Assembly: GCF_037902255.1 (NCBI RefSeq)
Contig: NZ_CP147990.1
Span: forward strand, 1,320,001-1,352,000
DNA from: Candidatus Electrothrix sp. GW3-4
Lineage (GTDB): Bacteria > Desulfobacterota > Desulfobulbia > Desulfobulbales > Desulfobulbaceae
Length of the DNA: 32,000 nt
Reading direction: 5' to 3'
In this document: piece by piece, positions 1-32,000 of the stretch
Numbering within the stretch: the first letter of the stretch is position 1
How the letters are laid out: each line of letters opens with the position of its first letter
The notes under the pieces: model-generated
Database searches by the model: none
The model's input: only the letters and a program-made list of their open reading frames with translations
What the model was told of the DNA's origin: nothing
Program-made: the position numbers and the translations under genes

Positions 1-78
1 AGGAAGATGACAGGACAGGGGGAGGAAGATGAAAAGAGTGTCATGTGAGGAATGGTGGGGCCTTGGTATGCCCCCCGT

Positions 79-180
79 CATATGACTCGTATGACCCTGG
101 TCATATGACTCGTATGAGCCGGGGCATACCAACCCATATGAGCCTGGGCATATCAACCCGTATGAGCCTGGGCATACCGG
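79..180. repeat. Tandem direct repeat, about 4.3 units of 23/24 bp (catatgactcgtatgaccctggt / cataccaacccatatgagcctggg)
   Basis: Units read directly at 79-101, 102-124, 125-148 and 149-172, plus a partial unit at 173-180. An internal RTATGA motif recurs every ~11-12 bp. Confidence 0.85.
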
Positions 181-186
181 AAGCCT

Positions 187-214
187 GTAGGGGCACGGCA
201 TGCCGTGCCCCTAC
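187..214. repeat. Perfect 28-bp palindrome gtaggggcacggca|tgccgtgcccctac (REP-like hairpin family)
   Basis: The 14+14 nt are perfectly self-complementary. Related copies lie at 393-420, 567-595, 27739-27766 and 31346-31373. Confidence 0.9.
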
Positions 215-227
215 GCCACCCCGATAC

Positions 228-246
228 CCAGGGTGTTACCCTGGGC
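228..246. repeat. Short GC hairpin cccagggt-gtt-accctggg (second hairpin family)
   Basis: 8-bp stem with a 3-nt loop. Family members lie at 358-374, 31438-31456 and 31482-31500, with loops AAC or GTT (both orientations). Confidence 0.8.
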
Positions 247-357
247 TTATTTGTTGAACCTCTTTGGGGTTCTTTGCTTATGGGGATATTGGAATCTGCT
301 TGGCCTTGGACAGCACCTACAAACTGGAGAACCCTGAAAGGGTTCCGCTATACCAGG

Positions 358-374
358 CCGGGGTAACACCCCGG
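358..374. repeat. Short GC hairpin ccggggt-aac-accccgg, opposite orientation to the copy at 228-246
   Basis: 7-bp stem with a 3-nt loop. Preceded by tataccagg, as in the 31.4-kb copy (tatatcagc). Confidence 0.8.
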
Positions 375-392
375 ACTATCTGCCGCCTGCCT

Positions 393-420
393 GCACGGGC
401 ACGGCGCGCCGTGACCCTAC
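393..420. repeat. Degenerate copy of the REP-like palindrome (gcacgggcacggcgcgccgtgaccctac)
   Basis: Aligns with 187-214. Starts at the stop codon of the gene-end fragment at 417-488, the same arrangement as 567-595 with the intact gene. Confidence 0.7.
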
Positions 421-488
421 GCCTTCCCATCAATCCCCTCCAGAATGGCGCGGATGATGATTGCATTGCACCGCCGGGTGCGATGCAG
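417..488 (-). pseudogene. Orphan 3'-end fragment paralogous to the C-terminus of the CHAT-STAND-TPR gene
   Basis: The minus-strand translation ends ...PLHRTRRCNAIIIRAILEGIDGKA*. The intact gene ends ...PLDYTDAAIVHAILEGIEGDA*. DNA 423-460 aligns with 600-637 (caatcccctccagaatggcg). No upstream ORF body is present. Confidence 0.6.
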
Positions 489-566
489 CGGTGTCCCGGC
501 CCGGTGTTGAAACACCGGTCTATTACCGGGCTGTCCCTCCGGGACGCTGTTGCGAATCATCCGCCT

Positions 567-595
567 GTAGGGGCAACGGCACGCTGTGCCCCTAC
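567..595. terminator. REP-like hairpin overlapping the stop codon of the CHAT gene; probable terminator
   Basis: gtaggggcaacggcacgctgtgcccctac. The TAG stop (592-594, minus strand) forms the first bases of the stem. Confidence 0.6.
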
Positions 596-3500
596 GCATC
601 CCCCTCAATCCCCTCCAGAATGGCGTGGACAATGGCGGCATCCGTGTAATCCAGCGGCTCGGACAGGGTGGCCTCATCGCGTTCACCGTTGAGGATGCGC
701 TGGATAGCGGCGACCAGATTGGCCTTCGGCCCTTCGGCTATCTCGTTCAACCCTTGCTCCAGCTCCTTCCGCACGTCCGGGTCTTCTATAGCTTGCACCA
801 CCGCTACAATCAACTCCTCATACTGGTACAGCCCCTGCCGCCAGCCGGGAAAGGCCAAATACGCCTGCCTGCCCTTGGCCTGGTACTCGGCTGCCTGGCT
901 GCTCTCGCCCTGCTGGTCGGCGATGTGAGCCAGTGGCTTGTAGGTATTCCATATCTGCATTACTGCCGGGTCAAGGGTTTCGCTGATAGCCAGTCCTTCC
1001 TCAGCATAGCCACGGGCCTCGTCCAAACGGGCCGGGTCATTAGCCAGCAGGTCGGCAAGGTTGCTGAGGGTACGGGAGACATTGGGCCAGTCTTCCGCAC
1101 TTTGGAAGACTGTCAATGCTTTGCTATACCACTGTTCCGCCTCTGCCAAGCGGCCTGTGGCCTTGCAGAGTAAGGCGAGTTGGCCCCAGCTACCTCCAGC
1201 CGCATTGTTGCCAGCCAGCAAGCCTTGCTCTTCCTTCAGCCGAGCTGCCTGCCGATAGGCCTGCTCTGCTGCCTCCCAGTGCTTTGCCTGCTGATAGACA
1301 AGGCCGAGTTGGTGCCAGAACACCGCCTCGGAGGCAGGTTCGTTGATGCGCTGGAACAGGGTCAGGGCTTCCTTGTACCGCTCCTCTGCCTCAGCCAGCT
1401 CGTCCTGCTCCTTGGCCAAGGTGCCGAGCTGGCCGAGCACTACACCCGTCTGTCGCTTATCACCTTGCTCTTCAGCAATCTCCAAGCCTGCCTGATAGGC
1501 CTCTTTGGCCTTGCTGTACTCGCCTTGGGCAACCAGCACATCAGCCAGATCTGTCCAGGCAAGGCCGGTCTGCCGTCGCACCCCGTCGTCCTGCTCTAAC
1601 TGAGCCAGTTCCTCCAGCTCCTGCCGATAGCGTCGTTCCGCCTGCCCGGGCTGACCCTGTACCTCAAAGCAGCGGCCCAGTCTGCCCAGAGTCAGGCAGC
1701 GGTTATAGCTGGGCGTCTCCTCCAGTCCGGCCAGGATGTCCGCAAAGACCTGTGCTGCCGCTCCGGGCTGACCGTTCTGGCGAAGCTGCTCGCCAAGGTT
1801 ACTTTGGGCAAGATACCATGCCTGCGAACCCACGGCACTGCCTGCCCTGCCTGCTGCCTCAGTCAGTTCCTCAGCGTCCCGCCGCAGCCCGAAGAAGTAG
1901 AGAAACTTGTTGACCCTTTCGGCAAAGTCAACGCCCTCTTCAGTTTTGTCTGTTTGCAAGGCACTATGGACAGCCCGGAGCAGGTTCGGCAGCTCGTAGC
2001 GGGCAAGGGCGCGGGCCGCATGGGGATTTGTTCTATCCATCTTGTACAGCTCATTGGAAAGCCCGTAGTACGCCTGCCAATAGCGTGCCAGCAACTCGGC
2101 CTGCTCCTCCCTGTCCAGCCGCTGCCACAGGGCCGGGGCCAGGGTGGGGTGGAAGCGGAGAAAGGTTGCATCACTCTCCGCCACCCGCTCGGCCTGCATA
2201 AGTCCGGCTATGAGCAGGTGGTTGCGCAGTTCCTGCCAGTCAGCCTCCTTGAGGCCGGTTATATCCTCTACCATCGCTTCCAGACATCCCCCCTGAAACA
2301 CCCCCAACCGAGGCAGCCATTCCCGGCATTGCGCGGGCAGTCGCTCAATGGACAGCTCCAGGGAGGCAAGCAGGGACCGGTCTGCCTGATTCACCGGCTG
2401 CTCCTCCAGCAGGGCCTCCAGTCGTTCCCCCACATCAGCCGGGCCGCGTACCTTGAGCTGTTGGGCCAGCAGGGAGATGGACAGGGGATGAAAGCCCACC
2501 TTGCGGAACAGGTTGATCAGCACATCGCGGCGGGGTCGCTTGAGCCTGGTCCTGGGCGGCAGACGGCGCAGGCTGTCAAACCAGTCCACGGCATCGTGCG
2601 CTTGCAGGCCCGCCAGGGCAAGGGTTTGGTGCCTGTAGTCGCCTGCCAGGGGATAGCCGGGATGGTTGCAATCCGGTTGCCGGGAGGTGAGCAGCACCCG
2701 ACTGGCCCCGGCCTCAGACCAGGGCAGAGCCGCATCCAGCAGCTCGGCCAGGGTGTTGTCAGCAGCCAGGGACTCCAGGTTATCCAGGATCAGCAGGGTA
2801 GGGGTCTGTGCCAGCGATGCCTGGGCCGCATCCGCATCCACCAGGCTCTGCTCAAAGGTCGTGCTCATGGTCGCAACGGCCATGCTCACCGGGTCGCTGC
2901 TTTGAGAGGCTGCATAGCTGATCATGCAGACCCGCTCGAACAGATGCGTGCGGAGCAGCCAGCGGCCCGCTTCCAGGGCTAAGGCGGTCTTGCCCTGTCC
3001 CCCGAACCCGGTGATGGAGAAACGACGGCAGCCCTCCACGGCCAAGGCCCGTTCGATCTCCCACAGCTCCCTGCTGCGCCCGAAAAAGCCGGAGGGCTGG
3101 GGCTCAGGCAGATTGGAGAGCAGGGCAGGGCGGGGTTCCGGGCTTTCGTTGACCTCGGCACTGAGCAGGGCCATATCCGCCCCGCTCTGATACAGGGCAG
3201 GCAGGAACCAGTCGTACAGGTCCAGCCTGAACTCCTCGGCCAGTCCTGCCCCGCGCAGACGGATGCCGCGCTCTGGGTTAAAGAGGAGGTCGTGCCGGGC
3301 CTCGTCCAGGGATCGGGCCACGGTCGCGCCCACAAACAGGCTGGCATAGAACTCGGCAAAGAGCTGCTCCGCCGTGCTGACCAGCACGCTATGGGTCATG
3401 GCAATGACCGCTGGGATGCCCGCATGAACCAGCCGGGCCGCCACCCCGCTCATGGGATCTTTGCTGTCCATTGCTGCGGACTGACAGGCGGAAAGCACCA

Positions 3501-4374
3501 CCAGGCCTGCATGGTTCTGATGGAGCAGCTGACCCAAGGTCTCGGCCGCAACCCGGTCCTTGTTGCCCTCCTCATCCTCAAACAGGAGCCAGCCCTGCTG
3601 CCTGTCCGAAGCCGTGCCATCGCCCTTGAGATCATCGCCCTTGCCACCCCTGTCCGCCTCGCTGTCCCTGCCAAATACCCCGTGCCCGTCAAAGTGGATG
3701 ATGTCCACCGTGGGCAGTCGGGTATCGCGCAACCGCCTGCGCAGGGCATCCAGGGTCGGGGGCCGGAGAAACTCCACCTCCACCCGTGCCTGCTCCTGCT
3801 TTGCCAGGGCCGAGAGCACGGCATCGGCATCGCGGCGGGGATCAATGAAGGATGCGCCCTCCGGCCTGCTGACAATAAAGAGGAGATGCAGGCCAGTCTT
3901 GGGCGCACGGGGCTGCGGGGTACGGGCATCGCCAGCACTGGGCAGTCCCCGCCGGATGGAGATAGGCGGGTTCTCATTACAGAGATAGGAGCCTCCGGGC
4001 GTGTGGAGCAGCTCCCACGGCAGAGTGAGCACGGCAGGCTCATCAGCAGCAATACTGAGGACGCGGCCTTTCTCCCTACTCTCCAGGAAGCGGTCAAAGA
4101 GCTTGGCCGCCTTGCGCTCGCCTTCCAGAGCGGCCTCAAACAGGGCAGTGCCCCAGACCGGCAGCCGCTCCTGCACTGCGGCAGCCCGGGTATCATCGGG
4201 TTCAGCAGCATAGCTGGTGCCGTAGTCCTCCAGGTACCAGCGGAGTTCGTTGAGGTCTTTTTCTTCCAGGGGATTGATGAACTCGGCAGGTGGGCTGTCG
4301 CCCTCCTCGTTGCCGCGAAGGGAGACCATGACATGGCTGGCATCGGGAAAGGTCAGGCGCAGTTCTATGGACAT
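592..4374 (-). CDS. CHAT-domain protease / NB-ARC-type STAND NTPase / TPR-repeat protein (1260 aa)
   Basis: The ORF-track entry 592..4620 is trimmed to ATG 4374 (MSIELRLTF...), which is preceded by ccccAAGGAGagccccc. Caspase-like His/Cys dyad contexts: IIHFDGHG and LVVLSACQSA. Walker A is GFGGQGKTALA and Walker B is LLILDNLE. The C-terminal ~550 aa are TPR-like repeats. Confidence 0.9.
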   Translation of the reverse strand: MSIELRLTFPDASHVMVSLRGNEEGDSPPAEFINPLEEKDLNELRWYLEDYGTSYAAEPDDTRAAAVQERLPVWGTALFEAALEGERKAAKLFDRFLESREKGRVLSIAADEPAVLTLPWELLHTPGGSYLCNENPPISIRRGLPSAGDARTPQPRAPKTGLHLLFIVSRPEGASFIDPRRDADAVLSALAKQEQARVEVEFLRPPTLDALRRRLRDTRLPTVDIIHFDGHGVFGRDSEADRGGKGDDLKGDGTASDRQQGWLLFEDEEGNKDRVAAETLGQLLHQNHAGLVVLSACQSAAMDSKDPMSGVAARLVHAGIPAVIAMTHSVLVSTAEQLFAEFYASLFVGATVARSLDEARHDLLFNPERGIRLRGAGLAEEFRLDLYDWFLPALYQSGADMALLSAEVNESPEPRPALLSNLPEPQPSGFFGRSRELWEIERALAVEGCRRFSITGFGGQGKTALALEAGRWLLRTHLFERVCMISYAASQSSDPVSMAVATMSTTFEQSLVDADAAQASLAQTPTLLILDNLESLAADNTLAELLDAALPWSEAGASRVLLTSRQPDCNHPGYPLAGDYRHQTLALAGLQAHDAVDWFDSLRRLPPRTRLKRPRRDVLINLFRKVGFHPLSISLLAQQLKVRGPADVGERLEALLEEQPVNQADRSLLASLELSIERLPAQCREWLPRLGVFQGGCLEAMVEDITGLKEADWQELRNHLLIAGLMQAERVAESDATFLRFHPTLAPALWQRLDREEQAELLARYWQAYYGLSNELYKMDRTNPHAARALARYELPNLLRAVHSALQTDKTEEGVDFAERVNKFLYFFGLRRDAEELTEAAGRAGSAVGSQAWYLAQSNLGEQLRQNGQPGAAAQVFADILAGLEETPSYNRCLTLGRLGRCFEVQGQPGQAERRYRQELEELAQLEQDDGVRRQTGLAWTDLADVLVAQGEYSKAKEAYQAGLEIAEEQGDKRQTGVVLGQLGTLAKEQDELAEAEERYKEALTLFQRINEPASEAVFWHQLGLVYQQAKHWEAAEQAYRQAARLKEEQGLLAGNNAAGGSWGQLALLCKATGRLAEAEQWYSKALTVFQSAEDWPNVSRTLSNLADLLANDPARLDEARGYAEEGLAISETLDPAVMQIWNTYKPLAHIADQQGESSQAAEYQAKGRQAYLAFPGWRQGLYQYEELIVAVVQAIEDPDVRKELEQGLNEIAEGPKANLVAAIQRILNGERDEATLSEPLDYTDAAIVHAILEGIEGDA

Positions 4375-4439
4375 GGGGGCTCTCCTTGGGGATGAGTTGG
4401 ATAGGGGGCATACTGGGTTTATGCAGACATGAACGGGCG

Positions 4440-4668
4440 GTTGGGGTGGACACCAATGACCAGTTGGGGTAGACACCAATGACCAGTTGGGGTAGACACC
4501 AATGACCAGTTGGGGTAGACACCAATGGACCAGTTGGGGTAGACACCAATGGACCAGTTGGGGTAGACACCAATGGACCAGTTGGGGTAGACACCAATGA
4601 CCAGTTGGGGTGGACACCAATGACCAGTTGGGGTAGACACCAATGGACCAGTTGGGGTAGACACCAAT
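4440..4668. repeat. Tandem array of 9 full units plus 1 partial unit of 23/24 bp (gttggggtagacaccaatg(g)acca)
   Basis: Unit boundaries were counted directly. Lengths run 23,23,23,24,24,24,23,23,24, then a partial unit. Units 1 and 8 carry tgg instead of tag. Each unit holds the imperfect inverted repeat TTGGGGT-a-gACACCAA. The array lies 66 bp upstream of the CHAT gene start. Confidence 0.95.
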
Positions 4669-4681
4669 AAATGATCGCTGC

Positions 4682-5101
4682 CTATTCCTTGCAGATAGCC
4701 GTGCAGCCCAGGTGCATAACGATCACGCCCAGGGCCACAGCCAGCACCTGCAGGGCATTGCCGGAAAAGCCCATAGCTACCAGGAGGGCCCCAAAGGATT
4801 CCAGGACGGCTTTGCTGCTCAAGTTGCGATATCGCCGCCACTGGGCATGGAGCACCCCGCCTTCCTCGCAGAGGTCGCTATGGGCGGCCTGCTTAAAGCG
4901 CTGCCAGAAGGACTGCGGGTCCTCCCTGGTCACAACAGCAATGATCTGCCACTGTTTCGGGGTGCGTTCAGGAAGCTGCTCAGGTTGCTGAGCAGCCTTG
5001 CTCTCGCTAAGGAAAGAGGGGCTGTTCCGCAGCTCCTTGAGCTGCTCGTCCATATCAAGGCAAAGGGCTTCCAGCTGGTCCGGGCTAAAGGGGGTGGGCA
5101 T
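4682..5101 (-). CDS. Hypothetical small protein (139 aa) with a hydrophobic C-terminal segment
   Basis: The ATG is preceded by ccccAAGGAGcctgacacc, the same CCCCAAGGAG context as the CHAT gene. The C-terminus is SFGALLVAMGFSGNALQVLAVALGVIVMHLGCTAICKE. I recognise no family with confidence. Confidence 0.6.
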   Translation of the reverse strand: MPTPFSPDQLEALCLDMDEQLKELRNSPSFLSESKAAQQPEQLPERTPKQWQIIAVVTREDPQSFWQRFKQAAHSDLCEEGGVLHAQWRRYRNLSSKAVLESFGALLVAMGFSGNALQVLAVALGVIVMHLGCTAICKE

Positions 5102-5207
5102 GGTGTCAGGCTCCTTGGGGGCTGTGAGGAATGTATCTGCTATAGGCTGTCATGAATAACAGCTCAGGATTATACCAGAACAGGGCAGCACACCCCAAGG
5201 GAAAGTT

Positions 5208-8200
5208 TCAGAACAGGCTCAACTGCTTGCCTGCTCGCTTCTTCCGTTTCTTGACAACTCTGGGCGGCTCCTTGAGCAGCTCCGGCGGGATCTCGTTCAG
5301 GAAGGGGGAGGGCCTGCGCTCTTCAAGGCCGCTGAAGCCCTGCCGTTCCTCAGCCCCGGTGAGGTAGAGGACCTCAGCAGCACGGGTCATACCGACAAAG
5401 AAGAGGCGCCGTTCCTCACGAAGATGCTCCTCTTCCTCCTCTGGACTCAGCTCGCTGCGCGGGGTCAGGGGAAGGAGCCCCTCCTCGCAGCCCACCAGAA
5501 ACACGGCCCGGAACTCCAGCCCCTTGGCCGCATGCAGGGTGGTGAGGAGCACGGCCTCGGCCCGCTCATCATAGATCAGGCTGTCCTGATGCCTGCGCAG
5601 GTGCCGGGCAAAGGCAGACAGGGAGGGAGAGGAGGTTGCCATGCTGCGGAAGCGGACCAGTTCTGCTGTCTCCTGGTTAAGCTCGGGGACCGGCCCTGTT
5701 GCCTGAGAGTCCAGCTGGTACTGCGCATAGAGCAGGTCCACGGCCTGGGCAACAGACTTCTCTTTGAGGAGCCGGTCGGCAAGCTCCTGCATTGCCCTGA
5801 TGCCTTGCTGCACAGGCTTTGGCAGATCTACCCCCTGAGCATTGACAGCATCCGCAAGGGCGGTGAGCGGTGCCTTGTCCGGGTGCTCAGAGAGTACGGC
5901 CTCAGCAGCAGCCAGCCCCTTGGCTCCGATCCCCTGTTCCTGGCCAAGGAGGAAGAGCAGCTCCGCAGCATCAACCTGACCGGCAGCCAGCAGGCACCAG
6001 TAGGAGAGACGCTTGAGCTCGCCGCGCAGGTAGAAGGGCTGCATATCCACCACCTGACAGGGCAGGGTGCGTTCGGCCAGGGCCTGGGCAATGGTATCGG
6101 TCTGGCGGGAGGTGCGGTACAGTATAGCTATGTCTGAGAGGGCCAGGCTGCCCCCGTCCTCTGGCGCACCAATAAGGCGATCAATCTCCCGGTGGGAGGT
6201 ACCACCAATGAGTTGCTGGATCTGGCTGGCAATAAAGCTGGCCTCGGCCCTGGCACTGGGGGCAAGGTGGCGGAAGATGGTACCGGGCTGCTCTGAGGCT
6301 GCTTGAGGCGAGCAAGGGCGAACACAGGGATTCGCCCCTCCGCCAGCCTCTTTTTCCTCTTCATGATTAGTCGCAATCACCGCCCCTGCTGCCCGCAGAA
6401 TATCAGCCCCGCTGCGGTAGTTGGTGGCCAGCTGGTGAAACTCTGGTTCCTGCTCCGCGATAAAGCGGTGGAACCAGGCAGGTCGGGAGCCACGAAAGCC
6501 GTAGATGGCCTGGTCCGGGTCGCCAATGGCAAAGACCGTGGCGGTCTCGGCCAGCAGGCGCACCAAGTGGTACTGGGCCGCATTGAGGTCCTGGAACTCA
6601 TCCACCAGCAGATGGGCCGTGGCCTGGCGCAGCTCTTCAGTAAACCCTGTATCAGTGTGAAGCAGGGCAGTACAGGCAGGCACGATCTCGTCCAGGTCCA
6701 GCAGGTTATGCTCACGGAGATAGTGGAAATAGGCCTGCAAGGGGAGGGGACAAGCGCTGGGTTCCGGCAGGACCGCCTGCTCGGCCAGAAAGAGGCCCGC
6801 CTCCTGCCGGAGCTGTCTGCGCTCCCGTTCCGCAAGCTCGGGATACTGCCTGCGGAAGACCCAGCCCCGCATCTCCGGGCCAGCCAGTTGCAGCTCTGGA
6901 TCATGGCGGCGCAGCCAATGGAGGCAAAAGCCGTGAAAGGTATCCACCCGCACGGCCTGCTCTGCTGCTTTCTGTACAGCAGCCAGGCGCTGACGGAGTT
7001 CTTCTGCGGCCTTATTGGTAAAGGTGATTACGGTGATGCGATCCTGTCCCCCTTCCAGCAAGCGGAGGACCCGTTGCACCAGGGTGTGGGTTTTGCCCGT
7101 ACCCGGCCCGGCCTGAACAATGACCCGCCGGGCCTTGCTATCCACAGCAGCTTGTTGCTCCGGGTTGAGTTCCTTCCTGGCCTGCATGGGGCTGACCTGG
7201 CTCTTCCGCCTGCGGACCACTGCCTTTCGGGGGCTCTTCTTGCGAGGCTTGGCCGGGGTCATCCCGAAGAGGTTGAGCTGGCCTGCCAGCTGATTCCGCT
7301 CCTCCTCCTCAAAGACCCGGATTACCCCGAACTCGCCGTCAAAGCCGGGCCTGCGGATGACCTTGTTCTCCCGTACCCGCTGGATCGCTGTGCCCAGCAG
7401 GGGCGAGGCCGTGTTGAGCTCCTCTACCGGGGTATCCAGCAGGATCTGAAACTCGGAGCCGAAGCTCTTGATCAGCTTGCTGTAGACCGCACCCACCTTC
7501 TTGGTGGCTGGCCCGCAGCTGAAGAGCTCGCCCAGCATCTCGGCCAGGGGAATCAGGCTATGCACTGCTGGAGAACCCTCGGGCCATTGCGGCTTGTCCC
7601 GGTCTGCCAGTTCCATGACCCGGTAGAGTACCCCAATGGTCATGGGGCGGCCGCATTCCGGGCAGAGGCCCTCGACCTCCACGGTCTGGGCTGGTTCCAG
7701 ACAGACCCCGCATTTGCGGTGGCCGTCGCAATGGTACTTGCCCTCTTCCGGGTAGAATTCCACCGTGGCCTGGAAGCGCTGCTTGCCCTGGTCGTCCACC
7801 GGTCTGCGCAGGGCCTCCTTAAGGGCAGGGAAGCTCAGCTCGGTGGTGAATATATTGGCCTCGCGGCCCAGCTTGGACGGGGAATGGCAGTCGGAGTTGG
7901 AGATCAGGGAGAAGCGGTCCAGGGCCGATATATGGCGGTTCATCTCCGGGTCAGAGGACAGGCCGGTCTCCAGGGCAAAGATCTCGCTGCTCAGGTCGTC
8001 AAAGCATTCCTCAATAGCATCAAAGCCAGACTTAGAACCGAACAGGGAGAACCAGGGGGTCCAGATATGGGCAGGCACCAGGAAGCCCTCCGGGGCCTGC
8101 TCCAGCAGGATCTCCAGCAGGATCTTGGAGTCCAGGCCCAGGATGGGCCGTCCGTCCGACTCCAGGTTGCCGATCCCGGCCAGGACTGTGTTGATGCGGC

Positions 8201-8579
8201 GGGCAGCGTCCAGGTCCGGGACATAGAGCAGGTTATGGATCTTGCGCACCTTACCGCCTCGCTTATAGATGGAGCTGATCTCCGCACTGAGGAGGAAACG
8301 GATTTGCGAGCAGTCCGGCTGTACTCCCGGTGGCAGAATTGGGGCCAGCTCGGTAAAGTCGGGCTGCTCCTTGAGGCGAAAGAGACCGGGTTCTGCCGGT
8401 TCCAGATTATCGGCCAAGTGGGCAAACCAGCCCGGATGGGTGAAGTCGCCAGTGGCAACAACATCAATGCCCTTGATGGCGGCCCAGGCCGCCAGACCGT
8501 GCAGATTGCTGGCCTTGCTGGTGGCCCTGGAGTAGCGGGAGTGGATGTGGAGGTCGGCGATATAGGACATGGAGGGCAT
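5208..8579 (-). CDS. Fusion protein: N-terminal EndoQ-like PHP phosphoesterase with Zn ribbon, plus C-terminal UvrD/PcrA-type SF1 helicase (1123 aa)
   Basis: PHP/EndoQ-type motifs: DLHIHSRYSRATS, TGDFTHP, PAHIWTPW, SNSDCHSP, and the ribbon CDGHRKCGVC...CPECG. Helicase motifs: AGPGTGKTHTL, LLVDEFQDLN, TNYRS, TLHAAKGLEFRAVFLVG, VGMTRA. The start may be M1 (8579) or M4 (8570). Confidence 0.88.
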   Translation of the reverse strand: MPSMSYIADLHIHSRYSRATSKASNLHGLAAWAAIKGIDVVATGDFTHPGWFAHLADNLEPAEPGLFRLKEQPDFTELAPILPPGVQPDCSQIRFLLSAEISSIYKRGGKVRKIHNLLYVPDLDAARRINTVLAGIGNLESDGRPILGLDSKILLEILLEQAPEGFLVPAHIWTPWFSLFGSKSGFDAIEECFDDLSSEIFALETGLSSDPEMNRHISALDRFSLISNSDCHSPSKLGREANIFTTELSFPALKEALRRPVDDQGKQRFQATVEFYPEEGKYHCDGHRKCGVCLEPAQTVEVEGLCPECGRPMTIGVLYRVMELADRDKPQWPEGSPAVHSLIPLAEMLGELFSCGPATKKVGAVYSKLIKSFGSEFQILLDTPVEELNTASPLLGTAIQRVRENKVIRRPGFDGEFGVIRVFEEEERNQLAGQLNLFGMTPAKPRKKSPRKAVVRRRKSQVSPMQARKELNPEQQAAVDSKARRVIVQAGPGTGKTHTLVQRVLRLLEGGQDRITVITFTNKAAEELRQRLAAVQKAAEQAVRVDTFHGFCLHWLRRHDPELQLAGPEMRGWVFRRQYPELAERERRQLRQEAGLFLAEQAVLPEPSACPLPLQAYFHYLREHNLLDLDEIVPACTALLHTDTGFTEELRQATAHLLVDEFQDLNAAQYHLVRLLAETATVFAIGDPDQAIYGFRGSRPAWFHRFIAEQEPEFHQLATNYRSGADILRAAGAVIATNHEEEKEAGGGANPCVRPCSPQAASEQPGTIFRHLAPSARAEASFIASQIQQLIGGTSHREIDRLIGAPEDGGSLALSDIAILYRTSRQTDTIAQALAERTLPCQVVDMQPFYLRGELKRLSYWCLLAAGQVDAAELLFLLGQEQGIGAKGLAAAEAVLSEHPDKAPLTALADAVNAQGVDLPKPVQQGIRAMQELADRLLKEKSVAQAVDLLYAQYQLDSQATGPVPELNQETAELVRFRSMATSSPSLSAFARHLRRHQDSLIYDERAEAVLLTTLHAAKGLEFRAVFLVGCEEGLLPLTPRSELSPEEEEEHLREERRLFFVGMTRAAEVLYLTGAEERQGFSGLEERRPSPFLNEIPPELLKEPPRVVKKRKKRAGKQLSLF

Positions 8580-8728
8580 GGTGTCTGCTGCTGGCTGGGG
8601 TTGGTCGGTTCCCTGATGTCGGGGAGGTTGCGAGGGCGCAGCTTAAAGCCAAGGCGGGGGGATGTCAAGAGAAAGGGGAGGGGGCGGATAGCTGCATTCA
8701 TGCAGGAGATGGGAGCATTCACGGTCCA

Positions 8729-9127
8729 TTACAGCCAATTCTCCATCCGCAGCCCGGCAACTCGCTCAAACTCCCTCAGATTATTCGTGACAACAACCAA
8801 GCCTTCGCTCCGGGCATGTCCAGAGATATGCAAATCATTCACCTCGATCGGTGTGCCACGTCGTTCCAGGTCGGCACGGATATCGCCATAATGCTCAGCC
8901 GCTTTTCTGCCGTATTCCAAGATCTCCAGCCGGGAGGCGAAATCCTCCACCTGCCGCAGGTTATGTCCTGGCCTGGCAGATTTTTCCACCCCGTGGATCA
9001 ACTCGGCAAAAGTGATGGAGCTGATGCACATCTGGCCAGCATGGCGGTTGAAGGTGTCCAGTATCTCCAGCGGTCGCCGTTTGATGACGTAGATAGCAAT
9101 GTTGGTGTCGAGCATGTATTTCAACAT
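8729..9127 (-). CDS. vapC: PIN-domain toxin VapC
   Basis: MLDTNIAIY..., FAEL, and NDLHISGHA...VVVTNN give the typical PIN acidic residues. ATGA overlap with the upstream antitoxin gene. Confidence 0.9.
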   Translation of the reverse strand: MLKYMLDTNIAIYVIKRRPLEILDTFNRHAGQMCISSITFAELIHGVEKSARPGHNLRQVEDFASRLEILEYGRKAAEHYGDIRADLERRGTPIEVNDLHISGHARSEGLVVVTNNLREFERVAGLRMENWL

Positions 9128-9360
9128 CAGAACGCTTCCCTTTCCTGTTGTTCCTGCGAAGCGCGTTCTGTCATGAAATCATCTGTCACTTTTTCGTCGG
9201 ACTTGAAAAAACTGTCCCAAGTATTTTCAACCGGTGAAAGTACACGATCTTTTCCTATAACTCGCACGATAACCTTTTTCACTGAGCTAGGAAAACGGGT
9301 TTCTACTGGCAGCCTGACCGCCTGGGTTCGATTATTAATAAAAACTGATCCAGTACGCAT
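9127..9360 (-). CDS. vapB: AbrB/SpoVT-type antitoxin VapB (77 aa)
   Basis: The track ORF 9127..9429 is trimmed to ATG 9360 (MRTGSVFINNRTQAVRLPVE...), with GGAGG upstream. The stop overlaps the vapC start by 4 bp. Confidence 0.85.
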   Translation of the reverse strand: MRTGSVFINNRTQAVRLPVETRFPSSVKKVIVRVIGKDRVLSPVENTWDSFFKSDEKVTDDFMTERASQEQQEREAF

Positions 9361-9452
9361 AAGAAACCTCCTTGGAGATAATGTGTATACTGAAAGTATA
9401 TAGCATGTCGTCGTGAGCGACAAGGACAAGTTCTATTGGTGTGTGCAGGTTG

Positions 9453-9541
9453 TTGGCCTTGCTGATGGCACGGGAGGAGCGGAAGTGGATGTGGAGGGCA
9501 GCGCTAAAGGAGATGGTGTGCGCTGCTGGCAGGCCCGCTTT
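9453..9541 (-). pseudogene. Degenerate duplicate of the 5' end (about codons 1-27 plus ~17 bp of leader) of the PHP-UvrD gene
   Basis: 9453-9541 aligns with 8500-8596, including an identical run agtggatgtggagg. It translates ISFSAALHIHFRSSRAISKANNLH against MSYIADLHIHSRYSRATSKASNLH. There is no ATG and no downstream gene body. Confidence 0.75.
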
Positions 9542-9661
9542 GTCGTTTTGGACCACTGTTTGTGGCCGTTATGCTAGTGCTCTGTAAAATCTAAATTTTA
9601 GGGTAGCGTATTTAAAATTAATGTAGCATGTTGTCCGAAAAAAAAATTGAAAGAGGATTTC

Positions 9662-10105
9662 ATGCCAAAAAAATACATTGTCCAATTGACTCCAAAAGAA
9701 CGCTGTCATTTACAGGAGGTTATCAAAAAGCTTTCGGGGGGCAGCCAGAAAGTCCGTCGTGCTCACATCTTATTGAAAGCTGATGCAAATGGCCCCTGTT
9801 GGAAAGACAGCAGGATAGCAGAAGCATTCAACTGTAGGACAAAAACGGTTGAGAACATCCGTCAAAATTTTGTTTTGCACGGTTTTCAACAGGCTCTTGA
9901 CGGAAAAAAACGTGCAACCCCGCCTACTCCGAAACTATTGAATGGGGAGCAGGAGGTTAAAATCATTGCCACTCGTCTTGGTTCACCTCCGCCGGGATAC
10001 GCAAATTGGTCACTGCGCCTTTTAGCCCGACATGTTGTTGAATTGGAAATAGTTCCGTCGATCAGCCATGAAACTATTCGCCAAGTAATAAAAAAAACGG
10101 GATGA
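9662..10105 (+). CDS. IS630 transposase, N-terminal HTH part (orfA)
   Basis: The ATG at 9662 follows aagagga. Helix-turn-helix-like sequence is present. The ORF ends just after the A8 run at 10090-10097. Confidence 0.8.
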   Translation: MPKKYIVQLTPKERCHLQEVIKKLSGGSQKVRRAHILLKADANGPCWKDSRIAEAFNCRTKTVENIRQNFVLHGFQQALDGKKRATPPTPKLLNGEQEVKIIATRLGSPPPGYANWSLRLLARHVVELEIVPSISHETIRQVIKKTG

Positions 10106-10797
10106 ACAACCGGAAAATCCAATACTGGGTTATTCCACCAAAACACGATGCGGAATTCGTGGCCAACATGGAAGATGTGATAGAGGTTTATGAAAGACCG
10201 TATAATCCTAATCATCCTTTTCTTTGTATGGACGAACAACCAGTTCAGCTGATAAAGGAAACTCGTTTACCTATCCCGGCAACTAAAAATCATGCTAAAC
10301 GCGTTGATTATGAGTATGAGCGTAACGGAACAGCCAGTATTTTCATGTTCACCGAGCCTCTTTCAGGCTGGCGTGAAGCCACAGCTCGTCCTCGGCGGAC
10401 TAAAACAGATTGGGCGATCGAAGTGGCTCGCCTCCTTGAAGGTCGCTATGCAGAATGTGAAAAGATAACGTTGGTTTGCGATAATCTCAACACCCATACA
10501 AAGGGAGCTTTTTATGAGGCTTTTCCTCCTGAACGTGCTCGTGCATTAGTACGCCGGATTGAATTTTGTTACACACCGAAACATGGTAGCTGGCTCAATA
10601 TAGCAGAAAACGAATTGAGCTCCATGACTCGACAATGTCTTGCCAATCGTCGTATAGGAGATATCGAGACGTTACAGAAAGAGATTGCCGCATGGTCAAG
10701 CGATGTGAATAACACTCAACGTGGTGTTGAGTGGCAAATGAAAATTTCTGATGCCCGGTGCAAATTAAAATCCGTTTACCCTAAAATTAAGTCGTGA
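10102..10797 (+). CDS. IS630 transposase, DDE catalytic part (orfB), in the -1 frame relative to orfA
   Basis: LCMDEQP, VCDNLNTH and WLNIAENELS give DDE spacing. A -1 slip on A8 would read ...IKKKNGMNNRKIQYWVIPP, which resembles the KKNxxKPW...W.IP junction typical of the family. Confidence 0.85.
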   Translation: MNNRKIQYWVIPPKHDAEFVANMEDVIEVYERPYNPNHPFLCMDEQPVQLIKETRLPIPATKNHAKRVDYEYERNGTASIFMFTEPLSGWREATARPRRTKTDWAIEVARLLEGRYAECEKITLVCDNLNTHTKGAFYEAFPPERARALVRRIEFCYTPKHGSWLNIAENELSSMTRQCLANRRIGDIETLQKEIAAWSSDVNNTQRGVEWQMKISDARCKLKSVYPKIKS

Positions 10798-10813
10798 CAG
10801 AGCACTAGTCTCA

Positions 10814-11104
10814 TCAGCAAAAATGCCAGCCGGTGCGCTCCCAGGGTGACATTTCACTCGGTGACTCACCGTAATATCGTAGCAGCCCCAGGTCTGTGTC
10901 TTTCTCTTCTCCGAGTTCCTGCCCGTGGACGACTTCTCCTTTATAGCTGAGTGTTCCGTATTGATGTTCGCTACGGGTGCCGACCGCACGGTAAGAGAGG
11001 CGTAATTGCCAGCCGCCTTCCTGGAAAAGGGTGTCTGGTTTGACTGGTGAAGAGGGCCTGTTGTTGATCGCAGCAATGACTTGCTCCCAGTCTTTGGGAT
11101 ACAT
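10814..11104 (-). CDS. Hypothetical protein (96 aa)
   Basis: An ORF of ~53% GC directly downstream of small-ORF copy A. Its stop lies 8 nt from the IS630 end. No family recognised. Confidence 0.45.
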   Translation of the reverse strand: MYPKDWEQVIAAINNRPSSPVKPDTLFQEGGWQLRLSYRAVGTRSEHQYGTLSYKGEVVHGQELGEEKDTDLGLLRYYGESPSEMSPWERTGWHFC

Positions 11105-11119
11105 GCTTTCCTTGTCCCG

Positions 11120-11274
11120 TCATCGTTCAAGGTCCGCTGTCATTTTTGCGGCAAGAAGGGACAGTTCGTCTTGGTCGTAGCGTTGCAGGAGTTTTTCAGG
11201 GCGCTCTGTTGGACAACCTGGTGGATATATTCGTTGAACTCGGGACGGGACATTTTTGTATGGTAGTCTTTCAT
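11120..11274 (-). pseudogene. Small-ORF copy A, frameshifted relative to copy B
   Basis: The frame-corrected translation is MKDYHTKMSRPEFNEYIHQVVQQSALK/KLLQRYDQDELSLLAAKMTADLER. It has a 1-nt deletion relative to copy B (gcaggagtttttcaggg vs gcaggagtttattcaaggt). Confidence 0.5.
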
Positions 11275-11303
11275 GGTAGGTTTTGGGGTGAAAGGTGTGG
11301 GAA

Positions 11304-11654
11304 TTAAGTAGGTCTGTTTGAAGTCCTTATTGTTACAAAGTGGAACCCGGTTTCGCTTTCACCTGAAAAATTCTCTTCTTTTAGGTTAAAACCTACTTCA
11401 TTAGCAAGAGGGTGAAAACGATTATATGACTGTTCATCAAAAGCATATGCGGCACCCAATTTTATCCCATTGATTATCTCACCAAATCTGGTTTTCTTTA
11501 TTGTTGTTTTCTTTGCAGATTCTGGTGATACAAAATTTATGAAGTTTTTCATCTCTTGTTCTGAACCAGAGATTACGCAAGCATCTCCATCGCAAATGAC
11601 TTCTGTTTTTGATTTATAAGCGAAATAGCCGATTACCTTGCTGTCACGATGCAT
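11304..11654 (-). CDS. Hypothetical protein (116 aa), low GC
   Basis: The ORF is co-oriented with and 66 bp downstream of the 380-aa ORF. No family recognised. Confidence 0.5.
   Translation of the reverse strand: MHRDSKVIGYFAYKSKTEVICDGDACVISGSEQEMKNFINFVSPESAKKTTIKKTRFGEIINGIKLGAAYAFDEQSYNRFHPLANEVGFNLKEENFSGESETGFHFVTIRTSNRPT
11305..11322. repeat. 17-18 bp direct repeat aagtaggtctgtttgaa (copy 1)
   Basis: Identical to 12885-12902. A degenerate version (agtaggtttggag) lies at ~13172-13184. It overlaps the last codons of the 116-aa ORF. Confidence 0.8.
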
Positions 11655-11720
11655 ATTTATACCTTTTTTGTTTTATGGTTTAACGTGCGTCCCCGATTTA
11701 CCGAAAAATGAAAGAAAGAT

Positions 11721-12863
11721 TTACAGGTTAGCTGAATCAACACGACGTATAAAACTTGCCTTGCGCCTATGCTCTTCCTGAATGGTCATCAGTTTTGATT
11801 TGAACAAACTGGTTGCATTGTTCTTTTTGGCAAGATCCTTCAAATCAATCAGGAGTTTAACCGCTTCATCATAGCTTTTGGGGGTTCTGGTCAAAATAAG
11901 GGTGTTAACTTGCTCCCATATTTCATTTTCTCTTTCGGCCAGTCCGTTCAAATATTTTTCTCTTGCGATGGCCGCTTCCTTTTCCTTGCGTGCTTTTTCC
12001 TTTGCTTTCTGTTCAGCGATCTGCCGGTACTTTTCTTTTGTGTATGCCTCTGCTTTTTGGAGGAGTTCCATTACAGTTCGTGATTTTTTCCCATTACTTT
12101 TGGTATCTTGTGTTGAGAGGGTCTTGCTAAACCGCTGCAACAGTTCGTTTCCTATATGAGGATCGCCGTCATTGATGAGCCGAAAAATAATTGTATCTTT
12201 TTCGCTACTGGGAAGCCCGTCTATCCAGATTTTGAGCTTTTGATCATTTTGAATTGATTTTTGTTCTGCAATACTACTTTCAGCGGCCACCTGGATAAGA
12301 TCCTTATCGAGCCGCATGAAATCTGCGAAACTTTCAAGGGAAGCATTTAAATTTCCAAGATTTGCAGGAACAGGCGGTTCTTCTTCATCGTCTTCTAGCT
12401 CATCCATCTGCGCACAAAAGAGCCAGGCAAGATATAAGCATCGATAGTCCCCCTGGATAAGATCGGAACGTAATGAAATCAATGGAGAGAGATAACCTTC
12501 ACCTTCTTCCCAATCATAATCTTCGGTTTCAGATGTAAAATCAAAGATCAGGTAATCTCCCTTTTCATAGATAGTCCAACTATCTCCGATGCAATATTTA
12601 CTTGCCAGATCCAAATCTATTAATTTTCGTGGAATTCTCAGAAGAAGCTGATGGATTCCCCAGTTGGAGACATATAAAAAGGCATCAAAATATTTTTCTA
12701 CCAGTTTTAACGGGGTACCTTTGAAGTTGCCATAGTTGTATTCATTGACAAAACTTGTGGAGGTGATTTGCGCTCTGGAGGATATATCCCGAAGCACTTG
12801 TTGATCTTTTTGAGATAAAGGTTTGTCTATGGCCTGAAATTCATAATACTGGTATTCACTCAT
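11721..12863 (-). CDS. Hypothetical protein (380 aa): MSEYQYYEFQAID N-terminus, acidic linker, Lys/Glu-rich coiled-coil C-terminal region
   Basis: Long low-GC ORF. The N-terminal YYEF motif resembles a conserved-hypothetical family I cannot name with confidence. The C-terminal part contains KEKYRQIAEQKAKEKARKEKEAAIAREKY. Confidence 0.6.
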   Translation of the reverse strand: MSEYQYYEFQAIDKPLSQKDQQVLRDISSRAQITSTSFVNEYNYGNFKGTPLKLVEKYFDAFLYVSNWGIHQLLLRIPRKLIDLDLASKYCIGDSWTIYEKGDYLIFDFTSETEDYDWEEGEGYLSPLISLRSDLIQGDYRCLYLAWLFCAQMDELEDDEEEPPVPANLGNLNASLESFADFMRLDKDLIQVAAESSIAEQKSIQNDQKLKIWIDGLPSSEKDTIIFRLINDGDPHIGNELLQRFSKTLSTQDTKSNGKKSRTVMELLQKAEAYTKEKYRQIAEQKAKEKARKEKEAAIAREKYLNGLAERENEIWEQVNTLILTRTPKSYDEAVKLLIDLKDLAKKNNATSLFKSKLMTIQEEHRRKASFIRRVDSANL

Positions 12864-12884
12864 ATTTGTTCCTTATATTAGTCT

Positions 12885-12902
12885 CAAGTAGGTCTGTTTG
12901 AA
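12885..12902. repeat. 17-18 bp direct repeat aagtaggtctgtttgaa (copy 2)
   Basis: Identical to 11305-11322. Lies 22 bp upstream of the 380-aa ORF start. Confidence 0.8.
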
Positions 12903-12970
12903 TACAACGAAAACGGATATTCTCTCGACCCAATGAAAAATCTTCACGAAACGCACGCATGTTACCTCAA

Positions 12971-13108
12971 TCATTCCATGCAGGCAAGATGGGTCAGTTC
13001 GTCTTGGTCGTAGAGTTGCAGGAGTTTATTCAAGGTGCCCTGTTGGACAACGTGGCGGATGTATTCGTTCTTGGGCAGGGACAGTTTTATGTGGTAATTT
13101 TTGGGCAT
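12971..13108 (-). CDS. Small-ORF copy B (45 aa), possible ribbon-helix-helix-like regulator
   Basis: MPKNYHIKLSLPKNEYIRHVVQQGTLNKLLQLYDQDELTHLACME. It is below the ORF-track length cutoff and was found through DNA similarity of ~12975-13190 to 11128-11322. The fold guess is weak. Confidence 0.4.
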   Translation of the reverse strand: MPKNYHIKLSLPKNEYIRHVVQQGTLNKLLQLYDQDELTHLACME

Positions 13109-13267
13109 GCTTCATATGCTGCCGTTAACAGTTTTTCATGGTAGTCTTTCGAGGCGTGGTGTATGAAGGGAGTGTGGGATAGTAGGTTTGGAGTATAGGG
13201 CAATATAACATATGGTGGATTCGCAATAGCCCTTTTTGTCTGATTTTTTTTCATTTTACGAGTTCAT

Positions 13268-14182
13268 ATGGAATTTTCCCCATCAAATGTAGCATTTAAT
13301 CGACATGAATCTTTTTCTCTCCGTTTTGGATGGTTGACGAAGGGGTTTAAGGCATTTCAAGATAATCCTGACTTTTTTTCTGCTCCAGATGCCGTAGTGC
13401 AACTTGGTGTTGGTAAAAACATGGTAAATTCAATTCGTCACTGGCTGAGAGCCGCCCAATTGATTGAAATAAATAATGATGAAAAAAGGGTGACCCGTAT
13501 CGGTGAGGCTATCTTTGATAGAAAAAGAGGATATGATCCATATTTAGAAGATGAAGCCACTATCTGGCTCATACATTGGCTAGTTGCGACTAACCCGATT
13601 CATGCGACATCTTGGTACTGGTTTTTTAATCGTTTCCATAAGACTGAGTTTACTAGCCAAGAAGTGTATACGGCCTTGCTTGATTTTTCGCAAGAAAATA
13701 TCACCGGAAAGTACTCCGAGAATTCAATAAAAAATGACTGTGCCGTTTTACTGAGAACCTATGTCCAATCAAGAGGAGATACAAAAATACCAGCAGAAGA
13801 AGCTCTTGATTCACCTCTGTCATTGCTGAAGCTTATCACCTATACCAAAGCGACTAAAACATACCAATCTTGTCTAAAACGACGCGACGACCTACCTATA
13901 GGTATTGTAGGGTATGCTTTGGCTGATTTATTTAGGCAGCGAAAGATAAAAGAAATTTCTATGGAAGATCTTGTTTACAGTAGTGACGGACAAGTTGCCC
14001 CCGGCCCAATTTTTCGGTTGTCGGAAAACGATCTGATCGCTAAACTTGAAGATCTCGTTTATTATCTTCCTAACATTTTTAAAACATCCGAGAGCGCAGG
14101 TATTCATCAACTTTACCTCTTACAGGATATTGACCCGTTGATCTATATTAAAGAGCATTACAAGACCCAACAACAGGGATAA
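13268..14182 (+). CDS. sspB: DUF4007-family protein, SspB-like (DNA phosphorothioation nickase component)
   Basis: The N-terminus is FNRHESFSLRFGWLTKGF...VGKNMVNSIRHWL. It is the first gene of a tightly packed 4-gene operon with a P-loop ATPase, a PAPS-reductase-like gene and a DUF262/DUF1524 gene. Confidence 0.7.
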   Translation: MEFSPSNVAFNRHESFSLRFGWLTKGFKAFQDNPDFFSAPDAVVQLGVGKNMVNSIRHWLRAAQLIEINNDEKRVTRIGEAIFDRKRGYDPYLEDEATIWLIHWLVATNPIHATSWYWFFNRFHKTEFTSQEVYTALLDFSQENITGKYSENSIKNDCAVLLRTYVQSRGDTKIPAEEALDSPLSLLKLITYTKATKTYQSCLKRRDDLPIGIVGYALADLFRQRKIKEISMEDLVYSSDGQVAPGPIFRLSENDLIAKLEDLVYYLPNIFKTSESAGIHQLYLLQDIDPLIYIKEHYKTQQQG

Positions 14183-14187
14183 CCGGC

Positions 14188-17100
14188 ATGAGTTTACAAG
14201 ATTGTATTGTTATTGATACCGTATACACCCGCTCAATCAATCTTGAACGGGATATTGACTCTGCTGCTATTGTCGAGGCGTATATCCCAACCACCCGTTC
14301 ACTCTATACCCTTCGCAAACTAGCTAATACCTTTAACAAAAATAATACTCCCCGTTCTTGGGCGTTGATTGGCCCTTATGGCTCTGGTAAATCCTCTTTT
14401 GCTGTTTACTTATCTCACTTGCTCTATGGAACCAATGACAATAATACAGAAAGAGTTTTTTCCTCGCTTGCTAACCATAGTCAGGGACTCATTGAAAAAT
14501 TTATTAATTATACTGACGGAACAAAGGGGTTCGTATCTATACTGCTCACAGGGTCTCCAGATCCCTTAATACCTCGTTTCTTATTAAGTTTACAAAAATC
14601 GGTATATTCTTTTTGGCGGGATATTCCTGGGCCGCCACCGACAATAATAGCAAAAATTGATGAGGCACTCCAAGAGGGTACCGTTAATACACATCAAGTT
14701 ATTGGACTTGTTGAAATGCTTCGCCAAGCGGTGGAAAAGGCCGGTGGAGCCGGAGTTCTTATCGTTTTTGATGAACTTGGTAAATTTCTCGAATACGAAG
14801 CACGCCATTATGAGGCTAATGACATTTATCTTCTGCAATCCTTGGCAGAACTAGCGGTTACTGGACATAAAACCAATATCTACGTTTTCACTCTTATGCA
14901 TCAAGGGTTCGAACAGTATGCTAGAGGGCTTGGTGAAGATCTACGTAATGAATGGAGTAAGATTCAAGGGCGTTTTGAAAATATACCGTTTCTTGAATCT
15001 ACTGAGCAGACATTACATATTATAAGCAGAGCCTTCAAAAATAGGCTTACAGAAAGAGATAAAGACAGAATTGCGACTAACTGCAAAAAAATAGCTGCTG
15101 TTTTAGATAAAGAAAAAGCTCTGCCCGGTGGTATGCATAGAAATCTTGCTGCTGATCTTTTCGCACAATGCTATCCGTTACACCCCGTTTCAGTGTTACT
15201 TTTGCCTATTCTCTGTCAGAAGATGGCTCAGAATGAACGAACTCTTTTTAGTTATCTTGGTTCTAAAGAGCAGCATGGTTTACGCTATAGCCTTTCTGCA
15301 ATTGACAAGATCGGCGAATGGGTTATGCCTTGGGAAATTTTTGATTATTTTATCCTTAATCAGCCTTCAGTTCTTACCGATCCTATTACTCATCGGCGCT
15401 GGGCGGAAGTTATCACCGCCATTGAACGTCTTGGGGATGTTCCAACGAACTATTTTGAATTACTAAAGACCATCGGTTTGCTGAACATTATTGGAGCCCA
15501 AGGGGGATTCAAGGCAAGTAAAAAGATTATTAGTCTTTGTGCTACGAGCAAAAGAGCTGCTACTATGGCTGCAAATGGCCTGATTGAATCTGCTGTTCTC
15601 CAATTTCGAAAATTCAGTAATGAGTATCGGGTTTGGCAGGGGAGTGATTTTGATTTAGATGCAGCTATCAAAGACGAACTTGATCAGATGGGGTATTTTG
15701 AACTTTGTGATGAGCTGAATAAGAGAAAGCCCCTTCAACCCATTGTCGCTCGTCGTCATACTATAGAGACTGGTTCGCTTCGTTATTTTTCTCCATCTTT
15801 TGTTGACGTAAATACATATAGAAAAAAATCAAATCAAGCAGGTCAGGAGCGAATTGTTTTTTGCTTAGTTGAATCCGCTGAAGAAATAAATAATGCCTAT
15901 GACAAAGTAGTTCCATATTTTTCTGCACAGGATGTGGTGGGTATCTATCGAAATGGTGTCCAACTCAGGGAGGCTGTGGCCGAAGTAATTGCTCTGCACC
16001 GGGTTGAAAATAAGTGTCAGGAGGTAAATAGTGATCCTGTTGCCCAGCGAGAATTTAAGGATCGCCTCGCAGTGGCTGAACAACTAGAGGACGAGTTGCT
16101 CTCCGCCTTGCTGGAAACTCCACAAGAAGCAGAGTGGTTCTGGAGACAAGAAAAGTTAACTGTCACTGGAAAACGGGAACATCAGCAAAAACTTTCTACG
16201 ATTCTGGATGCAGTATACCGCGACACCCCTTATATTCATAATGAGCTGATCAATCGAGAAAAGCCGTCTGCTCAAGCTAATGCCGCTCGTAATAAACTGG
16301 TAATGGCCATGATTAACCATTTGGACGAGCCGGAATTAGGAATAAAAAAATTTCCCCCGGAGAAAGCTATTTATCTTGCTTTTTTGTATTCCACAGGGCT
16401 GCATCAGCAGAGAAAAGACGGATGTTGGGAGTTGAAACCGCCAAGTCGGAATAATAAATGCAATCTTTATCCAGTTTGGCAGGAGATTGATGAATTTTTG
16501 GAAAGCACAAAAAGTACTCCACGTTCTTTTGATGAATTAACTATCCGATTACGAGTGCCTCCTTTTGGAATTAAAGCTGGTCTTCTACCGTTACTTTACC
16601 TCACAGTTTTTCTTGCCAAGCAGCATGAACTGGCATTGTACGAAAATAGTATTTACACGCCCTATATCACCACTCAACACATAGAGCGTTTTATGAAAAA
16701 GCCAAGTTGTTTTACTGTTCAGCTTCTTCAAATTGCAGGTATTCGTGCTTCTTTGTTTCAAGAGTATGCAAAAGTTCTTTTTGGCCGTAATAATAAACAG
16801 GAGGCTACGCTCCATACGATTGCCAAGCCTCTTGCGAAATTTGTTGCGAACCTTGATGAGTATGCAAAACGAACAAATCGTATATCTCCAGCTGGCAAAA
16901 AAGTCAGAAAAGCCATTCAGCTGGCAAAGTCACCAACGGACTTGCTTTTTGTCAAGCTACCAAATGCTTGTGGTTTTCCTGCTGTTGATAATGATGATAT
17001 CAAAGAAAGTCAAATTGAAGGGTTTGCCGCCTCTTTAGTTGAAGCGATCCGTGAACTACGAGATTGCCACAAAAAGATGCTTAACGAGTTGCAAGAATTG

Positions 17101-17682
17101 ATAGCTCATTCTCTTTTACCAGACATGAAGAGAAAGCTTGAACTGTCGGAATTAAGGAGCAAACTGTGTGCAACATATGAGGATCTTGATCAATATACCA
17201 TTGATCATAAAGAGTTGATTCCCTTTATTGAACATCTATCAGAATCTAAAGCAAAAGATGAACTGTGGTTTAATCGGTTGCTGCTCTTTCTGGCGGGGCG
17301 ATCCTCTGAAAAGTGGAGGGATATTGATCGTGATAACGCTTTGAAAAAACTTACTGACTTGTCAAGGCGGCTGCTAGATCTTAACTTTTTACAAAGCTCA
17401 TATAAACGGCAAAAGATAAAAATAGAAGGTGATTTTGATGTGATCTGGCTGAGAACAATGCGACATGGTACAAATTCTGATTGTGATGAACTTGTAAGGA
17501 TTGATGAGACGGCAAAGGAATATATTAGTAAAAATAAAAAACAGTTGAAAAGCTTATTACAAGAACTGGGCGATGAAAGTACCCGTCTTGCCATGCTTGC
17601 GGAACTATTGGATGATACGCTAGTTGAGAGGAAGAAAAATAAAATAAAGAAACGGCAAAAGCCGAAAAGGGTCAATGAGTAA
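14188..17682 (+). CDS. sspC: Large P-loop ATPase (1164 aa), SspC-like
   Basis: Walker A is LIGPYGSGKSSF and Walker B is VLIVFDELGKFLE. It has a 5-bp gap to sspB and an 8-bp overlap with the next gene. Confidence 0.65.
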   Translation: MSLQDCIVIDTVYTRSINLERDIDSAAIVEAYIPTTRSLYTLRKLANTFNKNNTPRSWALIGPYGSGKSSFAVYLSHLLYGTNDNNTERVFSSLANHSQGLIEKFINYTDGTKGFVSILLTGSPDPLIPRFLLSLQKSVYSFWRDIPGPPPTIIAKIDEALQEGTVNTHQVIGLVEMLRQAVEKAGGAGVLIVFDELGKFLEYEARHYEANDIYLLQSLAELAVTGHKTNIYVFTLMHQGFEQYARGLGEDLRNEWSKIQGRFENIPFLESTEQTLHIISRAFKNRLTERDKDRIATNCKKIAAVLDKEKALPGGMHRNLAADLFAQCYPLHPVSVLLLPILCQKMAQNERTLFSYLGSKEQHGLRYSLSAIDKIGEWVMPWEIFDYFILNQPSVLTDPITHRRWAEVITAIERLGDVPTNYFELLKTIGLLNIIGAQGGFKASKKIISLCATSKRAATMAANGLIESAVLQFRKFSNEYRVWQGSDFDLDAAIKDELDQMGYFELCDELNKRKPLQPIVARRHTIETGSLRYFSPSFVDVNTYRKKSNQAGQERIVFCLVESAEEINNAYDKVVPYFSAQDVVGIYRNGVQLREAVAEVIALHRVENKCQEVNSDPVAQREFKDRLAVAEQLEDELLSALLETPQEAEWFWRQEKLTVTGKREHQQKLSTILDAVYRDTPYIHNELINREKPSAQANAARNKLVMAMINHLDEPELGIKKFPPEKAIYLAFLYSTGLHQQRKDGCWELKPPSRNNKCNLYPVWQEIDEFLESTKSTPRSFDELTIRLRVPPFGIKAGLLPLLYLTVFLAKQHELALYENSIYTPYITTQHIERFMKKPSCFTVQLLQIAGIRASLFQEYAKVLFGRNNKQEATLHTIAKPLAKFVANLDEYAKRTNRISPAGKKVRKAIQLAKSPTDLLFVKLPNACGFPAVDNDDIKESQIEGFAASLVEAIRELRDCHKKMLNELQELIAHSLLPDMKRKLELSELRSKLCATYEDLDQYTIDHKELIPFIEHLSESKAKDELWFNRLLLFLAGRSSEKWRDIDRDNALKKLTDLSRRLLDLNFLQSSYKRQKIKIEGDFDVIWLRTMRHGTNSDCDELVRIDETAKEYISKNKKQLKSLLQELGDESTRLAMLAELLDDTLVERKKNKIKKRQKPKRVNE

Positions 17683-18463
17683 GGATAAAATGCGTCATGT
17701 TTGTGGTATTTCCGGCGGCAAAGACAGTGCCGCATTAGCTATTTATTTGAAAGAAAAAGGTGCGATACCTGATGTAGAGTATTTTTTTTCTGATACCGGT
17801 TGTGAGTTACCAGAAACGTATGACTTCATTGACCGTCTTGAAGCCTATCTTGGAAAAAAGATAACTCGGATAGGAGGAGAGGCACCTTTTAAACATCACC
17901 TTTTTATGATGGGAAACATGTTGCCATCTCCAAAGCAACGTTGGTGTACCGTTAAAATGAAAATAGAACCCTTTGAAAAATTTGTAGGAACAGATAACGT
18001 GACGAGTTATATAGCCATCCGCGCCGATGAACATCGTGAAGGTTATATTTCCACTAAATCTAATATTACGCCTGCTTTTCCTTTTATCCACGATGATATT
18101 GTCCGAAAGGATGTCTTTCAAATTTTAGAAGATACTGTTGGTATACCTGAATATTATAAATGGCGTAGTCGTTCAGGCTGTTATTTTTGTTTTTTTCAAC
18201 GACATGAGGAGTGGATTGGCCTTTTTGACAATCATCCTGATTTGTTTCAAAAAGCGGTGGAGATGGAAAAAATTGATCCTGATACCGGAGAAGGATTTTC
18301 TTGGATTCAAGGGATGAGTTTGAAACAGCTTTTAGAGCGTAGGGAAGAAATTATTGAGCTGGCATCGAAGCGAAGAAAGGGAGAGGATAACAGAAGTTGG
18401 CAGGAAATTTTATTGGAAGAAGGGGACTCTGATGATTCAGGGTGCTTGATTTGTAGCCTGTAA
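17675..18463 (+). CDS. sspD: PAPS-reductase/DndC-like ATP pyrophosphatase, SspD-like
   Basis: The PP-loop is VCGISGGKDSAAL. Cys-rich motifs are SGCYFCFF and the C-terminal GCLICSL. Confidence 0.8.
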   Translation: MSKDKMRHVCGISGGKDSAALAIYLKEKGAIPDVEYFFSDTGCELPETYDFIDRLEAYLGKKITRIGGEAPFKHHLFMMGNMLPSPKQRWCTVKMKIEPFEKFVGTDNVTSYIAIRADEHREGYISTKSNITPAFPFIHDDIVRKDVFQILEDTVGIPEYYKWRSRSGCYFCFFQRHEEWIGLFDNHPDLFQKAVEMEKIDPDTGEGFSWIQGMSLKQLLERREEIIELASKRRKGEDNRSWQEILLEEGDSDDSGCLICSL

Positions 18464-18487
18464 TAATCTGTGAGCGGAGTTTTAAAA

Positions 18488-20614
18488 ATGCCTATTGAAA
18501 ATATTGACAGAGAACTCAAGAAGATATACGAGCTAAATACCGCAAAAAAATTCGTTTTACCAAATTTTCAAAGAAGCTTTGTTTGGAAATCAAAAGCACA
18601 AAAGGAGCTTATAGCGTCTTTTATAGTGCATTTGCCAATTGGAAGCCTATTAGTTCTTGAAGGCGAACAGGGGGATTTTTCCGCAAGAGCATTATGCTTT
18701 CCCGATAAAATTCAACCAGCTGAAGATTGTAGCTATGTACTTGATGGTCAGCAAAGATTATCAACGCTTCGGACAGTTTTTTATGATCTTTTTCAAGAGA
18801 GCGATGATTGGTTAGCAACTTGGAATAAATTATATTCAAGTTTGCGAGCTAGATGGTTTATTCGGGTAAAACCTGATAAAAGTGAACTTGATCCTTTCGG
18901 TTTCAGAAAATTACATTTTGAAACACTTATAAAGTACGATCAGGGGCAATTGATTGATTTTATAGAGGAAAGAAAAATATTTAAAACTAGAATTGATGCT
19001 TTCTATCATCCAGGCTACAAGCCTGTAGATAATGACGGAAATAAACTTACCGGAAATAAAGCAAGGTTACATATAGCAAGAAAGTTTGCTGAATTAAATA
19101 TAGTACCACTTTACGAACTTCATAAGGGACAAAACGGTATTCACCATAAAACACTTGATCAAATAGCTTCGAAACGCCTTGATGATTTGAAGGCGGAAGT
19201 AAATGATGCCGATGATTATATTGAGAAATATAATGCTCTATTAGGAGAAGTCGAAGATGACATCGAAGAACTTGTCAAAACTGACGACACTAATGCCATT
19301 GATCAAGCATGGATAGAGCTTAAGGTTAGGTGGGTAAGGAGCGTTTCGGAATACTTAGAAGGGATTACGTCAAGAAAAATACCAATAATTTTACTGCCAA
19401 GCTCTGAAATCAGCCGGGCTGTAGCAATTTTTGAGGCTATCAATAAAGGGGGGACTCCGCTTAGTGTTTATGATTTAGTCGTTGCAAAGGCAGCAAAAAA
19501 TAGTGAAATTGACAATTTATCAAACAGGATATGCAAGAATCTTCGTGATAAAATTCATATTCCAGACCATCTCAATAGTAAGTTTACTTCATCATCATTA
19601 AGCAATAAATGGTCTTGTGAAAATATGCAAGTTATAGACAATAATGAACCTGCTAGATTTGTTCAGGATTGGTATTTGAATATTTTGTCACTTATTGTGT
19701 ATTTGAAAGTGAAAGATCACTCTGAAAAAATAAACGATAACATATATCGTGTTGAATATATAAAAAGAGAAAGAATTCTAGAATTATCTTCTGAAGAGAT
19801 CAATCAGTATACGGACCGTGCGGTGGCTTCTTTGGTAAAAGCTTTTGCATTTGTCCACTTTCGATGCGGTGTAATGAAAGTTAACTCTGTACCTTACAGG
19901 TTAATGGTGTTGGTAATCGCTTATTTTTTAGATGATGAAAACAACTGGGACAATAAAAAAGTAATTGACCAGCTAGAATATTGGTACTGGTGTTCGTTAT
20001 TTGGAGGCGGGTATCATTATCGTCAAAATGAGACATGCATTGAAGATATTGAAAATCTATCTATATTTTTTGAGAAAGGTGAGAATAAATTTCAAAAAAG
20101 AGCAGCTGATGTTCTCGGTATTGTGGGGTATGCAAATAAAGATATGCTCCTAAGAAAAAATGAAGAAATTGAAGGGGCAAGTGTACGAGAAGGGATTTTG
20201 CAATACATACTGAGTAAAAGTCCTGTTGATTTCCTTAATGACGATCAGAAAATAACCAGTTGGGATGTGACGAATGGAAAATTTGATGTTGAAGTGCATC
20301 ATTTGATCCCACTTGCAGGTGCAACAACAATAGATACTTCCTCATCTAAAATTAGAAAAGATAAATCTCATATTTTAAACAGTGCATTAAATCTTACTTA
20401 TATTTCCAAAGATGCCAATAGAAAAATTAGAGACAAAGGGGCAGTTGAATATTTTAACTATATTGACTCTATGAGTACGATTGGCCATTGTGTACCTAGT
20501 GTAGATAAATTAAAAAATGATTACGGAGAAGATTATTATGAAAGTTTCTTAGCTGATCGATTTGAATTTATTTATAGAGAACTCCGGCAAGAGTTAGATG
20601 ATTTGATAAATTAG
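18488..20614 (+). CDS. sspE: DUF262 (N-terminal) + DUF1524/HNH-like (C-terminal) protein, SspE-like PT-dependent restriction component
   Basis: DUF262 motifs are LPNFQRSFVW and LDGQQRLSTL. The C-terminal part has VEVHHLIPL...LNLTYISKDANRKI. The start is moved from GTG 18470 to ATG 18488, which follows ggag. Confidence 0.75.
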   Translation: MPIENIDRELKKIYELNTAKKFVLPNFQRSFVWKSKAQKELIASFIVHLPIGSLLVLEGEQGDFSARALCFPDKIQPAEDCSYVLDGQQRLSTLRTVFYDLFQESDDWLATWNKLYSSLRARWFIRVKPDKSELDPFGFRKLHFETLIKYDQGQLIDFIEERKIFKTRIDAFYHPGYKPVDNDGNKLTGNKARLHIARKFAELNIVPLYELHKGQNGIHHKTLDQIASKRLDDLKAEVNDADDYIEKYNALLGEVEDDIEELVKTDDTNAIDQAWIELKVRWVRSVSEYLEGITSRKIPIILLPSSEISRAVAIFEAINKGGTPLSVYDLVVAKAAKNSEIDNLSNRICKNLRDKIHIPDHLNSKFTSSSLSNKWSCENMQVIDNNEPARFVQDWYLNILSLIVYLKVKDHSEKINDNIYRVEYIKRERILELSSEEINQYTDRAVASLVKAFAFVHFRCGVMKVNSVPYRLMVLVIAYFLDDENNWDNKKVIDQLEYWYWCSLFGGGYHYRQNETCIEDIENLSIFFEKGENKFQKRAADVLGIVGYANKDMLLRKNEEIEGASVREGILQYILSKSPVDFLNDDQKITSWDVTNGKFDVEVHHLIPLAGATTIDTSSSKIRKDKSHILNSALNLTYISKDANRKIRDKGAVEYFNYIDSMSTIGHCVPSVDKLKNDYGEDYYESFLADRFEFIYRELRQELDDLIN

Positions 20615-20755
20615 GTTTACGAACGTACCTCTGATCCACATCTGCTGCACGAGAGACTGTTCCAGAAAGCGAGCAGCATCCACATCCAAAAGATAGGATT
20701 CTATCTTGTCAATGCTCTCGGAAATATGGATCAAATAGAGCCTGTCGTCCTTCAT
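20594..20755 (-). pseudogene. hepT: Truncated HepT (DUF86/HEPN) toxin gene, N-terminal ~40 codons only
   Basis: MKDDRLYLIHISESIDKIESYL...FLEQSLVQQ then runs into unrelated low-GC sequence. The Rx4H HEPN motif is absent. The ATGA start overlaps the mntA stop. Confidence 0.7.
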
Positions 20756-21042
20756 AACTGTATCGCTTCCTGCATAATCTTCTCTTTCAGATACCAATGC
20801 AGGCCGCGTTCCGTCACGATATCCACCTTTCGACCCAGCAGTTCTTGCAGCCTGATCAGCGCACCGCCGAGATCCAGCATGCTGCGCCCCGGCTCCAGCT
20901 CGACAAGCAGGTCAATATCACTCTGCGGAGTTTCTTCACCTCGGATGACAGAACCGAATATTCGTAGCCGGACAATCCCGTGCTGTCGGGCAATGGCAAG
21001 GATGTTCTTTTTTTGTCGCTGTATTCTTTCGAGTTCTTTCAT
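20752..21042 (-). CDS. mntA: MntA-type minimal nucleotidyltransferase antitoxin
   Basis: LRIFGSVIRGEETPQSDIDLLVE carries the GS...DxD nucleotidyltransferase motif. 96 aa, paired with the hepT remnant. Confidence 0.85.
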   Translation of the reverse strand: MKELERIQRQKKNILAIARQHGIVRLRIFGSVIRGEETPQSDIDLLVELEPGRSMLDLGGALIRLQELLGRKVDIVTERGLHWYLKEKIMQEAIQL

Positions 21043-21156
21043 GATTGATCAGATTGTATTTCCATCATTCATCAGTGCATTCCATTATTCGGTCAGCATA
21101 AGAACCGGAACTATCTCTGTCAATAGGGAATATCACCAGAGAAAGGCTCATCGGCC

Positions 21157-21639
21157 TTAATGAGATGCAATAGCTTCCTCCAACCGCTCAACACTCCCCA
21201 CCCGCAGCAACTCCAGCAAAAAAAGGGCCGCAACCTCCACATTCTCCACCCCCGCATCCGTCAGCCCCTCCTGCAACGCAAAAGACATCCCGCCTATCTC
21301 CAGCATATAGGCGGGCGGGGTTTTTCCATAGAGCTGAGAACAGAGAGCCAGCACCGATCCCGGTGACATGGCATGGGTGGTAAAGGAGACAGAGGCGTCG
21401 GGTTGTAGGCGGTAGAAGTTGAAGTGATCAACCGGTGAGCGGGTGGCATCGGCAAAAATGACGATATCATGCTCGCTGAGGAGCAGGGCATCTTCCACAT
21501 TGAGCTGGTAATTGCTGTCCGTGGTTACACCGGGCAGGGCTGCTGCCCGGATGCGTTCTGCCAGGGCGACACCGGCCCCGTCATCTTCCCGGCCCGGATT
21601 GCCAAAGCCGTAGACTAGCACAGAAGGGGGCGAGTTCAC
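21157..21639 (-). CDS. hoxW: [NiFe] hydrogenase maturation endopeptidase
   Basis: VLVYGFGNPGREDDGAGVAL. 4-bp overlap with hoxH. Confidence 0.85.
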   Translation of the reverse strand: MNSPPSVLVYGFGNPGREDDGAGVALAERIRAAALPGVTTDSNYQLNVEDALLLSEHDIVIFADATRSPVDHFNFYRLQPDASVSFTTHAMSPGSVLALCSQLYGKTPPAYMLEIGGMSFALQEGLTDAGVENVEVAALFLLELLRVGSVERLEEAIASH

Positions 21640-23102
21640 ATACCCTTCCTTTGCTGATCAAGGACAGCTCCTGCGGCATCGTAGAGGGTGACCTCCAGGG
21701 GCATCTGGCCCATAGCATGGGTGGCGCAGCTCAGGCAGGGGTCATAGGCGCGGATGGCCACCTCAACCGCGTTCATCATCGGCTCGGTGATCTCGGCCTT
21801 CCCCGTCATCTGGGCAACAGCGGCAGCATTGACGGCCCGATTCATGGGTTCGTTATTATTGGTCGTCGAAACAATAAGATTGCACATGGTGATCAGATCC
21901 TGCTCATTGACTCGGTAATGATGGAACAGGGTACCTCGGGGTGCCTCAAGCAGGCCGATGCCCTCTCCGCACCGTTCGCCCTTGGTGACCAGATCTGTAC
22001 CCTGAAGATCCGGGTCAAGGAGCAGCTCCTTCATCATCTCCGCCGCATGCAGGGTCTCGATCAAGCGTGCCCAGTGATAATGCATGCTCATATGATTGGG
22101 CTTGCCCTTGGTGTAGGCGCGGAACTGCTCAAAGGCTGCCTGGGCCTTGGGCGAGGGAATGAAATCGCAGACATTGAGCCGGGCCAGCGGACCAACCCGG
22201 TACCAGCCCTCCTTCGGACCCAGTTCCTTGATATACGGGAATTTCATATAGCTCCAGGAACGGACTTCTTCCTCCACCACATCCAGATAATCTCGGCTGT
22301 CCACGTCATTGACAATCCGTTTTCCTTCAGGATCAACAGCACGAATCACGCCGTGATAGAGATCCAAGGCCCCGTCCGGGCGAACCAGCGACAGGTGGTT
22401 GGAGGGAAAGGTGGCAAAGCCGTCCAGGAAATCGGTATGGCTGCTGTGATAATCCAGCAGCAGAGCCAAGGCCGCTTCTGACCACTCAATCATCTTGTCC
22501 GCCGAGAGATCAGGATTACCGTTAATGCCGTTGAGAAAGGCATCCCGGTCTTCCAGGCTGAGATTCTTATTGATGCCGCCGGGAACAGCCCCGGTGCCGT
22601 GAATCTTTTTACCCGCTGTGGCCGCAATTATTTCCTGCCCGTACTTGCGCATGAGCACGGCCTGTTTGGCCAGCTCAGGATGTTCAAGGATAACGCCGAT
22701 GACATTTCTCCGCTCCGGGTCCGCATCCATGCCAAAGAGTAGGTCAGGCGAGGCCAGATGGAAGAAATGGAGGACATGGGATTGGAAGATCTGGCCATAA
22801 TGCATAAGGCGGCGCATCTTTTCCGCCACCGGGGTCAGGCCGTTGCCGTCTCCAGCCCCGACAAGCATATCCATAGCCTTGGCCGCAGCCAGATGATGGC
22901 TGACCGGACAGATGCCACAGAGTCGCTGGACCAGGACTGGTGCCTCCCAAAAGGGGCGACCGCAGACAAAGCGTTCAAAGCCGCGAAATTCGACAATATG
23001 GAGACGGCTTTCCGTGACCTGATGGTTATCGTCCAAGTGGATGGTTACCTTGCCGTGCCCTTCAACCCGGGTGACCGGTTCAATAGTGATTTTTTGTGCC
23101 AT
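21636..23102 (-). CDS. hoxH: NAD-linked bidirectional [NiFe] hydrogenase large subunit
   Basis: RVEGHG, RLCGICPVSH, and the C-terminal DPCLSCATH followed by a cleavable extension. Confidence 0.92.
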   Translation of the reverse strand: MAQKITIEPVTRVEGHGKVTIHLDDNHQVTESRLHIVEFRGFERFVCGRPFWEAPVLVQRLCGICPVSHHLAAAKAMDMLVGAGDGNGLTPVAEKMRRLMHYGQIFQSHVLHFFHLASPDLLFGMDADPERRNVIGVILEHPELAKQAVLMRKYGQEIIAATAGKKIHGTGAVPGGINKNLSLEDRDAFLNGINGNPDLSADKMIEWSEAALALLLDYHSSHTDFLDGFATFPSNHLSLVRPDGALDLYHGVIRAVDPEGKRIVNDVDSRDYLDVVEEEVRSWSYMKFPYIKELGPKEGWYRVGPLARLNVCDFIPSPKAQAAFEQFRAYTKGKPNHMSMHYHWARLIETLHAAEMMKELLLDPDLQGTDLVTKGERCGEGIGLLEAPRGTLFHHYRVNEQDLITMCNLIVSTTNNNEPMNRAVNAAAVAQMTGKAEITEPMMNAVEVAIRAYDPCLSCATHAMGQMPLEVTLYDAAGAVLDQQRKGM

Positions 23103-23133
23103 AATGGTTTATCAGCTCCGATTCCTGGGTTGC

Positions 23134-23685
23134 TTAATCAAATTTGATGACTTCATAGGGGAGTTTCGCTTCCTGACCAGTGACCAGGGCAGTTAATGCC
23201 CCGTAGATCAGGTCAGCCCTGGGTGGGCAGCCGGGAAGGAAATAATCCATCTTCACGATCTCGTGACAGGGATAGACCTTGTCCAGCAGCGCGGGCAGTT
23301 CTGCATCGTTGGGCAGAATTCGCTCCGGGTTTGCCTGGGCCGTGGACGGACTGTTCAGATAGGCTTCTTCCAGGCATTCTTGAATGGGAATATTATTGCG
23401 CATGGCTGGTAATCCGCCCATGATGGCGCATTCGCCCACGGCCACCAGAATACGGCAATGTTTGCGGAAATCGCGCAGGGTATGGATATGCTCGTCATTG
23501 CAGCATCCGCCTTCAATCAACGCGATATCACAGTCCTGCTCAAAGGTCTTGATATCGTTAATCGGGCTTTTGCCCCAGTGAACCAACTCGACAAGATCAA
23601 GAATGCGTTCATCTATGTCAAGAAAAGACATGTGACAGCCGAAGCAGCCTGCCAGGGAAGCAGTGGCAATAATCGGTTTCTTCAT
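23134..23685 (-). CDS. hoxY: [NiFe] hydrogenase small subunit (NuoB-like)
   Basis: ATASLAGCFGCHMSFLDID...LPGCPP. 183 aa. Confidence 0.88.
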   Translation of the reverse strand: MKKPIIATASLAGCFGCHMSFLDIDERILDLVELVHWGKSPINDIKTFEQDCDIALIEGGCCNDEHIHTLRDFRKHCRILVAVGECAIMGGLPAMRNNIPIQECLEEAYLNSPSTAQANPERILPNDAELPALLDKVYPCHEIVKMDYFLPGCPPRADLIYGALTALVTGQEAKLPYEVIKFD

Positions 23686-24446
23686 GATTTTTCTCCGTTG
23701 CAGGTTGTGCAGACCGTCTCCGAACCGATGGGATTATGATCGTATTTCCGCTGACCAAAGGGGGTGTCAAAGCCCTTTTCTTTACGGATGATCGCTCCTA
23801 CCGGACAGATGTGCATGGCTTGTTGGGCCTGCTCTTCCGAGATGTTTTTGACCAGCTCTTCATCCATGATAATCCCGCTTTTATCCCCTCGCTTGGTAAA
23901 GCCAAAGAGCTGTTTCCCGTCCTCGGTCGTGATAGCCAGTACGCAACGTCGGCAGAGGATACAGCGGTTGCGGTCAAAAAGGAGCTTGGGAGACTCGGCA
24001 TTGACCTCTCTGGAGGAAAAGGCGTAATGAAACCGGGGCGAGAGCATCTGATAGCGATAGGCCAGGGCCTGGAGATCGCAGGAACCGCTTTTTTCGCAGG
24101 AGGGGCAGAAATGATTGCCCTCAACAAAGAGCAGCTCGACAATGGTCTTGCGCAGATCGTTGAGTTCCTCGGTGTCATTCTCCACAATATAATCCTGGGC
24201 AACCGGGGTGGTGCAAGCCGCCATAGTACGACCGTTCACCCTGACCGTGCAGATGCGGCAGGTGCCTGGGGCAATATCCGATTTCAGCCCGTTTTCCTTG
24301 CTTGCATGCAGGGCGCAAAGGGTGGGAATATATATACCGTTTTTTTGGGCAGCCTGGAGGATGGTCTGTCCTGCCTTTGCCTGTATTTCCTGTCCGTCAA
24401 TGGTCAGGGTGATTGTCTCACTCGATGTTTCAATCGTTTCGCTCAT
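23682..24446 (-). CDS. hoxU: Diaphorase Fe-S subunit (NuoG N-terminal-like)
   Basis: It has a 2Fe-2S ferredoxin-like N-terminus (TLTIDGQEIQAKAGQTILQAA...IPTLC) and multiple Cys clusters. It shares 4-bp overlaps with both neighbours. Confidence 0.85.
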   Translation of the reverse strand: MSETIETSSETITLTIDGQEIQAKAGQTILQAAQKNGIYIPTLCALHASKENGLKSDIAPGTCRICTVRVNGRTMAACTTPVAQDYIVENDTEELNDLRKTIVELLFVEGNHFCPSCEKSGSCDLQALAYRYQMLSPRFHYAFSSREVNAESPKLLFDRNRCILCRRCVLAITTEDGKQLFGFTKRGDKSGIIMDEELVKNISEEQAQQAMHICPVGAIIRKEKGFDTPFGQRKYDHNPIGSETVCTTCNGEKS

Positions 24447-26266
24447 AACTGTTCCTCCTCTTTTTCCTCAGGCACTGATGTTCTGCCGACCGCAGCATTG
24501 GCAGCCTTGATTGACGCATCCAGGTCAAAGACCCGGATATCACTCTGTTCAGGGATCAGGGCCTCGTAGAGATGGGGAAAATTATCCAGCGTGTTGAGGA
24601 TGGGGTGGGGCGCAGTATGGCCCAAACCGCATTTGGTGGTCTTTTCCATGACCGTGCTCAGTTGGCGCATGGCAGTCAGATCTTCCCGTGTGCCCTGCCC
24701 CTGCCTGATGCGGCGCAGGGTATTACGCAGTATCCAGGTCCCTGCCCGGCAGGAAGAACAGGAACCGCAGGACTCGTCAGTGAAGAACTCCATAAAATTA
24801 TCAATAATGGCCAGCAGATCATGCTGTTTGCCGATGATAATGATGGCACCGGCTGAGGGGCAGCCCTCAAAGCTGATTGGGGTGTCCTTGGCTTCAGCAT
24901 TGAGGCACTGACCCGAAGGGCCACCTACCTGCACGGCCTGTGGATCTCTGGCCCCGGCCATCTCCAGCAACGCACCAATGGTAATGCCGAACTCCACTTC
25001 GTAGATACCGGGCCGGTCGCAGTCTCCAGAGATGGACAGCACCTTGGTACCTGTGGATTCCTCGGTCCCCATATGGCTGAACCATGCAGCCCCCTTATCG
25101 ATGATCTGGGCCGCAGAGGCAAGGGTCTCTACATTATCAATGACCGTGGGCATTGCCCGGTAACCGCTTTGGGCCGGGAAGGGAGGGCGGTTTCTTGGCT
25201 CACCCCGTTTGCCCTCAGCAGATTCCAGCAGGGCGGATTCTTCGCCGCAGACATAGGAGCCTGCTCCCAGCTGGACCCGGATATCAAAATCAAAACCTGC
25301 CTTGCCTGCAATCGCTTTGCCCAGCAGGTTATCGGCCCGCATCTGCTCCAGCACCTGTTCCAGATATTCCCTGAGATAGGTGTATTCTCCGCGCAGATAC
25401 AGGGAACCGGTTGTGGCCCCGACCGCATAGGCACAGAGAGCCATGCCTTCAAAGAGGAGTTCCGCCCGTTCGGTGAGCAGTACCCGATCCTTAAAGGTGC
25501 CGGGCTCGCCTTCATCGGCATTGGCCACCACGCAGCGTTCCGGCCCTTGGGCCTTGGCGCAGAAATCCCATTTCATGCCCGTGGGAAAACCCGCTCCGCC
25601 GCGTCCCCGTAACTTGGAGGCATTGATCTCCTCTAACACCTCTTCCTTGGACAGGGTGACGCATTTTCGCAGGGCAACGCCAACCTCGTAGGGACCTAAA
25701 CAGACCGGACCAGCCTTTTGGATATTATTGCGGACCATCGAGCCGATTGACGGGAGGCTGTTGTTGCCGTCCCCGTATGCTCTTTCTTTGCTCGCCATGT
25801 CCTGGACTGAGACGCCTTCTTGCATGTCTTTGATCAAGGCTCGGGCCTTTTCCGGGGTCAGGCTGGTAAAGACGACATTGTTGATCAGGGCAGCGACCTC
25901 TTGATCGCCCATGCCGATATCTGCTGTAACAAAGAGGCCGATGCGGCCATCTTCGGTCACTGAATCAATAGGACAGCCTGCGGCCTCGCTGAAAGCGGTA
26001 GCAACCGCCTCATAGCCCTGCATGATGGCGACCGGTCCCTTATTAAGGTAGATGGTGTATTCCCCGCGTGGTGTCTCGGAAAGGAAATGGTAAAAGGAAA
26101 CAGTTTGGTGGATATCAGCCCAGGACAGACCCACTTCCTGGGCCAGCTGCCGGGCCGCATCATCGGTTATGCAACGCTCCTGGGCCTGCACATCAATGAG
26201 TATGTCGAGCAGCCGGTTCGGGTCGTTATCATACTTTGCAGCAAGAGCGGCAATGTGTTCGGACAT
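24443..26266 (-). CDS. hoxF: Diaphorase NAD(H)/FMN-binding subunit (NuoE-like N-terminus fused to NuoF-like core)
   Basis: GRGGAGFPTGMKW, the C-terminal ESCGSCSSCR 4Fe-4S motif, and a NuoE-like N-terminal ~150 aa with only two Cys. Confidence 0.9.
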   Translation of the reverse strand: MSEHIAALAAKYDNDPNRLLDILIDVQAQERCITDDAARQLAQEVGLSWADIHQTVSFYHFLSETPRGEYTIYLNKGPVAIMQGYEAVATAFSEAAGCPIDSVTEDGRIGLFVTADIGMGDQEVAALINNVVFTSLTPEKARALIKDMQEGVSVQDMASKERAYGDGNNSLPSIGSMVRNNIQKAGPVCLGPYEVGVALRKCVTLSKEEVLEEINASKLRGRGGAGFPTGMKWDFCAKAQGPERCVVANADEGEPGTFKDRVLLTERAELLFEGMALCAYAVGATTGSLYLRGEYTYLREYLEQVLEQMRADNLLGKAIAGKAGFDFDIRVQLGAGSYVCGEESALLESAEGKRGEPRNRPPFPAQSGYRAMPTVIDNVETLASAAQIIDKGAAWFSHMGTEESTGTKVLSISGDCDRPGIYEVEFGITIGALLEMAGARDPQAVQVGGPSGQCLNAEAKDTPISFEGCPSAGAIIIIGKQHDLLAIIDNFMEFFTDESCGSCSSCRAGTWILRNTLRRIRQGQGTREDLTAMRQLSTVMEKTTKCGLGHTAPHPILNTLDNFPHLYEALIPEQSDIRVFDLDASIKAANAAVGRTSVPEEKEEEQL

Positions 26267-26512
26267 AGGTTTCTCCCCCTTTTGAAGAATGGCTTAAAAA
26301 GCTCTTGTATGGTACCACGCTTCTTTTTTTTTGCAGTAAAAAATGATAATTCCGTAAAAAGTCAGAAAAGAGGACAGCGCTAACGGCAACTCAATATGTT
26401 GCGAGGTGAATTTGGCCAAAAGGGGACTTCTTATGAAACCAGCAAAAGAAAAGGGCATGAGATCTCGCCCTGTTCCGTGTTGAACAGGTAGGGGCTCCAA
26501 CTGTTTATCTCG

Positions 26513-26722
26513 TCAGGGCCTGTGGGCGCTGTATCCTGCCTTGGTAATGGCCTGGATAACGGCGTCCGGTTCACCGCCCTGGACAGAGATCATGCCGTCT
26601 TCCAGGTTGACCGTGGCTGCTGTTACGCCGGGGACAGACTGGGCTGCTTCGGTTACAGCGGCCTCGCAATGTTTACAGCTCATACCTTTGACAATGAGGG
26701 TGTAGAAAGATGGGTCAGTCAT
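26513..26722 (-). CDS. Heavy-metal-associated (HMA) domain metallochaperone, CopZ-like
   Basis: 69 aa with GMSCKHCEAAV (MxCxxC). Confidence 0.85.
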   Translation of the reverse strand: MTDPSFYTLIVKGMSCKHCEAAVTEAAQSVPGVTAATVNLEDGMISVQGGEPDAVIQAITKAGYSAHRP

Positions 26723-26783
26723 GGGATTCTCCTGGCTTGAGGTTATAGGTTTCGTTATGAAATACCCGGGCAGGTGCCCTGAG

Positions 26784-27614
26784 TTACTTCATCCATTCAA
26801 GGGCATTGATTGCCGCGTCACGAACTTCGAGACTTGTATCTTCCTGAAGGACCTTTTGCAGAAGAGGAATGGTTGTTTCATCTTCTAATTTCGTCAAGGC
26901 CCATACCGCTTGCATCCTCACCCTGCTGCTCTGATGGGTTAACATCGTGGCGAGTTGTTCTGTTACCTTTTTATCCCCAATCTCCCCTAGGGCCCAAACA
27001 GCTGCTTCAACAAGGATGGTGTTTGAGGTTGATTGGATGGCCTTGAGTAAGACAGGGATCCCCTGGGTGCTTCTCAGCATACCAAGGGCGTTTGCCGCAT
27101 CTTTACGGATAATCTTGTTTTCAGAGCTGTCAGCAACCGTCTCAAGGGCCAGAGGGATTGCCAGTCTGGATTTCATACGACCGAGGGTATAGATGGCACT
27201 GCCCCGTAGGTTTGCTGAGTTTTGTCGGTCTTTAAATGCCGTTTCTAATTCCAAAACAGCAGGTTCTCCGATCAAAGACAGGGCCTTGCTACTGGCATTG
27301 CGCACCTCTATTTCTTCATCATCCAGCAGGGCGATTAAAGCTGGCACGGCATCTTTGCCGTAAAGCGACAGGGTGATGGCGCTGAATTTACGTTCTTTGG
27401 CATTCTCTGACCCAAGTTGTGGGATCAGTTTTGAAATTTCTTTAATGCTGGCAATTTCCATTTGAGAAACAGCCTGTTTATTGGTGATCTCCAGTTTTTT
27501 ACTATTATAGGTGAGGGTCACGACAATACTTGCAGAGGCAATGACGACCGAAGAGAAAAAGGTCGAAACTCCTTTTAAAATACCGCTGTGTGAGGAACTA
27601 TCATTATTTTCCAT
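26784..27614 (-). CDS. HEAT-repeat (PBS-lyase-type) protein with an N-terminal transmembrane anchor
   Basis: The hydrophobic segment is VSTFFSSVVIASASIVVTLTY. Repeated motifs include EVRNASSKALSLIG, IRKDAANALGML, RVRMQAVWALTKL and EVRDAAINALEWM. Confidence 0.8.
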   Translation of the reverse strand: MENNDSSSHSGILKGVSTFFSSVVIASASIVVTLTYNSKKLEITNKQAVSQMEIASIKEISKLIPQLGSENAKERKFSAITLSLYGKDAVPALIALLDDEEIEVRNASSKALSLIGEPAVLELETAFKDRQNSANLRGSAIYTLGRMKSRLAIPLALETVADSSENKIIRKDAANALGMLRSTQGIPVLLKAIQSTSNTILVEAAVWALGEIGDKKVTEQLATMLTHQSSRVRMQAVWALTKLEDETTIPLLQKVLQEDTSLEVRDAAINALEWMK

Positions 27615-27738
27615 AATGTAACCCTACATTTTGCAAGCTTGATGATACATCTCTTCTCCTTGTCTGTACTGGCACCCCATTTGGCTGGAGGAAGAGGGGG
27701 CAGTCATGGGGTTCTCCAGGGTTGATTTTGCGACTCCG

Positions 27739-27766
27739 GTAAGGGAACGGCACGCCGTGCCCTTAC
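27739..27766. terminator. REP-like hairpin gtaagggaacggcacgccgtgcccttac immediately after the stop of the DUF1566 gene
   Basis: A member of the same palindrome family as 187-214. It abuts the TAA at 27767-27769. Confidence 0.6.
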
Positions 27767-28702
27767 TTACTGCGCCCTGCATAGTCTGCAAAAGCCTCCG
27801 GGCACGGTGCCGGAAGACCAATAGATCCGGCCCTGGGCATAATCGACAAACCAATAGCCAGTCGGGGCGCGGCGGGCATTGGTAAAGATAAACGGCTGTT
27901 CCTTGGAGAAACAGGGATGCAGGTGCATTCCCTTTGCATTAGCTGTCGGTTCCAGCAGGGACATGGCCTCTTCCGGGGAGGGCATGCGCCAATCATGAAA
28001 ACCAGCAAAGCCTGCGCTGTTCAGTTCCTCAATTCTCGCTTTCATGGTACGGATTGAACAGAGATCAAGCCCGGCTTGCTGCCAAAGCAGGCCGGTACGC
28101 TCGTCAAAGACCGTGTGTTCGTCCCCGCTATCGACTAAAATATTGGCAAAGTTGCCCTGCAGATTGAGCCGAACATCGTAGAAATTCCCGTCTCTGATAA
28201 GCAACTCGACCTGTTCTTCTGTCAGGGCACGCGGTTCCGAGGGCAGGAGGATCTTTTCACCGGTGAAGCCGCTGCTTTTCTGAGACGGGAGCGGTTCTCC
28301 TATATCCTCGGCTTCGGGCTGGGGCGCAATCGTCAGCCGGAGATACGGGCTGTCCTCCCGTTCCACGACCTCATCCAGCAGCCACTCCTTGAGGGTATCG
28401 TCAACAGGGAAATTCTCTCGGGTGGATGCCTTGGCTCCCTGCCGGTGAATGCAATTGAGCACGATTTCCTTGGGTGCCGTGATTTCCGCCAGAATATGCA
28501 CATACCTGACCCCGCGCTCCATGAGGCAGAGCTTCGGTTCATCCCCCCAGTTATCAATAAAGAAATAACAGGTTCGTTCCTTGGTGCTGATCAGCTCCTC
28601 CCGCAGACCTTTGGCGGAAAAGGTGCAGAAGGCGAGATCCGGGGTCATATCCCAATCAATGGTTACCACCTGTGTATCGCTCAGCTTTACTCTGTTTAAC
28701 AT
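27767..28702 (-). CDS. Protein with an unknown N-terminal half and a C-terminal DUF1566 (Lcl C-terminal-like) domain
   Basis: GFAGFHDWRMPSPEEAMSLLEP...YWFVDYAQGRIYW matches the DUF1566 signature (xxDWRLPTxxEL). It lies 50 bp downstream of the Roc-COR gene. Confidence 0.7.
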   Translation of the reverse strand: MLNRVKLSDTQVVTIDWDMTPDLAFCTFSAKGLREELISTKERTCYFFIDNWGDEPKLCLMERGVRYVHILAEITAPKEIVLNCIHRQGAKASTRENFPVDDTLKEWLLDEVVEREDSPYLRLTIAPQPEAEDIGEPLPSQKSSGFTGEKILLPSEPRALTEEQVELLIRDGNFYDVRLNLQGNFANILVDSGDEHTVFDERTGLLWQQAGLDLCSIRTMKARIEELNSAGFAGFHDWRMPSPEEAMSLLEPTANAKGMHLHPCFSKEQPFIFTNARRAPTGYWFVDYAQGRIYWSSGTVPGGFCRLCRAQ

Positions 28703-28752
28703 GAGCTTTTCTCCCTATCGGGTACGGAGGTTCGAGGAAATTCCGAGTGCTT

Positions 28753-31323
28753 TCATTTCAACAAGGCAAGAATGCCCTTGATGGTAGTTGTCACTGGCGC
28801 AGCCATTCCTGCGCAGGCTTTTGCGGCTTCGATCAATCCTTCTGCACTCAATTCATACCATTTCTTTCGCGGGGACTCCTTGGTTACCTCTTTGACAAGG
28901 CTATCCAGATCTTGAGCTGCCTCTTTTCTTTTATCTTCTGGCAATTGAGGGAGCATTTGTTCAACTTGCTGACAGAGGCGTTCCAATTCAGCTTTTAAGG
29001 CTGGCTCGGCATCAGACTGGGCAACGGTGTTAAAACTGTCTTTAATTTCATTTGAACCTATAATTACATTAGAGCCATCACCAATGTTACCAACGGTGTA
29101 GCTGTTGCCGTTCTTATTTGTTTCACCAGACATAATATCGCCCTCCATCTTATCAATATTGTATATTATTTTTCCATCATTTCCCCGCCGATACGTTGAC
29201 CTCGCCTCTCTGGGCATAATCTGGAGGATTTTATGAAGATCAAAGGTGCCATCTTCATGATCATATTCCGTTCGGCCCTTTTCCTCCATTGCCAGCAGTT
29301 GGCGAAAATTTGCTTGGATTGGTTGATCAGAGCGACGAAAGGACAGCGGCGGATCACCGATTCTGCTGGCTTCCGGCACAATGACGAACTCCTTAAAGCG
29401 GAGTTCCGGCATCCGTTCCAGGATTCTTCCCAGGTCATCATAAAGGATTTTGAAATAGTCGTTGGCCTTGGGGCCGCGTAGCCAGAGGGCCAGCTTGCGG
29501 TCGTGGTAATCCACCTGGACCAGGGCCTCTGCGCTTTCATCCTTGCGCTGGAGGACAACCCCGTTCTGCCAGACCAGCTCCTCCTTGATCTCATCATGGC
29601 GACCCACAATGAAGTTGGGCATGATGTGGCGGGGCAGGAAGCCGGTAAAGTCGAACTCAAAGGCAAGACTGTCCTGTTTATCAAAACCGTGCTTGGGTTG
29701 GTCAGAATCCAGCAGGGCCGGGATGATGATCATGTCCGGTTCATGGCGGCAGGGGAAACAGAGCTTGAACTGCTCCATCGCCTGAATGATGATGGCCGCC
29801 TTTTCCTCGGGATAGCTGAGTACATTGCCCAAGTTGTCCTCAACCTTAGCGGCACTGAGGATGCGGACAATCTCGTCCCTGTCCACCCTGCCCTGCTTTT
29901 CCCTGGCCTCTTTGGAATAGAGCAGGGTATAGACGCCATAGGTCAGCCAGCGCGGGTTGAGGATGTAGCTGTCCAGAGCAGCCAGTTTGGGGAAATGGAC
30001 AATAACGCCGAGCTTGTCAAAGAGGTCCAGGAGCCAAGCCTGATTGAGGTCGCCCTGCTCGGCAAGCCCTTTGTCAGCGCAGAGATCAAGCCAGTCGGTT
30101 TTGGGGAGAAAGGATTCCGTGCCGGAACGGTCGGACAGCTCGTCCAGCACGGCGAGATGGGCCTTGCCAAAGCGGACGGTATGCACGCCGAGTTCCGCGA
30201 CCTCCTTACTCAGGTCTTTTTGGAATCGCTGAAACTCCAAGGCATAGTTGTTTTGGTATTGAGTACAGGAGAGCGGGTAAAAATCGAGCACGTTCTTATG
30301 CTTTTCCTTGAGCCGGGCCATGTCCAGGTTGACCGCACAGAGATCGGCCTTGTTGCCGACCAGCATAACCGGGGCCTTATTGCCGAAAGCCCGCACATGT
30401 TCCAGCCAGTATTCGGCCTGCTCATTGGCGTTGATCTCGGTACGTCCGTCCAGGAGGAGGACATAGAGGCAACGGGAGCGGAGAAAGAACTGGTGGGTGG
30501 CGTGGGCCACGACCTGGCCGCTGAAGTCCCAGAAATGGGCCGTGATTTCAGTGTCCGGCACCTGCCAGGTGGAGATGTCTATGCCCGGTGTCATTTTTTC
30601 TTTGCCCTCATCTACCTCCAGGCCGTTCAGAGCGCGGATGAGGGAGGTCTTGCCTGCCTCGCCATAGCCGAGAAAGATGACGCGGACGCGGTTGAGGGCA
30701 CCGGCGGCATTGCCAAGGCTTTTCAGGTAGGCGTTGATGTGTGCGGGTTCCTGGGCAAGGATTTCTTCCGGGAGATGGGCTACTGCTTCGAGAAATTCTT
30801 TGTCAGTAGGTATTCCCTCAATGCGTCCTTGGAACCAGTCTGCCCAGATGTCAAAGCCGTTGCCGTAGTCGCGGAGAACTTGGACGAATTCTTTAGCTCG
30901 CTGATGCCAGTTTTTTTTGGGGGAAGCATTGAGCGGTTGATAGAGATAGTCGAAGACAGTCTTACCAGTGTTAATATATGTTTTAAGAAAGGTTAATTCT
31001 CTTACGTTGTCGAATGGGTGTGTGTCATCGGTAGCTGGAAAAAGCATTGGAAAGGAAGCAATTAAAATGCTTAAGAACTCTCTATCGCTTTTATTTAACG
31101 ATACAATCAATTCAGAAGAAGATAAGTTTTTCTTGTATCCTCTAACAATTCCAACACTGCTGGGTTCAAAATGTATAGCAAGTTTGAGTTTACTAAATAA
31201 ATACTCTTGGGGTGTTAGCTGCTGTATGTCTGCTAATGAATACGCAGCAACACGAGTTGTATAGGCATGTAACCATCCCTTGGGCAACTGCTCCAGTTCT
31301 TTTTCTATTTCTTCTCTGTTCAT
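28753..31323 (-). CDS. Roc-COR family GTPase (856 aa) with an unknown N-terminal module and a Gly/Asn-rich plus helical C-terminal tail
   Basis: G1 is FLGYGEAGKTSL, G3 is WDFSGQ and G4 is VGNKADL. The COR-like sequence is ILNPRWLTYGVYTLL. No LRR, WD40 or kinase domain is evident. Confidence 0.85.
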   Translation of the reverse strand: MNREEIEKELEQLPKGWLHAYTTRVAAYSLADIQQLTPQEYLFSKLKLAIHFEPSSVGIVRGYKKNLSSSELIVSLNKSDREFLSILIASFPMLFPATDDTHPFDNVRELTFLKTYINTGKTVFDYLYQPLNASPKKNWHQRAKEFVQVLRDYGNGFDIWADWFQGRIEGIPTDKEFLEAVAHLPEEILAQEPAHINAYLKSLGNAAGALNRVRVIFLGYGEAGKTSLIRALNGLEVDEGKEKMTPGIDISTWQVPDTEITAHFWDFSGQVVAHATHQFFLRSRCLYVLLLDGRTEINANEQAEYWLEHVRAFGNKAPVMLVGNKADLCAVNLDMARLKEKHKNVLDFYPLSCTQYQNNYALEFQRFQKDLSKEVAELGVHTVRFGKAHLAVLDELSDRSGTESFLPKTDWLDLCADKGLAEQGDLNQAWLLDLFDKLGVIVHFPKLAALDSYILNPRWLTYGVYTLLYSKEAREKQGRVDRDEIVRILSAAKVEDNLGNVLSYPEEKAAIIIQAMEQFKLCFPCRHEPDMIIIPALLDSDQPKHGFDKQDSLAFEFDFTGFLPRHIMPNFIVGRHDEIKEELVWQNGVVLQRKDESAEALVQVDYHDRKLALWLRGPKANDYFKILYDDLGRILERMPELRFKEFVIVPEASRIGDPPLSFRRSDQPIQANFRQLLAMEEKGRTEYDHEDGTFDLHKILQIMPREARSTYRRGNDGKIIYNIDKMEGDIMSGETNKNGNSYTVGNIGDGSNVIIGSNEIKDSFNTVAQSDAEPALKAELERLCQQVEQMLPQLPEDKRKEAAQDLDSLVKEVTKESPRKKWYELSAEGLIEAAKACAGMAAPVTTTIKGILALLK

Positions 31324-31345
31324 ACGGCTTCCTTCAAACCAGCCT

Positions 31346-31373
31346 GTAGGCTCACGACGTGTCGTGGCCCTAC
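31346..31373. repeat. Degenerate REP-like palindrome gtaggctcacgacgtgtcgtggccctac
   Basis: It has the same cctgtagg...ccctacg frame as 181-217 and lies 23 bp upstream of the Roc-COR start. Confidence 0.65.
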
Positions 31374-31437
31374 GATGGCAGATAATACGTGACAGACTTT
31401 TTGATGTTATCTACCCCAACGGGGTTATATATATCAG

Positions 31438-31500
31438 CCCGGGGTAACACCCTGGGCACCGGGAACAGAATCTCTCTCGTACTCGGGGTGTTACCCCGAG
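31438..31500. repeat. Pair of oppositely oriented GGGGT-AAC/GTT-ACCCC hairpins
   Basis: cccggggtaacaccctggg (31438-31456) and ctcggggtgttaccccgag (31482-31500), the same family as 228-246 and 358-374. Confidence 0.75.
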
Positions 31501-31750
31501 TTGATGAAATATACGCCTTTCAGGCGATGAATTGCCCGTACAGGTACATTGCGTAATCCAAGCCAACCGCGACCAAACACTCGCCCGCTGCCGGTAAGTC
31601 TATTTTTTATGTAAAAAGATATATTACTTAGATCTCCAGGTATATTTCTTCTACTTCGAGATCAAAAAAATACACCTGGAAATACTTTGATTATACCTTT
31701 TTATATATTTTTTCTTTGAGAAGGTAGATGGAGACTATCTTCTTGTCCCC

Positions 31751-32000
31751 TCACTCATCAGATAATCGGCAATAGTCTATCACCTCATCCCCGAATTGCA
31801 CCAAATCATCCAGTTTCTTGGTGATCACCTCAGCAACAATATCGATATCGATTTTCTCATACTGATGCACGGCAAAATTACGAAAATGGGCCATCCTGCC
31901 AAGGGATTCCGCCAGTTCTCGATCTATAACCCTATGTTCACCCAGCCGTTGAAAACTGTCTCGACTGCTTGTCGGAATGCCCAGCTTGAGCTGCCGGACG
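31751..32000 (-). CDS. HEPN-domain (DUF86/HepT-like) protein, C-terminal 82 aa; the 5' part lies outside the window
   Basis: Manual minus-strand translation gives ...LAESLGRMAHFRNFAVHQYEKIDIDIVAEVITKKLDDLVQFGDEVIDYCRLSDE*. RNFAVH is the Rx4H HEPN motif. The entry is absent from the track because the ORF has no start in the window. Confidence 0.75.
   Translation of the reverse strand, partial: VRQLKLGIPTSSRDSFQRLGEHRVIDRELAESLGRMAHFRNFAVHQYEKIDIDIVAEVITKKLDDLVQFGDEVIDYCRLSDE

Follow-up and report, generated by a model that had tools for sequence, protein, structure and literature searches.

A 23-bp tandem array at a CHAT-STAND operon junction in a cable bacterium is homologous to the arrays of one clade of HU-like genes

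The window, that is the whole stretch of 32,000 nucleotides analysed here (G000:C1:1320001-1352000), is chromosomal and lies on the single 4.64-Mb contig of Candidatus Electrothrix sp. GW3-4 (genome G000). The genes described around the array are all encoded on the minus strand. In window positions, the features are:

79 to 176, no strand assigned: second array downstream of the CHAT gene, period 24, 4.2 copies (Tandem Repeats Finder)
592 to 4374, minus strand: CHAT-STAND-TPR gene, 1260 aa (CHAT, E=2.8e-30; TPR_12, TPR_MalT)
4375 to 4416, minus strand: leader of the CHAT gene; its ribosome-binding site is AAGGAG at 4382-4387, and promoter prediction was negative
4417 to 4434, minus strand: degenerate eleventh (terminal) unit, GTTCATGTCTGCATAAAC on the sense strand, part of the same element as the array
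4440 to 4668, no strand assigned: ten tandem units (Tandem Repeats Finder and in-register alignment with the arrays of an HU-like gene clade)
4669 to 4681, minus strand: junction of small-ORF stop and array, GCAGCGATCATTTA in sense, in which GATCAT is retained from the ancestral stop/start sequence TGATCATG
4682 to 5101, minus strand: 139-aa ORF with a hydrophobic C-terminus (membrane-tailed), no family match, conserved partner of CHAT
5208 to 8579, minus strand: PHP-UvrD helicase
8729 to 9127, minus strand: PIN toxin (vapC-like)

Between the stop codon of the 139-aa ORF (4682-4684) and the ATG of the CHAT gene (4374) lie 307 nt, 229 of which belong to the array. Tandem Repeats Finder placed it at 4440-4668 with a period of 23, 9.8 copies, 97% matches and a score of 408. 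Unit starts are spaced by 23, 23, 23, 24, 24, 24, 23, 23 and 24 bp, and an 18-bp partial unit follows. An earlier description made from the letters alone (the sequence-only reading) had given the same array, spacings and partial unit, which the program and the unit starts reproduced exactly; the TGG variants it had noticed in units 1 and 8 were recovered as well. On the plus strand the unit reads GTTGGGGT(A/G)GACACCAATG(G)ACCA, on the gene-sense strand ATTGGTGTC(T/C)ACCCCAAC + TGGTC(C). Each unit consists of an imperfect dyad of 16-18 bp and a linker of 5-6 nt. Written as ATTGGTG-TCTA-CCCCAAC plus TGGTC(C), the dyad has one arm mismatch, whereas the arms of the cognate arrays described below are perfect. 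The inverted repeat emphasized earlier, TTGGGGT-AG-ACACCAA, is present with six of seven arm pairs, but taken alone it barely exceeds chance (P about 0.08 (0.083) versus shuffles, marginal for a 23-mer). All variation within the array is confined to the would-be loop or spacer. Units of 23 bp disrupt any repeated reading frame; an upstream TTG extension of the CHAT ORF is the one frame open across the array. The sequence-only reading had dismissed CRISPR because spacers are lacking. This holds: the units abut, and the real CRISPR arrays of G000 have repeats of 36-37 nt and lie elsewhere.

In both Candidatus Electrothrix and Electronema, the 139-aa ORF is conserved directly 5′ of the CHAT orthologs. 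At three loci, one in Electrothrix sp. YB6 and one in each of two Electronema genomes, only 2 nt separate the small-ORF stop from the CHAT start, with the sequence TGATCATG or TGACCATG, which indicates that a tightly coupled bicistron was the ancestral state. Other Electrothrix genomes carry REP hairpins of the GTAG type at this junction, and among the orthologous loci compared an array was present in G000 only. The closest CHAT orthologs (80-86% identical) have REP hairpins and no array at the junction; thus, the array is not needed for the operon. Prediction of sigma-70-like promoters and terminators in window 4200-5400 returned none. Transcription of the array within the small-ORF/CHAT operon message is therefore probable. 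It does lie 5′ of CHAT, as had been described, but in an intercistronic operon spacer and not in a promoter region. With PADLOC and NCBIfam, the CHAT protein gave only generic TPR or SAVED_CHAT matches, and neither the small ORF nor the HU-like protein introduced below gave any.

We then analysed the tandem arrays of the whole genome with Tandem Repeats Finder. With at least 2.8 copies, 22 arrays had a period of 21, 17 of 23, 4 of 24 and one each of 22 and 20, and none was found at periods 17-19 or 25-32; the periods show a sharp preference for two values. The 22 with a period of exactly 21 are mostly intergenic and form a second, separate class of phased repeats. Those of period 22-24, also 22 in number, are intergenic in 20 cases according to crude gene calls and occur in co-directional, convergent and divergent settings. 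The sequence-only reading had named dispersal at many unrelated loci as an observation that would speak against it. We found the array class at about 22 loci and the unit family of the CHAT array at three, so that this objection holds in part.

An all-against-all BLAST of the ORFs flanking the arrays did not reveal a small protein gene shared beside every array. Instead, seven arrays were located directly 5′ of paralogous genes of about 360 aa, which are 41-55% identical to each other except for one 93% pair with a truncated copy. By tblastn, nine arrays of period 22-24 (at least 2.8 copies) were found 5′ of 11 copies of this HU-like gene. That is, 9 of the 21 non-coding arrays of period 22-24 lie at most about 260 bp 5′ of the 11 HU-like genes (hypergeometric P=3.7e-20). 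A tenth array, with 2.1 copies, precedes the HU-like paralog at 2,372,452. We also considered a class of 'mini-hairpin' repeats and rejected it, since a dyad test on the 22 arrays of G000 gave P<0.05 for only five, with P=0.083 for the unit studied here. It is linkage to the HU-like gene, and not hairpins, that unites the array class. The notion of a feature specific to the CHAT gene was given up accordingly: the array is a displaced member of a class that is genus-wide.

Matches to a resident HU-linked array were also found for 7-8 of the 13 orphan arrays in G000. The core of the second array in the window (79-176), TATGAGCCTGGGCATAC, resembles the core TATGAGCCTAGTCATAC of the array at the HU-like paralog 4,202,642, with only 15/23 matches over the whole unit (P=0.045). 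Arrays of the class were also found 3′ of CHAT orthologs in several other cable-bacteria genomes, where they belong to two different unit families.

The HU-like genes encode proteins of about 360 aa with HU-like and Ig-like domains and the architecture HU-DNA_bdg + DUF4469 (HU-HIG type). The N-terminus matches HU-HIG and Pfam HU-DNA_bdg, the latter with E=6.7e-6, which falls slightly short of the curated cut-off. The family profile matches PDB 4FMR (hmmsearch E=0.002), which is also the best match of an AlphaFold model (27 sequences, pLDDT 88.8; Foldseek E=4e-12); the remainder of the model is Ig-like. Given the HU-DNA_bdg match and the 4FMR-like model, DNA binding by the protein is plausible. 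A search at E<=1e-5 gave 783 relatives of the paralog at 2,372,452, and database relatives are named 'DNA-binding domain-containing protein' or 'DUF4469 domain-containing protein'. We counted 12 family matches in G000 and 1-17 in nine of the 13 genomes of the same genus. Two genomes from a second genus of cable bacteria had 31 and 19, whereas the search of the remaining 26 genomes from the family and order gave none. Conserved neighbours of the HU-like genes were looked for and not found. Two paralogs in G000 (G000:C1:956635-957697 and 3941462-3941983) are broken, one by a frameshift and one by truncation, and the truncated one retains an array of 8.8 units.

Gene and array are arranged in a regular manner. 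In nine cable-bacteria genomes, an array of period 22-24 ends 96-208 nt before the ATG of 27 of the 32 HU-like genes, and 29 of the 32 have a TTGACA-N17-TAnnnT promoter near position -87 whose -35 element is preceded by the array. At 4 of 11 HU loci the upstream neighbour is divergently oriented, so read-through cannot transcribe those home arrays in sense direction. A significant dyad core of 16-18 bp was detected in 12 of 27 HU-linked arrays; a core of about 18 bp together with a linker of about 5 bp yields the period of 23 bp. The array types of other HU-like paralogs include CACTATAGTG. Unit similarity is at chance level (about 0.46) for paralogs less than 65% identical and reaches 0.90 for proteins more than 80% identical. 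Overall, unit and protein similarity are correlated (Mantel r=0.745, 0 of 2000 permutations), a correlation that partly reflects plain vertical inheritance of whole loci.

The HU-HIG clade was described from Bacteroidetes, and its lineage-specific expansions were noted (Burroughs et al. 2017, PMC5499826). From the 4FMR structure the same authors argued that the DNA cleft is occluded by the Ig domain and that a role of HU-HIG proteins as sequence-specific factors is unlikely, and they suggested that RNA or protein, and not DNA, may be bound by the Ig-fused ones; repeats or a cognate DNA element are not mentioned for the clade. Our literature search returned no publication on DUF4469 and, for HU-HIG, only this paper and one mention in a preprint. 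A search for cable bacteria and tandem repeats gave nothing relevant, and the 23-bp array class of the HU-like genes was not found in print.

The cognate candidate for the CHAT array is the paralog G000:C1:2372452-2373525 (358 aa), whose own array is located at 2,372,266. There, the promoter TTGACA-N17-TATGAT is preceded by two units, GTTGGGGTCTACCCCTAC-TGGGC and then GTTGGGGTCTACCCCAAC-AGACC; the two sites lie 23 bp apart, with GTTGGGGTCTACCCCAAC as the paralog's own site. The CHAT unit in sense, ATTGGTGTCTACCCCAAC-TGGTC, agrees with this site at 17 of 18 core positions and at 18-19 of 23 over the whole unit (P<0.005); one half-site of each CHAT unit differs from it. The clade has four further members, one in G003 (73% identity) and three on metagenome contigs (66-71%). 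Their arrays consist of 4-5 units with the sequence (G/A)TTGGTG-N4-CACCAAC, and in some of them ATCA stands in front. In all four, the last unit is followed by the element GTTCATG, which in the array of the G000 paralog itself reads GTTCCTG. The CHAT array has the 3′ flank ...GTTCATGTCTGCAT as in the clade, and ATCA before it (GATCATTTA-...) as in some members. Unit by unit and including the flanks, it aligns in register with the five clade arrays. We thus conclude with high confidence that the CHAT array is homologous to the home arrays of this one clade of HU-like genes.

Near the CHAT array we found no remnant of HU-like coding sequence; the next gene is CHAT-STAND, without a promoter-like site. 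The array is not upstream of an HU-like gene promoter, which makes it an orphan and not a home copy. In our interpretation, it is a displaced and recently expanded copy of an HU-linked array. An ancestral adjacency of CHAT and HU genes was rejected: the TPR gene beside an HU gene at one locus (L085) is only 21-25% similar to the TPR part of CHAT. The right arm CCCCAA is common to both orphan arrays and the HU-linked array in G000, versus CACCAA or a variant in the other clade members. In the home array the left arm is also changed, to TTGGGG, and the palindrome is restored. The orphan array looks like an intermediate state of this arm change. The common CCCCAA arm fits copying within the G000 lineage, or a concerted change together with the binder. 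The landing pad for a DNA-binding protein, which the sequence-only reading had proposed, now has a candidate binder, suggested by arrays of the same geometry and family at HU-like promoters; the binding itself is what we infer from them.

A second array of the same family, with 6 units, is located at C1:300647-300781 within a 4.9-kb duplicate of the CHAT locus. At this paralogous locus 365 bp (window 4730-5094, most of the 139-aa ORF) are deleted, while the upstream region of this partner gene is kept. The two loci (window 61-5204 versus G000:C1:296016-300955) form a mosaic. Identity is 100% in window 287-1536 and 4059-4308, 98.5% in 4309-4439 and 81-97% in most of the middle, which includes a poorly aligned stretch at about 2037-2308. 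This pattern suggests that gene conversion is ongoing at the ends of the CHAT loci and that the central NTPase/sensor part is kept different. The arrays have 10 and 6 units although the surrounding tract is 98.5-100% identical, and the CHAT-proximal TGG variant appears a second time, internally, in the array of 10 units. Given recent gene conversion over the array flank, the difference of four units means that copy number changes much faster than point substitutions accumulate. Both observations bear out the expansion by unequal recombination that had been read from the unit pattern. Among 60 related genomes no array of this unit was detected. Two scans of metagenome contigs did not find it either, and an exact-protein look-up of the 139-aa ORF identified no other assembly that carries the small ORF.

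On these grounds we propose that the CHAT array is an orphan HU-linked site array, bound by the cognate HU-like paralog and copied into an operon junction, a reading to which we give slightly better than even chances. The array with short flanks would have been copied into the junction of a small ORF/CHAT-STAND-TPR operon that was formerly translationally coupled. Slippage or unequal exchange would then have expanded or contracted it, to 10 units here and 6 at the paralogous locus. Dimers of the G000:C1:2372452-2373525 product would bind each unit on double-stranded DNA, and as many as ten or eleven dimers would line up between the small ORF and CHAT. Such a row could block or modulate transcription into CHAT, and it would also soak up the binder. 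The parts of this proposal differ in strength. The HU-like protein encoded 1 Mb away is the probable candidate for the binder. With moderate confidence, the CHAT array probably serves as a multi-site DNA docking platform for this paralog. That it affects the expression of CHAT at all is speculative.

The serious rival is a neutral, slippage-driven relic: a minisatellite that arose as an ectopic copy of an HU array or by local duplication and drifts by slippage or unequal exchange, with nothing binding to effect. We hold this to be possible, if clearly less probable. It would agree with the closest CHAT orthologs, which do without the array and have REP hairpins or 2 nt at the junction, and with the 10 versus 6 units within a freshly converted tract. 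Unit identity is 97% here but 69-91% in the majority of HU-linked arrays, a contrast that suggests recent expansion and not long maintenance, and the unit was not found in metagenome contigs. A required binder is further questioned by G033 (92% complete). This genome keeps a well-kept 5-unit orphan in the nifD-nifK spacer, while the cognate HU gene appears to be deleted: the home locus is reduced to one unit and a promoter relic before an unrelated gene, and the best paralog is 66% identical, with an array of another type. It follows that orphans can survive without the binder. On the other side, the origin from an HU-gene array is not in doubt, which makes a locally born repeat unlikely. Two degenerate units of the same unit family occur in the CHAT leader of G033, in a second genus, and match the G003 HU array at about 36 of 40 bases. 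In G000 the derived arm change is common to orphan and HU-linked arrays, and more than half of the orphan arrays (7-8 of 13) still match a resident HU-linked array. The nifD-nifK array (L013, G033:C6:24554-24661) has five 23-bp units (TTGGTGCAGACACCAAG) of the CHAT-array unit family and adjoins a REP pair.

An element acting at the RNA level, either a row of mini-hairpins that stabilises or attenuates the message as REP/BIME do or an RNA ligand of the Ig-fused HU-like protein, could be expected from the intercistronic position with no promoter or terminator detected between the genes, from the REP hairpins at orthologous junctions and from variation restricted to the would-be loop or spacer. 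RNA or protein binding has in addition been suggested for Ig-fused HU-HIG proteins (PMC5499826). But the 321-nt leader RNA folds no better than shuffles (z=+0.20), the sense-strand hairpins of the units (-2.0 to -2.5 kcal/mol) are weaker than those of their own shuffles, and a search of window 1-9600 with Rfam covariance models (E<=1) gave no relevant match. These three results also speak against the structured 5′ UTR that had been suggested for the array. Moreover, HU-linked arrays lie upstream of a conserved -35 element, 4 of 11 with a divergent upstream gene, and the nifD-nifK orphan of G033 is oppositely oriented relative to transcription. We regard an RNA element as the most improbable of the explanations considered. 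Hardly more probable is a copy-number switch, in which unit number, through cistron spacing or the count of roadblocks, would set the expression of CHAT and vary within populations, as in a contingency locus that governs a gene of cell death or defence with high costs. Two copies that differ by four units between flanks of 98.5-100% identity would suit it, as would the block pattern and the internal TGG unit, which indicate unequal exchange. Known contingency loci have units of 1-7 nt; here, units of 23/24 bp in a non-coding spacer shift neither a reading frame nor a promoter spacer, the unit was absent from the metagenome contigs scanned and the exact-protein look-up identified the small ORF in no other assembly.

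A bolder version of the preferred reading, a bound orphan array, would extend it to a network of 12-31 private HU-Ig proteins per cable-bacteria genome, each with its own 18-bp palindrome. The orphan arrays would then be real trans targets that gate unrelated operons (abortive-infection-type CHAT-STAND, nifDK) by a multi-dimer roadblock or a nucleoid tether, with a unit number tuned by slippage. We consider this extension unlikely.

Among known systems, the Ig-fused subclade of HU-HIG (PF18291/PF14848 + DUF4469 PF14734; 4FMR, BVU_2165) has the same architecture and fold as the candidate binder, and the candidate's family is likewise lineage-expanded, fast-diverging and without conserved operon partners. 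The difference is that here each paralog has a private 23-bp array, with orphan copies elsewhere in the genome. Plasmid iterons with Rep, ParR/parC and phage operator sets are tandem arrays bound by the product of their own gene. They resemble the HU-linked arrays as direct repeats of about two helical turns with dyad cores, placed beside the promoter of the presumed binder, and further copies at other places can serve as targets or sinks. However, we found no replication or partition gene and no origin features here, the setting is chromosomal, there are 12-31 protein-array pairs per genome, and the CHAT array is far from the binder gene. The iteron-like reading, in the sense of plasmid or phage iterons, was dropped, since the neighbours of this chromosomal site are the small ORF, CHAT-STAND and the PHP-UvrD helicase.

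Mycobacterial MIRU are intercistronic minisatellites of 40-100 bp that often overlap small ORFs. Like them, the CHAT array occupies the spacer of a two-gene operon, its unit occurs at several loci and unit number differs between copies; its units, however, are of 23/24 bp and have a candidate cognate family of DNA-binding genes, whereas none is known for MIRU. REP/BIME elements have the site type in common with the array (small-ORF/CHAT junctions) and are also dispersed, intergenic and dyad-symmetric. In contrast, the CHAT units lack a stable hairpin and the GTAG-stem-CTAC design of the REPs in G000 and are strictly tandem with a 23-bp period. With sense-strand hairpins of -2.0 to -2.5 kcal/mol, z=+0.20 for the array and no stable GTAG-headed hairpins, assignment to REP/BIME was rejected. 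A type III toxin-antitoxin system of the ToxIN kind, in which repeats of about 34-40 nt in an RNA precede a terminator and the gene of an endoribonuclease toxin, was rejected as well: the units are of 23/24 nt, no terminator was found, the downstream gene encodes a CHAT protease-STAND protein and the orthologs lack the array.

HU-HIG/DUF4469 is a large family without known function or ligand, and the published analysis opposed sequence-specific reading of DNA. The CHAT array offers a defined and testable protein-DNA pair, with ten repeats of an 18-bp palindrome on one side and a protein of 358 aa on the other, and G000, with 10, 6 and 2 sites in one genome, represents a natural experiment. For annotation, the 23-bp arrays of cable bacteria are best described as home or orphan copies of HU-gene arrays, and not as gene-specific regulators, hairpin repeats or degenerate CRISPRs.

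Further repeats were observed in the window. REP-type palindromes of the form GTAG...CTAC (GTAGGGGCACGGCATGCCGTGCCCCTAC), with many near-identical copies in the genome, are located at 183-217, 389-454 and 563-629. An element that starts at 9572-10000 and extends beyond is present in at least six copies of 99.8-100% identity and is presumably an insertion sequence; it borders a block of 40% GC (9000-21000), with 62% GC on the left. Finally, a direct repeat of 84% identity (8499-8572 versus 9443-9516) brackets the region of the PIN (vapC-like) gene.

Follow-up and report, generated by a model that had tools for sequence, protein, structure and literature searches.

A probable mosaic of decayed gene copies and REPIN-like repeat remnants in a hypervariable island of Candidatus Electrothrix sp. 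GW3-4

Within the 32,000-nt window analyzed here (the whole stretch of Candidatus Electrothrix sp. GW3-4 DNA from which all positions are counted), the repeat-rich region summarized in Table 1 is most probably a mosaic of decayed gene copies and remnants of a REPIN-like palindromic repeat, lying in a hypervariable island, and no new cassette system. A preliminary description had read the same region as a reiterated module of leader, small ORF and cargo, delimited by 17-bp direct repeats and resembling a recombination platform. This platform dissolves into known processes, i.e., pseudogene fragments and REPIN-like remnants at a defence-island hot spot. Each "leader plus small ORF" unit is the 5' end of a copy of one and the same gene, the two copies having diverged to ~83% identity. 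The 17-bp direct repeats stem from two copies of the palindromic repeat, here called PE, that lie in the same orientation; they are its conserved outer tips.

Table 1. Features of the repeat region and its surroundings (window positions)
Feature	Position	Strand	Remarks
IS630-family insertion	9574-10808	+	Directly after the stop of pseudogene A; 32-nt inverted repeats
Copy A plus 96-aa ORF (10814-11104)	10814-11274	-	Full-length pseudogene of the 154-aa gene, from alignments with intact copies
Leader of the 154-aa gene	11275-11305	-	Conserved, C-rich (…CACACCTTTCACCCCAAAACCTACC-ATG)
116-aa gene	11304-11654	-	Independent, widespread family of ~113 aa; 548 homologues
Proximal 17-mer	11306-11324	-	Last ~19 nt of a PE (GTAG tag and half stem); remaining ~70 nt deleted
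380-aa gene	11721-12863	-	Widespread family, 558 related loci; alone here
Distal 17-mer	12886-12917	-	32-nt remnant, the complete PE right arm; left arm and loop deleted
31-nt scrap of a 105-aa ORF	12932-12962	-	Fused to the copy B stub; 100% identity to L046 3835-3865 (E. gigas)
Copy B	12971-13150	-	5' stub (~41 codons) of a B-type 154-aa gene, a second allele or paralogue
Copy B leader plus degenerate PE end	13151-13194	-	PE end at 13180-13193 (tagtaggtttggag); aligns with the upstream regions of copy A and G037
SspBCD-SspE-like low-GC operon	13268-20614	+	Occupies the slot that separates copy B from the hydrogenase flank

The homology of the two segments was borne out by repeat pairs of 93% identity (11150-11194 and 12983-13027) and 84% identity (11192-11235 and 13026-13069), and the repeat search of the window gave a third pair (11250-11272 and 13081-13103/13128-13150). 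The 1-nt register shift between the first two aligned pairs indicates that copy A carries a 1-nt deletion, as proposed earlier. In the whole genome, the sole other DNA match of copy B was copy A (83% over 120 nt, E-value 1e-28). Both small ORFs are indeed present on the minus strand, at 11140-11274 (44 aa) and 12971-13108 (45 aa). They correspond to the 5'-most ~45-50 codons of a gene that encodes 154 aa, is specific to Candidatus Electrothrix, belongs to a genus-restricted family and forms a single intact open frame in three sister genomes, G081 (L015 1501-1965), G044 and G074. The proposed role of the small ORF as an independent regulator or antitoxin is not supported: in the sister genomes it is the N-terminus of the 154-aa protein, and on its own it has no homologue. 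A search of 5.8 billion proteins with the 45-aa ORF returned the query alone, and zero matches to the small ORF were found in Pfam or PADLOC. A lack of purifying selection, which the preliminary description had envisaged as a possible counter-argument, was not seen: dN/dS among the intact 154-aa copies is 0.09-0.17, indicating purifying selection, and the first 50 codons are likewise constrained. The plus-strand 61-aa ORFs were also considered as genes and were ruled out, since the intact gene of the relatives is constrained in the minus sense, with a dN/dS far below 1. For the 154-aa protein, an AlphaFold model from the single sequence (P0122) reached a pLDDT of 36.8 and was unusable.

Copy A is disrupted by the 1-nt deletion near 11194 and by a TGA at 11120-11122, where the sister genomes read TGG. 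The ~35 nt 5' of the ATG are conserved in G081, G044, G074, G037, G070 and copy B; no obvious Shine-Dalgarno sequence was found in this leader, and a sigma-70 promoter scan of 10700-13400 gave 0 matches. Copy B is 93% identical to the B-type copy of G065, with which it shares a 3-nt deletion giving PKNEY. Its ancestral start codon is the site of a local duplication of ~45 nt, and the ATG of the 45-aa ORF is a different, non-ancestral one. The homology of copy B to the 154-aa gene stops at ~12985. The scrap fused to the stub matches the inside of an ORF of E. gigas (3615-3932), which there encodes 105 aa and lies upstream of a PE and the 380-aa gene. In their present state, the 45-aa ORF and the PE remnants are probably inert, and the sequence around the copy B leader most likely serves now just as upstream region for the divergently oriented Ssp operon.

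The 17-mer AAGTAGGTCTGTTTGAA does recur exactly, at 11306-11322 and 12886-12902, one base away from the positions first reported, and the 116-aa and 380-aa genes are bracketed by it as described. With up to two mismatches allowed, it occurs at just two sites in the 4.64-Mb genome (reversed-sequence control, 1+1), and chance is ruled out for two exact 17-mers 1.6 kb apart. The degenerate third version was recovered as well, upstream of copy B. The possibility that the 17-mer and the small ORF occur only here, raised earlier as an argument for a purely local duplication, holds within this genome and does not hold across the genus.

The 17-mer forms the GTAG-tagged outer end of PE, an imperfect palindrome of ~90 nt with GTAG…CTAC termini; the window copy reads AA-GTAG-GTCTGTTT-GAA. 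In G037, the exact position of the proximal 17-mer is occupied by a complete PE (L155 8194-8278), flanked by the 116-aa gene and the 154-aa leader. The distal remnant matches positions 52-88 of the PE model (nhmmer), and this PE is complete directly upstream of the 380-aa gene in G070, G037, G020, E. laxa and E. aarhusensis, while E. gigas has a complementary deletion. PE also precedes unrelated genes at the same locus in other genomes. G037 retains the ancestral layout, which is PE, 380-aa gene, 116-aa gene, PE, 154-aa gene. Having both lost the left arm and the loop, the PE remnants of the window cannot form the hairpin.

As single-stranded DNA, the PE hairpin has a folding energy of -23 kcal/mol, compared to -8.6 ± 2.0 for shuffled sequences (z = -7.3). 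Single arms can be drawn as an 8-bp stem with an 11-nt loop, with energies of -1.7 to -4.2 kcal/mol that are no better than those of shuffles. Across 12 copies, 92.5% of the cells were paired, the copies being too similar for informative covariation. The alignments show conserved GTAGGTC … GACCTAC ends, as do most of the 16 copies examined from this genome, which contains ~26 PE sites. PE was present in 14 of the 14 genomes of the genus searched, and all 57 exact matches to its right arm fell in Electrothrix, Electronema or Desulfobulbaceae. PE and the neighbouring ORFs are separated by a median of ~80 nt. Those neighbours are diverse, with 87 ORFs forming 75 clusters, and they follow no orientation rule relative to PE (of the downstream neighbours, 28 are in the opposite and 16 in the same orientation; of the upstream neighbours, 23 are in the same and 20 in the opposite one). 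A replichore rule fitted 17 of the 26 copies, which was not significant, copies within arrays also being non-independent. No Rfam family was found for PE, only sub-threshold matches to miRNA-like hairpins and a group II intron fragment beside PE, and a literature search for palindromic repeats in Electrothrix yielded no paper.

REPINs are REP doublets that form hairpins and are associated with RAYT transposases, and head-to-head dimers of GTAG-tagged REPs have been described (Bertels & Rainey 2011, PMC3116915; Di Nocera et al. 2013, PMC3733652). PE resembles them in that its two inverted arms make one long imperfect hairpin with GTAG at each outer end. Like them, it is dispersed outside genes and restricted to a lineage, solitary arms and incomplete remnants are frequent, and clusters are reiterated together with flanking DNA. 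Moreover, copies flank a homologue of the Y1 (IS200-like) REP-associated tyrosine transposases, which is the reason why we regard PE as REPIN-like: in G000, G044, G084 and G070, the Y1 gene, whole or in fragments, has PEs at a distance of 160-290 nt on its 5' side and 720-850 nt on its 3' side, although these four loci are not independent because they are partly orthologous. The product of the gene scores 25.8 bits against Pfam Y1_Tnp (cut-off 23), and 63 bits (E-value 2e-17) against NCBIfam REP_Tyr_transpos, which is below the curated cut-off of 80. Several RAYT paralogues have no PE within 1.5 kb. PE differs from classical REPINs in its number (~26 sites per genome compared to hundreds), in its long arms (~34 nt), each folding weakly alone, and in having GTAG base-paired inside the big hairpin. 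Also in contrast to those families, the PE-linked transposase stays under the curated RAYT cut-off, and PE is a presumed rather than a demonstrated mobile element.

No empty site or target-site signature of PE was recovered at the sites downstream of purL and at 3.83 Mb, because the intergenic DNA of the relatives is too diverged or rearranged there. Long terminal inverted repeats (CAGnTGnGTAGG … CCTACnnGGCTG), a moderate copy number and the many IS elements of these genomes (IS630, IS110, IS4) would also suit a MITE derived from a DDE-type insertion sequence in place of a RAYT-driven REPIN, with the rest of the explanation unchanged. We consider this origin unlikely, as PE has GTAG…CTAC termini, lies at fixed distances around the Y1/RAYT-like gene in four genomes and has no similarity to the ends of the IS630 element in the window. 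In addition, no target-site duplication was visible in the PE flanks examined.

Both genes between the repeats belong to widespread families. In the window, the last codons of the 116-aa gene run into the PE remnant, and the final 5-8% of the protein is not covered by any of the 548 homologues. These homologues occur in unrelated contexts, and the two examined in this respect lie in attC-bounded integron cassette arrays; a GTTAAAC core is kept in the window 34 nt upstream of the 116-aa ATG. Homologues of the 380-aa gene are 83-92% identical across Electrothrix, Desulfobacter and Desulfobacula, and in other phyla the gene is the last one in operons led by an AEP-TOTE primase-helicase. A literature search for the "TOTE conflict" system yielded no paper. 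In 80 examined loci holding a homologue of the 380-aa gene, neither the 154-aa gene, and with it the small ORF, nor the 116-aa gene was found once, so that coupling of the small ORF to the cargo is not supported and the two cargo genes do not form a conserved pair.

The island in which these pieces lie is bounded by a NiFe-hydrogenase operon (21157-26266) on one side and by vapBC with PHP-UvrD (5208-9429) on the other. The IS630 transposase ORFs are at 9647-10105 and 10102-10797. The Ssp operon carries the Pfam domains DUF4007, PAPS_reduct and GmrSD_N/C, and its GC content is ~40%, compared to ~60% in the flanks. It is missing from the slot in G070, which has a TPR gene, an IS and a group II intron instead, and in G065, which has almost nothing there. 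Six genomes have PE at the module boundaries of this island. At another locus, toxin-antitoxin modules are located between composite PE repeats, and their order differs in two genomes.

On this background, the idea of a cassette platform can be judged. It would make the 17-mers the core sites of site-specific recombination, with the small ORF and its leader as a functional regulator or antitoxin travelling with the cargo. Part of it stands: the 17-mers derive from an element that punctuates gene modules in the island across the genus, the island is highly variable between genomes, exact 17-mers bracket two genes, the gene preceded by a PE at this locus varies from genome to genome, and PE-bounded toxin-antitoxin modules are reordered at the second locus. 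Nevertheless, the element is a dispersed intergenic hairpin repeat with unrelated neighbours and no orientation rule, the two repeats of the window are no more than truncated pieces of it, and the small ORF is a gene fragment absent from all 80 cargo loci. No recombinase gene was found within or attached to the unit of repeat, small ORF and cargo. Altogether, we regard the platform as very improbable.

An integron origin deserves separate mention. Here, PE would be an attC site and the island an integrase-less attC cluster (CALIN), served by the IntI of the genome. A bona fide IntI is in fact encoded (TIGR02249, 433 bits), and PE shares with attC sites an imperfect hairpin with conserved mismatches. 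As in CALINs, same-orientation PE hairpins stand 0.8-2 kb apart in arrays, with toxin-antitoxin and defence genes between them, and the gene content of one chromosomal slot varies between relatives. The 116-aa cargo gene occurs as a true integron cassette in other bacteria, and its copy in the window still has the GTTAAAC core. However, no integrase adjoins the PE array; the sole above-cut-off IntI is at G000 2771805-2772746, 1.44 Mb from the window, with no PE nearby. The attC candidate beside intI is canonical (GCATAAC…GTTAGGC, G000 2773356-2773453) and differs from PE, which ends in GTAGG/CCTAC and has no R'' (RYYYAAC) or R' (GTTRRRY) boxes at its ends. The only AAC/GTT motifs of PE (GTGCAAC/GTTGCAC) are in mid-stem, each with one mismatch to the consensus, and 14-19 bp outside them are conserved and paired, which cassette excision at G/TT would not preserve. 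The genes flanking PE are also not co-oriented. A crude attC scan, which recovers the attCs of control loci and the canonical candidate beside intI, gave only one weak match in the island, inside the 380-aa gene. Self-BLAST for attC repeats near intI found nothing, and it was this looser scan that gave the one canonical candidate. The attC interpretation is, in our opinion, very improbable.

Returning to the mosaic of decayed copies and REPIN-like remnants, its origin can be outlined as follows. PE would be spread by a Y1 transposase of the RAYT type, with single-stranded hairpin DNA as its substrate. Long palindromes are presumably deletion-prone, and their dispersed copies may supply homology for recombination, which would explain why module boundaries fall at PE. 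A block consisting of PE, the 380-aa gene, the 116-aa gene, PE and 154A may then have joined into a resident B-type gene, so that the 5' end of the gene became duplicated; homology would have anchored the downstream side, and an illegitimate joint would have formed at codon ~41 of B. How copy B came to lie beside the block, and in which order the events took place, is reconstructed here, and a tandem duplication with later decay may be the source instead. Homology-facilitated illegitimate recombination and REP/BIME-associated rearrangements occur in Enterobacteria. The present case is similar in the partial gene duplication at the edge of the inserted block, in a junction filled with scraps of unrelated genes and in repeats that coincide with rearrangement breakpoints; it differs in that the event, with its donor and direction, is reconstructed here by comparing sequences.

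A broader reading is that PE and the RAYT-like transposase form a cassette-shuffling system of cable bacteria, which would insert, delete and reorder defence and toxin-antitoxin modules. It is hinted at by the PEs at module boundaries in six genomes together with the reordered toxin-antitoxin modules, and by the 116-aa gene, an ex-integron cassette gene that has lost its attC where PE begins. We hold this reading to be quite improbable. If true, PEs would be portable single-strand recombination sites, a REPIN-built functional analogue of integron attC sites.

For annotation, these results mean that the 44/45-aa and 96-aa ORFs should not count as genes and that the C-terminus of the 116-aa ORF is read from repeat DNA. 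They also bring to light a repeat family of ~90-nt GTAG-tagged palindromes that is confined to cable bacteria and their near relatives and has a candidate cognate RAYT. Finally, the delimited slot, with its differing defence content in relatives, offers a handle on defence-island turnover in an uncultured multicellular lineage.

The two homologous minus-strand segments, copy A and copy B, were recovered as matching pairs at 11150-11194 and 12983-13027 (93%) and at 11192-11235 and 13026-13069 (84%), and 11250-11272 further paired with both 13081-13103 and 13128-13150. The spacing shifts by one base between the first two pairs, which is the 1-nt deletion claimed for copy A. When copy B was compared with the whole 4.64-Mb genome, copy A was the sole further match (83% over 120 nt, E 1e-28). 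Minus-strand ORFs of 44 aa and 45 aa are present in copies A and B, respectively. The 17-mer AAGTAGGTCTGTTTGAA occurs in two exact copies, and no third site was found in the 4.64-Mb genome with up to two mismatches allowed. As repeats, ORFs and 17-mer were all recovered, the preliminary description was confirmed as an observation, although its 17-mer coordinates were one base off. The features are listed in the table.

Positions of the features discussed (window coordinates)
Feature	Position	Description
IS630 right end and stop of pseudogene A	10808-10816	
96-aa ORF	10814-11104	
TGG>TGA change	11120-11122	in copy A
C-rich leader of the 154-aa gene	11275-11305 and 13109-13180	~35 nt, …CACCCCAAAACCT.CC-ATG; conserved
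Proximal PE remnant		~19 nt kept
17-mer	11306-11322 and 12886-12902	exact copies
Distal PE remnant	12886-12917	whole right arm kept
31-nt scrap of a 105-aa ORF	12932-12962	between copy B and distal remnant
SspBCD-SspE-like block	13200-20745	low GC

The pieces found in the window are gene fragments and repeat remnants, of which relatives hold complete versions. For the 45-aa product, no relative was found among 5.8 billion proteins. When 100 genomes of the family were searched in six frames with a frame-repaired copy A, strong matches were confined to the same genus, and in three genomes (G081, G044 and G074) the match lies inside one open frame that also holds the 96-aa ORF of the window. The frame encodes an intact 154-aa protein, MKNYHIKMSLPEFNEYIHQ…WERTGWHFC; between the intact genes of the three genomes, pairwise dN/dS is 0.09-0.17, and the constraint extends to the first 50 codons. 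The gene is real, but as a 154-aa protein rather than as the stand-alone small ORF first proposed, which corresponds to its N-terminal part. The family is restricted to Electrothrix, its single database relative being a Ca. E. marina protein annotated as hypothetical. The C-rich leader is kept in all copies of the gene, dead ones included, and contains no Shine-Dalgarno-like purine run.

In the window genome, copies A and B are both dead. Copy A and the 96-aa ORF together make up the 154-aa gene with the 1-nt deletion and a TGG>TGA change, and copy B covers just the first ~41 codons, its homology ending near 12985. Pseudogene A finishes with a double stop (TGATGA), and the IS630 end lies 5 nt beyond it; the gene was therefore not truncated by the IS630 insertion. 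Copy A is 94% identical to the copy of the relative G070, and copy B is 93% identical to that of G065, with which it shares a 3-nt deletion (PKNEY). Copies A and B thus represent two old alleles, or else paralogues, of a single gene.

The 17-mer is likewise part of a longer element. In each of five other Electrothrix genomes, the 380-aa gene is immediately preceded by the 32 nt that end in the 17-mer, and these also recur at that locus upstream of unrelated genes. Extension of these copies yielded a ~90-nt imperfect palindrome, PE, of the form TGCGTAGGTCCGATTGAGTGCAACGAAATCAGACA-loop-TGTCCGTTTTCGTTGCACTCAAACAGACCTACTT (single-stranded DNA fold -23 kcal/mol, z = -7.3), and the 17-mer read on the plus strand, AA-GTAG-GTCTGTTT-GAA, is the outer tip of its right arm. 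A covariance model search detected PE in 14 of 14 genomes of the genus, and nhmmer located about 26 sites in the window genome. The exact right-arm pattern matched 57 stretches in a species-level genome collection, all from Electrothrix, Electronema or Desulfobulbus/Desulfobulbaceae assemblies. Within 400 nt of 51 full-length copies, 87 ORFs fell into 75 clusters with no orientation preference and a median gap of ~80 nt. This makes PE a generic intergenic repeat, neither a leader nor bound to a cargo of any kind.

An attC identity of PE was considered and rejected, since the integron integrase of the genome (G000:C1:2771805-2772746; TIGR02249, 433 bits) is 1.44 Mb distant with no PE near it, and the canonical attC candidate ~600 nt upstream of that integrase (GCATAAC…GTTAGGC, G000:C1:2773356-2773453) does not resemble PE, in which the AAC/GTT motifs occupy the middle of the stem and have conserved, paired sequence on their outer side. 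An orthologous integrase is carried by G037 (Ca. E. communis). PE shares with REP/REPIN repeats, as described in PMC3733652 and PMC3116915, a GTAG tag outermost on each arm, head-to-head arms forming one hairpin, frequent remnants and single arms, and clusters reiterated together with flanking DNA. In four genomes, PEs flank at fixed distances a Y1 transposase homologue with the HUH motif PNHVHGII and the Tyr motif NYWEHII (Pfam Y1_Tnp above cut-off; NCBIfam REP_Tyr_transpos E 2e-17). On the other hand, PE copy number is low and single arms fold weakly. No empty PE site was recovered. We conclude that PE adds a new, lineage-specific family to the REPIN-like repeats, and it probably spreads via the single-strand mechanism of REP-associated tyrosine transposases (RAYTs).

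The 116-aa and 380-aa genes are not a unit, as the latter occurs apart from the former in E. laxa, E. aarhusensis, E. gigas, G020, Desulfobacter and Desulfobacula. In many other phyla (L058, L060, L062, L065), the 380-aa family closes a three-gene operon, after an AEP-TOTE primase + SF2 helicase (~845 aa) and an unnamed protein (~243-276 aa). Electrothrix, Desulfobacter and Desulfobacula carry the gene by itself, with 83-92% identity, suggesting that an orphaned component has recently spread by lateral transfer. For the 116-aa family, 548 members (~113 aa) were found, and homologues of the window gene are attC-bounded integron cassettes in both contexts examined (L265 3343-3409; L266 1121-1184). 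The window gene, which looks like a former integron cassette, keeps a GTTAAAC core (11678-11684), placed 34 nt before its ATG, as well as a GTAAC at its end (within 11304-11330); the attC stem-loop is gone and PE starts 7 nt further on.

In G037 the order is PE, 380-aa gene, 116-aa gene, complete PE, leader and 154-aa gene. Alignment with it showed that ~70 nt of the second PE are lost in the window and in G070. G070 keeps the distal PE whole, and in E. gigas this PE has the complementary deletion, lacking the right arm. E. gigas also carries the 105-aa ORF to which the 31-nt scrap belongs, upstream of PE and the 380-aa gene. Group II intron pieces adjoin the 5' side of PEs (L044 3000-3092; L042 9904-11261, in G070), one being an RF02005 D1-D4 fragment and one a frameshifted reverse transcriptase, and in E. 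laxa the intron is cut off ~30 nt ahead of PE. The long palindrome probably undergoes partial deletion readily, and the two PEs of this locus show three independent truncations. PE copies probably supply homology for recombination. The block of PE, 380, 116, PE and 154A would have joined into a resident B-type gene; with its downstream side joined by homology and an illegitimate joint formed at codon ~41, the copy B stub would have been left over. The alternative is a tandem duplication that later decayed.

Synteny with G037, G020, G051 (E. laxa), G070 and G065 delimits one variable island, from a NiFe-hydrogenase operon and maturation protease to vapBC/PHP-UvrD. Its hydrogenase-side slot holds the SspBCD-SspE-like operon in the window genome, a TPR protein, IS4-type transposase and group II intron in G070, other genes in G020 and G037, and just ~0.7 kb, nearly empty, in G065. 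Sharp homology breakpoints lie at ~12917 and ~20745 around this slot, which is a defence hot spot.

Elsewhere, a composite ~225-nt repeat (PE + ~140 nt) forms arrays at G000:C1:620600-629600 in the window genome, in G020 (L153) and in G065 (L152), which alternate with HigBA, VapBC and RelE/ParE-like toxin-antitoxin modules and adjoin RHS genes; a RAYT-like gene inside the array is itself split by another REP-like insert. The module order differs between the window genome and G020, a hint that PE and RAYT actively shuffle modules. This is the remaining form of the proposed cassette platform, and its probability is low. The platform itself could not be upheld, as its pieces are dead gene fragments and PE remnants and PE is not tied to cargo. 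Nothing was found that points to a present-day function of the remnants, and the finding amounts to ordinary decay of the genome within a defence-island hot spot.

Follow-up and report, generated by a model that had tools for sequence, protein, structure and literature searches.

A stand-alone Roc-COR GTPase with a mobile helical tail in a variable chromosomal slot of Candidatus Electrothrix sp. GW3-4

Gene A and its domain architecture

The window analysed in this work, namely the whole stretch of 32,000 nucleotides of Candidatus Electrothrix sp. GW3-4 DNA (NZ_CP147990.1:1320001-1352000), carries on its minus strand at 28753..31323 an open reading frame, gene A, that encodes a stand-alone Roco (Roc-COR) protein of 856 aa. 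An earlier note made from the sequence alone had described a Roc-COR GTPase of this length, and a COR domain-containing protein from the same organism matches it at 100% identity. The Roc G domain (aa 211-380, 30184..30693, minus strand) is matched by Pfam Roc at residues 214-327 above the cut-off (E 4.6e-22), with intact G1 (GYGEAGKTS, 219-227), G3 (DFSGQ, 266-270) and G4 (NKAD, 324-327) motifs, whose P-loop, switch and NKxD residues G219, G221, G224, K225, S227, T245, D266, G269, Q270 and N324 are invariant across 76 homologues. Immediately C-terminal to it stand COR-A and COR-B, the dimerisation device of Roco proteins (aa 381-702, 29218..30183, minus strand), matched by Pfam at residues 389-538 (E 2.3e-24; 86.4 bits, cut-off 35.3) and 552-699 (E 1.3e-21; 77.4 bits, cut-off 27), respectively. 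Against the PDB, phmmer retrieves 4wnr (3e-59) and the CtRoco entries 8r4b, 6hlu and 3dpu (~1e-52), and in Foldseek the predicted structure superposes on the Chlorobium tepidum RocCOR (3dpu_A, E 6e-28, target-normalised TM-score 0.81) and on COR alone (3dpt, TM-score 0.82-0.85). Therefore, because sequence (Pfam, phmmer) and predicted fold agree, gene A is a true Roco protein, and the Ras-like motifs and the COR-like region read from the sequence are both upheld. Roco proteins couple GTP binding and hydrolysis to COR-mediated dimerisation, and gene A, with these conserved motifs, may do the same.

No LRR, WD40 or kinase domain is matched by Pfam in gene A, as had been noted. A STAND AAA+-type NTPase domain (NACHT, NB-ARC or similar) is likewise absent, the NTPase matches being only to Roc, Ras and Arf; the term STAND-like GTPase switch used earlier thus holds as an analogy but not as a class, because Roc is a Ras-like GTPase and not a STAND ATPase.

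Even at a cut-off of E<=10, Pfam assigns no family to the N-terminal ~210 aa, which bears out the earlier description of an N-terminal module of ~215 aa without a recognised family, and they fall into two parts. The first (aa 1-100, 31024..31323, minus strand) is a hypervariable helical segment, with a mean pairwise identity of 23% among 13 cable-bacterial orthologues versus 90% for Roc, and its homologues hold Ala/Tyr/Asp/Ser-rich inserts of variable length; AF2 models it as helices, with low confidence for residues 60-99. On the strength of this variability it is a candidate sensor or specificity region. The second (aa 101-210, 30694..31023, minus strand) is a conserved helical pre-Roc module, kept in 118 of 120 homologues, 61% identical among cable-bacterial orthologues and modelled by AF2 at a pLDDT of ~90; it replaces the LRR and the LRR-Roc linker of CtRoco, and from residue 156 onward, gene A can be aligned with the CtRoco pre-Roc linker (chain residues 397-420 onward).

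The C-terminal tail consists of a Gly/Asn-rich, beta-prone linker (...NGNSYTVGNIGDGSNVIIGSN...; aa 703-756, 29056..29217, minus strand) and a five-helix bundle whose last helix is moderately hydrophobic (aa 757-856, 28756..29055, minus strand; AF2 pLDDT 85-96), and the Gly/Asn-rich stretch and hydrophobic end quoted in the earlier note both lie within aa ~703-856. The linker follows the family consensus ..I.IG..N.I.GSVVAA..I.NSFN and is disordered in the AF2 model (pLDDT <50 for residues 717-756). The tail matches neither an NCBIfam model nor, up to E<=10, any family in Pfam; Foldseek against the PDB returns no significant fold match (best E 0.31), whether to a known pore-former, a toxin or any other structure, and no transmembrane segment is predicted (maximum Kyte-Doolittle 19-residue mean 1.46).

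Linker and bundle together form a mobile C-terminal module. A profile search with the tail retrieved 2,574 cluster representatives, and among the best 150 of these almost every match lies at or near the C-terminus. Its fusion partners include EAD11, TCAD9, AbiTii and LRR-Roc-COR, and also response-regulator receiver and pentapeptide-repeat domains; the last two would suit a general oligomerisation or localisation domain equally well. One EAD11-tail protein (L098) shares an operon with an EAD11-ABC ATPase, and this type of arrangement is used as a criterion for recognising effectors by Kaur et al. (PMC8195603). Of 33 tails, 19 hit PDC-M14B, which PADLOC lists as a candidate defence protein. The module also occurs as stand-alone proteins; in cable bacteria, free-standing copies of motif plus bundle of 120-145 aa (e.g., P0263, P0282, P0288, P0289) closely resemble the tails found in one clade of Roc-COR paralogues, with a start at the same 'MGHTY' site, and none of them adjoins a Roc-COR gene.

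Within the gene A family, 63 of 120 homologues have the helical tail. A TIR domain stands in its position in four homologues (P0045, P0050, P0052, P0103) whose Roc-COR cores are 53-55% identical to that of gene A, and two transmembrane helices do so in five paralogues (P0017, P0024, P0027, P0034, P0043), which substantiates the swappable ends proposed earlier. The C-terminal position of the family is thus an effector slot, and the tail itself a putative effector.

The variable slot and the downstream gene

Gene A lies in a variable cassette (28729..31445) that occurs in GW3-4 and in the uncultured Electrothrix genome L014. Between the same anchors, the sister species E. aestuarii has a GmrSD restriction-enzyme gene instead; strain Rat3 has neither. 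In a blastn comparison of the window with L006, the anchors at 27701-28728 and at 31446-31528 and 31751-31999 are 84-87% conserved, and the interior is unrelated. The upstream anchor includes a HepT (HEPN/DUF86) toxin gene, whose 3′ end lies at 31751..32000 (minus strand; sequence and blastn), and L006 has a syntenic MntA-HepT pair. HEPN genes had been described as flanking the region; this holds for the HepT side at 31751-32000, but beyond the Hox operon there is an NTP_transf_2 gene with no HEPN match. The conflict genes in the window comprise CHAT-TPR, GmrSD_N and HepT.

Upstream of gene A lies a ~185-bp segment (31556..31740, minus strand) that travels with Roc-COR orthologues to other places in the genome: it is 83-85% identical directly upstream of those in L008 (7753-7937) and L013, it has a second copy in L008 (5685-5857), and the L018 orthologue is preceded by a more weakly matching sequence (68%). 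This segment is probably gene A's own promoter or 5′ region.

Gene B (27767..28702, minus strand) begins exactly 50 bp downstream of gene A and encodes 311 aa. Its open reading frame and an Lcl_C (=DUF1566) match at residues 197-297 (E 1.6e-15) bear out the C-terminal domain assigned to it earlier, but the N-terminal half, which had been taken as unknown, belongs to the DVU0772 family (NCBIfam NF045682, E 8.6e-24). A hairpin directly follows its stop codon (27739..27766, minus strand; -23.2 kcal/mol, z -1.7), and related palindromes of the GGCACGGCGTGCC type recur in the window (13 matches versus 0.7 expected). The REP-type hairpin said to close gene B is real and of a recurring kind, but it lacks a T-run.

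Based on this arrangement, the earlier note argued for a dedicated two-gene signalling or conflict operon, in which the Roc-COR and DUF1566 proteins act together. In its favour, the two genes share a strand at 50-bp spacing with no terminator-like site between them and with the hairpin after gene B, and the same arrangement recurs in L014; the latter, however, is a close relative, and the site there is simply syntenic with this one. Homologues of gene B (310-318 aa) are conserved at 58-88% identity across Desulfobulbales beneath unrelated upstream genes. In Electrothrix, gene B stays beside the HMA and Hox hydrogenase genes and the upstream gene changes, being Roc-COR in GW3-4, GmrSD in E. aestuarii and an outer-membrane beta-barrel (OMP) gene in Rat3; the upstream gene is a phosphatase in E. 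aarhusensis, Desulfocapsa has CbbQ/VWA there and Desulfogranum has ParDE, with other upstream genes in five of the seven genomes inspected. Conversely, among 60 Roc-COR loci with enough downstream DNA, gene B is present at only one and no conserved partner gene of any kind was found, the largest neighbour cluster spanning 6 loci. The immediate neighbours at 75 Roc-COR loci are heterogeneous, in raw counts PIN in 5 of 123, TPR in 4 and the rest scattered; the Roc-COR relatives examined at 52-79% identity have other neighbours, and the three closest relatives examined sit at unrelated loci. The hairpin belongs to gene B, as it is conserved with gene B in L006, L007 and L096, all of which lack Roc-COR, and the ~26 bp upstream of gene B are likewise kept where Roc-COR is absent. 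Because genes A and B are not co-conserved, the pairing is unsupported and a joint operon function is largely refuted and highly improbable. Gene B is a conserved neighbour at this chromosomal position and not gene A's partner, and gene A is an accessory gene independent of it.

A candidate single-gene switch and its alternatives

Taken together, we consider it moderately probable that gene A is a self-contained, single-gene NLR-like switch of the AP-GTPase(Roc)-COR conflict class, an accessory element in a variable slot bearing defence genes, with the tail as its output. Conflict systems of this class have been predicted in prokaryotes (PMC8195603), and the earlier statement that no described function was known for the pairing is too strong as regards proteins of this type, because Kaur et al. 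(2021) had already proposed this role; the N-terminus is described there as evolving rapidly, with 24 or more alternative domains at the C-terminus and several paralogues per genome. The family of gene A is common among filamentous and multicellular taxa, including cable bacteria, Beggiatoa, Thiomargarita, Thiothrix and Leucothrix, and 11 species genomes hold 2-4 Roc-COR loci each; one Burkholderiaceae MAG has four loci, Anammoxibacter three and GW3-4 at least two. A role in defence may be suggested for gene A; a literature search returned no experiment tying any bacterial Roco protein to phage defence.

We propose that the fast-evolving N-terminal helical domain could act as the sensing or autoinhibitory element, replacing the LRR of classical bacterial Roco proteins. 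A trigger would then alter the nucleotide state of Roc and, via COR-A/COR-B, shift the protein between dimeric and monomeric or higher-order states; GTP-driven monomerisation is known for the C. tepidum Roco protein (PMC5714945, PMC11052575). This change of state would free the C-terminal module, the Gly/Asn-rich disordered segment together with the five-helix bundle, as output or effector, and the non-enzymatic tail would most likely self-associate, attack the membrane or do both, so that the infected cell would stop growing or die.

Gene A could instead be a non-immune regulatory GTPase of filamentous bacteria, for example in cell-cell, stress or cytoskeletal/membrane signalling, with the tail serving only for localisation or oligomerisation and the variable N-terminus being a relaxed low-complexity spacer. 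The literature assigns bacterial Roco proteins no physiological role, the prevalence of the family in filamentous taxa suits such a function as well, the N-terminal inserts are low-complexity Ala-rich sequence, and the tail, which has no toxin-like fold, has receiver and pentapeptide domains among its fusion partners. Housekeeping genes are among the immediate neighbours of Roc-COR genes. What speaks against a purely regulatory role is the presence, absence and GmrSD replacement at a single syntenic site, the multiple divergent paralogues per genome and a window rich in conflict genes (CHAT-TPR, GmrSD_N, HepT), and further the TIR that close homologues have in the tail position, the fusions of the tail to EAD11 (with its EAD11-NTPase operon), TCAD9 and AbiTii and the PDC-M14B matches; we regard this role as a serious but unlikely alternative. 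Less likely again, gene A may be an immune switch whose tail is an adaptor and not itself the killer. It would recruit or template free-standing copies of the module, or proteins with such a tail from other genes of the genome, as the Gly/Asn-rich motifs assemble homotypically or in an amyloid-like manner. That motif is disordered and has beta propensity, the free-standing copies in cable bacteria resemble the tails of one paralogue clade, and there is a precedent in Bab/Agp, in which a sensor acts on a five-helix Bell-type executioner by way of BASS amyloid motifs (10.1101/2024.11.07.622273). However, those motifs lie at the N-terminus of the sensor and the C-terminus of the executioner, encoded by adjacent genes, and the layout of gene A differs; the free-standing copies do not adjoin Roc-COR genes, and motif and bundle stand in cis in gene A, so that no partner is needed.

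Comparison with known systems

With CtRoco and Methanosarcina barkeri Roco2, gene A has in common the Roc-COR-A-COR-B core (phmmer 3e-59 to 1e-52; target-normalised TM-score 0.81-0.82), the intact GTPase motifs and a helical linker before Roc. However, it lacks their LRR and has instead a helical domain of ~210 aa that is hypervariable in its first half, and its C-terminus is a Gly/Asn linker and five-helix bundle of a separate mobile family. The Roc-COR supradomain is also homologous to that of human LRRK2, LRRK1 and DAPK1 (E ~1e-14; Foldseek E ~1e-17), although gene A is bacterial, much smaller and without their kinase, ankyrin, armadillo, LRR and WD40 modules.

The AP-GTPase-COR conflict systems (PMC8195603) resemble gene A in the single polypeptide with a GTPase-COR core and a rapidly evolving N-terminus, in the swappable C-terminal position (occupied by TIR in gene A's close homologues) and in the several paralogues per genome with a bias to multicellular or filamentous bacteria. 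The class is described with N-terminal leucine-rich repeats, whereas the gene A clade has none and an all-helical N-terminus, and the tail of gene A matches no named domain in Pfam or NCBIfam.

As to the tail, those of the gene A type match the C-terminal ~90-130 positions of three models of PDC-M14B (PADLOC candidate PDC-M14; best E ~1e-8). The match is confined to model positions ~134-262 of 261-275, and the homology is therefore limited to the tail module; a literature search found no paper on PDC-M14. Unlike the PDC-M14/EAD11-coupled NTPase operons, gene A has no EAD11 and no separate ATPase, but carries its Roc-COR core in cis. The small pore-forming effector EACC1 has an autoinhibitory beta-sheet N-terminal part and is cleaved by an adjacent protease (10.1101/2025.11.14.688446); the tail was rejected as an EACC1, its model being all-helical after the disordered segment and a protease being neither fused nor adjacent. 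The tail resembles the Bab/Agp Bell-BASS proteins by analogy only: each is a small bundle of five helices, one terminal helix being hydrophobic, joined to a short beta-prone motif rich in Gly/Asn, and in each case multicellular bacteria employ it with an NLR-like sensor. In Bell/BASS, an N-terminal hydrophobic helix 1 is cupped by four helices and the C-terminal BASS motif is shared with the adjacent NLR, whereas the order in gene A is mirrored, with the motif before the bundle and the hydrophobic helix last; the two showed no sequence or significant fold similarity, and gene A has no adjacent partner sharing the motif.

Finally, gene A follows the same single-gene logic as the STAND/NLR-like antiviral ATPases (Avs, bNACHT), in which a variable sensor, an NTPase switch and a swappable effector are combined. 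Its switch, however, combines a Ras-like TRAFAC GTPase and a COR dimeriser and is no STAND AAA+-type ATPase, and a dimer/monomer cycle, rather than ring formation, would be expected for it.

Domain architecture and regional conservation of the Roc-COR protein

The Roc-COR (Roco) open reading frame at 28753..31323 on the minus strand (gene A, 856 aa), from the cable bacterium Candidatus Electrothrix sp. GW3-4, was confirmed where the earlier note had placed it, and its product is 100% identical to the GW3-4 'COR domain-containing protein'. Pfam searches assigned Roc to aa 214-327 (E 4.6e-22), COR-A to aa 389-538 (E 2.3e-24) and COR-B to aa 552-699 (E 1.3e-21), all scoring well over the curated Pfam cut-offs, and found no LRR, WD40 or kinase domain. 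Structural work on LRRK2, the Parkinson's-disease kinase, takes bacterial Roco proteins as its standard models. In sequence comparison, gene A matches Methanosarcina barkeri Roco2 (E 3e-59) and Chlorobium tepidum Roco (E about 1e-52), both of solved structure, and, more distantly, LRRK2 itself (E about 1e-14). An AlphaFold2 model from 76 homologues (mean pLDDT 83.9) can be superposed on the crystal structure of C. tepidum RocCOR (Foldseek E 6e-28, target-normalised TM-score 0.81), and the family alignment shows no variation at the P-loop, switch and NKxD residues. Therefore, by domain scores, matches to solved structures, model superposition and invariant GTPase motifs, the COR assignment, which had been named as a possible weak point, holds. 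Gene A belongs, as a variant without LRRs, to the prokaryotic Roco/AP-GTPase conflict proteins, a class already predicted computationally: AP-GTPase-COR proteins were predicted to be conflict switches in which the N-terminus diversifies and the C-terminal position takes any of at least 24 different domains (Kaur et al. 2021, PMC8195603).

Conservation differs from region to region. Averaged over all pairs of 13 orthologues from cable bacteria, identity is 23% in the N-terminal segment (aa 1-100), 61% in the pre-Roc module (aa 101-210), 90% in Roc (aa 211-380), 85% in COR-A (aa 381-545), 77% in COR-B (aa 546-702), 47% in the linker (aa 703-756) and 84% in the terminal bundle (aa 757-856). The N-terminal 209 residues gave only noise matches in Pfam at E<=10; the entire N-terminal domain is predicted to be helical by AlphaFold2, and occupies the position at which classical bacterial Roco proteins instead carry LRRs. 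Across the family, conserved helices lie on both sides of the variable segment, and the consensus starts with ..LP.EW..AFAAR.A...LP.L... In many homologues (e.g. P0006, P0025, P0096 and P0108), the hypervariable segment, aligned to aa ~45-100, is filled by Ala/Tyr/Asp/Ser-rich low-complexity inserts, which vary in length among close relatives and in some cases form heptad-like repeats (AARAADA...); gene A itself has non-repetitive, unique sequence at this region.

The neighbouring DUF1566 gene and the mobility of gene A

Located 50 bp downstream on the same strand, gene B (27767..28702, minus strand) encodes a 311-aa protein with an Lcl_C (=DUF1566) domain at aa 197-297; its N-terminal half, taken as unknown by the earlier note, instead matches the NCBIfam DVU0772 family (E 8.6e-24). 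By eye, its N-terminal sequence shows no obvious signal peptide. The fusion of the two domains is kept at about 60% identity across Desulfobulbales. Full-length homologues number in the hundreds, and the best 120, from Desulfobulbaceae and relatives, are 58-88% identical and nearly all 310-318 aa long; this identity, uniform length and Desulfobulbaceae-centred range are what a gene under constraint and passed on vertically would show. What lies upstream changes between genomes: Desulfocapsa sulfexigens has a CbbQ-type AAA and VWA there, Desulfogranum marinum has a ParDE pair, E. aestuarii has a GmrSD restriction enzyme, E. aarhusensis has a phosphatase, and Electrothrix Rat3 has an outer-membrane beta-barrel gene in opposite orientation. 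The block formed by gene B, a heavy-metal-associated (HMA) gene and Hox hydrogenase genes is conserved within Electrothrix, and gene B does not adjoin the HMA and Hox genes in Desulfocapsa or Desulfogranum.

The two genes had been proposed to form an undescribed signalling or conflict system, a proposal that fails on co-conservation. We surveyed 80 gene A family loci from species-representative genomes, and among the 60 that have 1.5 kb or more of DNA downstream the gene B profile matched only one, in an uncultured Electrothrix (L014) with synteny as in the window. The orthologues of E. aestuarii (75% identical) and strain YB6 (79%) and a GW3-4 paralogue (52%) all lie at unrelated loci; the next gene encodes a TPR protein in E. 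aestuarii, a hypothetical protein in YB6, and an HU-like protein at the paralogue. No conserved partner emerged among the open reading frames within 5 kb of the 80 loci: the largest neighbour cluster covers six loci and consists partly of Roc-COR fragments or tandem copies, and the nearest flanking open reading frames are heterogeneous (PIN in 5/123, TPR in 4/123, and many housekeeping genes). A stable hairpin does lie 3′ of the gene B stop codon, and it is kept with gene B in genomes without Roc-COR; thus, it does not argue for an operon of the two genes. As an intrinsic terminator the hairpin was rejected, since it lacks a T-run. Genes A and B may well be co-transcribed in GW3-4, as an accident of insertion. 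The analysis takes a spurious Roc-COR/DUF1566 system out of consideration, and carries the lesson that a conserved gene adjoining a variable slot can look like an operon partner.

Gene A acts as an accessory gene that is mobile and stands on its own. Nucleotide alignment with E. aestuarii gives anchors of 84-87% identity at 27701-28728 (gene B plus 26 bp) and, on the HepT side, at 31446-31528 and 31751-31999, and the interior that they bound (28729-31445) holds Roc-COR in the window and GmrSD in E. aestuarii. Upstream of gene A, ~185 bp (31556-31740) are 83-85% identical to the DNA directly upstream of orthologues elsewhere in E. aestuarii and in a Desulfobulbaceae MAG, with a weaker match (68%) upstream of a third orthologue, and additional copies, along with short palindromic pieces, are scattered nearby. 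Several genomes carry two to four family members, GW3-4 at least two. Filamentous or multicellular bacteria are conspicuously common among the hosts (cable bacteria, Beggiatoa/Albibeggiatoa, Thiomargarita, Thiothrix, Leucothrix and Rhodomicrobium), and other hosts include Methylococcales, Gallionella and anammox bacteria. One locus of Candidatus Anammoxibacter (L036) has two family genes in tandem on the same strand (3108-6032 and 7314-10340), and the same genome has two more family loci (L037 and L038). At the E. aestuarii locus L008, a classical LRR-Roc-COR protein and a Schlafen/AlbA_2 protein (1-1876 and 4109-5449, both minus strand) lie within 8 kb of the gene A orthologue, with several Y2-transposase genes downstream.

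The window is rich in conflict-type genes, namely CHAT-TPR, an IS630-type transposase, a DUF4007/PAPS-reductase/GmrSD_N island and HepT. A low-GC island at ~9000-21000 (35-46% GC vs 52-66% outside) contains the IS630-type transposase (HTH_32 and DDE_3, 9647-10797), DUF4007 (13268-14182), a 1164-aa protein with no Pfam match (14188-17682), PAPS_reduct (17675-18463) and GmrSD_N (18470-20614), a gene order that may resemble that of the SspBCD-SspE phosphorothioate defence system; an MntA-like NTP_transf_2 gene lies at about 20752-21042. On the minus strand, a 1342-aa CHAT-protease and TPR protein (592-4620) and a 1123-aa UvrD-type helicase (5208-8579) with a ~470-aa N-terminal extension lacking a Pfam match are of kinds typical of conflict systems of multicellular bacteria. 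Beyond gene B, a 43-nt direct repeat (26698-26740 and 27683-27725, 81% identical) flanks a HEAT-repeat gene (26784-27614, minus strand). Because each copy holds the ribosome-binding site and start of the HMA gene, and HMA follows gene B directly, without the HEAT gene, in E. aestuarii and strain Rat3, the HEAT gene appears to have arrived in another, independent insertion event, in which the HMA 5′ end was duplicated.

Palindromes of the GGCACGGCGTGCC type have 13 matches in the window against 0.7 expected (<=2 mismatches), with elements at 192-209, 398-415, 578-590 and 27749-27761. A second palindromic element lies upstream of gene A (inverted repeat 31433-31505); one copy in the window, at 220-270, pairs with 31412-31463, and another is found 3′ of the Roc-COR orthologue in E. 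aestuarii. The palindromes resemble REP/MITE-like repeats belonging to Electrothrix genomes. In Rfam, the stretch 26200-32000 had a single match, Acido-Lenti-1, over a palindromic repeat and below threshold (22.4 bits vs a gathering score of 37).

An abundant C-terminal module in the effector slot

The chief interest of gene A is its abundant, unnamed C-terminal module (the tail). It comprises a disordered Gly/Asn-rich stretch (pLDDT <50) with the recurring pattern ..I.IG..N.I.GSVVAA..I.NSFN, and a five-helix bundle, confidently predicted by AlphaFold2, with a moderately hydrophobic last helix. The gene A tail gave only noise matches in Pfam (E<=10), no NCBIfam model covers the tail in 108 tail-bearing proteins, and Foldseek found no significant PDB match for its model (top, an Rx CC domain, E 0.31, TM 0.25). 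EACC1 as the identity of the tail was rejected on secondary structure and context. A profile built on 33 tails matched 2,574 cluster representatives (50% identity), 1,573 of them at E<=1e-10, among 1.84 billion proteins, and the tail merits its own family definition, being abundant and missing from both Pfam and NCBIfam.

Nearly all of the top 150 proteins have the match at the C-terminus or close to it, and matched proteins range from about 120 aa (the module alone) to >1,000 aa. Pfam domains among 108 hosts include Roc/COR (some with LRR), EAD11, pentapeptide repeats, receiver, TCAD9, AbiTii and PT-HINT, and the two largest N-terminal classes (about 370 aa) belong to no family. One operon (L098) encodes an EAD11-ABC ATPase, a 465-aa protein and an EAD11-tail protein, which is exactly the layout, the same adaptor on NTPase and effector, that Kaur et al. 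use as a criterion for effectors (PMC8195603). At least two kinds of NTPase systems have the tail where an effector would sit. Moreover, 19 of the 33 tails match the C-terminal part of PDC-M14B, a component of the PADLOC candidate defence system PDC-M14 (best E about 1e-8), for which a literature search found no publication. The swappable ends that had been suggested for this GTPase were borne out: in four homologues with Roc-COR cores 53-55% identical to gene A a TIR domain follows COR-B, and in several cable-bacterial paralogues two predicted transmembrane helices replace the tail there. The tail is a mobile module in effector position.

Some further occurrences deserve mention. The tails of P0313 and P0339 (~135-222) weakly match positions 283-369 of the PD-T4-6 PADLOC model (E 4e-5 and 3e-6), and PD-T4-6 may contain a related helical segment. 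Free-standing tail-only genes of ~120-140 aa occur in cable bacteria (P0257, P0263, P0282, P0288, P0289, and 6001-6372 of L094); by eye they closely resemble the tails in the P0025/P0028 clade of Roc-COR paralogues, and they start at those tails' internal 'MGHTY'. The E. aestuarii free-standing gene adjoins a catalase-peroxidase gene, not a Roc-COR gene. At 4112-6381 of L093, a further free-standing tail gene (P0247) directly follows a 619-aa pentapeptide-repeat protein, in a neighbourhood with an NB-ARC-WD40 STAND protein and further WD40 proteins.

Proposed mode of action and comparison with known systems

The C. tepidum Roco protein undergoes a GTP-driven dimer-to-monomer transition (PMC5714945, PMC11052575). 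By analogy, we propose that the variable N-terminal helical domain of gene A would sense a trigger or hold the protein autoinhibited, that Roc-COR would respond to the trigger by changing its nucleotide and its oligomeric state, and that the tail would be the output. Given a non-enzymatic tail whose place is taken in relatives by transmembrane segments or TIR, the simplest guess is that it is a death or arrest effector which self-assembles or perturbs membranes. Its closest functional analogy is the Bell/Babybell bundle and BASS amyloid motif of the Bab/Agp antiphage system, although the order of motif and bundle is mirrored here and no homology is detectable. Counting against an effector reading, no transmembrane segment is predicted in the tail, its model has no significant fold match, and it also occurs on receiver and pentapeptide proteins.

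A more specific reading, which we consider rather unlikely, is that the tail, a Gly/Asn beta-prone segment plus five-helix bundle, defines a new large family of non-enzymatic, NTPase-deployed suicide effectors. Such effectors would be deployed by NTP-driven immune switches, by Roc-COR in cis and by EAD11-ABC ATPases in trans, and they would work as a mirror-image Bell/HeLo domain, in which assembly of the Gly/Asn segment would free the terminal hydrophobic helix to damage the membrane. If true, gene A would give a first tractable case of an LRRK2-type GTPase in bacteria whose immune output is defined. The immunity role of bacterial Roco proteins is a computational prediction only, and a literature search on Roco and phage defence found no experimental link for any of them. 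The gene A clade makes this prediction directly testable, because it is compact and LRR-less, has a clearly delimited hypervariable specificity region, and carries one of three things at its output position: TIR, transmembrane helices or the unnamed helical module.
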